64,000 nucleotides of DNA from Blasia pusilla. Its lineage: Eukaryota. The notes below the pieces were generated by a model. That model ran no database searches and was not told the DNA's origin. It saw only the letters and a program-made list of their open reading frames with translations. The stretch is taken from NCBI GenBank assembly GCA_050084515.1, contig CM114271.1:29202001-29266000 (forward strand), given 5' to 3'. This document shows, one piece after another, positions 1 through 64,000 of the stretch. The translations under genes were made by a program, and so were the position numbers. Numbering within the stretch: position 1 is the first letter of the stretch; each line of letters opens with the position of its first letter.

Positions 1-3000
1 TATAAAGTAAAGCAACCCCAAACATAGAAATATTGGAAAAGCATAACACCGAAAATAATGGAGGGCAAGTTTTGACTAGAAATGCACTTTGAAAGAGGTG
101 AGAAAAAGCACCAGAATTATACATTATAAGGCCATATTCCAGAATCCAAAATTGAAGAAGTTAGCGGATCTTAAAAGTGACGAATGTGGTTCATTTCCCT
201 ATAAAGAATGATTTATTTTCTAGAGAAAAGTGCTCATATTTACACTTTATCATCTATGATTTATCACACATGTGGCCCGGATTCGCTGGCACACGGTGAC
301 TAACTAATGAGAAAGCACGAATCGCAAACAAATGCATGCCTTTATAGGGATCCATCGAGAAAGTTTCCAACATCGCATGTACAAACAACCCCAAAGGCCT
401 CGTGCAAATATGGGCACAAGAAATTGGAGAGATCACTTTACAAGCATTCATTACATATTATAGGGCGTATCATGCAGAGCCTGAGGAATTATCTGATCCC
501 CTTAGATTCCCCTTCTCTGGTCCCACTTACGAACTAGTACAACGGTACCCTCCCATATCGACCTCCGCAATTCGATGGTTTTGCATGTGATACTTAAGTA
601 ACGTTTTATGATACGGTTACAAACTTTGTGTGTGTGAGGGAGAGTAGATCGAAATGAATTCAGTTCAGCCGGCGGCCTAGTCCTGAAGTGAGGCCACATG
701 GCTTTTCATTTATTTAGGGACGGAGAGATTTACTAGAGATCAAACTTTAACGTTATTTGCGATGTGCACAACTTAGTATTAAGAAAAAATAAATTGAGGT
801 TTTGAGAAAGTGTGTAAAATAAAACGAGTCTTCGCGATTGGTCCCATGCAATTTTCGTCATAATGATAGTCTCTAGAATTGGTTGCATATAAGAATTAAG
901 TGGTGGGATTGGACCATTATTTCTTACCCATCCGATTGGATTTGATTAGTTCTTCGTACCATCTGTTTACTCTCAAGGGATCGGGTGTTTAATGTATGGA
1001 AATGAAGAAATTTATTTTAGATTTTCGAAGAGACATGCGATATGAGTATGTAATATATTTGTGGATAACGGATAAAATAATCCCAAATATATTTAAATAG
1101 TAAAAATATCTGCACAACGATAATTAAAAAACCAATAGAAATAAATGGGAAACTATGAAAAAATAATAAAGTGAAGGGGTAACAGATAAAAGAGGAGTAA
1201 ATTTTCACAAGAATTTATGGAAAAATCATTTTGTGTACCTCTTGACTTTTTGAAAAAAAAAAAAAATTGAAATAGAATTTCTCTACCCAATATTGGCCAA
1301 AATTTTAGAGTTTCTAAATTTAAGCGAAATAGAAATTCTAGAAGAATCAGTGGTATGACTTTACTTTTCAAGCTTGATCCCCCTTTATTTTTCAGAAAAA
1401 TATTTAAAAGAATCATAGGGAAAAAATGAAAAATGATTAAATTTAAACTCTTCTCCTAAAATATCTGAAATAAAAATAAAACATCTCCTGCCTCCCTCTC
1501 ATCCCTTCATTTAACTATCCCCTCTCCACGTTTAATTATTACTTTTCAAGTTTAAAAATATGACACCCTACACCAAAGAGATGTCGCCATGGAGGGATGT
1601 CTCCTCCGTTAACATTATCTATGTATATAATTAAAAAAGGACGGGGGTTAGAGAAACCCTCCTCATGTGTTGACACATGTTCTCTAAAGGTTCTTATGTT
1701 GTTGACACAATGAATTTTAAGGTGTCAACCAGAGGGTGTTCAATTAAGAGGAGATAATAAAAGAAATAAAGACCAGATGCATTTAAAAATTTTAATATCA
1801 TCCGTGCTAATAGATTATATATGTACATGATTACATTTATCATATTTCTCGACCTTTACATTCAATGTAGGATACTAGAAATGATGCCAACGTGATGCGC
1901 TTGTATTGCTACCACTAGCATCATCACAGAGCATCTTTGTAAAAGAAAAATTAATGGAGGAAGAAGGATCCACTGAGACAAATCTAAACAACAAAGATGA
2001 ACTTCTTTAAATTACACAATGGATTAGAGAGAATGAATAAACGGATTTATTGTCTTGGAGGACCCCAAAGGGCTATGGGACTTTGATTTTCAATTTTTTT
2101 GCAAGGCAAAGCACAACCATAGAGTATATACCATGAGGTCCTCTCCTCTAAGATGCTCTCTTAGCCTCTCTAGCATACACATACTATATAGAGTACGTGC
2201 ATGCTAGAGAACAATTTGAATGTTCTTGCAAAATCTTGTTAGCCATGAAATCAAGGAAATCAAGGAAATGGAAGAGATGAAAGAACTCTAGTGCGATGTT
2301 ATCATGGTAATTTCGAAGGAGAGGATAATGATCTTCACCATCATACTGATGGAATTATAATATATGTTTGTATGAGATAATGTACCTTTCTCTAACTCTA
2401 TGTTAGTTGAACTTGGTTTAAATCTAGCCAATGCACTACAACGTTTAGTGGACATGGCAATAGAGATATAAGAGGTGGACTTGGTGGATATCCCATAATG
2501 CACGAGGGTGTGATATACCCCATCTACATTATTGCTCCTCTCCAAGATCTTTTTATGTCTATCCCAAAAGAGATTGGGGGTGGGGATGCGAGGGCAGATG
2601 TGGGGATTTTGCAAGCCGGGAAAAATTCTTGCATGGACAAGTCCATCCTAAGGAAAAACATAAGTCCGCGTGCAACCTTGACTATCACATGAAGATTTTT
2701 TTAGGGGTATCAAGTGCTTTAGGTCGTTATTGGGTTTGGGCCCCAAAACTTTAAAATCATACAATATGGTTGAGATGACCATAACTTTGGGTAGATGAAG
2801 CTTATGTGGTGGTCTATGCCACATAAGCTTCATCTATGTGCCACGATGCCATCCTTTTGCAATTAGATTATATTAGGTGTAAACATCTTAATCTTCTATC
2901 TTATGATTCTTTTATTGTAAAATTTTAGAATAGGAAGAATAAAAAAGGCAATCTTTGTGATATGATTATATTGTATGTGCTTGAACTCACACACACCCCT

Positions 3001-4869
3001 TTATAAAATGATAAAAAAGGGTTATTACGTGTTGTCGAGGGAAGTGTCTAATTAAAGAATCCAATCTCTTTTCAAAGGGAAAATATGAGCTGGCACATTA
3101 TTTTTATTAAAAGGAAAAAGTTGTAAACTATTGCATTGCAAATGGTTATGAATGAATGGAACACTAATAATTTCGTTTATTTTTAAGAAGGGAATTATTA
3201 ATATGAAAAAATTCTTCCATAAAGGAAACTTCCCAATGAAATATTAGATAATTTTTTCTTTTAAAAAAATGAGTTTGAAATAAAATATTTACCAAACCAA
3301 AAACTAAAAATTATATTCATGAGTGATGAAAGTTGTTAATTCTAAGATGTCAATCACTAATTACTAACAAATGTAGTATTACCATACCGGTAGACTAATC
3401 CACTCATTGCACGTGGAAGTGCTTACTTATATGGCTCGCTGGTACGATTAGGGTTTTATTGCCGAGGATAAGTATTGAATTGCGAAAGTACATTGGAGAA
3501 AGGCTCCACATCGGAGGACTCCCAACAGTAAGTGCTTTTCTTCTTCTTGTTTTTCTGAAACACGGAATTCGTCCAAAATGTAGGTAGCACAAAACGGAAG
3601 GTGGTTGGTTTCGTACGAATCTTGTGGCTCTTCGGGGACTCGTGAGATTCCGAGCGATCTTCTCGTGCATGCTTAACGTGTGTGATGGCACCTTTTAATG
3701 AACACGAAAACCGCTCGGTGAGTTCGCGGAGGGAATCCGGGGATATATGGAGTGAAAAATCGAAGAACAGAGAAGGTAGCTTGCGAGAGTTGTCTTCGCT
3801 GAGATAGTTCGCACGAACGTCGCCATGTCGAAGAGCGATTTCGGGAGAGAGAAGCTGTTCGGATGACGATCGAAGCATGTCAAATCTGATACCCAAACGA
3901 CGACGACGACGACTACGGGATCCGATTCATACGTTTATTTACTAGCGGAAGCATCGTAAGATTGGAGTGCTGAAATTGGAAAGGCCAATTTCCGCTCGTG
4001 ATCCACAAGAGTTGAAGAGTTGGTTGCGTTATGAAGTTGTGGCTATGGACGGTCCCAAATCGCTTGCCACTCATAAAGTCACATTATGAAGCTGACGGCG
4101 ACATGCATTCATTTTCCACCAGAGACCGAAGTGTCACTCATGGACCCTCATGGACTGCACTTTCCCAATTTATTTTTTTATCAATACGCGGAATGGAACG
4201 GAGCAGCGATTTTGGGCGGGGACGGCGAGAGGCATGGATTGGGACGGCGGGAGGAAGGACGGAGGGCGTAGGGGACGAAAAGAGACGTGCTACATGTCGA
4301 AACGGAGAGCGTGACGAGAGCTTCGTTTTGATCCGGACCTTGCTGCATGGCGTGAAGTATTTTTATTTTTATTCATCTTTTTAGAATTCGGTTCATATTA
4401 GGGTTCCAAATGTGAATATTAGGGTTTAGCTTATTGTCATTTGGGGAAATTTCCTAAGGTAACGTCCTCTATTCACCCACCCTTCCCCTCCTTTCCCAAG
4501 TCCTTTCTTGTTTGTCGTATTTGTCGTATGTGCTTCTCATTTTGGTTCGATTCTCGTTTGTATTTGTTACCCTTCCCGTACATACACTTTTCTTCTCATC
4601 TATTTTATCTTGAAGGGCCCATGATCTTTTCACACTCTTAGCAACTCTACGTATTCATGAGTTTATTTTTGGGAGGGGGTTGGGACTAGAAGTCCTAGGT
4701 GATGTTGGTAGGTGAGAGTTTATGTTAGAGGGAGCATTACCGTGGACGGGAAGAGAGTGGTTTGCCAGGACCGCTCGTTCGAATGGGGATGACAGGACTG
4801 TTATTGACGGGGGATTGTCGCACGATTTTATTGGAGGGGGCTATATCCTCTTCTTGGTGAGTTGCATCC

Positions 4870-7800
4870 ATGCCTCGACCCGCATTGGCTCCCCGTGTGG
4901 GGACCCGTGGGTCGTCTAGTCGGGATACTAAATGCCCATGTTGTCCCGAATTCTTCACTCGTTCAGGAATTCGGAACCACTTAGCGGCTAAACATCCTGA
5001 CTTTGATAGATTTGGATGGGTGGTCCCTCCTGTCGACCATGGATGCTCTCCGGTGCTTCTCGCATCATCGCCCCCCGAGGCATGGGAGTGGTTGAGGTCC
5101 CACCAGGGCAAGATTATAGGTCTCTTGAGACCCGTTTTCCCTGCCCGAGGTTGTTTCATAGGATCCCCCATGCTATTCGGGACGACCTCCGCCACGCATT
5201 CCTCCTTCCCCTCGCTAGGATCGCCCTTGATCCTATGGATGAGCTCTCGTGGTACCTACTACTTCTCCTTCCACGATGGTGTCTTCGTTACACTCGGGGA
5301 GGGAAGGCCGGTCATAGAGAGGTTATAGCACGCCCGAGACGCTTTCGAGGAGGTGATTGGGAGTCTCTGCAGAGTGAGTTTGTGGCATTCGCCAGGAGGA
5401 AGTAGTTCACCTGGTTTCGGCAGACGATCCCTGGAGCGGCCAGGTTGCGACGATGTAGGACACTAGGGCGAGCCTGTGAGTACTCGCGAGCCGACGTGCT
5501 CTTCGCCCGATGGACATGGCTCTGCTTCATTGTTACCATCGATGCCCCCGGAGGCTACATCCTCGCCCATCGGTTGACATTCCAGCTTTTGCACGTGACT
5601 TTCCCACCGACACGGCTATATGCCTTGACCCCTCCCTCTTTGCACGGGCACTCGGACGTTCTCCGAGGATTGCGGCCGGAGGTTTGTCTGGTATGATGTA
5701 CGAACACCTTCGTGATTGCTTTCCTTCCGAGGACACCGCTAGCGGCTTCTCCGAAGTTGCTTCAGTTGCCTCTCACCTAGCTCAGGGGAGAGTGCCAACA
5801 GCAGTGGCCCAAGTATTAGGGGCGGGGCGACTTTTGGCGTTGTCAAAGGGGGGTGGTGGTATCCGTCCGATTGCCATAGGTGAGGTGCTCTTGCGGTTGG
5901 TGAGTCGTACTCTCGCTTTGCAATTCCGTGAGGCTTTCAAATCACATCCGAGTCCGCACAGTTTGGAGTTGCCACGCCACCGGATGTGAGACGGTTGCCT
6001 TAGGTTTGAGGGCTTGTCTAGATGTACATCCAGTGGGTGGTTCTCCAAGTGGACGTGGAGAACGCCTTCAACTCAAGATATCTCGGGCTACTATATTCAC
6101 AGAGTTGAGGGACGCGGGTGGCCCCATGGCGAGCCTCATTCCCTTTGTGCAGGCTTTTTATGGGGCCCTTCGGCCCTCTATTTACACCATGGTCGATTCG
6201 AGGAGGAGGTCACGGTCTTGGAGTCTCACGGGACTCGTCAGGGTGACCCTCCGGGTGGCGCGTTGTTTTTGTGGCTCATTACCGAGCGGTTCTTTCTACG
6301 GTGGAGGCTTTCCGGGTTGCATGTTCCTTTGGCGGATGATACTCATATTGTTGGTCCCGAGATCTGGTTGTCCCTGCATTCGAGCACTTTTCAAAGACTG
6401 AGCTTGGCACGTGTCGGCCTGGCGGTGAAGGTGGGGAAGTGCAAGGCTTGGTCTCCATTAGGCCTACGTGATGATCTACATTTACCCGACGGCTTCTTGC
6501 GACTGTCGGAGGGCTTCGAGTCTTGGGAGTACCGCCGGGAGCCAGGACTTTGTATCGACTTTCGTGGCGGCGGCTCTTACCGAGGATCTTCTCCACGTTG
6601 ATGATCTTACGAGGATTGGTGACCCTCAAGTCGCTTCGGCATTCTCTCTTCTTGTTTTGCTCGAGACCTGGTTACCTCACTAGAACTGCCTCGGACATCT
6701 AGTCACCTTTCTTCCCTATATAGATCCTTTGATAGGAAGCTCATGCAGGTGTTTGGGGATCTTCTAGGACCCGGCTCCTTAGAGTGCCCCATGGGGAGTT
6801 AGCTCGAGACAGGCCTCTTGGCCGATTTCTTTTGGTGGAGTAGGTCTTCTCTCGACCGAGTTAGTGGCGCCCTCCGCTTTTTTAGGGAGTTGGGCCATAG
6901 TGGCACCCCTCCTTTGCTCCCGATTTTTGGTTAGAGATAGACCGCTCCTTCTACACTACGTCTCCCAGGTCGAGGATGGCTCTTTCCCACTTCAGTCTTC
7001 ACTCACAGCTTGTAGAGATTCCCTTCGAGTTGAGGCCAGAGCCGTTCTCCCCACTTTCTCCTCCTTAGTTACCTCCGGTCAGTCTGGGCTCCAATCTTCC
7101 TTGATGGAAGCCCACTTTGAGGCAGTTTTTAGAGGCACTATGTCTGACGGGAATATCCCCATGGAGGTTAGGGCCCGTATTCGCTCTTGCTCCGGAAAGG
7201 GGGGCTCATGGGTAGAAGGGGCGCCCCTTCTCCAGGCTTTCCGTATCGCACCACTTACCTATACCACAGCGATGCGGTTCCGCTTGGGCCTCCCCCAACC
7301 ATCAGTGGTTGGTTCGACACATTGCGAGTGTCGCCGGAGCCTGGATCCACTTGGTGTGCATTTGGCACGCTGTCCAGTTGGGGGTGAGAGGATAGCCACT
7401 CACGATGCAAAGGCGGGATATCATGTTCAGTATTGCTCGGGAGAGTGGCTTCCATGTGCAGAGAGAGAGGCACTACTCCTTGCGGGATTCCCTCATTCGT
7501 GCCGATCTCTACATGACACGTGAGGCTGAGGTGGTTGTGGCGGACGTGGTAGTCACAGATCCTACGCGGGAGGCAGTGCGAGCCCAAGTGGTGGTCCAAG
7601 GGCGAATGCTACAGGAGCGGCGGCGGCGAAGAAGACACATATCTACTGATCAACTACACGAGGACACATCTTCATCCCCTGGCCATAGAGATGTATGGGG
7701 CTATGGGGGGAGAGGTTCGACTGCGTTCACGGATCGCGCCCATCATCTCCACTCGAGAAATGGGTTGTCCTTAGCTCTGCGATCTCAGACAGGCGCTGGT

Positions 7801-8076
7801 CTCCATAGCGTTGCGGCGTGCCCAGGCTAATGGGATTTTTGCGGCGGGCTCAGTCGTGGGAGACGCCGGCGCTAGAGGCCCACTTAGTAGTAGTCATAGC
7901 TCTCTTGTTGTTTCTTGATATTGTCTCTGCTTGTTGGTGAGTTTCGTCGTTAGGGGGAATGCCCCTTCTTCCTTTTCTCGGTCGTGTTGTGGCCTTCAGG
8001 TTTTGACTCTTTGAGTCCCCCTCTTTTGTACTTCCGATGGGTTTTCCATCACTCGTTTTTATCGAAGTGCATCTTT
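4870..8076 (+). mobile_element. CRE/SLACS-like non-LTR retrotransposon (C2H2 zinc finger - RT - CCHC - restriction-like endonuclease), multiply frameshifted
   Basis: N-terminal C2H2 (KCPCCPEFFTRSGIRNHLAAKH). RT blocks are spread over successive frames: GGLSGMMYEHL, LLALSKGGGGIRPIAIGEVLLRL, GTRQGDP, LADDTHIVGP, GLAVKVGKCKAW. C-terminal knuckle CECRRSLDPLGVHLARC is followed by RIATHDA and RLE-type RADL...ADVVVTDP. The 5' boundary is uncertain and may extend upstream. Confidence 0.85.
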
Positions 8077-8308
8077 GTCTCCCGAGAGAGATAGAGAATG
8101 TGTTGGGTTGGATAACTTGGATGGTGCCAAGATGGATTGCTGCCCTAACCTTGTAACCATAATAGATCTCGTGCACGGGGTTGGGTGATGCTAGAGAATA
8201 GGATGAGTGCATAGTAGGAATAAGTGAGGAAAGTATCATACGAGAGGAGAGGTAAAGGTGCACTTCGATAAAAACGTGTGATGGAAAACCCATCGGAAGT
8301 ACAAGAGG
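8021..8308. repeat. ~55-bp inverted repeat (8021-8076 vs 8254-8308); probable second, 5'-truncated 3' end of the CRE family on the minus strand
   Basis: TTGTACTTCCGATGGGTTTTCCATCACTCGTTTTTATCGAAGTGCATCTTT recurs as a near-identical reverse complement about 180 bp downstream. Confidence 0.8.
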
Positions 8309-8444
8309 AGAGGAGGAAAACTTTCTCATTTGGTGTCATGCTTACCGCCGTACAATGTGTTGGTGCGGACACGGTCTAGCTACGGCAGTGAGATTGTACA
8401 TGAATCTAGGTTGTTGAATGTCTTGAATAGATATGGCCCTATCG

Positions 8445-8561
8445 GCTTATATTGAGCTTAGCAATGTAAGCAAAATTCATAACAAATAACTCAACAATAA
8501 GTGCTTACATTGCTAAGCTCAATACAAGCACTTATTGTTGAGTTATTTGTTATGAATTTTG
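8445..8561. repeat. Interleaved short inverted repeats A-B-A'-B'
   Basis: A 8445-8472 pairs with A' 8502-8529; B 8471-8506 pairs with B' 8526-8561. Confidence 0.85.
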
Positions 8562-8599
8562 TTAAGGAGACCAAGCAATGACTAGAGATTTCATCCCCC

Positions 8600-10000
8600 T
8601 CATCATATAAGGTGCATAAGTTTTGTTGTGTTCCCATCCTCCTTTTCTTATGGTGCAAGGGGATTGCTCCCATCCTAAGCTTGAATTAATCCAGGTTCCC
8701 CTTTTTTTGGGATGCAGAGTAAAGAGAGGCCATAAATTTTTAGGGCTTGGATTCTTTGAGTTGTTATTTTGCGAGAGTTTGCCCATTGATTCGCTTATGG
8801 TATCCTAAAATGGTTTCTCATCTTGTTCCCACATTCTAGGCTTGGAAGGGAGCTTGGTTGTTTGCACAATCTTGAATTTTTTTTCTCCAAGATCTTTCTT
8901 ATTTCCCTTTGTTTGGTGTTAGCATCCCACAATGCGGAACCATGTTCTAATGAGGACTAAGTTTTATGCCGAGTGAAAGAGTCCTTTAATTTAGATGTGA
9001 TGTCCATGCAATGAAGGAAAACTCGATAGTGCCTTCACCTTCTTGTGACCTCTCTTAGTAGCCTTCATAATGTGGGCGTCCCACATGCAATCTATACGAA
9101 AATTCATGTCTAGATAGGTGCATGTGGGTTCCTCTTCCCCTAATACATAGGTGGTCTTGGTCCTCTTCCTTGCCATTGAAGTATCAGCAGACCTCACTTC
9201 AATACATTTAGATACATGCTCAACATGTCACACTAAGTTTTGGTCGGGGAGATTATCTTTTGGACATTCTTTCCAACTTCCTCTAATCCACCAAAGTCAT
9301 TGAAAAACATGAGGGCAACAAAACTGGTGTTGCCTATCCCTATGCTTAGTCCACTATCCGCCATTTCCTTGAGTAGGGAGTTGACAAAAATATCGAAGAG
9401 GGTGGGGTAGATCGGTTGTCCTTATGCCACTCTTGCTTGATGTCAAGTGCTCCACTTAGTTGGCCATTCACCTCAACTATACCCATAGCTTCATGCTACA
9501 TTCTCTACACCACCCTCCACAATTTTCCTCTCGGCCCAAGAGGAAAATTTTCACAAGTTGAAAGGCGTGCCATCATGCCATGCTATGTCATATGCCTTCT
9601 AGAGGCCCAAGGAGAATCAATAGTTGGGCTTCCCCTGGTTTTTCTACCGTGAAGGTGAAGATGGGATCCACATATTTTATGGCTCTTGGGAACTCCTTCT
9701 TTATGAAAATATTCTCCCAAGGTAAATGGATATCCACTCCCTAAGTGTATGGCATATGAGCTTACTCAATAACGTCTAATTTCCAAGGTCTTAGCCTTCA
9801 CCCTTCTTGTCGAGGATGTTCACAATGACTCGTACCTACCTTTGGGCATAACTTGTGCCCTTATAACAACATAGTCATACTTTAATAGCCCATTCACAAG
9901 CCCATCATTGGGTTGAGAAAGCTCCAAGTACGCCACCGGTGCTTGGGACAATGGTAGAGATTCGAATGGGTGGAGAGAGAGGAAGAGGCCAAGACAACAA
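8600..10000 (-). mobile_element. Highly degenerate LINE reverse-transcriptase remnant
   Basis: The minus strand reads VA*GQPIYPTLFDIFVNSLL (QG.PLSP.LF block, ~9375-9435), a decayed LMFFND (FADD-like) and TCTYLDMNF...W.AHI (YLG block, ~9070-9130). Boundaries are approximate. Confidence 0.55.
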
Positions 10001-12749
10001 ACATTAACCAACAAACTTATCAACACATTTGAAGAGGGCATTAGGGAGTGGGCAATTAAGGAGGTTTATATAAACCTCCTTAATTTGTATGATTTTTGCA
10101 GGGTTGAAATTGACCCATGGGCGTAGTCTTAAGTGTTAGGGCAGAGCTCCCGAGTGTTAACCAAGGAGCCCTTTCCAACACTACTTACCGTACTTGATTG
10201 AGATCCTTAATACCATTGCAGCTGAACTTGTTCAATAATTCGGGTCTTGTCAGCTTTCGCAATATTATTATAAGCTGTGACTATTTGTGTGGGGAACTAG
10301 AGGTTTCATATGCTCATATGCTCTTTTTCGTGGTTCAAGCGGACTGCCCACTTGAATTCAAGTCAGGTTTCCAAACGAGGGGTCCCCTGCAAATACTTCT
10401 TCAGTCCTGCTGGGTTCTGAACATACAGTCGAGACAAAAGGTTTCGACATTTTCATGACGTCCTCAATGCTGTTCTGCTGGGAGCGTTCTCCCAGTATTT
10501 GGGTTACGCCATCTCCAAACGGTCGCTCCTCTTGCTCCCACAGTTCAGGCAGGCCGTGTTGGTCAAACGCTCAGAGACTGTACTCATTAAGTAGTGCCTG
10601 TCTACCCTTAAGTGCGGTTTCGGACTTGAACATAATGCCGTTTTGCTTTGTCAGATCAAGTTGGTATTGAACTGCATGTGCTGATGACCCTGACGCCTCA
10701 AAGGTGTGTATCCTCTGCTGTGCTTCGTGCGTTGGTTGTCTCTCACTTCGATACACTGATCAGCGGTTTCTTCGACGGCAGCACATGCGATACAATAATA
10801 CTTTGGGGGCAGTCAAAGCCGTCGCAGCGACTCGCAGCAGAGGAGGAACCGCAATTGTAATCTTGTATAGCACTTTCAGGCTTCAGCGAGACCGGCACGG
10901 CACGGAAACTCCCTCTCCTTCCCCATGCACCTGTAAGAAAGAAGTTCCAGCCAGCGTGAGCGGACACTTCTTTTGGAGTGAGAAAAAAGAGAACATGTCT
11001 AGACTCCCGCATGTCTGTCAGTTGCGTTCCCCCACATTGGAGACTCAAGGGACCTGCATGTTCCTTTGTTTCTCTGACGAAAAAAACTCAAGTCAATTTT
11101 TTGGAGTAAAGAACGGACAAATGGGCCCGTGTCTGTCAAAAGAAGAATAGAAGATGCTGATAAGAAATGCTATGAAAGTGGTAGGTGGTGATTGACATCA
11201 GAGGAAGGTGGGGACCGACTAAAGGAAGAACAATCGGTGACAACCTACCTTAACTCTGATTGGACTACAACTCGAAAACTCTTGAGAATGAACAAGGAGT
11301 AGGCAGAGGAGGACAGCGATCGTAAAAGGTTTACGGATCGGGTGAATCAATGGGTAATCTAAGAGGACTAAATTGGAAGGAAATCTCCTCATTGCGTCGT
11401 CCCTAGTTCGCCCGATTCTTCTCATGAACTAGATGTGAAATCCTGGTATTACGGTTGAGTCACCTGAACAAGCGCAAATGCAATCCGCCATAATTATTCC
11501 ATGCCAACCTCCAATGAGTTCCGAGAAAGGAAGACTTCCGGTGGAGTCGAGAGGAATGCCAAAATCGAACCTCAGGTGGGGGTTGGGGATTAGCGAGACG
11601 GACCATCGCGTAGCCAAGGACGCATGTTTTTGGCCTTCTGGCTAGGAACATCTTATGCTTGAAAGATGGCAATCGGAAATGAAGGATCATGTCAGGAGGA
11701 GAGAGCATACCCAAAACCTAAAGCAAGGAAGAAAGACCTGCATTACTTGTAATTTACCCCATGTGCAACTCCCGCAATTTTGTTTCTCAACCCAACAGCT
11801 CTCAGCACTTGCAAGATTTGCGAACACAGATCAATCGATTGGAAAGGTCTGGAAGTTTCGCCGGCCTGAGCATAATCAAGATTCAACAGTACGTCGGAGC
11901 TGCAGTTCGACAGCCAAAGAGGAAATTTGCAAATAACGATCCTGACACTAATTTTTCCTGCAGGAGGGTGGAGCCTGCGTAGATGAAGTATTGGGAGTGT
12001 GGAAGACGCGCGTAAGCAGGTCCGGGAATATGCCGCAGAGCGGTGTTCACAGATGGGCCAAATGCCTTCTCAAATGCCTTGCCAAAGGACATTGGTCAAG
12101 CAGATCTAAGAAACACCGCGGTGTGGATGAAATATGCCTTGTGTTGAAGAAATGGGGCAGATACCACCAGGCGAATAAGGTCCAGAAGTGTGAATACACG
12201 TTCGGGAGAAGGCTTGCAATTGTCTTATAGAAGAGGGGAGCGAGGAGAGAACGTTTCCGAGAGATCTAATGAAGACAGTTTAAGCGTCGAAGAATGCGAA
12301 ACCCCATCACGTCTGATATATTTTCTTCTACAGTGGGTCCTCGTTCCTTCCGAATGAGGTGCGTTTGTGGAAGATGCCCTGCACGGAGGAGGAGTTGGGG
12401 AATCATGTCCGGACGCGAGGAATGCAGGGCGGAAGAGGATCGTTGGTTGATTCAAACAATGAAGTCTTTTGAATGTCCGGGAAGGAACTTGTTTAGGAAT
12501 TTGGGTAGGTGGCTGATCTCAACGGGCTCTTCAGTCCTTCGAAACCATGCGGTCTGGGAACTTTCGGGTTTCAGGTGAACCGAGACTCGCCATTAGGAAG
12601 ATAGGCGAAGGCGGAAAGCTCATGAAGGTACAGTCTTCATAAGAAACGATCCAGGCAGTTTCCCATTGCCTGTCAACTTCTAGCGGAAATCCTGGAAATG
12701 AAGTTGGAATCGGATAGGGACGGGAGGCAACTCATTGGATCACCCTCGG

Positions 12750-12792
12750 ACGTCCGTCCGTCCATCCATCCATCCGTCCATCCATCCGTCCA
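12750..12792. repeat. (TCCA/TCCG)n microsatellite upstream of the formin
   Basis: GTCCGTCCGTCCATCCATCCATCCGTCCATCCATCCGTCC. Confidence 0.8.
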
Positions 12793-13111
12793 CCACCTCG
12801 GAGAATCGCCGAATCAGTTGCGTAAGTGCGTACCGGCAATTCCTCATGAACTGCTCAGGAAATAAAAAAATGAGCCAAACCCACACCGCAGAGAGTTGCT
12901 GTAACATGGGCTTGCGCGTCGATTTCCGAACGAAGTCGTTTGCACCCTGTCTTTCGGCCTCGGGTGCCTTTCCAAAGAGTCAAACTGGCCTTCCCGGATC
13001 CATGCGAGTTCGGAATACACCTTTCTTTTATTCTACTCGAATGAAGCCTCTTCCCAAAGTCATTTCTGTTAGTTTGGTCCCAACACCAAATTCGATACGC
13101 GACTGACGTAC

Positions 13112-16100
13112 ATGGATCCTGATTCCTCAAAAGTTCAGGCCTTGAAAGGCAGGAGATTTGGAACCGGGTAGGTTGAGTGGTGTCAAGACTCCTCTTCTAA
13201 CTACCAATGCTGAATGGGGTTTGATTTCTTCGGTACTTCTGATTCTTGAAGTCTACTCCAGCTGGAGCATTGGGTTTCAGATACCAAGGTTTTCTAGGGT
13301 GCCTCTTGTCCCTGATAAGCATGTCGACAAGCGTTACTGAAGGCCGGAGCTTAAGCGGCTTCTCAACTTTGGAGAGAGTCATCACACTTTTGCTCCACTC
13401 TGGTACGACAAAGTTGTTCCGCTGCAGCTAGAAACCGATTAAAAAGTAATTCGAAATTGGATCTCAGGCTCGTTCAAGTAAATGAGACGGGATGGACGCT
13501 ACCCACGAGTGTCAAGATAAACTCGTGGGTAGCGCCAAAATCTTGTGGTTGCTAATTATACTTCGGATGTCTTGACAGCCTCGGCCCTGGAAAATTTATT
13601 CGCTATTCCAGTACCTGATGAATTAGCAATGGAGACCTGGGCGGGCCTTGCTGCTGCTGATCCAGGCATATTCCTTCCTCTGCCCGGTGAATTTGGAATT
13701 GTTTCGTGCCATATACGGTTTTGTGGAATGCCCAATCTCGGCCCTCGAAGGAAAAAGTGTAGTGAATTGACGAGGGCAATTCTTAAAGAAGAACGTTGTT
13801 CACTGGCCCTTCAATTTTCTTTTTCACGTTCCCAGTCTGCCAATTGATGGTCATCGTCTGTGCAGGTGCATCCGACTGGGAGCTGAAGAATGCGGATCTA
13901 CATGTGGTTGCGGCCGGCTTACTTTTGGAGCTTAAGAGACTAAATGGTTCTCTCTTGACAGATGCACTCCACGATCGCTTCATCGCTGCTGCAGGTTTGT
14001 GTTCCGGGCTAGTTTTGACTGAGACTTGTTGCTCTTAAATATGAAGACAACGGTTTGTTGTTTCATGTGGCTGGATTGGAATTGGGCGTGGAGCTTTTGC
14101 AAGATTCTTGGATAAAGGCAGGAGGCAAGGTGTTGGCATCAGAAGATTTAAAGGGGCTCAACATGTTGGGTGTTTGCCGTTCTTGCTACAGTTGTTTAGT
14201 CCATGGCAGTGTTGCTTCCCTGCTGAGTTAGGGGCAGGCATTTTCTGTTAATCCTGCTTGCAATTGTTGCCGTTCACTCACAGCCAAGATTTGTGCAATG
14301 GGTTCTGGCTACTCTGCTTTTGCACATTTCTGACTTGATGGCGATGCCTTCAGCGATATCCAATAGGTACTCACAGATCTACGTCTTTCGGCTGCTGTTG
14401 GGGAATTTGCCGCCCATGAACTACGCAGTTCTCAAGAATCTATCTCTGCTGTTGCGATGTACCGCTTTCAGAAATGACTTCACTAAGTCAAAAGAAGTGA
14501 TTTTCACTTTTGGACGATTGATAATGAGGAAGAGAGACGACTTTGTATTTGTACATAGGTGATTCGCCAGCTCACATGCTCTGTTGAGCAACAAAGAAAG
14601 ATTCTTAGTGAGATTCCTACTTGTTTGCGGTCATCTTTCTTGTTATTATCCATCCGATCTTCATTTCTTCATAGGTGTCAATGATTATCTGCACTGAGTT
14701 GTATGGTCGTAGCCTCAGAGAGAAAGTGAAACAAGAACTCTTTTCTGGCAGGCAGTTGAGAGCAGTGGATGCTGGGACACTGTTCACTCTGGTTCTGATT
14801 GAGGAGTGGAATTATTTGTTTCAGTACGGGCGCGTCTCATTCCAGAGCTCTTTTACGAAGGTCGACTACAATCCTGTCTGTCCCTTAGGAACTGGTGAGG
14901 ACACTTTTGTACTAGACTGTCCACAATTTAGGGAATTTCACTTATCACCGTGTCCTTCTCCAGTAGATAGATACGACAGGAGTGAATCTTATTCTTGATA
15001 CGTGCACAGCCTAATTTCTCTTCCTAACCCATCGTCTGTGGACAAATTTTCCAATCTTAGTTTGTGGCATTAACACAGTGCACTGCTGTTGAAATGATTC
15101 ACATGGAACGCAAGAAGTTTCTTCAATAGAAAAGCAGCTCGTGGATGGCTGTGCTGTCTTGTTCCTAAGAATTGTACATTTCTAGGAAGAATGTATTTGT
15201 TGGATTCTTACATTGATCTTCTCATCACAGACAGTGCTGTGACAGACAGGTTTGCTCAAGAGTTCAGAGTCTGGGTGTTCAAATGCCGATCATATCTTGA
15301 ACTCAGGCAAGATTTGTAAAGTGGCGAAGGTTCCTTGGGGATTCCAAAGAACCTTCCAACACGACATGAACGAAGGTTCTGAAAATCATTTTGAATACAA
15401 TAGGTCAGTTCATCCAACCAATGAGTGGGAGTGGATCCGAAAATGTTGTTATTTTAATGCTCAACCTAGATTTGAGATAACACAGATGCATTTGATTGAG
15501 TGTTGCATAATCAAGGGGAGATGCAATGTAATTGCTTTGTTATTATAGAACTTAATATGAAAATTTTATGCCTTACATGCGTTGGAGAAGATGTTAAATG
15601 TTCTACTTGTGGGGTTGAACATCAAGATATCGTTGCACTGTACCCTCTGCCTTGACCATGAAGCTAAAAAGGAGCAATTCATGGCAGGCAGATTTCAGAA
15701 TGAAGCGTTTGAAAGTGAAATTTCGAAAGTGGGAGCACCTACTATGGCAACTGAGACAAATTCGTGCATCACAGGCTGTTTACCAGCACTCTCATACAAA
15801 GGTACCTCTATTTTTTTCACCTCAAAAGCAAATTGCTCTCCACAATGTATTGAATCTCAAAAGCACATCAAATGTAGGCGAGAATTAGTAGAATAAAATA
15901 ATGGGCCATTTCGTCAACTCTCAGGATTTGGTCTCTCCATGACCCATGGACCAACCTTTAAGGCGTTTAGTATAGAGCAACCCCCTTGATTTCTGCTCCA
16001 TTACTGCAGACCCAGAAGAACAATTGGATAAGAAAGAGCAGGAAATCAGCTGCTATGGACCAAGCTACTGGAAGCACTGGTTTGAAGAGAGTGATCTAAA

Positions 16101-19100
16101 GTTCTGCAAGAATATCTTGAAGTATGCTCTGTCAAGAAGACGTACAAAGCAGACAAATTCATCAGCAGATGGGGTCAAGGGGGCCGAATTTGAGAATGGG
16201 TGGGAGGAGGGGAAAAAGAGCCATCAAAAGGTTGATTTAGGTCCTCATGAAAGATTAAAAGTTCCAGAGGGGAAGTTAAAAGGAGTCCTCAACCAAGATG
16301 ATGGTTCTTTACCCTTACCTAGTCAAGCTACTGATTCGGTTTGTAGGCAAGATAATAGATCCTTGTGCAGTGGAAGAAAGGATTACAAGGCTTATGTATC
16401 TGCTGAAAAGAGTTCCAGGGCTCTAGAAGAATTTTATAAGACAGAACGTGTCCATTTCTCTCACTGTGGTTTTCCACATTCTTGTATCAGCCAAGGCACC
16501 AGTAAAGGTGGATTGGAGAGCATTAAAATCTATGGCAGAAGTGAGGATGCCAAGATTGCAAGTGGGATTGCCATGAGCTCCGAAACTGCTAAGCTAAGCC
16601 GCAAAAGGGAAGATTCACACCTGGGTTCCAGTAGTAGCACAGCTGGATGGAAAGAAAGCAGAGGCTCGATATTAGGAACAGTTGACAGGGAGGCTTCGTG
16701 CACTGATAAGAGCCCTGTAGATGGCTTAAGGTCCAACTCGGAAGAGATAAATTTCAGTGGTAGTACCTCTTCGTTTGCATATTTGATTGGGGATTCTAAA
16801 ACTTCTGGGTGGACAAAGGGAAGACCCTTGGATAATGGTGGAGAGTCTTTGAGAAGTGATTTCTGTGATGAAAAAAGCTCTGTGATCGCAAAGTTAAGCT
16901 CTCAAATAAGAGAACTCATTTTGGCTCGAAGTGGCCTCTCACAATCATCCCATCGTGAAGATAACAGTACGAATGACATGCAACATGTTTCATGTTTGGA
17001 GAAGGGAGCAGAAAATACGAAGACTAATTTATCTACCCAGAGTAACTCAGACATTGGCAGAGCAAATTTCAGAACAGGAAGGTCTTTTTCTTCCCAAACC
17101 AACTGCTCGTGGACACAACAGAGGCGAGGTTGTGAACAGGGATATAATGAAGGTAGTCTAGAAGATTTGACACCTAAAGTTGTGGATGGTGACGTGCTAT
17201 TAAGTGACCTCATGTCTCCTTTCAGCGTGTCTTCCGAAGCTCAGAATTGCAACATCGATACTCCTGAGTTTCCATGTAAGTCAAAGGAAGAGAATAAATG
17301 CTCACAGGTGCCAGATGGGCTATCCAGCCTTTCACCAGATCGTCAGAGCACGTTGCAGACTTCAGTGGATGATGTACTGGCTTGCACAGAGGTCACAAAG
17401 CCAGTGGAAGACGCAACACTATATCAAGAAAAGTTTCAGACGGATAGTGGGGAGACATTTACCAGAGACTTGGCGGCGAGAAAAGATGATTTGAGCAAAG
17501 AGGTGATGCAAGGGTCCGCTATCAGTATATCATCTTCCCCTGTGAAAATAGGAAATGAGCAAGACTCTTCAAACAGACTACCTCAAAAATTATATATTCA
17601 ACAACAGAATTTGGTGAGCTTATGTGATCAAGTTACAATTACTGCAAGGGTGCAACAGAGGGATGGAAGCAGGGTGCCTTATAATGCTGAGAATAACAGA
17701 GGGTTGCAATTGCTGCTTGCTCGCAATGAGCTGGGGACCAGCAGAGGTTTCCCCGTTGAACCCAGGCCTGGAACATGCTTACTACGAGTTTTTGCAAGTG
17801 CTAACGCAGAGAAGAGCATGCTTGATAGTCAAGTTGACTCCAGCCATTCGTCTACACACCATGTGAATCAAACTATGGCTGAGGTGCCCTTGGATGGTGA
17901 TAGTGTGAAGGCTTCTCTTTGTAAATCTGTGCAGGATATGTCTACTCCTGCTGTTCATTGTGAGGTTGCTTGTGTCTCCTCTTCTGTAGCATCATCTACA
18001 ATTCAATGTATCCACAGGGATACTCTCCTGCAAGCAAGTTCGTTACCCTGTGCAAATAACGAGAAAGGCGAGCTGAATGTCCCTCCAAACGATCACATAC
18101 GAGTCTGCTCGTCATCCAATCAATTAGCAGAAAGTACGAGTATGATATCTCACCCTTGTGCAAATAGTATGGAAACGTCCCTTGTAGGACCCGGACATAT
18201 ACCCGGTAATGTGCCTGGTCGAGAAATCACTGTGAAATCCAGTAGCCTTTGCCCAGTGATAGGTAATACTACTGAGTCGATCACTTTTTCCAGCGCTAAC
18301 ACAGTCCCTCATTGCATACTTCCTAACTCACTTTTCCAACCAACCCCAGGCCTACCCAATTCTTCTATCCCTCCCTCCCTCCATACCCATCCTCCACTGA
18401 AAGCATCTCCTCCAGCTCCACCTACACCTATGTCACAACCACATTCCCCTTGTCCGCTTCCGCCTCCTCCTCCTCCTCCGCCTCCGCCTCCCCCCTCCCC
18501 CTCCCCCTCCACTCTCAGCTCCACCACCGCTAAAGATGGTAGGAGTTTCTCCTCCTCCTCCTCCTCCTCCTCCAGGCTTGGGAGGAGATTCGTTAGCCAT
18601 CCACGGTAAAAGACCCAAAATGAAACAGCTTGTCTGGGATAAAATTTCTGGTGCCACAGCTGATCAGACTGTTTGGAAAACTGCAACTCTGAGCTCGGTC
18701 AAGATGGACCTTGAGGAGCTCGAATCGTTATTTGCTGTCAATGATGTGAACCCCACTGGCAGCCACTCGAAGGTGATTACTATTTCGGACTGTCACACCA
18801 TTATTTCTCCATGCTTATAAATGACGATTGCTACTACACACAAAATATCTCTTTTATGGCTATTTGTGTAACCAAAACATGTTATGATTGAGCCAGTACT
18901 GCGCAGAACTTTCTGTCCAAGATGTTTCTTTGCATAATAACAGTACCCGGTAAGACTCGGAGTGCTCCGTACTGGGGAAGTTGAAAAAGAGTAAACAATG
19001 AAGTTGATGAATGGTCGCATGTCTAACCAGAGTCGTGTTAACCGAACTGTTACATGTTCAAGTTTGTTGTTTTAAGTGGAGTTATCCTCGGTAAGTTTTG

Positions 19101-21967
19101 GGTACCTGGGGTTAGCTGGGTGATGCTACGAGCTGGTGTTCCTACAAGTTTGATTTCTGTGTGTGCAGCAGCACATATGAACCTTAAAGTCAAGCTATTT
19201 TCCCATCCTGGTCTTTTAATGAAGGTCCATGAGATAAAAAACAAGACCTGAATGAATAAAAGGAGATGAGGGAACTCATTGGAAGTACTTAACAGGGGAC
19301 TCGAATAGTTGGGAACACCAGGGCCACAGACGGCCCGTGGCAAAGGGAAATGGGGAGCTCCCCATGAGAAGAGTTTTGTTAGTAAACTGATACTACTATC
19401 AGAGTCTTCCACAACAGTATCGATGTCTTTTGCTTCATTCAGAGCTAGTTTCTCAACAGCTCTCAGGAGCAGGACATTTCTCAAGTAGCACTCGTTGCAG
19501 ATGGAATCTCTTTGTGATCCCCTTCCTGATTATTTCTATTCCATAAGAACTTTATCTTTTCAAACGCCAGATACTGACGAATCTCCTGACCAACAATGAT
19601 AAAGCTTTCAGTCAAATCCCATTCTCCATCGAGAACTGCCTACCGATCCTTTTTTGTTTCCAGGATTTGTCAGGTCGCAAGAAGAAAGTACAAGGTGTGC
19701 AAGTTCTGGATCTGAAAAGAGCACACAACATTGGAATTCAGTTGAGAAGTGTTCGTAAGCCTGTTCCAGAACTGTGCCAGGCTCTTCGGGACAAGGATGA
19801 GAGTGTGCTAACTATGGAAGTGCTTAATGTTATGCTGAACACTCTTCCCACTGAAGAGGATATGACGCTTATTAAAGCATATGCTGGAGATCCGTCTGAG
19901 CTTGCAGAGGTTGAAAAGTAAGCCCATTCTGATGTTCCAAGGGCTGGAACCTTCGTGAATTGTTCCCTTAAGCAGGAAAAATGTTGTTCGAGGACCCCTC
20001 TGAATTTTCACTCAGCTTTCGATAGCTTGTAGGCTCCTGAGTTGCCCTCGGTCTTCGGGTTGTCTATCTGTTTGGTGAGAAAGATCATGTTAATGCTATG
20101 TCTCACCAAATTTGGTCCGTCGGTTGATGCTTACTGCCCTATTCTCAAGTTATGGTCTTTCCAAGAAGATTTTCGATTCGTGAAATTCATTGGAATAACT
20201 GGTTTAGAAAATTTCTTATTTTCACCAATCGTTGTAAGTCCTCACTTTGTACTTGAACGTCAGTAACTATACACTGTCAAGGGAGTGCATCTTGGAGTCC
20301 TTATTTACCTTCTGAAAATATTTTCCGGCATATATCAAACACCCATCCTAAGGAATAAGTATTTCCTGTCACCAAAAATCATATCTACGCTATTGAACTG
20401 CCAATTTTATGCTGACTTTATCACTTGAGTAGGTACTATTTGGAGCTCACGAGTATTTCCAGACATGAAAAGCTCATTAAGGCTTTCATTTTTAAAGGAC
20501 AGTACGCCCTTACCTTCCAACAAGTGAGATTTTTTTCTTCTTCCCAGGCTCTAAATGTCATAGAACCCGTCTGTACTTTGATAAATGAATGGTGGAACTG
20601 ACCATCATTGGCCGTTCCTCCTTAAAGCTTAAATTTTTTTTTCTACCATCACAAATCAAAACGGTATGTACTTTCTCAATTTACAAGTTTTACCCATGGT
20701 GACTGAGTAGTTGATGCATTTTCCCTGGAGTGATTTACTCTTTGCAGGTGCAACAAGATTTAAAGCTGCTCGAGCAAGCTTGTGATCAACTGAAGGCCAG
20801 TCAAAGCTTTATGAAAATACTGGAGATGGTCCTTGCAGTGGGCAATCATTTGAATGGTGGTAGCTTTCGTGGCGCGGCTAGAGGTTTCAAGCTTGGTGCT
20901 TTACTGAAGCTTATGGATGTCAAAAGCTGCAACAGGAAAACCACCCTTCTTCATTTTGTGGTGGCAGAACTACTCAGAACAGATCAGAAGGTTTGCCTAA
21001 TCAGGATAGTTCCAACCGTTTCTTAGAATGCTTGCGAGTCTGTGTGAATTTTTTTTGGCGATCCAGATGAAGGTGTAACAGTATATTACTGGAAGGCTGA
21101 GCACGTGAGATGCTAATATTCTTGTGACTTAAGACTCTCTCACTCGTAAATGTGAAGGTGGGGAAGCTTGGTGAAGAATTGAAGCTGGTAAAATCAGCAG
21201 CTAACTTGAGCTTGGAGCGAATGAAGTTTGGCCTGAGAGAGTTGGAGGTGGGGGTGGAGCTTATAAAGTCGGAGGTTGCTCATTCTCAGGGGTTAGCAGC
21301 TAAGGAGAATCTCGACGAGAAGCAGCAGCTGCTGCTGCTGATGCCTTTCCATGAAAAATCAGAATCAGAAGTGAATTTGCTCCGAGGTTTATACGACACG
21401 ACTCTGACCAAATTGAAAGACCTGGCAGTCTACTTTGGCGAGACCTTGAAAGAGGACAGGTTGATCGAACTCTTCCGAACAACGCGTGAATTCCTCTTCA
21501 TGTTTGACCAGGTGAGCTCTGAACTCAAAGAGGCGAAGCGACGTGAAGACGCAACAGCCAGCAAAAGAGCACAGCCCTTTACCTGTTCCAGTTTCTCCTG
21601 TCCAGTCTCTCCAGCAAAGGGCTCCCATTCGGCGGTAGCCTTGACAAAGGAATGTCCTACTGTATTTAATCTGGTTCCACATGAGGATGGGCAAGCCAAG
21701 CAGGTGGACTTGGGAGTAAGTTCTCTTCTGAAGAAAACCCAATCTTTCCCTTTTTTCCGAACTGAACAATTGCAGTTGCCTGACAACGGAAAAGAGAAGG
21801 AAGATTTGGGCTTGCTCCCAACTCTGCAGAACTCCACGTCTTGTCTCAGAGAAATTCCTAGAAGCAACGTAGTCACCAATCCCCTCTGGAATGACAATAT
21901 GGCTGACAGACCAGATCCTTTTTCTACTCAAAGTGCCTGTTACGACTCTGATTGGTCCACTGGATGA
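13112..21967 (+). CDS. For3: Class III formin (N-terminal RhoGAP-like domain, long Ser-rich linker, FH1 polyproline, FH2), multi-exon
   Basis: A phase-consistent GT-AG model gives exons 13112-13167, 13281-13402, 13579-13686, 13866-13994, 14354-14558, 14713-14894, 16010-18772, 19664-19917, 20433-20523, 20748-20990 and 21158-21967. FH2 motifs: MKQLVWDKI, MDLEELESLF, VLDLKRAHNIGIQL, LAVGNHLNGGSFRGAARGFKL, KTTLLHFVV. The model needs correction of one extra C at ~18490-18495. The first exon and possible extra exons in 14900-16000 are less certain. The symbol follows the Physcomitrium class III formin. Confidence 0.88.
13281..14894 (+). CDS. RhoGAP-like domain exons of the formin
   Basis: FLGCLLSLI...LERVITLL, ENLFAIP, DLHVVAAGLLLELKRL..SLLT..LHDRFIAAA, LLLGNLPPMNYAVLKNL and LIEEWNYLF occur in the order of the RhoGAP consensus. 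Confidence 0.8.
18400..18580 (+). repeat. FH1 polyproline-encoding (CCT/CCC/CCG)n tracts
   Basis: Runs of CCT/CCG codons giving PPPPPPPPPPP and PPPPPPPP immediately before FH2. Confidence 0.9.
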
Positions 21968-24239
21968 CCCAGCCAACTCAACCGCGTTGCTTATGTTCGT
22001 TTCCTGATTGTTTGCTTGCAGCAGCGCATGATCTGTGTATCTCATATGTTGTGTTCACCCTATCTCATGTCTTTTCGAACTACAACCATTTGTGCCATAG
22101 CTATCTATACTATTATCAGAGGTCGAAACTTTCCAAACCTCGACACCTATCATCCTTGACCAACCCAAATTTGTCACATGCCCCCGGCTTTGTAGCTGGA
22201 ATGATTATTAATTAGCACTCGCCCCTATAGCATGGGCAATGCATCCCAAGTTTTCCATGGTCGGAAGGGCATCTAGTTGTACTAATTCATATCCCATGGA
22301 GGTTAGTTCACACATGTACACCTTCATTGCCCCTTTACATGACAATAGATGGATTCCCCTAATTGGCTGAATCTGAAGCATAGGTAGTATCCTGGTTTTG
22401 TGATTTTGTTTTGAATGTATTTGATAAATAGTGGAAAAGCGGATGGGATCATCCCCAACTCGGAAACACACCAATAAGCTCCAGCACTAGTGGGCCGATT
22501 GGTTAAGACTCTCTATGAAGGTCTAGGATTTGTCATGGAAAAGAAATGAGCTAAATCTACTGAAAATCTAATGTAAACCTTAGTGGCTTCCCAAATGGAT
22601 TGGAGGATTGATTGCAATGGATCTTACGGTTATGCAATGGTTGGGTGCAGGGTTTAGGGAGATTTTTTTGAATTACCAGATTATTACTGAGATTTTGTAG
22701 TTATTAGGTCTTTTTTAACAGATACCCGCCATGAATGGCCATTTTAATATTTGTATAATATTTTTGGTATTTTTCAATGGTCATCAGCGAGAATCCAAAA
22801 ATTTAAAAAATCGCCCCCGCCAGATCTTTTAAAAAACTTTCCAATGAGTTTCCGAGTGTTTGAAGACTCCTGCCAAAAACCAATGGCGTAAAATTTCACT
22901 GGATTATTTGGTGCTTTCGCTTGTTCTCTTTCCCATTTTATGACTCTTCAATAGAAACTAGTCTCCTATTCACTCACTCCACAATTGAAACATGTATCCA
23001 ATGTGGAAGGGAGTTCACTTTGCTCCATTTTCTAAAACCTATTGTCAATTAAGTCTCACATCACATGAAATTCTATAAATTTCCACATCCCAGAGGCTAT
23101 GATATCCTTGGCACGAGTTGATCCTTGCAACCTTCCAACCATTTGGGAACCAAGTATCCTCTCCCCCTCTATAATACTTGGAGCCCCAAAACTCCAAGTA
23201 TTCTTAAAGGGCCCTACTGCACCAAAAAATCAAAATTTAAAGTATCAAAATTTATAGATATTTGAGTGTTGTCTACTTCTAAATGTGTGACAAATATCTA
23301 TGGGGAATAGCAAATATATATCTAAAATAATTACAAATTTTCCACAACACCATAGACTTTGAAAACAAATCCTCATAGTTAGAGGAAGGTCCTTCAAAGG
23401 CAATCCTCAAAATATTTAAATATTTTTTCGTCAACCTATAACAAGATTTTCTTTTGATTATATTCTTAATGGAGAATGTTCTCTCACATTATGGTAGTAC
23501 TTGCACATTGGACTCTAGCAATATTTGCTAAAATCATCAAGTTCGAAAACTAACACTGTAGAGAGGGATTCCAACTTACCATAGCCTAAAGGTATTTAAA
23601 GTTATGATCCTTTCACTATGTGGTAGCCATCAACTCATCGGACTGAAACTGAAAAATAGGAGAATTAATCAAAGCAAGATCTTACTCTTTAGGGCTATCT
23701 CGAAATTAACAATGCTCCCTATAGTGCTAACACCCACAAATTTGTATTAGAAAATCTTGCTCAAATTTGCAAGCATGGAAAGAATATCAACCAGAAAATA
23801 CAATTGATATATAATTTGGAATGATCTTAACTTGTTAAATAAATTAGAAGCATTCCCATGATCCTCCAAAGAGGAAATCTCCCTAAAATAACTCAACAAT
23901 GATTTCAGGGAATCACACAATGTGGAAACAACTTGCCAACGAGATAACCATTGTATTTTATGGTATCTCTTTATGACTCTTTGGGAGTCATTGAACTTTT
24001 CTTACAATGATGTTAGAATTTTTTTCCTCTTGGAGGACCTCCTGAAGTAACCAACTACAACATTCAGAATTGAATCTACTTCGTTAGAGATTTCCTTGCA
24101 ATCAATAGCTTTCGCAACAAACAAAGCTGTTAGATTTTTCCTAAGAGCAACAAACCGAATAGATAGAATATAGGCAGAGATTGGAAATTTTCAAAAATGG
24201 CATAGCCTCCTTTGTGAGGAAGTATGCACACTTAAACAA

Positions 24240-24647
24240 CTAGTAAGGTACCAGTGTGATGCACGAGTAAATAAAAAAGTGTTTGAAGAGCTAGTGTATA
24301 ACCCGTGAAGGGAAGAGATTAATGATGTTGCACATAAATTCAATTTTTTTCTTGTTGCCCGTAGGAGCCCTGTTGCCACATGTCAAGCAGAGAGGTATTT
24401 GGAAATCAAGAAGACACTCTCCCATAATAATATAGATAAGGTGCCCGTGCGATGCACGAGAAATAAAAAAGTGTTTGAAGAGCTAGTGTATAGCCGGTGA
24501 AAGGAAGGATTAATGATGCTCCACAAAAATTCAAATTTTTTTCTTGTTGCCCGTAGCATGTGAAACATTTTCTTGCTGCCCAATTGCCACATGTTAAGCA
24601 CAGAGGTGTTTGCAAATCAAGAATGCACTCTCCCATAATAATATAGA
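24240..24647 (-). mobile_element. Non-autonomous Helitron, head-to-tail dimer of ~200-bp units
   Basis: The minus strand starts TCTATATTATTAT and ends with a GTGCATC(A/G)CAC hairpin followed by CTAG. It is inserted between A and T with no TSD. Removing it restores collinearity with the younger hAT transposase. Units are 24240-24436 and 24437-24647. Confidence 0.8.
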
Positions 24648-25499
24648 TGTTCGAAGGGCTACTTCACAAGTTCAAGTTTTTGTTGTAATGGCCTTGGCCA
24701 TTGACTTCTTACCTCTATTTGTAGCCCATGAGAGCTTGATATGCTCACTCGACTTGTCTTGCAATTGGTTAGTGAATACACAGACTTTGCAAGTAATTGC
24801 TCAATCTTCAACAAAAGCACTCTTTCCCTTTCCCTTCATACATACTTTAAAAAAAATTTCTATCAAGGATTGAATCATAGTCAATCCAATCATACGTATA
24901 CATTGAGTACCACACATTCTTCCAAGCTATGCAATCTTTTTCAAGTAAAGCTCCACTACTTCCTATTGTAGGTTGGTCATCCGTGTCATCAAATAAACCA
25001 AAAAATGAAATAATATTTGGCCCATCATTTTGAATCGAACTCCAATTCTCCTGGTCACTTTCTCATTGAAGTGCTTTCTTCATTTCACTTTGTTGTGAGG
25101 TCGCTGTCTGCACGGGGCAATATCAATGGGATGGGCCCCTTCTTCACTGCACACTTTGAGTGTCAGTTCCACACAATTCCAAGTGCTATTTTGCTTCGGA
25201 AACCAATCGATCACTTCACGACACTTGTGAGCGAGTATATATGCAGCCTCTGTTGTAGTAAGGCGCTGATGCAACAAACTCACTCACGGAAACCATCTAA
25301 TCATCTTTTGTCTCTTGGACATATGTGATCCCAATGAACTAGATCCGAATATGAATCAAATACTGTCTAAATGAGGGCTAGATCAAAACAATATTTAAAA
25401 AATATACACTAGTCTATGGAAGCAACTTCTCATAAAGGCTTTTGCAAAGTGACCAAGGCTGTAGATAGTTTGGCAAACAGGGCTATGGATCCAACAACC

Positions 25500-25813
25500 T
25501 ATTGAAGATTGAGTTACAGTCAAGCTCATGAGACACTTGAACTAGTACATTTGGTACTCACACGAAGTAGGGAAGCTTAATCTTGGTTAGTCAGTTAAGC
25601 ACGATTATTTTAACTAGGGTTAGTTAATCATAGTTAATCTAACTCAAGACTATGGTTAAGGGTAGAGTTAGGGTTGCTTGTACATACCCTATATAATTGA
25701 GAAGAGGACTAGCCTCCACTCAATTTCTCTCATTGCAAATTTTGTTCTCCATGATGGTGTGTGTGTGTGAGAGCCGTTTTCCACCAGTTATGCTTGTCTA
25801 GCAGTTTTCCACA
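25500..25813 (+). repeat. 5' LTR of copia element
   Basis: Direct repeat of 30523-30836; begins TATTGA, ends TTCCACA, followed by the PBS. Confidence 0.93.
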
Positions 25814-26333
25814 TGATATCAAAGCAAGAGGAGAACATCACTTGAAATTCTTGGTGTTTGAAGAGAGAAGAGAGGCAAGAGAAGGCACAATTTCAGTTTG
25901 GAAGAAGGAAATTTTATTCAGAACTCATTGGGTGCACATTTCAGCTAGAGCTTTGACGATGATAAAACTTTGGAGGCATTTTTGAGGGCTTTCCCGGTTG
26001 ATTCAGTCGTCTCGGTCCACTTTGGCTAGAATGATGCCAAATTTTGGTTTTAGCCATCTTGTAGAGCTCGCCGAGATTTTTCTAGCGCACCCAAAATTGC
26101 TCAATTTTGACACAAAATTAAGCTTCTGCAGTAGCAATTTTAGTGTAGGAAAGTGTAATTAGTGAAGAAAAGTTGTGTAGTTTGCTCTCTACACGCCAAT
26201 TTTGACTAGTTCTTTCATATGGTTGATAAATTTTGGCAAATTTCAGGTCGATTTATATGTAGGAGTGGTCTATGCTTCAATTGGAGCAGTAGAAAGTTTG
26301 AAATTACGTTTTTGTGAGTGAAATCGTTTATCA

Positions 26334-29300
26334 TGGAGTATTCCTCAACAACAATCACAGGCAAGAAGCTAGACAAGCAGAATTACAATGTCTGGAAGTT
26401 TCGTATGAAAAAAATTTCTCATGGGTCAAGAACTATGGGAGCTTGTCATAGGTGATGACGCCAAGCCAGAAGGTGACTCAACACACTTGAATGTTTGCTC
26501 TTGGGACAAACGCGCAAGGCAAGTAATCACTATATTTCAATAACGATGAGTTCGCCAATGATAGGTCACATCCAAGATGTTAATACTTTGAAGGAGGCCT
26601 AGGATGCATTGGAAAAACTGTTCCAGACATCTACAAAGGCCAAAAAGCTTCAATTGAAACAACAATTGAACGAAGTGAGGAAAGGATCGTAGAGCATCAA
26701 TGATTATATTTTGAATATCAGACATATTGTTGATTAGTTGAATAGCATTGGAGTGATAGTAGAAGATGATGATATGATTTTATTCACTCTTCAAGGTCTT
26801 CCAAAGGATTACAAGTCCTTTGAGATCTCTATCTTTGTGAGAGAGAAGTATCCAACCTTTCAAGAGTTAGTTCCTCTGTTGAACAGTGAAGAGATTTGCC
26901 TAGTAGGCAACGGTACCTCGTCTAGTCTGCAAGAGAGTGCGCTATTTGCAGGTTATGGATCAAACAAAGGCAGGGGTCGTGGTAGAAACTTCCGTGGTCA
27001 TGGTGGATATCAAGCATATGGAGGAAGAGGCACTCAATATAACGTCACTCAATCAACTACGAACCAGTACCAGACACAAGCACAAGGTGGTGATGATGGA
27101 AACCGTTGGGGTCGAGGTCAGTAGTAGAGGGTCCCTGGATCTTGCAATTACTGTGGGATAAAGGATCACTATGCAAAGTTTTGCTTCAAGAAGAAGGCAG
27201 ATATGAGAACAAGAGCCTTACAACAACAAAACTATGTGGAGCAACAACACCAAGAGCAGTACCAAGAACAACAACATTCATAAACAGAACATCTCCTAGT
27301 TATGACTCATCATATGGGAGCAATGGTCAAGAAAGACTCGAAAACAGATTGGTACATTGACTCTGGCGCATCAAATCACATGATTTCACAAGCTAAATGG
27401 TTCAGTAGTTTGGAGCCGGTGAAAGATCCTGCAATTGTGCTCACAGGAGATGACACTCAACATCATATCATGCATATCGGTTTAGTTCCAATAGCATCAG
27501 ATGATCTTTGTGCTCTTGGAAATGTTCTCTATGTTCCTACCATTGCAAGAAATTTGATCTCTATAGGACAGATAGTAGAACAGGGTTATCAAGTGAAGTT
27601 TAACGCAAATGGTTGTTTCATTGAAATAATAGATGACCAGACTATGATAGCCAAAGGAACTAGATTTGGCAGAATGTTCAAATTAGATGTTTCTATGCCA
27701 GAGATTCAAACAACAATGTATGGTCAAATCGGCCAACAAGTCATAGATCTAAATGTTTGGCATAAAAGAATTGGACATATGAATCTTCAAAGATTACAGA
27801 GTCTTTCATCATCTAATATAGTAATAGGACTTCCTAAATTAGCAAGTCCTGCTACGTTAGAGGTATGTCGTGCTTGCCAATTTGGAAAATAAGCTAGATT
27901 TCTTTTTCCAAAGCAAGGTAGAAGAGCATTCAAGATATTGGAGTTGATCCACAATGATGTTAGGACAGCCTCACAACATAGCCTTAGTGGTTGCCAGTAC
28001 TTTGTTTCAATTATTGATGACTTCTCTAAGTATATATGGGTATACTTTTTGAAAGCCAAGTTAGAGGTATTCTTAGTGTTCCAAACATTCAGAGATCTAG
28101 TAGAGAGGTAGACTGGACAACACATTCTGAAATTGCGTTGTGATGGAGGAGGAGAGTATCTTTCAACAGAGTTTGATGACTATTTACGTCAGAATGGCAT
28201 CCAAAGTCAAGTGACTTTCCGTTACATTCCACAACAAAATGAAGTGGTTGAGAGGAAGAATCGACATATTGCTGAAGCGACACGAGCTATGCTGAATGAG
28301 AAGAACATGCCTAAGGTGTATTGGGCTGAGGCTGTAGCATGTGCAGTCTTCTTAATCCTAAACCCTAAACCCTAAACTCCAACAACAAGGGTTTATGATA
28401 AAACTCCATCCGAAGTCTTCACAGGAAGTAAATCTGATTTTTCCTTCTTGAAAGTATTTGGCTGTATTTGTTATGCTCATGTTCCTTCTGAGAGACATAA
28501 AAAATTAGACCCCAAGTCTGAAAGATGTATCTTCATTGGTTATGCTGATGGAACTAAGGGATATAAGTGCTAATTCCATCCTCTAGGCAGCTTATTATTA
28601 GTCGGGATGTTCTTTTTTATGAGCTAAAGTCATGGTATGCTCCATCTGAACCTATTCCACCTCTAAACTTGACTGTTGAGGGGGAGAATATGACTATAAA
28701 CCAACACACATTGTCTTCAACTTCCCCAAGTACTAGTGCAGGATTAGGAGAGGTTCTGGATTCATCTGTTAAATCTATGAGTCAATGGATGGGAAGAAAA
28801 CATATTCAGTCTGTTGACTCTAGTGAGAGCTCGAGTCAGGTGTTAGAGGCATCTACCTCTGAACAACAACTTCGTAGATCAAGTAGAGTTACACATCTAG
28901 TTCATAGATTCATAAATGAAGGTTTCCTTACGATACATCATGCATATATGATGACTACCCTTCAAGAGCAGGAGCCGAGTTTTTTTGAAGAAGCTACAAG
29001 TAAAGTCAAATGGATTGAAGCTATGAAGGAAGAGCTTGTTGCATTAAGACATCAACAAACATGGAAGCTGGTTGATATACCTTCCGGTAAGGAAGCTATT
29101 GGTTGCAAATGGGTTTACAAAATCAAGCGCAATCAAGCTACTACAATTAACAGATACAAAGCGAGATTGGTGGCTAAGGGCTATGCGAAATAATATGGTA
29201 TCAATTATGAGGAAATATTTAGCCCTGTTGCAAAGATGGCGACTACGAGAACAATGGTTGCAGTTGTAATAAGTAAGAAGTGGAGATTACATCACATGGA

Positions 29301-30535
29301 CGTCAAGAATGCCTTGTTGAATGGAGATCTATACGAGGAGGTATATATGACTCAACCACATGGATACAAGCATCCCAAGTTTCCATTTCGCGTATGCAAG
29401 TTGAAGAAAGATCTATACGGGCTCAAACAAGCTCCAAGAGCTTGGTATGGCAAGATTACATACGTCCTACAAGAGTTGGATTTTAGGGTATGTGATTCTG
29501 ACTCCTCGTTATATGTCTTGAGAGGACAAGATCATACAGTTCTCATTGTGTTGTATGTTGACGATCTCTTGATTATTGGGAATACTGAAGAAATGGTACA
29601 ACAAGTCAAGCTTAAGTTACAAGCAGAATTTGATATGAAGAACTTGGGAGAACTCAAGTACTTCCTTGGTATTGAGTATTGAGTTTATCAAGGTTGGAGA
29701 GAGCATGTGGTTACTACAACGACAATATGCTCTTCATATGCTTTCAAAATATGGTATGACGGCTTGTAAGCCAATCTCTACACCGTTGGACCATAACGTG
29801 AAGCTAAGAGTGGATGAAGCAGAGTTGCTTGCAGATTCTAATATGTACAGGTGCATGGTTGGAAGTTTGATCTATCTAACTATAACCAGACCAGATTTGA
29901 GCTATGCTGTAGGCCTAGTGAGCCAGTTTATGCAAGCACCTCGAAAACCTCACCTTAATGCTATGAAGAGGATTATGTGGTATGTGAAATTCTCTATTCA
30001 ATTCGGGCTTCAATTTGAACCTTCTCCGAGTTTTCAATTATAGGGATTCACAGATGCTGATTGGGCAAGAAGCGTGTCTGATCGACACTCCAGATCTGGT
30101 TATTCATTTACTTTGAGAAGCGCAGCTATAAGTTGGGCTTCAAAGAAGCAACCTACAGTTGCTTTAGCTTCAACAGAGGCTGAGTACAGAGGAGCAACCA
30201 ATGCAGCATGTGAAGCGGTGTGGCTTCATCGATTATTTGTTTAGATTGGTATTAGTTACTTAGGACCTAGTGTAATATATGCAGACAATATTAGTATCAT
30301 CAAGGTTGCTAATAACCTTGTGTTTCATGCTCGTACAAAGTATGTTGAGGTGCACTTTCATTTTATCAAAGAGAAAGTGCTTGCACGAGAAATTGATCTT
30401 GTATATATAGTTACGGATCAACTAATTGCTGATATCGTTACAAACGCATTGTCCAGAGATAAGTTTGAGATGTTTAGAAAGGATTTAGGCGTTAGAGATA
30501 TCGATATGAGCTTGAGGGTGAGTATTGAAGATTGA
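26334..30535 (+). pseudogene. copia gag-pol polyprotein, disrupted
   Basis: ORF fragments 26738-27124, 27302-27892, 28133-28375, 28567-29193, 29236-29682, 29666-30043 and 30320-30535 carry copia motifs in gag-PR-IN-RT-RH order. Confidence 0.92.
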
Positions 30536-30836
30536 GTTACAGTCAAGCTCATGAGACACGTGAACTACTACATTTGGTACTCACACGAAGTAGGGAAGTT
30601 TAATCGTGGTTAGTCAATTAAGCATGATTATCTTAACCAGGGTTAGTTAATCACAGTTGGTCTAACTCAAGACTATGGTTAAGGGTAGGGTTAGGATTGC
30701 TTGTACATACCCTATGTAATTGAGAAGAGGACCAGCCTCCACTCCATTTCTCTCATTGCAAATTTTGTTCTCCATGGTGGTGTGTGTGTGTGAGAGCCGT
30801 TTTCCACCAGTTATGCTTGTTTAGCACTTTTCCACG
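30523..30836 (+). repeat. 3' LTR of copia element
   Basis: Direct repeat of 25500-25813, followed by TSD CAACC. Confidence 0.93.
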
Positions 30837-32423
30837 CAACCGACCTCTAAGACATCTATATCCTTGCTATGAAACCAAAGTAATGGATCTAGGGACATGA
30901 GAAAACCAAAAGGCGGCCTTGTGCAACCAAACATCGAACACAAGTGAGCCTCACAGTGCTAGTGGAATAGTAAGAGAGGAATTTTGGTGGCAAGAGCAAA
31001 ACTTCGGGAGAAAAATAAATATATGAAGGAACTTGAAGAACTTGGGTATCAGACCTTGCTCAAATATCTGGCCACACAAGAAACATCGAAAGTCACTAAA
31101 TTTTAAAGTCGTAGAGAAATGCAAGATCAGGAAGTCCATAGATCACAATTTTGATCTTGCATTTCCACATTGTGCACTTTTTCCATAGATCCAATTCCAC
31201 ATTTGGAAAAAGTCCAAATGTGGAAGTAGCTATGGAAAAAGTGCACAATCTGCGAATCTCCGCAAGTTCTATACTCAAGTGTAAGGGTCCCACAATGCAA
31301 TCCCAAGTAGGGAGGCTGAAAAATTGCAAAGAATGTCAAGTGTGACGTCCCACATTGATCCAAAGTTAGGAAACTGTTGCAACACTATTAGCATACGAAC
31401 AAGGCACAGGAATAATTTCGGACTTGCGAACAATAGAGAAAGTAGAAAAGTAGAAAGCGCGACAGCACTAGATCAAAGCTTAAGAACCCAGGTGCAGACT
31501 ATGTTAAAAGAATCTCCCCAACCTATGTGCGGACTCAAGAGTCTTGATTCTCGAACAAAATGGACCCATGCTACGGAGCCTCCAAAAAAAGTGGCAGGCT
31601 AGGTCTTAATCTTATCCCATCACTGCACGATGTGGATCATAACCATCCAATTTTCCAGTCACTCAACGAATCCTTCCTTACAATGAAGACATTCAGTTTT
31701 CCGCTGGCCTGAAAAGTAATTGGAGGGATTCAGGGAGCCTTATTTCGAGGAGGGATAGTTTTCTAGTATTTTCAGCCAGACGGCAAGCACATTCCGAGGA
31801 ATCCCTGTAGGAATAGTGCTATGAGATGTCATTCACTTGAGGGGCCCGTTAGTAGCCGGAAACTTATCAGAATCCCATGGAAATGCAGCCAAAAGCAAGG
31901 TTCGGGGAGTTTTTTTGAAATTATCAGGCTATTACTGGTATTACTCATATTTTATCGAAAATTAATCTTTGGTGCAAGTCGTAGCTGGAAGTTTTGTGAC
32001 TTTCCGACTATTTTCTAGAAATCGTTTTTCTTGTCAGTAAAAATCTGAATTTTTTTTCCTCTTCTTATTTTTGGGTTTTTTCTCACCCCCGGCCAATTTC
32101 CGGCAGAACTTTGTAAAGCCGGCCAAAAATCGGCTAGGCCTAACTCTCCCAAAAAAAATTCCACTAACTCCTTCCATCCTCCACAATCCTGGAATGCTCA
32201 AACTTGAAGTATGATATCAAATTCTTCCCCTGGACTAAACATGCAATCAAACATACAATATTCTAATGTATTAAAAAAATCATCCTTGGCAGGAGTTGAA
32301 CCTGACAAAACTCCCACCAATTGGGAGCCAAGGATCCTATCCCTCTTGAATACTTGGAGCAATGAGGCTCATACTCAAGAAGGGTCATACTCCCTAAAAC
32401 TCAAAATATCAAAGTCTTCTAAT

Positions 32424-34640
32424 CTAGAGGTGTTTCATTAGCTTTAACTTCTTCATTCGGGGAAATATATATGGATTTGCAAACAAGTACCTAAAATGAG
32501 CAGAATTCTTCCACAAGACCACAGACTCAGACAACATCTCCTGGTAATCAGAGGAAGGTCCTTCTAAAGCAATCCTCAAGACAACATCTAAGTACTTGGT
32601 GGTCAACCTATTACGAGATTTAGTCTTGATCATGTTTTGAATGGAAAAGACTCTCACACATATGGCAATACTAACACACTGGACTCTAGCTACATTAGCC
32701 AAAATCAGTAAATTAGAAAACTTACATTGCAATGAGGGACTCCAACTTACCATCATCCACAAATCTCTGAAGTTGTGATCCTTCCACTTAGTGGTAGCCA
32801 TCAATTTGAAAGACTAGAACTCTTACTAAACAATTGGAGAATTAATGATAGCAGGTTGCAACTCACCCCACAATGGCAATTGAGCTCCAAAAAAACCACA
32901 CAAGTCATCCAAATCTTTATACCCCCAACTATTCAATCCCACTTTCCGAAAAGGCATGTGCAAAGGATTGAGGATTCTCATTGATCCAATGAGGTTATTA
33001 TCTCGAAATCGCTCCTGTAAAGCTGCACACACACTTTCAGCTAACCTTTTCTGAAAGAATAAGGTAGTCTCCAAGTCCCTTACGTTCTGATCCCGAGACA
33101 TAGCAATGCTATGAAATTTTTTACCCCTTATCTCACATTGTAAACGACAAAGAGAACAACAAGGTGGCCCAAAATCAAGAAGTTGATTGTAATCTATATC
33201 TTCAGAGAAGGTGGAGGCATTCAAGTAATGAGTTTCCATGAAAAAATTCATCCTAATCCTAGCTATCTCCGAATTGAAAATGCTCCCTATAGTGCTAACA
33301 TCCACAAACTGGTGGTGAAATATCTTACTTGAATTTGCAAGCATGGAAAGAATGTCAGCCAAAAAGTATAATTGATAAATCATTTGGAATGATCTCAACC
33401 TGTTAAATAAATTTGCAGCATTCCCATCGTCCTCTGAAGGGGAAATATCTCTGAAGTATGTCAATACTGATTCCAGAGAATCACACAATGTGGTAACAAC
33501 CTGCCAACGGGATAACCATCTAATCTTGTGGTATCTCTTCATGACACACTTGGAGTCATTGAATTTTTCCTGCAAAGACGCTAGAATTTTTTTCCTCTTG
33601 GACGACCTTCTAAAGTAGCCAACTATTGCATTGTGAATCGAATCAATTCCAGAGGATATTGACTTGCTATCAGGAGCTTTAGTAGTTGATAAAGACACCA
33701 AATTTGTTCTATGGGCTACACAATGAATTGAAAGAATGTAGGGATTTACCTTCTGCTTCATTTGGGATGTCACCCGTGTCTGGCTAGCTACCATTGTAGA
33801 AGCACCATCTGAACCAAATGCTACCATTTTGGAGAATTCTAATCCTCCATCTTTCATAAGTTGCAACAAACTTTCAGTAATAGCATTAGCATATTTTGAT
33901 TCGCAACGAAGTAGTCCTAGAAAACAACATTCTGCTTGGCCCTCTTCAACGAAGGTGGCAAACACAACCAAATGCCCTGTTACAGATATGTTAGTTGACT
34001 CACCGATCATAATGCCAAAGAAAGGAGAGGCTTGAACTCTCGCAAGAGTTCTTTTAAACAAAACTTGGCTAATGAAATAAGACATCTCACTACAACTCTT
34101 TTCATCTTGATATAGGTCTCTGGTAATAGGGGCATTGACAAAAAGCATCAACTTACAAAGGCTGGGAAATTTCAAAAATGGCATAGCCTCCTTTGCAAGA
34201 AAGTATGCGCACTTAAAGATTGTCAAGGGAGCAACTTCGCAGGTTTGGTTGGTGGTGGCTGTGGCCTTGGCCATCAACTTCTTACCCCCATATGCAACCC
34301 ATGCAAGTTGGATGTGCTCATTGGACTTGGCATGATCAGTAAACGCTAAAACCTTGCAATTTATAGCTCCATCTTTGGCAAACACACTCTTCCCCTACCC
34401 CTTCTTACAAACTTTACAAAAGATTCTACCAAGGACTGAATCAAACTCAATCCAATCATACATTGAGTACCATACATCCTTCTAGGCTACTCTAACTTTT
34501 TCAGGTAAACCTGCACTGCTTCCTGATGGAGGCTGCTCTTCTCTATCGTCAGATGAGCCAGACAATGCGATAATGTCAGGCCCATCGTTTATTTGTTCCT
34601 TATCTAGGAACGAAGTCATTATCTTCTGTCTCTTGGCCAT
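32424..34640 (-). pseudogene. hAT transposase (ZNF862/DUF4371-like, TTF-type zinc finger, C-terminal dimerisation domain) with premature stops and a frameshift
   Basis: N-terminal W..W......FCKVC...H....H zinc finger interrupted by two TAG stops. The 519-aa ORF contains FFGIMIGESTN, FGSDGASTM, HCVAHRTNL and IRWLSR. The C-terminal SIAICVRVFS..N.IKT..RNRL is in another frame. Confidence 0.88.
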
Positions 34641-34701
34641 ATGCGCTTGTGAGCAACTATAAGGGATTTCCACCTGAACCCTAAACCCAGCGCAAGGAAA
34701 C

Positions 34702-34730
34702 AATGAATGAATGAATGAATGAATGAATGA
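34702..34730. repeat. (ATGA)n microsatellite
   Basis: AATGAATGAATGAATGAATGAATGAATGA. Confidence 0.85.
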
Positions 34731-37700
34731 AGAGATTCAACTTGCTGGATGATAGTAGCTACTTGGGTTGCTGTCAATAAGCTAACGTAGTAAATAGCAA
34801 GAGCATGGAGAGCCCACGGGCTGCAGATAGGAGAAGGATACCCAAATCGACTGTTGGCCCTCTCGGTAGTGACAGAAAACACGGAGAGAATCCGAAAGCC
34901 GACTCGGCCAAGTGAGCGGATGTGGAAGCCGAGCTATCGAGTGAGAAAATGTAGCTTACGGAATGACACTGTAATAGTCACCAAGAAAAAAAATTGCCCA
35001 GTGAAACGTGAAAGCCTCCCAACGAAATTGTCGCGCCCCTACTCTCCTTGAACGTCAATCTTTAGTGTTGCGGAAGCGTGCGTTCAGTAGGTCACGAACT
35101 CATCGCCGATCTGCACCCAAACACGCACTCTCGTTAGTCGGGTTTGGCCAACCGGCGTTCCAACCCACCGAGTCCTCAACTCGGCGTCTCATCAAGCTCA
35201 ACCTTCCTTAGTTCCTAGCTTCCAACACATGGCAAGTCCTTCAAGACTTGGAACAGACTATCTGGTTAGTCCAAGGATCTGAAACGACACTTGCGCACCT
35301 AGCGATCCCAATTGTTCAACGGTCCTCGGGTGAGTTCCGAACCGAGACCCAAGTAATTGAGTCGCGGGGTGGAATCCAAGAGGGATTTCTAAAATCGCCT
35401 CACTGGACTTGGTGCAGGTTTTCCAACCCAACCCCCAAACTCGCATTCCGTTCCATGCCCTTGAGCCGCCCCGCGGCGCCCAAAGTGGGGTTTGGGTTCC
35501 AAGCACTCTCGGAGACCTTCCCCCTTACTAGTACTTCTGGGGTTCTCCAATAACCCCTCCCCTTTGGGGAAAGAGGTTCGGGCCCTTCATTGTGGCCCTC
35601 AACCCGACTCCACTTACAGTCGTTTTTGGGTTGTATCTCGGCCGCTGCTTATGCGTTTGCAGCGATCTTTAGTGCGTTTGGACTGGATTTTCATAAGATT
35701 TCCAACGCATCCTTATTTTCTCCAAACGCATATCGGCACTAAAAGTTATGGCCATAAATACAGTCGGAAACTCTCAAACGCTAGTGGCGTTCCAAATCCG
35801 GATCTTCCCTTTGGCAACCCACTTCCTAGACTCGACTTCTTTCAAGTCTCATTCCGTGTTTGGTCCAGGTTTCTCAGTCGCGACCATAACACGTGAAACG
35901 CGACTCCTCGTTCGCGTCTCGTCTCTTGTCTCCTCTTTGAGACAACTCCAACGCGCAAACCATCTTAGCGTGAGCCCGCTAATGTTCCGATGTTCCGCTT
36001 GGCATTTGTTTGGTCATGAGGGTCGCGACAGAAATGTAAAATAGTGAAAGCCGAAAAGCAACCAAAAAAGTCTAATCCGAAATGCATCATCCGAAAATCC
36101 AAAGTACGTAGAGCCAAACTTGCTACCAAAGTTGGAAAGGTACGTAGGAATGTAGCACAAACTGCCACTAAGCACTGTAGCCAAATACGAAGAGTGAAAG
36201 CAGAAAAGCAGCTAGGAAAGCAAAATCCGAAAAGAAGTGGCTCGAAAAAGCCAAATCCAAAAATCTGATGCGCATGGACAGGGGAGTCTGGACTCTGAAC
36301 TTCTGAAGACCCGAGGTCTCGAAGCACATAAACATCAAAGGTTCCACCCTCTCAAACCAAATGATATGGAGCCGAGGGCCGACTCGGCCGAGGGTGAGAC
36401 GAGCAACCACGCATGAACGAGGGTCCGCCCGCAGGTAAATTGGATGCGCAAACTTATAGAGTCTTGGACGTAGAAATTAGAACAAGATAGCAGATTGGTC
36501 AGGAACGAGGGCCCATCGTAGGAAAAGTAACCACAAAAGTAAAGTAGACTCGTGGAGTCGCGGTCGTAGAACCTAAAACGAGACAGAAAAGCAGATCATG
36601 AACGAGGGCCGGCTCGCAGGTAAATCGGATGCGCAGACTCTCAAAGTCCCGGACGTAGAAGTGAGAAAAAGATGATTAGAGGATGAGAGCGGACTTAGAG
36701 GAGAGGAGCTCAGGAGACTCAATCTCTTGAGGAAAAGCCTGTGAGACTCTGAGAGCGGACTCAACGGAGAATGAGGGTCTAGAGCGCCCGCATTGGGGTC
36801 TCCACCCACGTGTTGGCCCCCTCCGAAAACGCTCCCTTATCTTCAATCCGTCCAATACTGATCAGATGACTCACATTAGTGCCCTAAATGGACGTTAGGG
36901 CACATATTACAAAGGGACAGTGCGGATTAAGCTGTCTTCTCCTCGAGCGCATCTTGCCGTCCATCAATTTTCCGGCTACCAGAAAAGCACTAGGCACATA
37001 ACCGTTGCCCCAGAAATTCACTCCGTCCAAAAACCCACTTCCCTGACTGGACGGCATAACTTTCCGGAAAATTCCCGTTGGGAAATAGTCCAATTTTGGC
37101 ATTTTCCCCGTTTAGTCCCACTAGTTACCAAAATCTACTTAGATTCGCCCAAAAACCCTGCTAACGACCCTAAACCGCGGTCGGAAAGTCATAAAATCTG
37201 CTGGCCGGGTTACTCATAACCCCGGATCTCTCCAAACATTGGCCAAAAGTTTCCGAGATAACCGAGAAATGGCGAAAAGTGCTAGCCAGCACTACTCGCG
37301 ATCCCGGATCTGTGAAATCATTGCTTGGATGCACTTGCATTAACTCAGATAGCACTACTTGTCTCAATCAAGGGTCACAAGACCTATGATAGCTTACATA
37401 TACACATGCAGACAAGGTGGATGCTATCCTTGACTCATACTTTGGACATAGGTTTGTAGGGTATGCATGCAAAACTGATGGTATGAAATGAAGACAAGGT
37501 TAAAAAATACCACCATTGTAGCCGTTTTGAACAAGTTTGGGAACAACTAATTTTTGTCAAAGCGTATATTCGTTACACCATCACATGCTTTATCTAAAAA
37601 CTAATGTTAGGGGATGACTGTGAGAGCAAGGTCATTGCTGCTCCAATGGTGCAGAGGCATTGGGGGATGCAAGGGAGTGAGCCATATTGGCTCTCAAGGC

Positions 37701-40700
37701 GCATACGACGCCATCGACAGATTGCTTCATTGCGTTGTGGTGGTGCATTCGTGGAACAGAATTTGAGGAGTTTGATTGTGAGGTGTTTATGTAAGAAGAT
37801 TGACAACGTTGGATAGTAGGGTTGCTAAAATTTCTAAAATTTAGCATGCATGCCATTTAGCCGAGGTAGTGGCAAGGGGTTCAAAGCCGCATTTGTGGGT
37901 ATGCATGTTCATGTCAATCGTGAGCATCTTTCACATCTTGGATTGTTAGAAACGGTATTTTGAACTTCTTATCTCTTAGGGAATCATACGAGGAGGAAAG
38001 ATGGGTATAAGATAAAACACTAGAAGGAGAGGCGACTTAGGAGAATTATTTTGAAAGCTAGACGTGCTTGCTTGCTTCATGGGAATGGGAGTTTATCTCC
38101 CTCACCTCAACATTGCCGCACTTCAGGTTTGGCACGACTACGAAATAGTAAAAAATCCCTCCTAAAACGCTATGCAACACGTTTAGGTGACACGGGAAGT
38201 GCCCAATAGAGCACCGTTAACGACTTTTAGAAGAGCACCATGCATCCATTGGAAAAAACAATGTCATTGTCATGAACACCATTTGATTCCCTTAGTCTAG
38301 TAGAAAGAGAGGAAGGGAAGAGAGAGGAAGAGTCTTAAGAGAGAAGAAAGGAGAGAGGAAGTGAGTTGTAACTAGTGGAAGGAGAAATTTGAGTTGAAGA
38401 GAGTTTTCAACAATTAGTTGAAGAGAGGCATCTTCCCTCCAGAAATAAAAATATAAGTTTAAGGTATTTTGACAAGATTAAGGTTGCACAGAAACAAACT
38501 TATCCGTCCATGGGATAGTGTTGTTTGGACTAGTTCAAACATGCCATCTTGCATCCAATCCTACGTACATCATGCCTCACTTGGCCCACGTCCCCACCAT
38601 AAACTTTGCCAACTTTTTTCCTTATGCAATCCTAGGCAAGATATCTAGGTGAAATATCCTTAAGACAAGGTCCTAATCAAGGGGGAGAAGCAAGGAAGTT
38701 GGGAGTAGTTGAGGTGAGCGAGACTCCATGAGACTAGTTATGAAACATGCAAGTCGGCAAGACGACCATAACACACCAAATGGTGGAAGTTAAGATAGAT
38801 GCTAGCCATAAGACACATGAAGAGTGGGTTGAGGTTACATGGTGAGTTTGGAGAAGTCAAGATGGACCAAATCTGCCATGGGATTCCCCCAAGTCATCTT
38901 TGGGATTAACTATTCAAATGTGGGTTCGCAAGATGAAAACCACGTTTGGATTATAGGCCAAAACTAAAAGCCTGAGATGGACATTGGAAAAAGTGGGATT
39001 ACCATGAAGAAAACTAGTAGTATCTACAACAAAAGACCCTTCTCTTCCTACCCGGTTGAGTCTAGTAACAAGGGATTAACCATATTTTGTGTGCAGGCCA
39101 TGTTTCAAGTTTGAGCTAAAGAACCGTTTGGGACTCACCTATGGAATTAACTATTACGCTCCAATCTGGCTAAACAATTGGGGAAGATTGGTTGAGTCTT
39201 GGGGAAGAGACTTTTGAGAGAGACAATATGCACCGTGGGGAGACTTAAAACCGGTTAGAGCTTGGCAGACTCACCCATTGACATATGGGATTCTTGGTTG
39301 GTTGGAGCCTCAATAGTCAACCCAACTCTTCTTCTCGCAACAATCAAGATGGGGATCTTATTGTAGGCTAGTAAGGAGTAGAGATTAAACTTTACGACAA
39401 GATGAGTATATAGGAAAAAAAAATGCACAATGTAAGTCCAAACCACGATTGAGTTGAGGATATTACTCCTAAATCAATATACTCTTCCTATTCTATTTCT
39501 AGTGTGCACATCCTTTGTTGCTATCACCTCAATGTTTCCTTCTTATATAAGATAATTCTCTTCGTCTTTCAACTTATGGCTTAGATTCTCATTTTTTCTT
39601 GATTCTATTTCTTGACTCATAGACAAAAAGAGGATTAATGTCATCCACTTTGTCTGGAAAAAGGTGGACATCAATCTTAGGCTAGATCCGAAATAAATAT
39701 GAACATGTTAGTGATCACCTCCATTAATTAGTATGAATTGCACAACAATGATCATAGAGTCAAGTGCATTTTGTGTGTAATTGGAATCTATAGAAATTGA
39801 CCATTTTTTGGGAGTATTTTCTTGAGCTCTAAGGTATAAGGCTAAGATTTCGTAAATGCACAAGATTTATTCCAAAAAAATCTATATTTCAAACATGCAT
39901 ATGTAGACAAATATAACGTTTTAGAGAACTTAATTTTCTTCTAATATCCAAAGCGTCGTAGTCCATTGACGCATGAATCTAGTAATTTTCTATACAGTAT
40001 AGGGTTTAATGTGTGGGTTTCTACCATTTGAGTTTAGGATCTTGGATTCTCACATTTGGGTAAAGGATTTAGGTTCTAGCGTGTAGGGTTGTGAGCTTAG
40101 TGTCTAAGGTTTAGGTTGAAAGTTGTAGGTCTAAATGCTAGGGATGGGGTTTAAGGTATTCATCGGGAACTTTAGCCAGGAACCAGGTTAATTTCATCCC
40201 ATATTAACTCTACCATGGAATACACTTTGCCTACCACTATATAATGCATATTTTATTGAAAAAAATAATCTAGTGTTTAGAAAAGCATTGCAATTTGTAT
40301 TTTAATTAAACACATGATAACTTGAAAAATAGAATTAATGAGTTAAAATAAAATCAGTTTCTATTAAATAAGCTCATTATTATTAAAAATGTGTGAAGAA
40401 ATAGTTTTGTACTTTGTCTTTAAGTTTTAGGAAATCCCGGAATCTTAATCTAGACTTCAAAATATTAGCTAGACATATGGGTGTGATATTTAGTGAATCA
40501 CCCTCCATCACACATGTTAATTCAATGAAAGAAGCCATCAATGATTCTTCTAGAATAATATGGGTTTTTCAATAAATTTCTTCTCACATGTCTAAGGTTT
40601 TCATAACATTTGGTATAAGATTTTTGTGAAATTTTCAAGAAAAGGTGTGGAATGTTTGGGTTTTGAGTTTCCATATAGGTGAAAAAATAGGTGCCATGTC

Positions 40701-40960
40701 AACTATGGGATGTCCGACCCAAAAATTGGGATTCAATTTTTGGGATATTTAAAAAAAATAACTGAATATTTGATTTATGCAAAACCTTACCCATTTCTGT
40801 AAATTACTTATTTAAGATGTTTTGCTTGCAACAAAGTTTCCTGATTCAAACAAATTCAATGACCATCAATATTGGATTTTAAAATGATATCTAAGTCAAC
40901 TAGAAAACTTGCTCCATCCATCTAAGAGACTAGTATATGCTCGTGCAATGCACTTGTTTA

Positions 40961-41503
40961 AACCTAGGGACGTGGAGAGAGGATACATGCATAGAATTGA
41001 GATTGGTAGTTACTACAAATCCAAGTGTTTTGAGAGAGGATGCATAGTATTTAGGATGGTGTGGAAAAAATATATATATCATGATAAATATGTAGTCTGA
41101 GTGTGGAGGTAGAATACATATTCACGAGCCCGCACCAGCCCGCCCTATGGGGGCCGAACTTGCCATGTGCGGGTCTGAGCCCATGTTGTGGGCTTGGCCA
41201 TAGCTGTGGGCCAAAACATTGGTGCAGACTCAGCCAACCCGGGTCTACACTACAAGCTCGACAGGCTCGGATGCGGGCCGCAGGATTTCGGGTATCCTAT
41301 AATCTTCAATGCATAACTTTTAAGGTGTTGTGGACAAATTGAACCTAGGGACGTGGAGAGAGGATACATACATAGAATTGAGATTGGTAAGTTACTACAA
41401 ATCCAAGTATTTTGAGAGAGGATGCATAGTATTTAGGTTGGTGTGGAAAGAAGATACATATCATGATAAATATGTAGTCTAAGTGTGGAGATAGAATACA
41501 TAT
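40961..41503. repeat. ~163-bp direct repeat (40961-41123 and 41342-41503) flanking a GC-rich spacer
   Basis: AACCTAGGGACGTGGAGAGAGGATACAT...AGAATACATATTC occurs twice with few differences. Confidence 0.85.
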
Positions 41504-44369
41504 TCGGGGTAAGAGCATATATATTAGGGTGGTGTGGACAAGGTTGCATGCGGATAAAATCTATGTATGGTCTAAGACTCTAAGTCCACGTTCATATGTC
41601 TGTCATATAAATGGACTTGCCTGTATGCAAAGAAAATTTTCTCACACACAAAAATTTCATACATCTATGCTTGCCTCCCGTACCGTGAAATGTGTCTCAT
41701 ACATTTTCCCATCTTCTCACCCATCTCCCATATGGCCCGTAATGCTCTCTCTTGACACCTTCATGCATTTAGCCCTATGAACTTGCTTATGAACATCATT
41801 AATACTAGTAATTAGCTATTAGTGTGGTGCACATGATTGGAGGGATAGAAATGAAATTAATCATTATGAAAATTGACATTCCAAACATTGAAAAATATTT
41901 TTTGAGAAATCTTTAAAGAAGGGAATTTTTTAGTATAAAAAATTTATATTAAGACTTTTCCAATTGGTTACTTTTAGAAGAAATTTCCAAAGACTTAAAT
42001 ATAATGTGAAAAACGTAGGGGTTGGATATTTTGATTGAAAAATTTCTAGTAGCAAAAGCTTGATATGAAAACATTTACATGTTAGATGTAGGAATTTGAC
42101 ATGAAAGTTTATGTTAATCTACCTTTATGATGTAATCAAGGAAAAACCTAGAATTTCTATTTTTAAGATTAAGGAGGTGTTAGGAGTTTTTATGGACCAA
42201 ACCATAAGACACAAGAATAGTTGAGATCTATAAGAATGGTATTGTCATAAAGAATATGGGATTGATATGCCCCAAAGCCTTGAGAAAAACATGAGAGACC
42301 CAAGAATAATTAACTAGGCTATGGTACTTGCTCTCTTCCTCTAGACCATGGTCTCATGGTATGGGTATAGTCATATTTAATAACCTATTATATCCCTTGT
42401 GACTACTAGGGAGACATAACTTAAATAGTTATTGTTCATTTTTTTGATGACAATTGAATATTTCCTAAGATACAAGTCTTACCTAAACTTTTTGAGATTA
42501 GATGGTTCCGATTTGTGAGGTCCAAAGTCTTTGTTCATGTTTCAAAATTATGAATCAAAATATTTGAAATGCTAGTGCAAATAATAGACTAAGTTCAATG
42601 GCAACATTTGCTTACCATACAATGCATTTTGTTACGATATTAATTATTATTTGAACATGAGTTTTTAGGTGGAGACTTTTACATTTACACCAAACTAGCT
42701 CTTAGTGATTTCAAACTAGGCCTAAGTAGGAATACTATTATTCTTAAAACTGTCCCAAAAAGCATAAATTCTAGGGTTAATTCTGTTTTTCCTTTGAATA
42801 ACACAAGTTTTTATGATATAGGAACAAATTTTTGGTCTATAATTTCAGGGAATACGTCTACACAATCATGAAAATGGCTGTAGACTAAACTAGCATGTTT
42901 CCGATGGGATGTACGCGTGACACAATTTCCTCAATAGTGGGGCCTTAAAAACAGGTGTCAAAAATAGTTTTTAAAAATTATACCTAAAATTTGAAATTAT
43001 ATTTTATTTCAAAATTTAACTATAATTTCCATAATTTTAAATCTTAAAAGAGGAAGAAAAATTAACCTTTAAATAATACCCATCCTCCCTAAATAATTTC
43101 AATCCTCTGTAAAAGTTTGAACAATAACGATTCTTCCCCTTCCACTCTTCCCACCAAAATAACGTTCACTAATTAAATTTTAATTAATGATATTATTTTC
43201 CATTCAAAATAATTTTTCTTTAGAAAATTATCACACGTGAATTAATAAGATTATTTTTTAAAATAATCACATTATTTTTTTCAAATATTAAATATAATTT
43301 CTATTTTCTAAAATCTTAGAAGAGTAATAATATTTCACTCTTATAAGTAATTACAATCCTCCATTAAGTGATATCCCAATCCCCTAAGTAATCTTACCCT
43401 TCCGTAAAATTTTAAAAAAATCCACTCCTTCTCCATGAAAATTTATTTTCTCTTTCCATTAAATATGAATTAAGGCACAAATTCTAAATTTTTGGTGATT
43501 TCATAATTATTCCAATTTATTAAATTTATAGTCACCCATTATAATATTAAATAATTATTATTTTTTCAATTTCATTCAAATCCCTATATGTTTTCTCTAT
43601 TCCTATCTATTTCTACCCATCTAATGTGGCTCAAACAAAAAAATTCAAACATGTTGCCTATTTTGTCTTATTATCTCACTATCTTGTCGTATTATGCATA
43701 TGGGGTCGCCAATTATTACATAAATTGGCATTACAAGATTAATAGACGTCTATTTAGTCTAAATTCATAATAAGATTGTCTTGTCTATATTGTCTTGTCT
43801 ATACCTTGAGCTGCAAATAATGAGATGCGGACCTGGATGTCCAAGATTCATTTACAATAATTGCGATCAAATTTTGTAAGGCTCATCTCGCAATCGGGTC
43901 TAATCATAAGGCACCATGGATGGTCCTTATAATCGGACCTAAAACTTTCCTTATTAGAGAATTCATTACCTAAGTGTGATCACCTCTTCCTCATGAATCC
44001 ACTTTATTAGAAAAGAAACCCTCAAAAGAGGAAAAAGAAAGGCAATAACATTGTAAGAAGGGATGGAATCAAGAAATGCAAAACGAAAATGGCAACAAGC
44101 CAACACAAAAACCAACTCAATGAGCTACATGATTAATAACTTGAAACAAATTTAACAAGAACAGTAATGGATAGTAGTGGTTGGTCAAACGTGAATAGAC
44201 GGTGACGTGAATGCCTACCAAAACCCCCCTCAAATGACTTTGGCTCATTGTATTAATGCCAAAGCTTGTGTCTCTTAGTCCTTCCTTTTCTACGTAGAAA
44301 ACATAGAAAAGGAAGGACTAAGAGAAGTGGCAAATGAAAAATCTCGAGTGAATATCAAGCGCATGTTTT

Positions 44370-44537
44370 CAGAAAAATATCAAAAGACACGTATAAGTGC
44401 CCAAATACTTCATGTGTAAAAAGACCTTTAGTATGTGCAACCCTACGTACAAAGTCAGAAAAAAAAATATCAAAAGACACATATAAGTGCCCAAATACTT
44501 CCAATGTGAAAAGACCTTTAGTATGTGTAACCCTAGT
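44370..44537. repeat. Tandem duplication of ~85-bp unit
   Basis: AAAATATCAAAAGACAC(G/A)TATAAGTGCCCAAATACTTC...AAAAGACCTTTAGTATGTG occurs twice. Confidence 0.85.
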
Positions 44538-45024
44538 AAGACGCGTTGAACCAATCAAATTATTTAATAAATAAATTTATATATACCTGGCTTGACCTCT
44601 AAATTATAGATATATAGAAAAATATATCTATAACTCATATATCGTCTTCTTCGCTTACTGGATTCTTTTTCCATTTTTTTGCATGAGTCGACGTTCCCAA
44701 TTAAGCTTCCGGAAAGAAAGATCTTAGATCCGGAAGGGTTAGGCCCTTGCACAATTAGCTGATTACTCAGCTGGTATCTGTGTAGAGTGCCCCACAATCT
44801 TCCACATATATATATATATCCCACCTTAAACAATCAAGTCTTCTATGAAAAGAAAGAGGGATGTATACTACACTTCGATAATTGTGACTAAGATTGGGTT
44901 GAAGTTGCCTCAATTTCCAAAGGTATTTAAATCCAGGGCGGAATCCTCGGCTCAACTAATATTCCCTTTTGAAAGATATAGATTGACAAAATTTAATATA
45001 ATTAAAAGTGCTGTGTTGTCATCT

Positions 45025-45097
45025 TCCGTAATAGTCTAGATGGTTAGGATACCTGGCTTTCACCCAGGCGACCCGGGTTCGAGTCCCGGTTACGGAA
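45025..45097 (+). tRNA. trnE-TTC: tRNA-Glu (anticodon TTC)
   Basis: Acceptor stem TCCGTAA/TTACGGA, anticodon arm CCTGG-CTTTCAC-CCAGG, T arm GGTTCGAGTCC; eukaryotic cytosolic type. Confidence 0.96.
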
Positions 45098-45103
45098 ATG
45101 GAA

Positions 45104-45108
45104 GCGGG

Positions 45109-45151
<43 letters not shown>

Positions 45152-45176
45152 GCGTGTTCGATCCACGCTCACCGCA
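45104..45176 (+). tRNA. trnF-GAA: tRNA-Phe (anticodon GAA)
   Basis: GCGGGGATAGCTCAGTTGGGAGAGCGTCAGACTGAAGATCTGAAGGTCGCGTGTTCGATCCACGCTCACCGCA, the canonical plant cytosolic tRNA-Phe; TTTT follows at 45188-45191. Confidence 0.97.
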
Positions 45177-45387
45177 AGTATGTCACCTTTTGGAAATCTA
45201 ATTCCTGTCTGTGTTTGGTGGCGTCGGTTAGCAGCGGTTTGTCGAAAGATCTTGATTATGAGGTCTCTGATTGAGTCCTCCGCCTGAGTCGCCTGTTCGG
45301 TCTCCTGCCAGCGGAGACAGACTTTCATATAGAATTCGAAAGTGAGGGTACACGGGTCCAGGGTTTTGTGTCAGCCGGTCCTTGAAA

Positions 45388-45460
45388 GTGGGATAAGCTC
45401 AGTTGGGCATCGTGAAACGATTAGATGCGATAGGTGGGCTGTCGATCCGCGCTCGCATCG
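45388..45460 (+). pseudogene. Degenerate tRNA-Phe-like sequence
   Basis: GTGGGATAAGCTCAGTTGGG...TCGATCCGCGCTC resembles the 5' half and T arm of the adjacent tRNA-Phe; the anticodon arm is not recognisable. Confidence 0.45.
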
Positions 45461-47327
45461 GCCCTTTCGATCGATTTTTGAATCGGATGCAAAAATTTGA
45501 TGTTTGAAAGTTAGCTACTTTTGAAATGGACATAATCACAGATTCAGCTTTAAAATACACAGCGGGTTTTCAGAAGGTTCCGAAATATGAGAAATGTTCT
45601 TCTGAATGCTTGGAGCATTATTCAAGAACAAGCGGAGACATCCTACGAGTTCATAGAGAAAATGCAGGCACAGAGAAACACCCTAGAAGTCGTACAGAAA
45701 TCTATGACGTTTATCTGAAACGTATGACGGCACCTACCGGATGAATCAAAGACCGTCCAATCTTGTCGCTGGTCTCTCGAGTTGATTCACTTCGTTCGTG
45801 CCCGTGCCGTGGGATGCAGGGTACAGTTCTTCTAGATCTTCAGAGCCTGCATTACCGTCAGTTCCACGAACCAGTCGCAGAAATCCTCCAAGTCAATTGT
45901 GAAGTCAGAAGTGAAACATTCTTGTTCCGATCCCGTCAAGTTTAAGGTTCCTTTTCGATCACTGCTAGTACTCATGAGAAATATCAATAAGTACTTTCAC
46001 CATCGATTTCTTGTTTTGGGAAGTCGATTGTGATTCCTGATTGGCCCATATGTAAGGGTGCAGCTTTACCCGTAGCATCGAATGCTCTGTTCTCTTTGGA
46101 GTTATTCACAATCGAGCACGGAACCAAGCTACCCACATCAGGTGCCGCCGCCGGAGTAAGGATGACCAACTACTGACAACTGACGAATCTACGTGATTCG
46201 TTTCGGGCTGAACTCCGAGCATCTGCGTCGATCTGGACCTAGAGACGACTTGCCTTCATTCTCGAGAAATTAGTCTTGGTGCCTTTGCCAATTCGAAGGT
46301 TGTCGAAGGCGCGAACTCTTTGCAGTCATAACCGATCCACATTTGAAGTTCGCCACGTTCAGTTGCGCATGCCATCGTGACCTTTGGTAGTACCACACAG
46401 CGGGGAGAGGTTGTCTATATCGATGCATATCGACACGCAGGTAGGTACGCTCGGGTAACGCTCCACACATTAACTACATCGCGATCGTTGTGAGCAAATA
46501 AAATTCAGTTTGAATTCGAATCGGAGCGCCATCTGGAACCCCCGGTCTACTTGAGATCGAAGTTGGCCGGAATCCGTAGCTATGTGTCTGTCAAGTCCGG
46601 AGTCGTGAGTGCCTCGAGTCCTCTTGCTCGTGTACAGGATATCTATACGAGGATTTCTACAGACATACACTGACCATACTGTCCCCACATCTTTGCCGAA
46701 AGATCATAAACACATGTACAAAGCTATACATTCCGTATGTAAGGTATAACGTGGTAGTTCCTGTTGCTGCCCGAGGAATGTTCGTTCATCAGAGTCGAGA
46801 AGTCGATGTGGTACGGGAGGGTGGTTATGTGGGACAACGATTTTAACCCTCCATTGGTAAGGATTCATCGACTGGGACTCAAAAGTCGGGCACGTCGAAG
46901 GAGCTTCCGAGTTCATTGTGCACGGATGCAGAATTGAACGCGTCTACGTACGTTCATGCACCTGGAAATTAGCGTAGTTCTTTGTAGATTTATCGAGTTT
47001 TGTGTGGACTGTTGGGTGAACGAGCAGTCTAGAGCTTTGCCGTTTCAATACCTAGAGGTGTTATTTCACCGGCAGGCCAGCGCCGGATTTTGTCACGTCG
47101 TAGCGCGCCAGCGCAATTGCAAGAAGTTGGAGAGTACTTTCATACTCAATCTTCTGAACCCGATCGGATTCAAGGTACTGGTGACAGCTGAACAACTTTA
47201 GATCACTTGTATAGGATTGATTGTTACCCGGTTTAGATAAATCGTGCGACTGGACCATCTAATATGAGGAACAAATATATTAATATAGGTTGTGCTTAGT
47301 TTCCATGGCATGCGCTACGTTCTTTAA

Positions 47328-48338
47328 TTGGCAGCCATGCCTCTAGTCTCTCAAGAGTTTCAAAGTCTCAGCACGGAGCCTAGGGTGATGGATTTGACTA
47401 GTACTAGTGACCGAAGGGAACCTCAACGCAAGGAAAGGTTGGGGGTGAGTACGAGTAGTCGCACGGAAAATGAAAGCGATCGTCGCGAAGGATTGCAGAT
47501 GTTTTCCATGGCAGAGATGATCGGCTTTCTGGCGAGAATGAATCTTGGAGTGAACCGCAAACGGTCCGTGCGAGGTGTACATCCACCGTGTCTTGCTACG
47601 CATGGGCAATCCGATGAGCCTGCTCCACATGCCAGGACTTGTGCGAACTTCACGTCTCAGGATGCGATCACGCGCAAGTTGACGATAGTGCCAGGAACAG
47701 CTCGAGAGTACCCCGTCGACTGTTCCAATTCCCATTGCCATAATCTAGCTGATTCTGGCTGCAACCGGGTCGATGATGTGGGAACTCGAGCCTCAGCAGA
47801 GGAGACCCTCCTAACGTACATTATAGACCGACTCGACGGTTGGCAAGAGCATCTGTGTCGGCTCTCTAATGCGGGGGCCAATGCCGGCCTACACCTACCT
47901 GCGGTGGACGCTGCTTTGGTACAGCTCGGGGAAGAGCTCTTACTTATGAGGGGAAACCTGCGCACTCTCGCTGCTACAAGCGATACTTATTCGGTCACAG
48001 ATGGCCCGGAAGACGTCGTGTGTCGCTACATTCTTCTCCACGAGAGGTCCAGTACGTTCGTCTTCTCTTACGAAGAATTGTGTAGATACATGTCAAGTTT
48101 GTCGACTTGGAAGCTTTGCACCACTGCGGTACCTACTTCCCTAGTCTTCTGGCACTTTCATCATAGGAACGTTAACGGTCAAGTCATTGAAGAGCACGAT
48201 GCGTGTGCTGTATTGTCCTACAAAAACATCATGCGATTGACTAGGGGCGAAGCGTACAACTTCGTCGATGCTGTCAACAGTGTCGAAGGAGCTGTTATCT
48301 TTCGGGTCTTTGAGGGTGTTGTTCCCACTCCCCACTGA
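47328..48338 (+). CDS. Hypothetical protein, 336-codon intronless ORF (first ATG at 47337)
   Basis: Long uninterrupted ORF in a CpG-retaining island; no recognisable motif; followed by (CT)n. Confidence 0.5.
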   Translation: MAAMPLVSQEFQSLSTEPRVMDLTSTSDRREPQRKERLGVSTSSRTENESDRREGLQMFSMAEMIGFLARMNLGVNRKRSVRGVHPPCLATHGQSDEPAPHARTCANFTSQDAITRKLTIVPGTAREYPVDCSNSHCHNLADSGCNRVDDVGTRASAEETLLTYIIDRLDGWQEHLCRLSNAGANAGLHLPAVDAALVQLGEELLLMRGNLRTLAATSDTYSVTDGPEDVVCRYILLHERSSTFVFSYEELCRYMSSLSTWKLCTTAVPTSLVFWHFHHRNVNGQVIEEHDACAVLSYKNIMRLTRGEAYNFVDAVNSVEGAVIFRVFEGVVPTPH

Positions 48339-48348
48339 TTGATCCTCT

Positions 48349-48353
<5 letters not shown>

Positions 48354-48379
<26 letters not shown>
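48354..48379. repeat. (CT)n microsatellite
   Basis: TCTCTC run immediately after the ORF stop. Confidence 0.9.
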
Positions 48380-51300
48380 ATGTATAAGTACGATCGCGAT
48401 GCAGGCGGAGGCTGGGGACCATCTTCATTATAGCTAGATCTACCAGCAAAAAGCTCATGGTAGCACTCTGCGCCACACTTGCAAGAAAAGATTGGGCTTG
48501 AAAACACATTTAACGATCGATTCTAGCTTGCTCGGCCGTAGAACTTCGAAATTCGAACCTAGATCTAACTCTATCAGAAGCTTCCATTCGCACTGTGAGA
48601 TAAATAGGGAGCGCTTTCTTAGATTGATACCGACTTGAGCATTTCAGATGTCGTGAATTAGATTCGTGCGTAGACTTATATATAATCATGATAGGTTAGT
48701 CGGAGCGGCTCGGATTAGATCGGACAAAAAGTTCACGAGATCTGAAATCCAAAAATTATCTGCCGGGACGTAGGGTATCTAGCTTGCAGGCACTTCGCTT
48801 AGATGTAGATCCCCAGTTCAAGAGTGTAGAATTGCAGGCTCAGATTACAAGTCCTACTTTTGGTCACTCCAAAACTTGTCCTTTGAGCCTTCGAAAGTTC
48901 AGTACTTCATCTCATTGCGTGGGAAAACATTTCCTTTCATTTCCATTTAGTTATTACATTGATCGATGTGTGCACATATATATTCATGAGCATGAAACAA
49001 TTAATGAACTAAAGATGATCGATAAAATGTGTAATACTTCCAAGTTCCTTAAGTTGTCGGCATTGCCGATTCTATTCCATTTGTAGCAGCTACAGCTCTC
49101 GTCCACGGAAGTACATATGGGGCCGTCATAGATATAGACTGTATTTTCGCAATGTGGGCTTAGTTTGCAGCTAAGTCCAGGGCTGACCACTATCGTACGT
49201 TATCAGAAGGCATAAAGATCGTGCCAGACTAGAGAACGTTAAGGAACACTAGTGCGTAAGTGAGGTCTTGCAGAGTATGAATACATCTAAAATAAGAATA
49301 TATACACTGTCGGTCCCTCCCTACTTTATGGCCGACCCAGCTGGACGGATTAGTCTCCCAAACTGTGCCAGGTCGATCCGACGCTACCTCTTGCATGCAT
49401 GGAAACGCCATTATATATAGTGTCCAGTCGAGAGTACAGCACTGGCTAAGAATAAGCATAAGAGCTGTGTAGGATAACTTTAGGTCTTCGACAGAACTCA
49501 TATATGTAAACATTTATTTCAGAGATACACATGTTTCGTGCTCCATATGTAGATGACGTGCCGACGTTTAAAAACCTAGCTGTGACAAAAGGATGGTCCG
49601 ATCGAGAATGTTATCGAGTCCAAGTGATCTACCAGGCCGTAGTTGATCTGCAGGTGAGTTGATATAATTAACGTCGTTGGAACTCTTGGAAATCTATGTA
49701 CACGCCACTCGTTAGGTTAACTCCTTAGGACTCCTTGCTTCCAACCCGCGTGACATACAACGCATACAACTTTAATCATTAGGTTAAGAGTCTTGTTTCA
49801 AATCCCGTACATGCGACGCATATCAATTGGCAACAAGATCATGGCTAGCCATGATCTTCTAGAGTCTGGACTAATTATCCGTGTTGAAATTGTCTCCCTA
49901 TGAGAGGAACGTTTCGGAGAGCTTTCAAATTTGAATTACTGAAAATATTTTGAAACATGACTGAATTTAAAGAAATCTCCAATTGGTGAATTCATGTATC
50001 TCTAGAAATGTATTGTTTCTAGGACGGCTCCATTCAAATGTACCTCCGAGTCAGAAGAGGGTTCCGCATATCTGTTGTTTCCCTACGTACGCGTACGGAT
50101 TTAAGAATGCCAGAGTCGATATCGATCCGACATCGTTAGGTATATCTGCTCGCCTGTCTATATGCCGGCGCGTAGATATATCGACCGGCGATGGTTCCAA
50201 AGATGCGTTTGTCGACGTGCGCATGCTTTGCTCTCGAGCACTGTTGAGGACGGCTTGAATTTGTTACCCTACGATATCGAGTCATCGGCACTGCCCAGTG
50301 CGCACAGCTCTCAAAGCATGAGGGTCTGAATTCTACCAACTACGATGCGCGAGGTCCGGACGTTGTTTGACTCGCTTCTCTGGGACAAGTACGGCTGACG
50401 ATTGCTGATCCATAAGTCGTTAACTTGGATGTGTATATACACATCAAGTGAAGGGAGGTTCTGAAACCAACTGGCAGATAGATTCATAATCATATCATCA
50501 CATATACAACAGCGAAGAGAAGCATCTGCACCAAGTGTTCCATCCACAAAAATGCTCATGAGACGGGCCTGTACAGGAACAATATTTGACTTTTGGGGGC
50601 GTCAGTTGTCCTTCAATTGCATGGGCCGATCCTCGATAGGCTATCCCACCCAACTACAGTATCATCCAAATCCGGATTTTGAACTCTACATTCGCGCGTC
50701 TACAGCTCTAGCTCGTGGGTTCAAAAACCGATGGCAAGTGCCAGACAGCTAAATCGCGCTGCATATTTTCTAACGAGTAGTTCACAGGGGATGGGGTCTG
50801 CAAAGGACTTGGGTGACCGTCCACTGCTTTCATGAGTGTAGTGAGAACTGCCAAACTTGTCTAGAGTATACGGGCCGTGCGGGAGGACTACGGCCCATCA
50901 CTGTGAGTGTGCTTAACATTTACTCACAACACGACACACGACGCTTGGGTTGTATTATGGTTGTACATCCCCATGTCACTTAGACCAACAATAAGTGTTT
51001 GCAGGGGAGTCCGCAAAATGGAATAAAACACAACATCATTACATGTCCTCGTGAACTAATATTAGGTTGTTTGTCACTCCGGATGTACTATTAGGGTTAT
51101 TCAAAGCCATGAGCATAAAATATTGGGAAGTGTTACCAGGGTTGTTTATCCGGGGTTGCTTGCTTTCTATAGACTTTACAGAGTGTGATCGCACGGGCAA
51201 CTCGGAGGCGTAGTGCTATGCATGAGTAGCAAACACATGGGGGACCACCCCACGGTATGGAAAGTTTCAAAATTTGTTTGAAAATTTCGGCACGGTGTCT

Positions 51301-52399
51301 TGCATCTTCTCTAAATTTTGATCATTTATTATATTAAAGTTTTTATAGATTCTTTAGGAAAGAATTCTTCTTAACGAAGAAAAGATTATTTATACGAATT
51401 TTTCTAATATCCACATGGGTTTGTATATCCCATTTGGATTTTGGTTTTTTGTGTCAAAAGATCTAGGATGATATATCTAAGACAAGTTATTCCTATTTTG
51501 GGTTCATTTTGAATTATATAGAAAAACTAGTAATTGTTTCTTGTTAGTTTTTTTTAAACTAGAGTTTATTTAAAGTTTCTTTTTCGGGAATTCATTATCT
51601 TTTTGTTCAACTTTTTTTTCATGAGATTGAAGAATTATGGTCCTACTTGTCTTGTGAGTAATTCAAAATTTTCTTTAGGAAAGTGGTTTTGGTTTGACAT
51701 GACAAAGAGAGAGACATGTATGTAGTGTTGAAGAATTTTGACACAAGATTTTACAAATTTTTCGGTTGAGAATGAGAGCTCTACATTGTGGAAATTTTGG
51801 AAATTTAGAGCAAGAGCTTAATGTTGCTGTTGGTTTTTCAGTTTGGGGACCATGTTCCCTGTTCAACGACTCATGTGAATACTCACTAGAGAAAAGTTCT
51901 ATTGATTTGTTGTTCCTATTTAAGGATTTTTGTAAACTAGTCAAGCTCATAAAAGTGCATTATTGAAAAAATCTGGGCTTTGAGTATGGAAATAAGATCC
52001 ATCATAGAAGGGCTCTTGAGAGCACATATTAGATTAATTTATTTTTTAATTTCCAGATCTGAATTCTATGTGAAAGAAATCAGTATTGAAGTGTTGCCAA
52101 AATTTTGGTATATTTTAGGCCGCGAGATACATGAACACTATTGCCAACATCGGATTCAATCAATGAGAAATTCAATATTGAATTCATGATGATGAACATC
52201 CACAAGTCATGCAAATAGCTTGGCCAAAAAATTGCTATTTTGACATGTGGGCTCGAATTCATGGCCTTTTACACTAGGCTATCATACTAAATGGCCATGG
52301 GTTTGCTATTAATTTTTAAAAAAATCCATTCATTCTCTATTCCTCGCCCTCGGCATGAGATTCCCTTTAAGTTCCTTCTTTAAAGGTGCCTCATTTGAT

Positions 52400-53400
52400 T
52401 AGGACTCCACACTTTTCAGAGTGACTCCCCAATATTGGAACCCCCCTTAAATCCTTCTCAAATTACTTAGCTAAAATCAAGTGAGCAACATGTTTTACTT
52501 GATAAATCCTTAAAATTTGAAGAGGCAAATTTTCGTTGTGAATCTCAAGAATCTTCATGACATTTCTATCACCAAGAGGAAACCTCTATATGCCTTTGGC
52601 TGACCTATCATTATGATATTTCTATGCAAAACCTAAGTAATGAAATCATATCTTAGACTATGTTGACCGAGCTATATCCAAGAAAATTTTCCCTAGCGCT
52701 AAAATCATCTTTCTCTCATGGAATCACCATCTTCATGTTCAGCAGTTGGGTCAAGGTGGTTCCCAAGTGTCCATCTACATAGTTCGGATTACTCCATGTT
52801 GATTAGTGATACTCCTAACCATTCCAGCGCCTTAGGATCTAGGAAATTACAAGTTGCTCCCCTATCAATCAAAATAATCATAGATTTTCTTGCAATCAAC
52901 TACTCGACTAGAATTTGACCTTCAATAGCATTCTAATACTGTTTGGAGGGTCATCATCTTCCCTCAACTCATTTCTTGAAGGCTCTCTATCAATTATGTT
53001 GCAGGTAAAGGCATTAGCCCCCATTACTTGGTCAACCTCCATATATTTGGCCATTGATAATACTCGTTGTGGTGGCAGTTTGGACTTTCTCGCATTGGCT
53101 CTCATTGCTTTAGGGAAGTCTTGCTTGAAGTGGCTTGGATCTGTGCAAATATAACATTCTTCGGGTGCGGGTTCATTCGAGATCACTCCTTGCTTGGAAC
53201 TCGACGCTTTTTGGGTCTTGAATCTTTTGGGTTTTGACATCAGTTGTGGCCTAGTCTCTTTAAGTTTCCTCTTGTTAACCTTGCCATATTGTTCTTTTGC
53301 CTTTGTAGTAATTTTTGTGACTATCTTGTCTCTCTTTCCAAGACTCGGGTCCCTTGTTAGTAGTTGAGTCTCCATATCAATGGCGACCTTTAGCTTTGCA
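52400..53400 (-). mobile_element. Degenerate Ty3/gypsy-like gag-protease remnant
   Basis: Zinc knuckle CYICTDPSHFKQDF (~53110-53160) followed by protease-like IILIDRGATCNFLD (~52840-52885). Confidence 0.6.
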
Positions 53401-53977
53401 AACTTGGTTGCAAGAGTTGCACTCTTCTCCCTCGGTTTACTTTTCGATTAATCCAAGCCTGCGTGGGCCATCGGGAGACCCCAAACTCATTATGCATGTG
53501 CGGACATGTTTTTCCTATGGATAGAAAAATCTATTTTTGTCTCAATTTTTGTGCAACCTTAGGGGCAGTTGAAAGTCCGCCATTTTTGGTTTGTGGCTAT
53601 CTTGTAAGTATTGCTACCATTGTTTGTGCGACTATCCTAATTATGATTCTTGTGCCAATATTGAGAGCTGCGAGACAATTGCATGGGAAGTTGCGCTTTG
53701 CAGCTACCTTGTGGTTAATAGGCACAAGGTAAATAGCTTGCGAGTGTCTTTCAACTATGGGGACTTTCAAACAACATGTGACTATGAGAAATCGCAATTC
53801 ATACCATAGTTGCAATTGTGGAAAAAATCACAAGATAGTCGTATGATGTCTACTCACAAATCATAAGAACAAGATGGCCAAAATTTTTACTCAGAATACT
53901 CTTGAAAGCAACTAGAAATCCCTTGGAGTGCAAGGAAACCAAAAACCCGAATATTTGATATTTATTTTCAAAATTTT

Positions 53978-55393
53978 CTCAAAACTTCCGTATTGAATAT
54001 GTGATCTGGAATATTTTACTAAACCTTGGATGCAAGATAGGAAATTAAAGCATGGTTGCACGGAAACGAACTTGTCTGTCCATAGGACGGACAAGCTCCA
54101 TAGAATGGGAGCCACCATCAGAGAATCATCAGTCGTCGTGGAAGACCCTCCACTCTATAATGGCTCTTGACATAATGACTTATGTCTGTCCACATGGGCC
54201 CGTGTTCCTAAACCCTAAACCCTAAACCCATGACGTAGATCTAGGCTTGGCTAGCCCGCACCCAATCCATCAACCATGGTTGCACAAAAACGGACAAGTC
54301 TAGACATGTCCACGGACATGGATTGCAAGACATGGAACCCACACTTATAGTTCATGATGAAAGGTGTGGCAAGGACGAGTAGGGCAATAATGGGGGAGGG
54401 AGTGGAGGTGGAGGTGGAGGTGGAGGGTCCGAGGAAGAAACGAGAGGGTATGGAATACGAAGGATAGTGGGGGAAATGAGAAAGAAGAGGAAGTTGAGAC
54501 CCACATGGACAAGTCCTTCCATAGGACGGACATAAGTCCACGGATATGGACATATCTATGGACACAGACTTGATCCACAAGTAAGCTTACGAGCAACCCA
54601 ACACCGGTTCTTGTCATCCATTTTGCTGGCCCCACCAAACCTATGCCTCACTCATAGAGGCCCACATCGAGCACGCCTGGTCCACCCTAAGCCCCCGCAA
54701 GGCACGCACTAGCCCAAGGCAAGATTACATCAGGCCCTCAAGACCCGCACTAGGCGGGCCTTCCTGGCCTCACCACATGTCTTGTGTGGGCTAGTGGGAA
54801 CTTTGCCCCGGCTTAGGGCGGCCAAGCAGGCTTGGTGCAAGCTATGCGTAGACTGCGGGCCAAGAAAAGGCTCATAGCTTGTACACCCATTCCATCCGTG
54901 CGCGCATCCCTTAATCCGAGCACGTACCCATTCCCTTGCCCCAAGCTTGTGTGGGCTATCGGGTATCAAGGAGGGGAGGGAGCATGGTTGCACGAAAACG
55001 AACTTGTCTGTCCATAGGACCCATTAGACATGTCCGTCCTATGGACATACAAGTTCATTTCCGTGCAACCATGCTTTAATTTCCTATCTTGCATCCAAGG
55101 TTTAGTAAAATATTCCAGATCACATATTCAATATGGAAGTTTTGAGTATGGAGTATGGAGTCCACCTCCACTCCCTCCCCCATTATTGCCCTACTCGTCC
55201 TTGCCACATCTTTCATCATGAACTATAAGTGTGGGTTCCACGTCTTGCAATCCATGTCCGTGGACATGTCTAGACTTGTCCGTTTTTGTGCAACCATGGT
55301 TGATGGATTGGGTGCGGGCTAGCCAAGCCTAGATCTATGTCATGGGTTTAGGGTTTAGGTAGGAACCCGGGCCCATGTGGACAGACATAAGTC
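53978..55393. repeat. Large interleaved inverted repeats A-B-A'-B'
   Basis: A 53978-54093 vs A' 55031-55146; B 54177-54412 vs B' 55161-55393. Both are near-identical reverse complements; B contains (AAACCCT)n. Confidence 0.88.
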
Positions 55394-58300
55394 CGTGGAT
55401 ACAAACTTTGTCCATGTGCAATCTTGAAGGCAAAAGATGAGATGCATCCCCCACCCTAATGCATGGAAATAACCTCCTTTCTTGCCTTTCTTGCCCTTGC
55501 CCCTCCCCCTCTTCTTTATGACCGCCATCCCTCCCCAAAAGATATCCTTCCCATAGGACAATGGTGTGTATGAGATACTAGGAACAACGTCAAGAAGAAG
55601 TCACCATGTTGAAGGGTAGAAAGACTATGGCCAGAATTACATTACGTTGGATGTCACGTCTTTTAGGATAGATCGGTGAGATCTAGTAGAGCGCCTTCGC
55701 AAGTAGTGGAGGACAAGCTCAGGAGGTCGAGGATGACTTTCTGAGGCCGCGGGAAACCTGAGAGAGCAGGTTTCCCCTTCGTTTCGGCTCATTTGGAGCC
55801 ATATTGAGAAACTTACTATTTTAGGTAAGTACCATTTTGAGTATATGGTCGACTTTGTATTTTTGGTAAGTGCCCCTTGACCTCCTACATTAGGTCAAGA
55901 GCCAAAGAGGTGACTTGGGAGCATAGGTTACCATGGAGAGAGCTTGGGAGAGGGGAGGGGTATACCTCAAGGAGAGAGATCTTGAGAACTTATTCTCTCT
56001 TTGTTGAACCTCTTGGCATGAGGCAATGGAGCTATGGTCTTGCTTGCCTTGTGTGTGTAACCTAAGCCTCTCATTAGGAGAGTGGGTTTGGTTTGACATT
56101 GAGAGAGACATGTGAGACTGCACACATTTGAGAGCTATGGTGTTAATAGATTGGATCTTGATTTACAAAGAGAGAATGAGATGAGTGAGAGAGCTTCATG
56201 TGAGAGCTCGCTGGTCACTCACTAGTTTTTCAGGTTGGGGATCGTATTCCTCATTCAGCGGTTCATGGGAGTGCTCACTGGAGTCGGAGCCGCCCATTTT
56301 TTATATTTCCTTTGCCGATTTTTCGTGTGGAAGAGTGGCGCGCGGAAGCGCTGCCCAATTGTTGATAGGGATTGAGTATGGGGGCGAATTTCCCCATGCT
56401 CTCGGGAGCACCATGTAGCTTGCTGATTTTTATTTTCACAAGTTTTACATTTTTGTTGGGAGAAATCAGGGCGGAAGCGCTGCCAAATTTATGTAGGAGA
56501 AAGAGACGTTGGGCTTTACAATAGTCCCCGTTTTCGTGTCGAGAATCTTTCTTCGAGCAAGGGCGGGCCTTCTAGCTGCGGTAGATGCGGTCGATGCAAG
56601 GTGAACTCTCTAATAAGTTCTCCTTTTTCAATACAAAATTATGATGTACACTCTCCATTCTCTCACGCCAATGTATCACAAATGGAAGTCGAGGCGATCA
56701 CTTCTTCAGTAACATCGGACCCGAAATTCCTAACTATAAAATCAATATAAACTATTTTACGTTTGTACACGAGGAAGATAGCACAACTAGTGTTAAACCC
56801 TACTTGACCAGGCCTATTGACATCCATGGATCGCTATATAAGGACATACAAAGTACAATCCCATGTCCTTCCATATGTGACGATAGGAAGAATCACCGGA
56901 GTTGGAGTTTGCATGACCTGGTTCATGAACGCCTCCCCAAAGTGATAAACTAAATAGCGAGTGAACCAGTGCCTATCTACAAAGAGTACCTTGACATGGT
57001 AAGGATTGAGGAAAGGAAAGTCGGGCACAACTCGTGCTCCACCCCTATCCATGCTTTGTGGACATTCTCTACTCTCCTCAAGAATGGGTTTTGGCGGAGT
57101 TATTCTCCCAAGAGGGGTAATCCACTCTCATTGGGAAAGTAACAAGCCAAAACATCCGCTATTTTAGTATGACTAAACTCTTCTACGGTGACAAACCTCT
57201 CATCCCCCCACACACACACATCACACTCTAGAAACCTCTCGAAGAATAGACCATGATCAAGTTACTCTCCCAAGAGGGGTGATCCACTCTCATTGGAAGA
57301 GCAAGCAATCCCAAAGCCATACACTCAAGAGAGACACGAGAGACTCAAGATGTGAAATAGAAGGTGATGAACCCTTGAAGGTCCCTCCTCTTTATATACT
57401 CACAAGGGATCCACAAGAGTACGAAATAGAGCTTATCTTATCTTGTGCCACATGGCTTCCTCTCAAGGCTTAGCCAATCACATTTTGACACAAGTAGATT
57501 TCCTCTTATCTCTTCCAAAATATCCTCTTTTACCCACATGATATTTTCCAAATTACCCCAACTAACCTAGCCACCAACCAAGACTACTTTTGCTTTTCAT
57601 TAAACAACTACTTTACTTTTATAAAGTCATCTTTTATTTATTACCTCCTTTTCCTAAAGTTGGGCCCACATAAAAGAGGCACCATAAAGAGGTTTAAACA
57701 TAAGAATCTCCTTTTTCTAAGCCAATTTACTTAATACTAATGAAACTCTATCTAACACTTAATGACGAAAGAGTTTACACACGTTGATTTTACTATACGA
57801 CACCGTTAGTTTTTACTAGAATGTCCGATTCAAATATTTTTTGACGCCGTTGTAGATCGTAAAGCTGTGCACGCTGTGCAATAGACAATGTGCAATTTAA
57901 AGTTGCGAGAAAAAAGTTATGGTCAATCTTGCAAAATTGCCATTGCTAGGCAATTTTTAGGGTTAAATTGTTCAAACCCTAAACCAGCCGCCGTCGCCGT
58001 GACGTTCAACCATCACCATCAACAGTCAACCGTCATCGTCAATGATCCACCGTCCACCGTCGGCCACTGCCGCCGCCGCCGAGCGCTGCTCAGAGCCTCG
58101 TTTGGCCGTTTTCCACCCTTGGATGCCATTGCCGCCATTATAGAGTGGAGGGTCTTCCACGACGAGTGATGATTCTCTGACTTGCGCGGCCACCACGTAC
58201 TTTGTTTTGGCCGCCACCGTCATCGCAGTTTTGTCATCAACCAGTGATGGCAGGTGACCTCGGGTTATGGCGTTTGAGTTTTCATTTCATGCTGCTGTGT

Positions 58301-61300
58301 TGTGATTGGTAGCCGCTCGACGAGGATCGAGTACCGTGCCGTGACGCCCGTAGCCGCAACGCGTCGTCGATTGCCGCACTGTGCCGCTCGTGGTCGCACC
58401 GCACCGTCTCGATCATGGAGCCGCTCCTTCACTAAGGAGCAGAGCATGGGAATTTTTGATGCCGAGGGTATGCCACCGAGTGCCGCACCCTATTCTCGAG
58501 TGTCGTGCCGTTTGTAGCCGTTCCGTGCCGCACAGGACCGCTGGACCTGCACCGCACATCGAGGAGGTTTGAGCGGCGTTAGTTCGAGAGGAGTACAAAT
58601 TGCTGATTGGAGAAGTTGTCTTCACGACCAAGTTGGGATCGAGATTTGCACTTGCCGAGGAGCGATATCGACATTATTTTCAGGCTACCCATTCTAGTCT
58701 CTTACCCTGCAGGTGTGAGGGATTTCTAGGTATTGGAAAGTTATTTGGGATATTGGGTTTCGTGCTGCTGATGCTGAGAGCATCGATGATGTATGGGTTT
58801 AGTGGACTTTCACGGCTTCTTGTACACTACTTCAAACGTAAAGAAACGACACACCAAAAGCTATGACGCTAAGCTTCAGTGATTCATGGCCCTGATAGTT
58901 CGTAGCTTCATCATTCGTGTGGACTACTTGGTTCTTACATGTGTTTTTATGGTTACAGACAGCCCGATAAACAAGACTAATGATCGGAATTTCAATTGAA
59001 TTGGGCTAAATGAACTCCGAGATAGGTCGACTGTGGCACCACAAGCTCAGGGAGGATACAAGGAGGCCATGCCATAGAGACGTGCGACCGCTACGATTAC
59101 TTAGCAGCAACCGCTACGATTACTAGTTGGTCATGTGGTGGAGCCCATCATCAAGGTGATTGCAATCGTCAGAGTCATGGATGTGTGCCTCAGCATGGAG
59201 GAGGAGATGGTGCTGCACCAGGAGGTTATAAGTGTGACTATTGTCAGAGGTATGGTCACACACGTGCCAAGTGTTTCAGTTTACACCTTGAGTTACATCC
59301 GGACCGAGGGCCAGAGAGGGCACCAGAGCGAGTAGCCGGTCCAGGTGGGCCTAGAGATCGTGCACCAGGTGGTCCCGTTGGGGGACGAGGAGCTGGAGTT
59401 GCTCATGGAGGAGGTAGAGTCCCACCACCTAGACACGTCGAGGGAGACGCCGAGCGTGAGGCTGGGATGGTTGCTCAGATACAGCAACTACATGAGCAAA
59501 TTGCCGCTATGACATTGAGGTTACCCGATGCCGGATCCGTGGCATCGACATCATATGGAGCAGCCAGAGATATGGAGGATCCTAGTTGGATGTGCGGGGT
59601 TGCCCAGATGGAGGTCGCTATAGATGTGACGCGTGGAGCAGCCGCAGAGTTGGATCCACAACAAGGGGAAGCCACGAAAGAGACTAGACTTCCTCAGTCT
59701 TTCACGTTGTCCGAGGCGATGAGGACCCCATTGATGGGTCCTGATTAGAGTTCCTGGAGAGTTGGTGATGTTATTGGTGTGCAGGCACGGAGGGTAATGG
59801 GAGAAACAAGTGCGACGGCTCCTATTGTTGATGCTCAGGAGGAGCATGTGTCGAGTACGATGTTGGGGGCGGCCACGATGGTATACCGTGCTCTGCTATT
59901 TTCTGCTTCGGATGTTATGACATTAGGAGGTACATCCGTTGAGGTGTTTCGGCTGGCCACTATGCTATGTGAGCGTTGAGTTGGAGTTCCTGCATCACGT
60001 TCAGAGGTGATTGCAAAAGAGGTGATGGACCTGCCCTTGGAGCGGATGCTCAGGCCATCCACGTCAGATTAATGGCACGCTACGGTTGCTAGGATGGCGA
60101 AGATGCCCGCTAGACCCGCGATAGAGCGTGCCATGGCTTCTCTTGGTGTTGTGTTGTTGGATAAGCGGGACAGGTCTTCCAGTTGGTGAGTCCCGTAGGT
60201 AGAGCTTTTAGTCCGTAGTGCGTCTTGTTGCATTTAGGAGCACAACCCTTGATGTTGGGGAAAACGTCATTAAGAGGATTGGGCTTGACGAGAGCCGATG
60301 TGGAGCGTTGTCCATTCTGGATACATACATCCTTGGGTGGAGCAAATACCACACAGTATATCACCTGACATGAGGTCTTTGTGAGGATTTGCCCGAGACA
60401 TCCTACAGATGAGTACGTAAGATGTGCGAGCCAAGACGATAGTGACTGATGCAGAGTCCTATGACGTCTTGGTTGGTGGATCAGTGTTATATCCGATGGG
60501 GTTTTCCGTGGATTATTGGGAGGAGTCAACATCCAACAGACCAGGATGGCAGTCAGGTGATGGGCGCCTTAGCTCATTACCCGTTCGATTCACAGTTGCA
60601 GTGATCGAGGGACGGCCAGGAGAGATGGCGACCTTAGCAACATTTAGCAGTGCCATCACTTGGCCTAGTGATTTGATTGAGGGACATGTCCATGCAGAGG
60701 ATACTCCCGTTCATAACATTTCTATGGAGAGGAATGTCATGATAACCGCATCAGTCCGTGGAGGAGAGGTGCCGCTTTGGGGCTCGACTAAGGAGCTTCG
60801 ACGCTTAGCCATAGAGCATGTGCAGACCGTGTGGAGCGAGACGTTTGCACCAAAGTGTGATGGATCAGAGGAATCCCAGATATCCAAGAGTGCTGCTATT
60901 ACCCCTTTGGACACCACCCTGATTGTGTGGTGCATCCCAGAGAAGAGTATTCATATGTTGGATCTCTTTGGAGGGATCAACACTGGGTTAGCTACTGTTT
61001 TGTAGGCTAGAGTGCGCGTGCAGCAGTACCTGTATGTGGAGATTGATGATGTTGCAAGACGCGCTTCACTTGACCATGTGGCGTAGTTACACCTCCATTT
61101 TCCCGACTTATTGTCTGCGTCCGCCATTCAGGGTTACCAGAGCTCCCTACCGAGGGACATTTCATTGTTGGGGGTGCAGGACTTGGAGCGGGTAGGGACC
61201 ATAGACTTGGTCATTGCTGGTTGGCCATGTCAGGGCCAGTCGAGTTTTGGACGGGGTAGTGGATTAGCCGACTCTCGGTCCAGGTTGCTTTAGGAGATGA

Positions 61301-61503
61301 TGCGGATCTTGCGACACTTGCAGAAGCATCAGTCTCATCCTCCAGCATACATTCTGGAGAATGTACTGATTTTGGGCGATTTGAGGTCATGTGTGGTGAT
61401 AAGTGCACATCAGGTGCGCGCATGGATCCACCTGGCAGTTTTGTTGGATGGGGCAAGTGTGGGTTCACGAGCACATCGCCCGCGTCTTTGGTGGACCAAC
61501 TTG

Positions 61504-62650
61504 GAGCAGATCTTTGTGGGGCTTCCGCGCTTCTCCCTGCATAACCCGGAGACAAAACAAATTGGCCAGACAAAAGAAGGAGAAATGCTTAAAGTTTGGC
61601 GTCACCCTCAAATTTCATAAAGAATGTTAAATTAGCTATGGAAATTGTTTGTGGTCAAAAATTCATACAGACACGAAGTAGAGGTTCACTAAAGTATTCT
61701 GTAACTCTGCGAGTTGCTTATGTCGCAATTAGCGATTGGACCAATATTTCGCCAGATTGTGGCCCGGAAATAACATCCGTAATTGTGATAGAGCCCTTTC
61801 CAAGTCCTCTACCGTCGAGAAAGTAGAGCTTTAATCTGCGCTTAAAAAAAAAAAGAATCGCGGTCGGAAGCCGGAAAATCCGATTAAATCGCGAAAAGAA
61901 AAACCTGAATTTCCGTACCTAGCCCATTTGATTCAACGAAGAGTGTGGAGGGGACTCCAAAGCTAAAGCCGACGGTTTGCAGCTTGGACGCGAAAAAAAA
62001 AAGACCTCGTTTTGTGTTGCTAAGACATGCTTTGGTTCAATCCTTGGAGAGGGCCCGAAGACTACGCCGTGAAAATGGAGGATCCGGCGAACTAAGTTTT
62101 TGCCGTGTGGTGTCTCTCAAAAACATCCTTTTCATTTAGTAGATGGGCCCATGGCCTCTTTTGGGACGTATGCTCGGCCGAACCTTCGCCCCCCGTAGGG
62201 TCGCGGCGTCTCCTATGGCGGAGTGGCTGATTATCCCTATTAATCGGGCCATTTCCCAGCGTCTTGGCTTGCTGGTGTTGTCCCCGGTTCATAGTTGCCA
62301 ACCCAGGTACCTAATATGAGAGCAAGATGGTCCCTGCGACTAATGATCTTCTGCAAGTACATTCTAGTAAGGGCTCGTGATGCATGGCCCGACCCAAACC
62401 AAATAACAATCTCGGATTGAACCGATATTCCCAACGCGTGTTTGCCGTTCCACCAAGCGAGTCTTGGCTTTTATTAGGAATAGATTGAAAATGCGGATTG
62501 CGCTGCCCTTTTGCATTCCTCGGCCGTTGATGCATGGCATGGCTACACACGTGCTACAATGGCAATTACAATTGGAAGCAATCTTTGTTGGAGCGGAAAG
62601 ATTGCCTAAGTTGGATTGTTCTCTGCAACTTCGAGAACATGAAGTTGGAA

Positions 62651-62684
<34 letters not shown>

Positions 62685-62788
62685 AGTACTCGGGCTCTAA
62701 CTGCTTCGACAAGAAACCACACTCCACCATCATGAAAAGGCTGACGGCCTTGATAAAATGTCAACGGACCCTAGAACTGGTTATGAAA
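61504..62788. other. Mosaic nuclear insertion of mitochondrial DNA (NUMT)
   Basis: Contains an rpl5-like segment ([28 protein letters not shown], ~61600-61688), the cox3 N-terminus (VSQKHPFHLVD..PWPLLG, ~62112-62166) and a plant mitochondrial SSU rRNA piece. The other segments were not identified. Confidence 0.8.
62541..62698 (+). rRNA. rrn18: Fragment of mitochondrial small-subunit (18S) rRNA, pseudogenic, within NUMT
   Basis: GGCTACACACGTGCTACAATGGCAATTACAA...GGATTGTTCTCTGCAACT...TAGTAATCGCGGATCAGCATGCCGCGGTGAAT matches the plant mitochondrial SSU 3' region, with small deletions. Confidence 0.85.
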
Positions 62789-64000
62789 CATGAGGTGTTG
62801 CGGAGGGCATATGCGAGAGTGGAGCGTCCCTCCAATTTGTTGGTGGATTCTATATTGGATCCGGGCCGTCGATCACAAGCAGTGAGGCTAGATGATCGAC
62901 CGCCGTTGACTGTGGTCAACAGGATTGGCATGCCACGGGCAACCTTTCCCACATTGGTGAGTTTTCCCGCTTCCTATGCATTGAAGGAGGCCAGACCTAA
63001 CTTATGGTTTGGGATGACCAGTTACAGAGGTTGGTGGAGCCCAATGCCGATGAGGGAGAGCGAGCGATGGGATTCCCCACAAGAGTGACGACATCACAGC
63101 ACTTGCGTTGGTGATCCCCATGCCTACCGAGATAGTTGAGGCACTGGCTGGGGGCAAGATCCAAGGAGATCGACACAGCAAGGGTGATCAAGAGGTACAT
63201 CCTTGGACTTCTTTGGATGTTCTACAGGTATGCCAGGAGATGATAGCCACAACACTGAGCGTGGTTCTGAGTACTGCACATGGAGGTCCGATTTTGCAGT
63301 TGGCTGTAGGGGAGCACTTGAGTTTTGTTGTTAGAGATGGGGTTGCACCATACCACCAACACCCGCGTCGGAGAGTCCTACCGTAGTCATGATGGAGACT
63401 TGGGAGCCAAATATAGGCCCTAAGTTGATTGGAGGAGAGCGGCGCCGGATACACCAGTTCCTTACGAGTTATAGGAGGTATTTTGCATTTAGTATGGATG
63501 ATTTGGGTACGCTGAAGGGTCCAAGGATCCGCATTGAGTTGTCGAGTGACACGTCGATCTTCCGACAACCCTACAGGTACAGTGATATGGAGAGGATCTC
63601 GCCAAGAAGGATGTGCATGGCAACTGGATGTATAGGCGGATCTGTGGAGATTACCGACCTATCAATTGGCAGACAAAGTTCAATTGGTATGCCATACCCA
63701 CTCCTGAGGAGATCTTTGATGCGATTGGGCATGCAAAGGTCTTCAGTTCATTGGATTTGCAAGTCGGATACCATCAGCTGCCTATCAGATTGGGGAACAA
63801 GCAGACTCCACAGTTGCATCCACTTCCAATCATGGGTTTAGGTTATAGATGGAGTTTGGATTTTGCAGGACCTTTGCCTTTGACGTAGCGTCATAGTCGC
63901 TATGAGTTGGTGATGATCGAGCACTTTCTCAAAGTGGATAGAGTTGGTTGCATTGCTTGACAAGGCTAGTGAGGGAGTAGCGTATGCCTTCCTAGATCGG

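Follow-up and report, generated by a model that had tools for sequence, protein, structure and literature searches.

The last part of the 64 000-nucleotide stretch of Blasia pusilla DNA analysed here (the window), from 59128 to 64000 on the plus strand, is very probably (about 85%) the decayed, 5'-truncated remnant of an LTR retrotransposon of the Ty3/gypsy type, from a family that codes for a DNMT3-like C5 DNA methyltransferase of its own, placed after the protease and before RT-RNase H-integrase. The copy itself is dead and makes no product.

Layout of the element

Natural gag-PR-DNMT(-RT) proteins align collinearly with the window in tblastn, and comparison with these relatives gives the order gag knuckle, protease (PR), DNMT, RT fragment and integrase (IN) core, with RNase H (RH) deleted (Table 1). 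An earlier note, made from the letters, had placed the domain after the gag knuckle and protease and before RT and integrase, and the alignment agrees. Integrase follows RT, the Ty3/gypsy gene order, as read through the relatives. The gag part carries a CCHC knuckle, CDYCQRYGHTRAKC, at 59233-59274; SYDVLVGGSVLYPMGF at 60457-60504 belongs to the C-terminal part of the protease and FPTLVSFPASYA at 62945-62980 (frame 2) to the target-recognition region. The RT fragment contains the blocks KKDVHGN..DYRPIN (63604-63666) and FSSLDLQVGYHQLPI (63742-63786), the integrase fragment GYRWSLDFAGPLP (63841-63879) and WIELV..AYAFLDR (63935-64000). The RT frame is open from 63335, a -1 frame overlapping the ORF1 tail. 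The window's own translation gives no RVT_1 or rve match in Pfam, and a three-frame read-through of 58000-64000 yields only PF00145 and a sub-threshold zinc finger; the RT and integrase remnants are too short and are detectable only via relatives. No LTR-like direct repeat was found within 50000-64000; the copy is without its 5' end and is cut off by the window edge at 64000.

Table 1. Features of the element copy in the window.
Feature	Positions	Strand	Evidence
gag, C-terminal part	59128-59748	+	tblastn; match of Marchantia P0011 begins at aa 303 = 59128
Protease region, frame 1 then frame 3	59815-60410	+	tblastn
Two extra bases; frameshift between protease core and downstream part	60419-60422	+	comparison with other copies
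Protease C-terminal part and linker to methyltransferase	60436-60960	+	tblastn
DNMT3-like C5-methyltransferase domain, motifs I to VIII	60961-61503	+	PF00145, matches to solved sequences, motifs
Organelle-derived insertion (1.28 kb), private to the window copy	61504-62788	+	Rfam, tblastn, skipping joints
Target-recognition region (frame 2) and motif IX (frame 1)	62789-63096	+	tblastn
ORF1 tail, frame 3, stopping at TAG 63384-63386	63081-63386	+	ORF list, tblastn
RT lead-in and RT fragment	63395-63804	+	tblastn
Integrase core fragment, running off the window edge	63805-64000	+	tblastn to P0024 and to the rve region of P0023

The methyltransferase domain

C5-methyltransferases are described by the motifs I (FxGxG), IV (Pro-Cys), VI (ENV), VIII (RxR), IX and X. 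In the window, frame 1 is common to three stop-to-stop ORFs (60421-61005, 61087-61293 and 61294-61620) and holds motif I (DLFGG, 60961-60975), a motif II-like block (YVEIDD, 61033-61050), motif IV (GWPCQG, 61219-61236), motif VI (ENV, 61357-61365) and motif VIII (RAHRPRLWWTNL, 61468-61503). Motif IX (EPNADEGERAMGFP) lies at 63037-63078, 3' of the insert. Motif X is deleted; natural relatives keep all of these motifs. Both the single-frame run of motifs and the motif IX-like block past the insertion had been claimed in the earlier note, and both were found.

Read through with X at its stops, the stretch matches PF00145 with 39.1 bits (E = 7.9e-10, cut-off 22), so that the DNA_methylase profile on which the note's proposal hung does recognize it; taken separately, the 68-aa ORF piece alone exceeds the cut-off (22.5 bits). 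The solved sequences matched at E <= 1 number 48, with DNMT3A (1.4e-7), DNMT3B (2e-6) and DNMT3C (2.9e-6) at the top and weaker matches to DRM2 (0.008), M.HhaI (about 0.01) and DNMT2 (0.04). The AF2 model of the natural relative P0005 is confident in its DNMT part (pLDDT above 90); the linker is mostly of low confidence, with one helix. Every Foldseek match listed for this model is a DNMT3A, 3B or 3C chain, with TM by target about 0.8 for methyltransferase-only chains and 20-24% identity among those matches, and a structure search of the Atlas gives TM 0.75 to DNMT3A clusters. Sequence, together with the predicted fold of P0005, supports the DNMT3 likeness of the window domain that was proposed earlier. 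Motif VIII (AHRxR..W.N) is common to the animal enzymes and this family. Unlike animal DNMT3A/3B/3C, the family enzyme is embedded in a retroelement, and identity is only about 22%. The PWWP and ADD domains of animal DNMT3A/B have no Pfam match in the window or its relatives, which has no bearing on kinship of the catalytic domains.

Lesions of the window copy

The lesions named beforehand, three TAG stops, an insertion and an RT-RNase H deletion, are all present, but the list was incomplete. The stops in the methyltransferase lie at 61003-61005, 61084-61086 and 61291-61293, where relatives have Q, Q (G in P0008) and W. Residues 1-302 of gag find no match in the window at E < 0.1 (tblastn); the first ~300 aa and any 5' LTR are missing. 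The protease active site (60225-60263) reads LLHLGAQPLMLGK (H-L-G) against LLDSGAQPLMLGK (D-S-G) in relatives, and the window's letters at 60231 and 60235 are shared by hardly any other genomic copy or RNA read. The two extra letters at 60419-60422 are absent from most reads (47 and 50 of 56 in X19, 40 of 41 in X20); near 63003 there is a further frameshift, where other copies in the host reads again skip two letters. Near 63093 the copy has lost about 52 aa, motif X among them: tblastn finds no counterpart of P0008 aa 838-890, and loose ends before 63093 occur in 42 X19 reads. A small deletion lies at 63595-63607, and the remainder of RT, RNase H and the integrase N-terminus are also gone; loose ends occur in the host runs at 63595, 63607, 63756 and 63804.

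The 1.28-kb insertion splits the methyltransferase domain. It contains a fragment of bacterial-type (organelle-type) SSU rRNA at 62519-62694 (Rfam, 66.5 bits, gathering score 50), and its bounds from tblastn match those given by DNA contigs and RNA reads with joints from 61504 to 62788/62789, which skip it. Its CpG observed/expected ratio is 1.00, against 0.60-0.67 for the element, and it is covered by contigs of depth about 180-460.

Relatives and abundance of the family

A profile search finds 741 representatives at E <= 1e-30. Proteins with the gag-PR-DNMT(-RT-RH-IN) layout come from Marchantia (12), Calypogeia (one), Sphagnum (one) and Closterium (two), and further contigs show it as well. 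P0273 and P0097 have CCHC-PR-DNMT-RT-RH-IN in a single ORF (Pfam order CCHC, Asp_protease_2, RVT_1, RT_RNaseH, Integrase_H2C2, rve); in P0009 the Pfam order is DNMT (460-529), RVT_1 (833-919), then RNase H, and the Closterium proteins P0288 and P0289 have DNMT-RT-RH-IN. Judged from these sequences, the family is known in liverworts, a moss and a zygnematophyte alga, with a sister group in chlorophytes; its occurrence in land plants is read from the named relatives. In the DNMT tree the window falls in an eight-row set (SH-aLRT 100) with Marchantia, Calypogeia and three further rows, and one branch (SH-aLRT 95) parts the PR-DNMT-RT rows from the RT-RH-DNMT-IN rows. In 27 of 28 protein pairs the most conserved region of ORF1 is the DNMT domain, ahead of protease, linker and gag.

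Within the host the family is present in high copy number and is transcribed in sense: the host's runs give 13492 and 11882 contigs, and 2514 and 2109 RNA reads, that match the element at >= 80% likeness. The strand bias of the RNA is about 10:1, the sense reading presuming a usual stranded library. Most RNA reads (1766 of 2514 in X19) are < 90% alike to the window copy, and transcription is therefore shown for the family and not for the window locus.

Comparison with known systems and alternative origins

Gypsy-borne DNMT3 has been described since 2018 (de Mendoza et al., 2018, PMC5890265), and in the part of the literature available to us such elements are published only for Klebsormidium; no land-plant report was found. 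KnitGypsy-Dnmt3 of Klebsormidium nitens, compared here through its published description, is likewise a streptophyte LTR/gypsy element with an unrearranged DNMT3-type domain within its coding region; both keep the key catalytic residues and show constraint on the domain (Ka/Ks below 0.2 there, the 27 of 28 pairs here), as far as the available text of PMC5890265 goes. The hosts differ, being here liverworts, a moss, Closterium and Blasia, and no protein labelled Klebsormidium is among the protein-search relatives. In the same text, SymbioDIRS-Dnmt3 and SymbioLINE-Dnmt of Symbiodinium are also retrotransposon-encoded cytosine methyltransferases, of other classes (tyrosine-recombinase DIRS, LINE) and from another eukaryotic supergroup.

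It is highly improbable that the window holds a one-off chimera, in which one gypsy copy contains or has transduced a piece of a host DNMT3 gene while its family itself has no methyltransferase. Chimerism does happen at this heavily rearranged locus, which holds organelle DNA, but the relatives carry the domain at the same place, the PR-DNMT-RT order recurring in Marchantia, Calypogeia, Sphagnum, Closterium and further contigs, and all 20 protein-search matches listed are retroelement proteins, none a host-type DNMT. Thousands of host contigs and RNA reads cover the DNMT part at a depth like that of gag and RT, and the single-ORF metagenome proteins P0273, P0097, P0276 and P0277 speak against an annotation fusion of neighbouring genes. 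Of the outcomes that the earlier note had named as speaking against its reading, neither a missing DNA_methylase match nor family copies lacking the domain was observed. A different question is whether anything persisted from an algal element, since elements with the DNMT before RT (bryophytes, zygnematophytes) and those with it after RNase H (chlorophytes) could each have acquired DNMT3 from host genes on their own. The chlorophyte elements (gypsy-like, RT-RH-DNMT-IN-PHD; named matches in Monoraphidium, Haematococcus, Cymbomonas), for which no describing paper was found, form a large family whose RT, RNase H and integrase families are the same; they differ in having the DNMT before integrase, a C-terminal PHD finger and often Glu for the Pro of motif IV. 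The domain's position and the DNMT tree, which splits exactly by architecture with these elements on the opposite side of the main branch, favour separate uptake, and recurrent independent capture is the pattern described in the available parts of PMC5890265 and of a 2026 preprint (10.64898/2026.05.21.726589), the latter reporting a different, DNMT4-like module in Cymbomonas elements. Against this, the DNMTs of the two groups are 31-44% identical, with mutual matches at E around 1e-30 to 1e-80 versus 1e-7 for human DNMT3A, and RT and integrase of the A2 group are nearer to type-B query segments than to bryophyte ones; we regard independent uptake as rather doubtful.

Expression and possible role of the enzyme

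The earlier note had the methyltransferase made within the element's polyprotein. That it is encoded in an element ORF together with gag and protease stands; continuity with RT-IN appears not to hold in the bryophyte subgroup, where 13 of the 17 whole-DNMT proteins end 63-187 aa past the DNMT domain, so that the enzyme seems to close a gag-PR-DNMT ORF1 and not to lie inside one continuous polyprotein. In intact bryophyte-type elements the enzyme would form the C-terminal part of this ORF1, and RT-RH-IN would be read from the overlapping -1 frame. This two-ORF model is drawn from the ends of database proteins and the frames of a decayed copy; no slippery site for it was found.

The enzyme may be catalytically active and may benefit the element by acting on the element's own DNA, either the cDNA or the new insertion, or on chromatin close by. 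Self-methylation of the element's own DNA is a possible role that we advance tentatively. A targeting, binding or other non-canonical role seems unlikely to us, and we judge equally unlikely that the DNMT is kept for a non-catalytic or non-DNA function, such as docking of the pre-integration complex on methylated or particular chromatin, nucleic-acid binding inside the particle, or RNA methylation. Almost every row retains the catalytic Cys, ENV and the arginines of motif VIII, and in the bryophyte-type group GWPCQG with its Pro-Cys is found in 16 of 17 rows and ENV in all 17; the model of P0005 is confident over the entire catalytic fold, with the SAM-binding half included. In the sister groups the Pro of Pro-Cys is commonly Glu (15 of 23 A2 rows, at least 67 of 191 type-B rows), which leaves catalysis open for those relatives and favours a non-catalytic role, as does the PHD finger, a chromatin reader, added by the chlorophyte sister group. 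Yeast assays point both ways in the available text of PMC5890265: SymbioDIRS-Dnmt3 domains methylate CG de novo, whereas the Klebsormidium gypsy domain produced no methylation, an outcome that its authors call inconclusive. Activity has so far been shown for no gypsy-borne DNMT3.

Wider implications

More speculatively, the elements could form a single ancient, Viridiplantae-wide Ty3/gypsy clade that has carried a DNMT3-type enzyme since before the chlorophyte/streptophyte split. The module would have moved once in the polyprotein, lying after RNase H in chlorophytes and in the protease-RT gap in zygnematophytes and bryophytes; in bryophytes, including Marchantia polymorpha, the lineage would still be transcribed, and the enzyme, closing a gag-PR-DNMT ORF1, would be produced in amounts like those of Gag. 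We think this unlikely to hold in full. The Marchantia inventory, as given in the accessible part of Schmid et al. (2018, PMC5784723), comprises five DNA methyltransferases: MET, two CMT and two DRM. If the ancient-clade reading is true, these elements would provide an overlooked de novo methyltransferase activity in genomes for which no enzyme of this type is listed in the published inventory.

Methyltransferase domain of the window copy

The earlier note had described C5 cytosine methyltransferase (DNMT) motifs lying in one frame interrupted by three TAG stops, and both the motif positions and the frame 1 ORFs bear this out, each stop being seen in the translation. The names of motifs I-IX follow the C5-methyltransferase literature; the positions themselves were computed. 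The 399-residue read-through product, with X at the stops, matches the Pfam profile PF00145 at 39.1 bits (cut-off 22), the check that the note had proposed; among the single ORF pieces the 68-residue one alone passes (22.5 bits). Compared with all solved structures, the DNMT read-through matches 48 sequences at E ≤ 1, the best being DNMT3A [E = 1.4e-7, query residues 175-362 on residues 7-174 of the chain], with further matches to DNMT3B (2e-6), DNMT3C (2.9e-6), DRM2 (0.008), M.HhaI (about 0.01) and DNMT2 (0.04).

Features of the element in the window, with the basis of each assignment
Feature	Position	Strand, frame	Basis
gag, from about residue 303 of Marchantia P0011	59128 on	+, frame 1	tblastn
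gag knuckle	59233-59274	+, frame 1	tblastn
Protease core	60150-60410	+, frame 3	tblastn
Protease C-terminus, linker	60436-60960	+, frame 1	tblastn
Stop-to-stop ORFs sharing a frame	60421-61005, 61087-61293, 61294-61620	+	ORF scan
In-frame TAG codons dividing the DNMT ORFs	61003, 61084, 61291	+	translation
DNMT motifs I-VIII	60961-61503	+, frame 1	tblastn
Motif I, DLFGG	from 60961	+	motif position
Motif IV, GWPCQG	from 61219	+	motif position
Motif VI, ENV	from 61357	+	motif position
Motif VIII, RAHRPRLWWTNL	61468-61503	+	motif position
Insert splitting the DNMT domain	61504-62788
Bacterial-type SSU rRNA fragment in the insert	62519-62694	+	66.5 bits, gathering score 50
Target-recognition region	62789-63004	+, frame 2	tblastn
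Motif IX part	63004-63096	+, frame 1	tblastn
Motif IX, EPNADEGERAMGFP	63037-63078	+	motif position
ORF1 tail	63081-63227, frame open to 63386, TAG 63384-63386	+, frame 3	tblastn, ORF scan
RT lead-in	63395-63595	+, frame 2	tblastn
RT fragment	63601 to about 63800	+, frame 1	tblastn
Integrase core	from about 63805 to the window's end	+, frames 1 and 2	tblastn

Anatomy and decay

The anatomy was mapped by tblastn of natural relatives onto the window, and the order of the parts is collinear. No LTR was found by direct-repeat search of 50000-64000, a search for the gag N-terminus at E ≤ 10 gave nothing credible for the first ~300 residues, and the three read-through frames of the window gave no Pfam match to RT or integrase. 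The protease active-site block reads LLHLG in the window and LLDSG in the relatives. TLDVGEN in frame 2 was considered as the protease active site and is ruled out, as tblastn places the site in frame 3 at 60225-60263. The copy carries two extra bases near 60419-60422 and two near 63003, and it has lost about 52 residues including motif X near 63093 and about 30 residues at 63595-63607. In the alignment the relatives have Q at the first stop, Q or (in P0008) G at the second and W at the third; since a single transition, C>T or G>A, separates TAG from the relatives' codons (CAG, TGG), the stops probably reflect the usual decay of methylated DNA. The window copy is a relic: the TAG stops, the insertion and the RT-RNase H deletion, from which it had been called dead, are confirmed, and further lesions lie in gag, the protease, the reading frames, motif X and the RT lead-in region. 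A Sphagnum fallax gene model (P0024) likewise joins an RT fragment straight to the integrase core, at another junction; an internal deletion of the same sort, or an artefact of the intron model, may lie behind this.

The 1.28-kb insert is a decayed copy of organelle DNA, mitochondrial or plastid. It contains the SSU rRNA fragment, its CpG observed/expected ratio is 1.00 vs 0.60-0.67 in the element, and in the host DNA runs it is covered by a few contigs at a depth of about 180-460, whereas the element contigs listed have about 2-8 each; the high-depth contigs differ from the insert by several indels and continue into further SSU sequence beyond 62695. Over some 70 bases of 62582-62695, the organelle contigs of the two DNA runs (X1 and X4) depart from the insert by six insertions and a single deletion, and 62696-62788 is unrelated sequence where those contigs go on into the 3' SSU rRNA domain.

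Elsewhere in the window, tRNA-Glu(UUC) and tRNA-Phe(GAA) stand 5 bases apart at 45024-45176, and the 8 kb around the pair (44001-52000) has a CpG observed/expected ratio of about 0.94-1.02 vs 0.4-0.8 elsewhere; this region may be a second organelle-derived insertion. ORF translations of 4700-7500, 27284-29682, 32826-34394 (minus strand) and 15976-21967, inspected by eye only, show RT ORFs resembling those of LINEs, an element of copia type (DSGASNHM, YVDDLL), a 522-residue ORF like a hAT transposase and a long ORF rich in proline, perhaps a formin-like gene.

A family of elements with the enzyme

With the DNMT portion of the window as query, a word-indexed search returned 20 proteins, all of them retroelement-like, labelled Marchantia polymorpha (12), Calypogeia fissa (1), Sphagnum fallax (1) and others (6); 16 of the 20 have 47-66% identity to the query. 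In Marchantia P0009, Pfam places DNMT at 460-529, followed by RVT_1 (833-919) and RNase H (974-1098). A second search, from another relative, added two Closterium proteins with the order DNMT-RVT_1-RNase H-rve, and P0273 and P0097 are whole single ORFs running CCHC-protease-DNMT-RT-RNase H-integrase. The earlier note had proposed an element-encoded enzyme and had named a one-off capture of a host gene as the alternative; the recurrence of the PR-DNMT-RT order in Marchantia and Closterium, with 20/20 matches retroelement-like, speaks for the former. Judged from these sequences, the DNMT is a trait of the family, not a capture, and the organism-labelled relatives place the family in land plants.

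When 1.84 billion representatives were searched by profile, 22727 proteins matched at E ≤ 0.001; of these, 741 reached E ≤ 1e-30, and the top 150 all lay below 1e-85. The 291 proteins fetched were annotated by phmmer with segments cut from stored relatives and classed by the position of the DNMT, before RT (A) or after RNase H (B): 205 are class B [RT-RH-DNMT-IN(-PHD)], 28 class A1 (gag-PR-linker-DNMT), 26 class A2 (PR-DNMT-RT-RH-IN, without the bryophyte linker) and 27 DNMT-only fragments, and five have no DNMT match. The type-B proteins with organism labels belong to chlorophytes (Monoraphidium, Haematococcus and Cymbomonas). The proteins P0021-P0272 include a large chlorophyte and environmental gypsy-like group with the order RT-RNase H-DNMT-integrase-PHD finger. 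P0240 (1974 residues, RT-RNase H-integrase-PHD), a member of this eukaryotic retroelement group, is labelled as coming from a 'Minisyncoccia bacterium' metagenome-assembled genome and is probably a mis-binned eukaryotic contig.

A tree of 69 DNMT domains was computed with IQ-TREE (quick, LG+G4), unrooted and without host DNMT. Of the 40 type-A proteins whose domain is complete, 33 were included (seven near-duplicates omitted); the other rows were 31 of about 190 type-B proteins (a spread sample together with organism-labelled rows and the closest ones to A), four DNMT-only proteins and the N-terminal half of the window's domain. The B rows are all split off by a single branch (SH-aLRT 95), on whose other side lie the whole of A, the window and one DNMT-only fragment, and the window falls in a set of eight rows (SH-aLRT 100) with three Marchantia proteins, Calypogeia and three others; its best identity is 68%, to P0005. 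FastTree on 99 rows places the window alike, with weaker support for the A group (89). The DNMT-only fragment, P0110, lies within the A side in the unconstrained tree, and an AU test holding the A rows and the window together without it was uninformative (not rejected, p = 0.164). Because the trees are unrooted and contain no host DNMT3 outgroups, one capture and two captures for A and B are indistinguishable in them.

Conservation and fold of the domain

Among the A1 whole domains, GWPCQG is kept in 16/17 and ENV in all 17; GWECQG is found in 15/23 A2 proteins, and the commonest motif IV forms in class B are GWECQD (67/191) and GWPCQD (62/191). The motif IV cysteine is present in every form listed. 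The proline of the catalytic Pro-Cys is thus replaced by glutamate in many relatives (15/23 A2, at least 67/191 B) with the cysteine kept. When eight A1 proteins are compared in pairs, conservation within ORF1, the gag-PR-DNMT frame, is highest in the DNMT domain in 27/28 comparisons; for P0011 and P0005 the identities are 74% (DNMT), 54% (protease), 47% (linker) and 29% (tail). The AF2 model of P0005 has a mean pLDDT of 75.8; confidence is good in the DNMT (349-675, mostly > 90) and in the protease (residues about 85-232), and the linker is largely low. Each row listed by Foldseek for this model is a DNMT3A, 3B or 3C chain (E down to 3.7e-17), with TM-scores, taken by target, of about 0.8 for chains of the methyltransferase domain only and 0.4-0.56 for longer chains.

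Reading frames

Among the A1 proteins, 17 have the domain entire; 13 of them end 63-187 residues past the DNMT, without RT, and one subgroup of these has a conserved end in common; two Marchantia gene models continue into RT and two proteins are cut short. In the window the RT frame, open from 63335, is the -1 frame and overlaps the tail, which stops at 63384-63386. From these protein ends and this overlap, gag-PR-DNMT would form ORF1, and RT-RH-IN would be reached by a -1 frameshift. No slippery heptamer was found by eye in 63335-63386. The A2 proteins have one ORF through integrase.

Copies and transcripts in the host

Four runs, carrying the species label under which the window's sequence is found, were aligned to the window at ≥ 80% likeness: 13492 (X1, 1.78 million records read) and 11882 (X4, 1.96 million) DNA contigs aligned, and 2514 (X19, about 6% of the run read) and 2109 (X20, about 12%) RNA reads, the RNA evidence being alignment of raw reads only. 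Summed depths are not copy numbers; the family itself is clearly repetitive, with many copies. Over gag, protease, DNMT and RT the RNA depth is 12-152 in one mate orientation vs 0-12 in the other; if the libraries are stranded in the usual way, the RNA is sense. Across 61505-62506 the depth is down to 0-9. Joints that skip the insert are found from 61504 to 62788 in contigs (6 in X1, 8 in X4) and RNA reads (6 and 1), and from 61504 to 62789 in RNA reads (25 in X19, 7 in X20). Most X19 reads (1766/2514) are < 90% alike to the window copy, and the transcripts therefore stem from other copies. The other copies, together with the majority or almost the whole of the reads, differ from the window at the frameshift sites and at two letters of the protease active site.

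Relation to published elements and meaning

The overall interpretation offered in the earlier note was essentially right and the finding is real. The kind of element is already in print; what is new is the wider host range. The sole printed case in the plant lineage is KnitGypsy-Dnmt3, which de Mendoza et al. (2018, PMC5890265) describe in Klebsormidium nitens only, its enzyme being inactive in the single assay tried, in yeast, a result that they call inconclusive. For transposon-borne DNMTs, a 2026 preprint (10.64898/2026.05.21.726589) names Symbiodiniaceae and 'streptophytes (Gypsy-DNMT3)' as the known carriers, citing de Mendoza et al. for the latter, and the five DNA methyltransferases of Marchantia listed by Schmid et al. 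(2018, PMC5784723) include none of the gypsy-borne DNMT3 type. In literature outside subscription journals and supplements, gypsy-DNMT3 elements of bryophytes or green algae led only to de Mendoza et al. and the preprint, with no report of such elements in bryophytes and no paper describing the chlorophyte type-B group.

A retrotransposon with the enzyme normally used to silence retrotransposons is a paradox. Signs of function may be seen in the multi-copy, transcribed family of the host and in the DNMT being the best-conserved part of ORF1. Such elements can inflate the tally of 'DNMT3 genes' for a bryophyte or algal genome, and metagenome bins can contain them, as in the match labelled Minisyncoccia bacterium. 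The same kind of element occurs at a dozen Marchantia polymorpha loci, annotated merely as 'hypothetical protein', and also in a moss, a second liverwort and Closterium; with the Marchantia copies, the use of the enzyme to the element becomes a question for a genetically tractable land plant.
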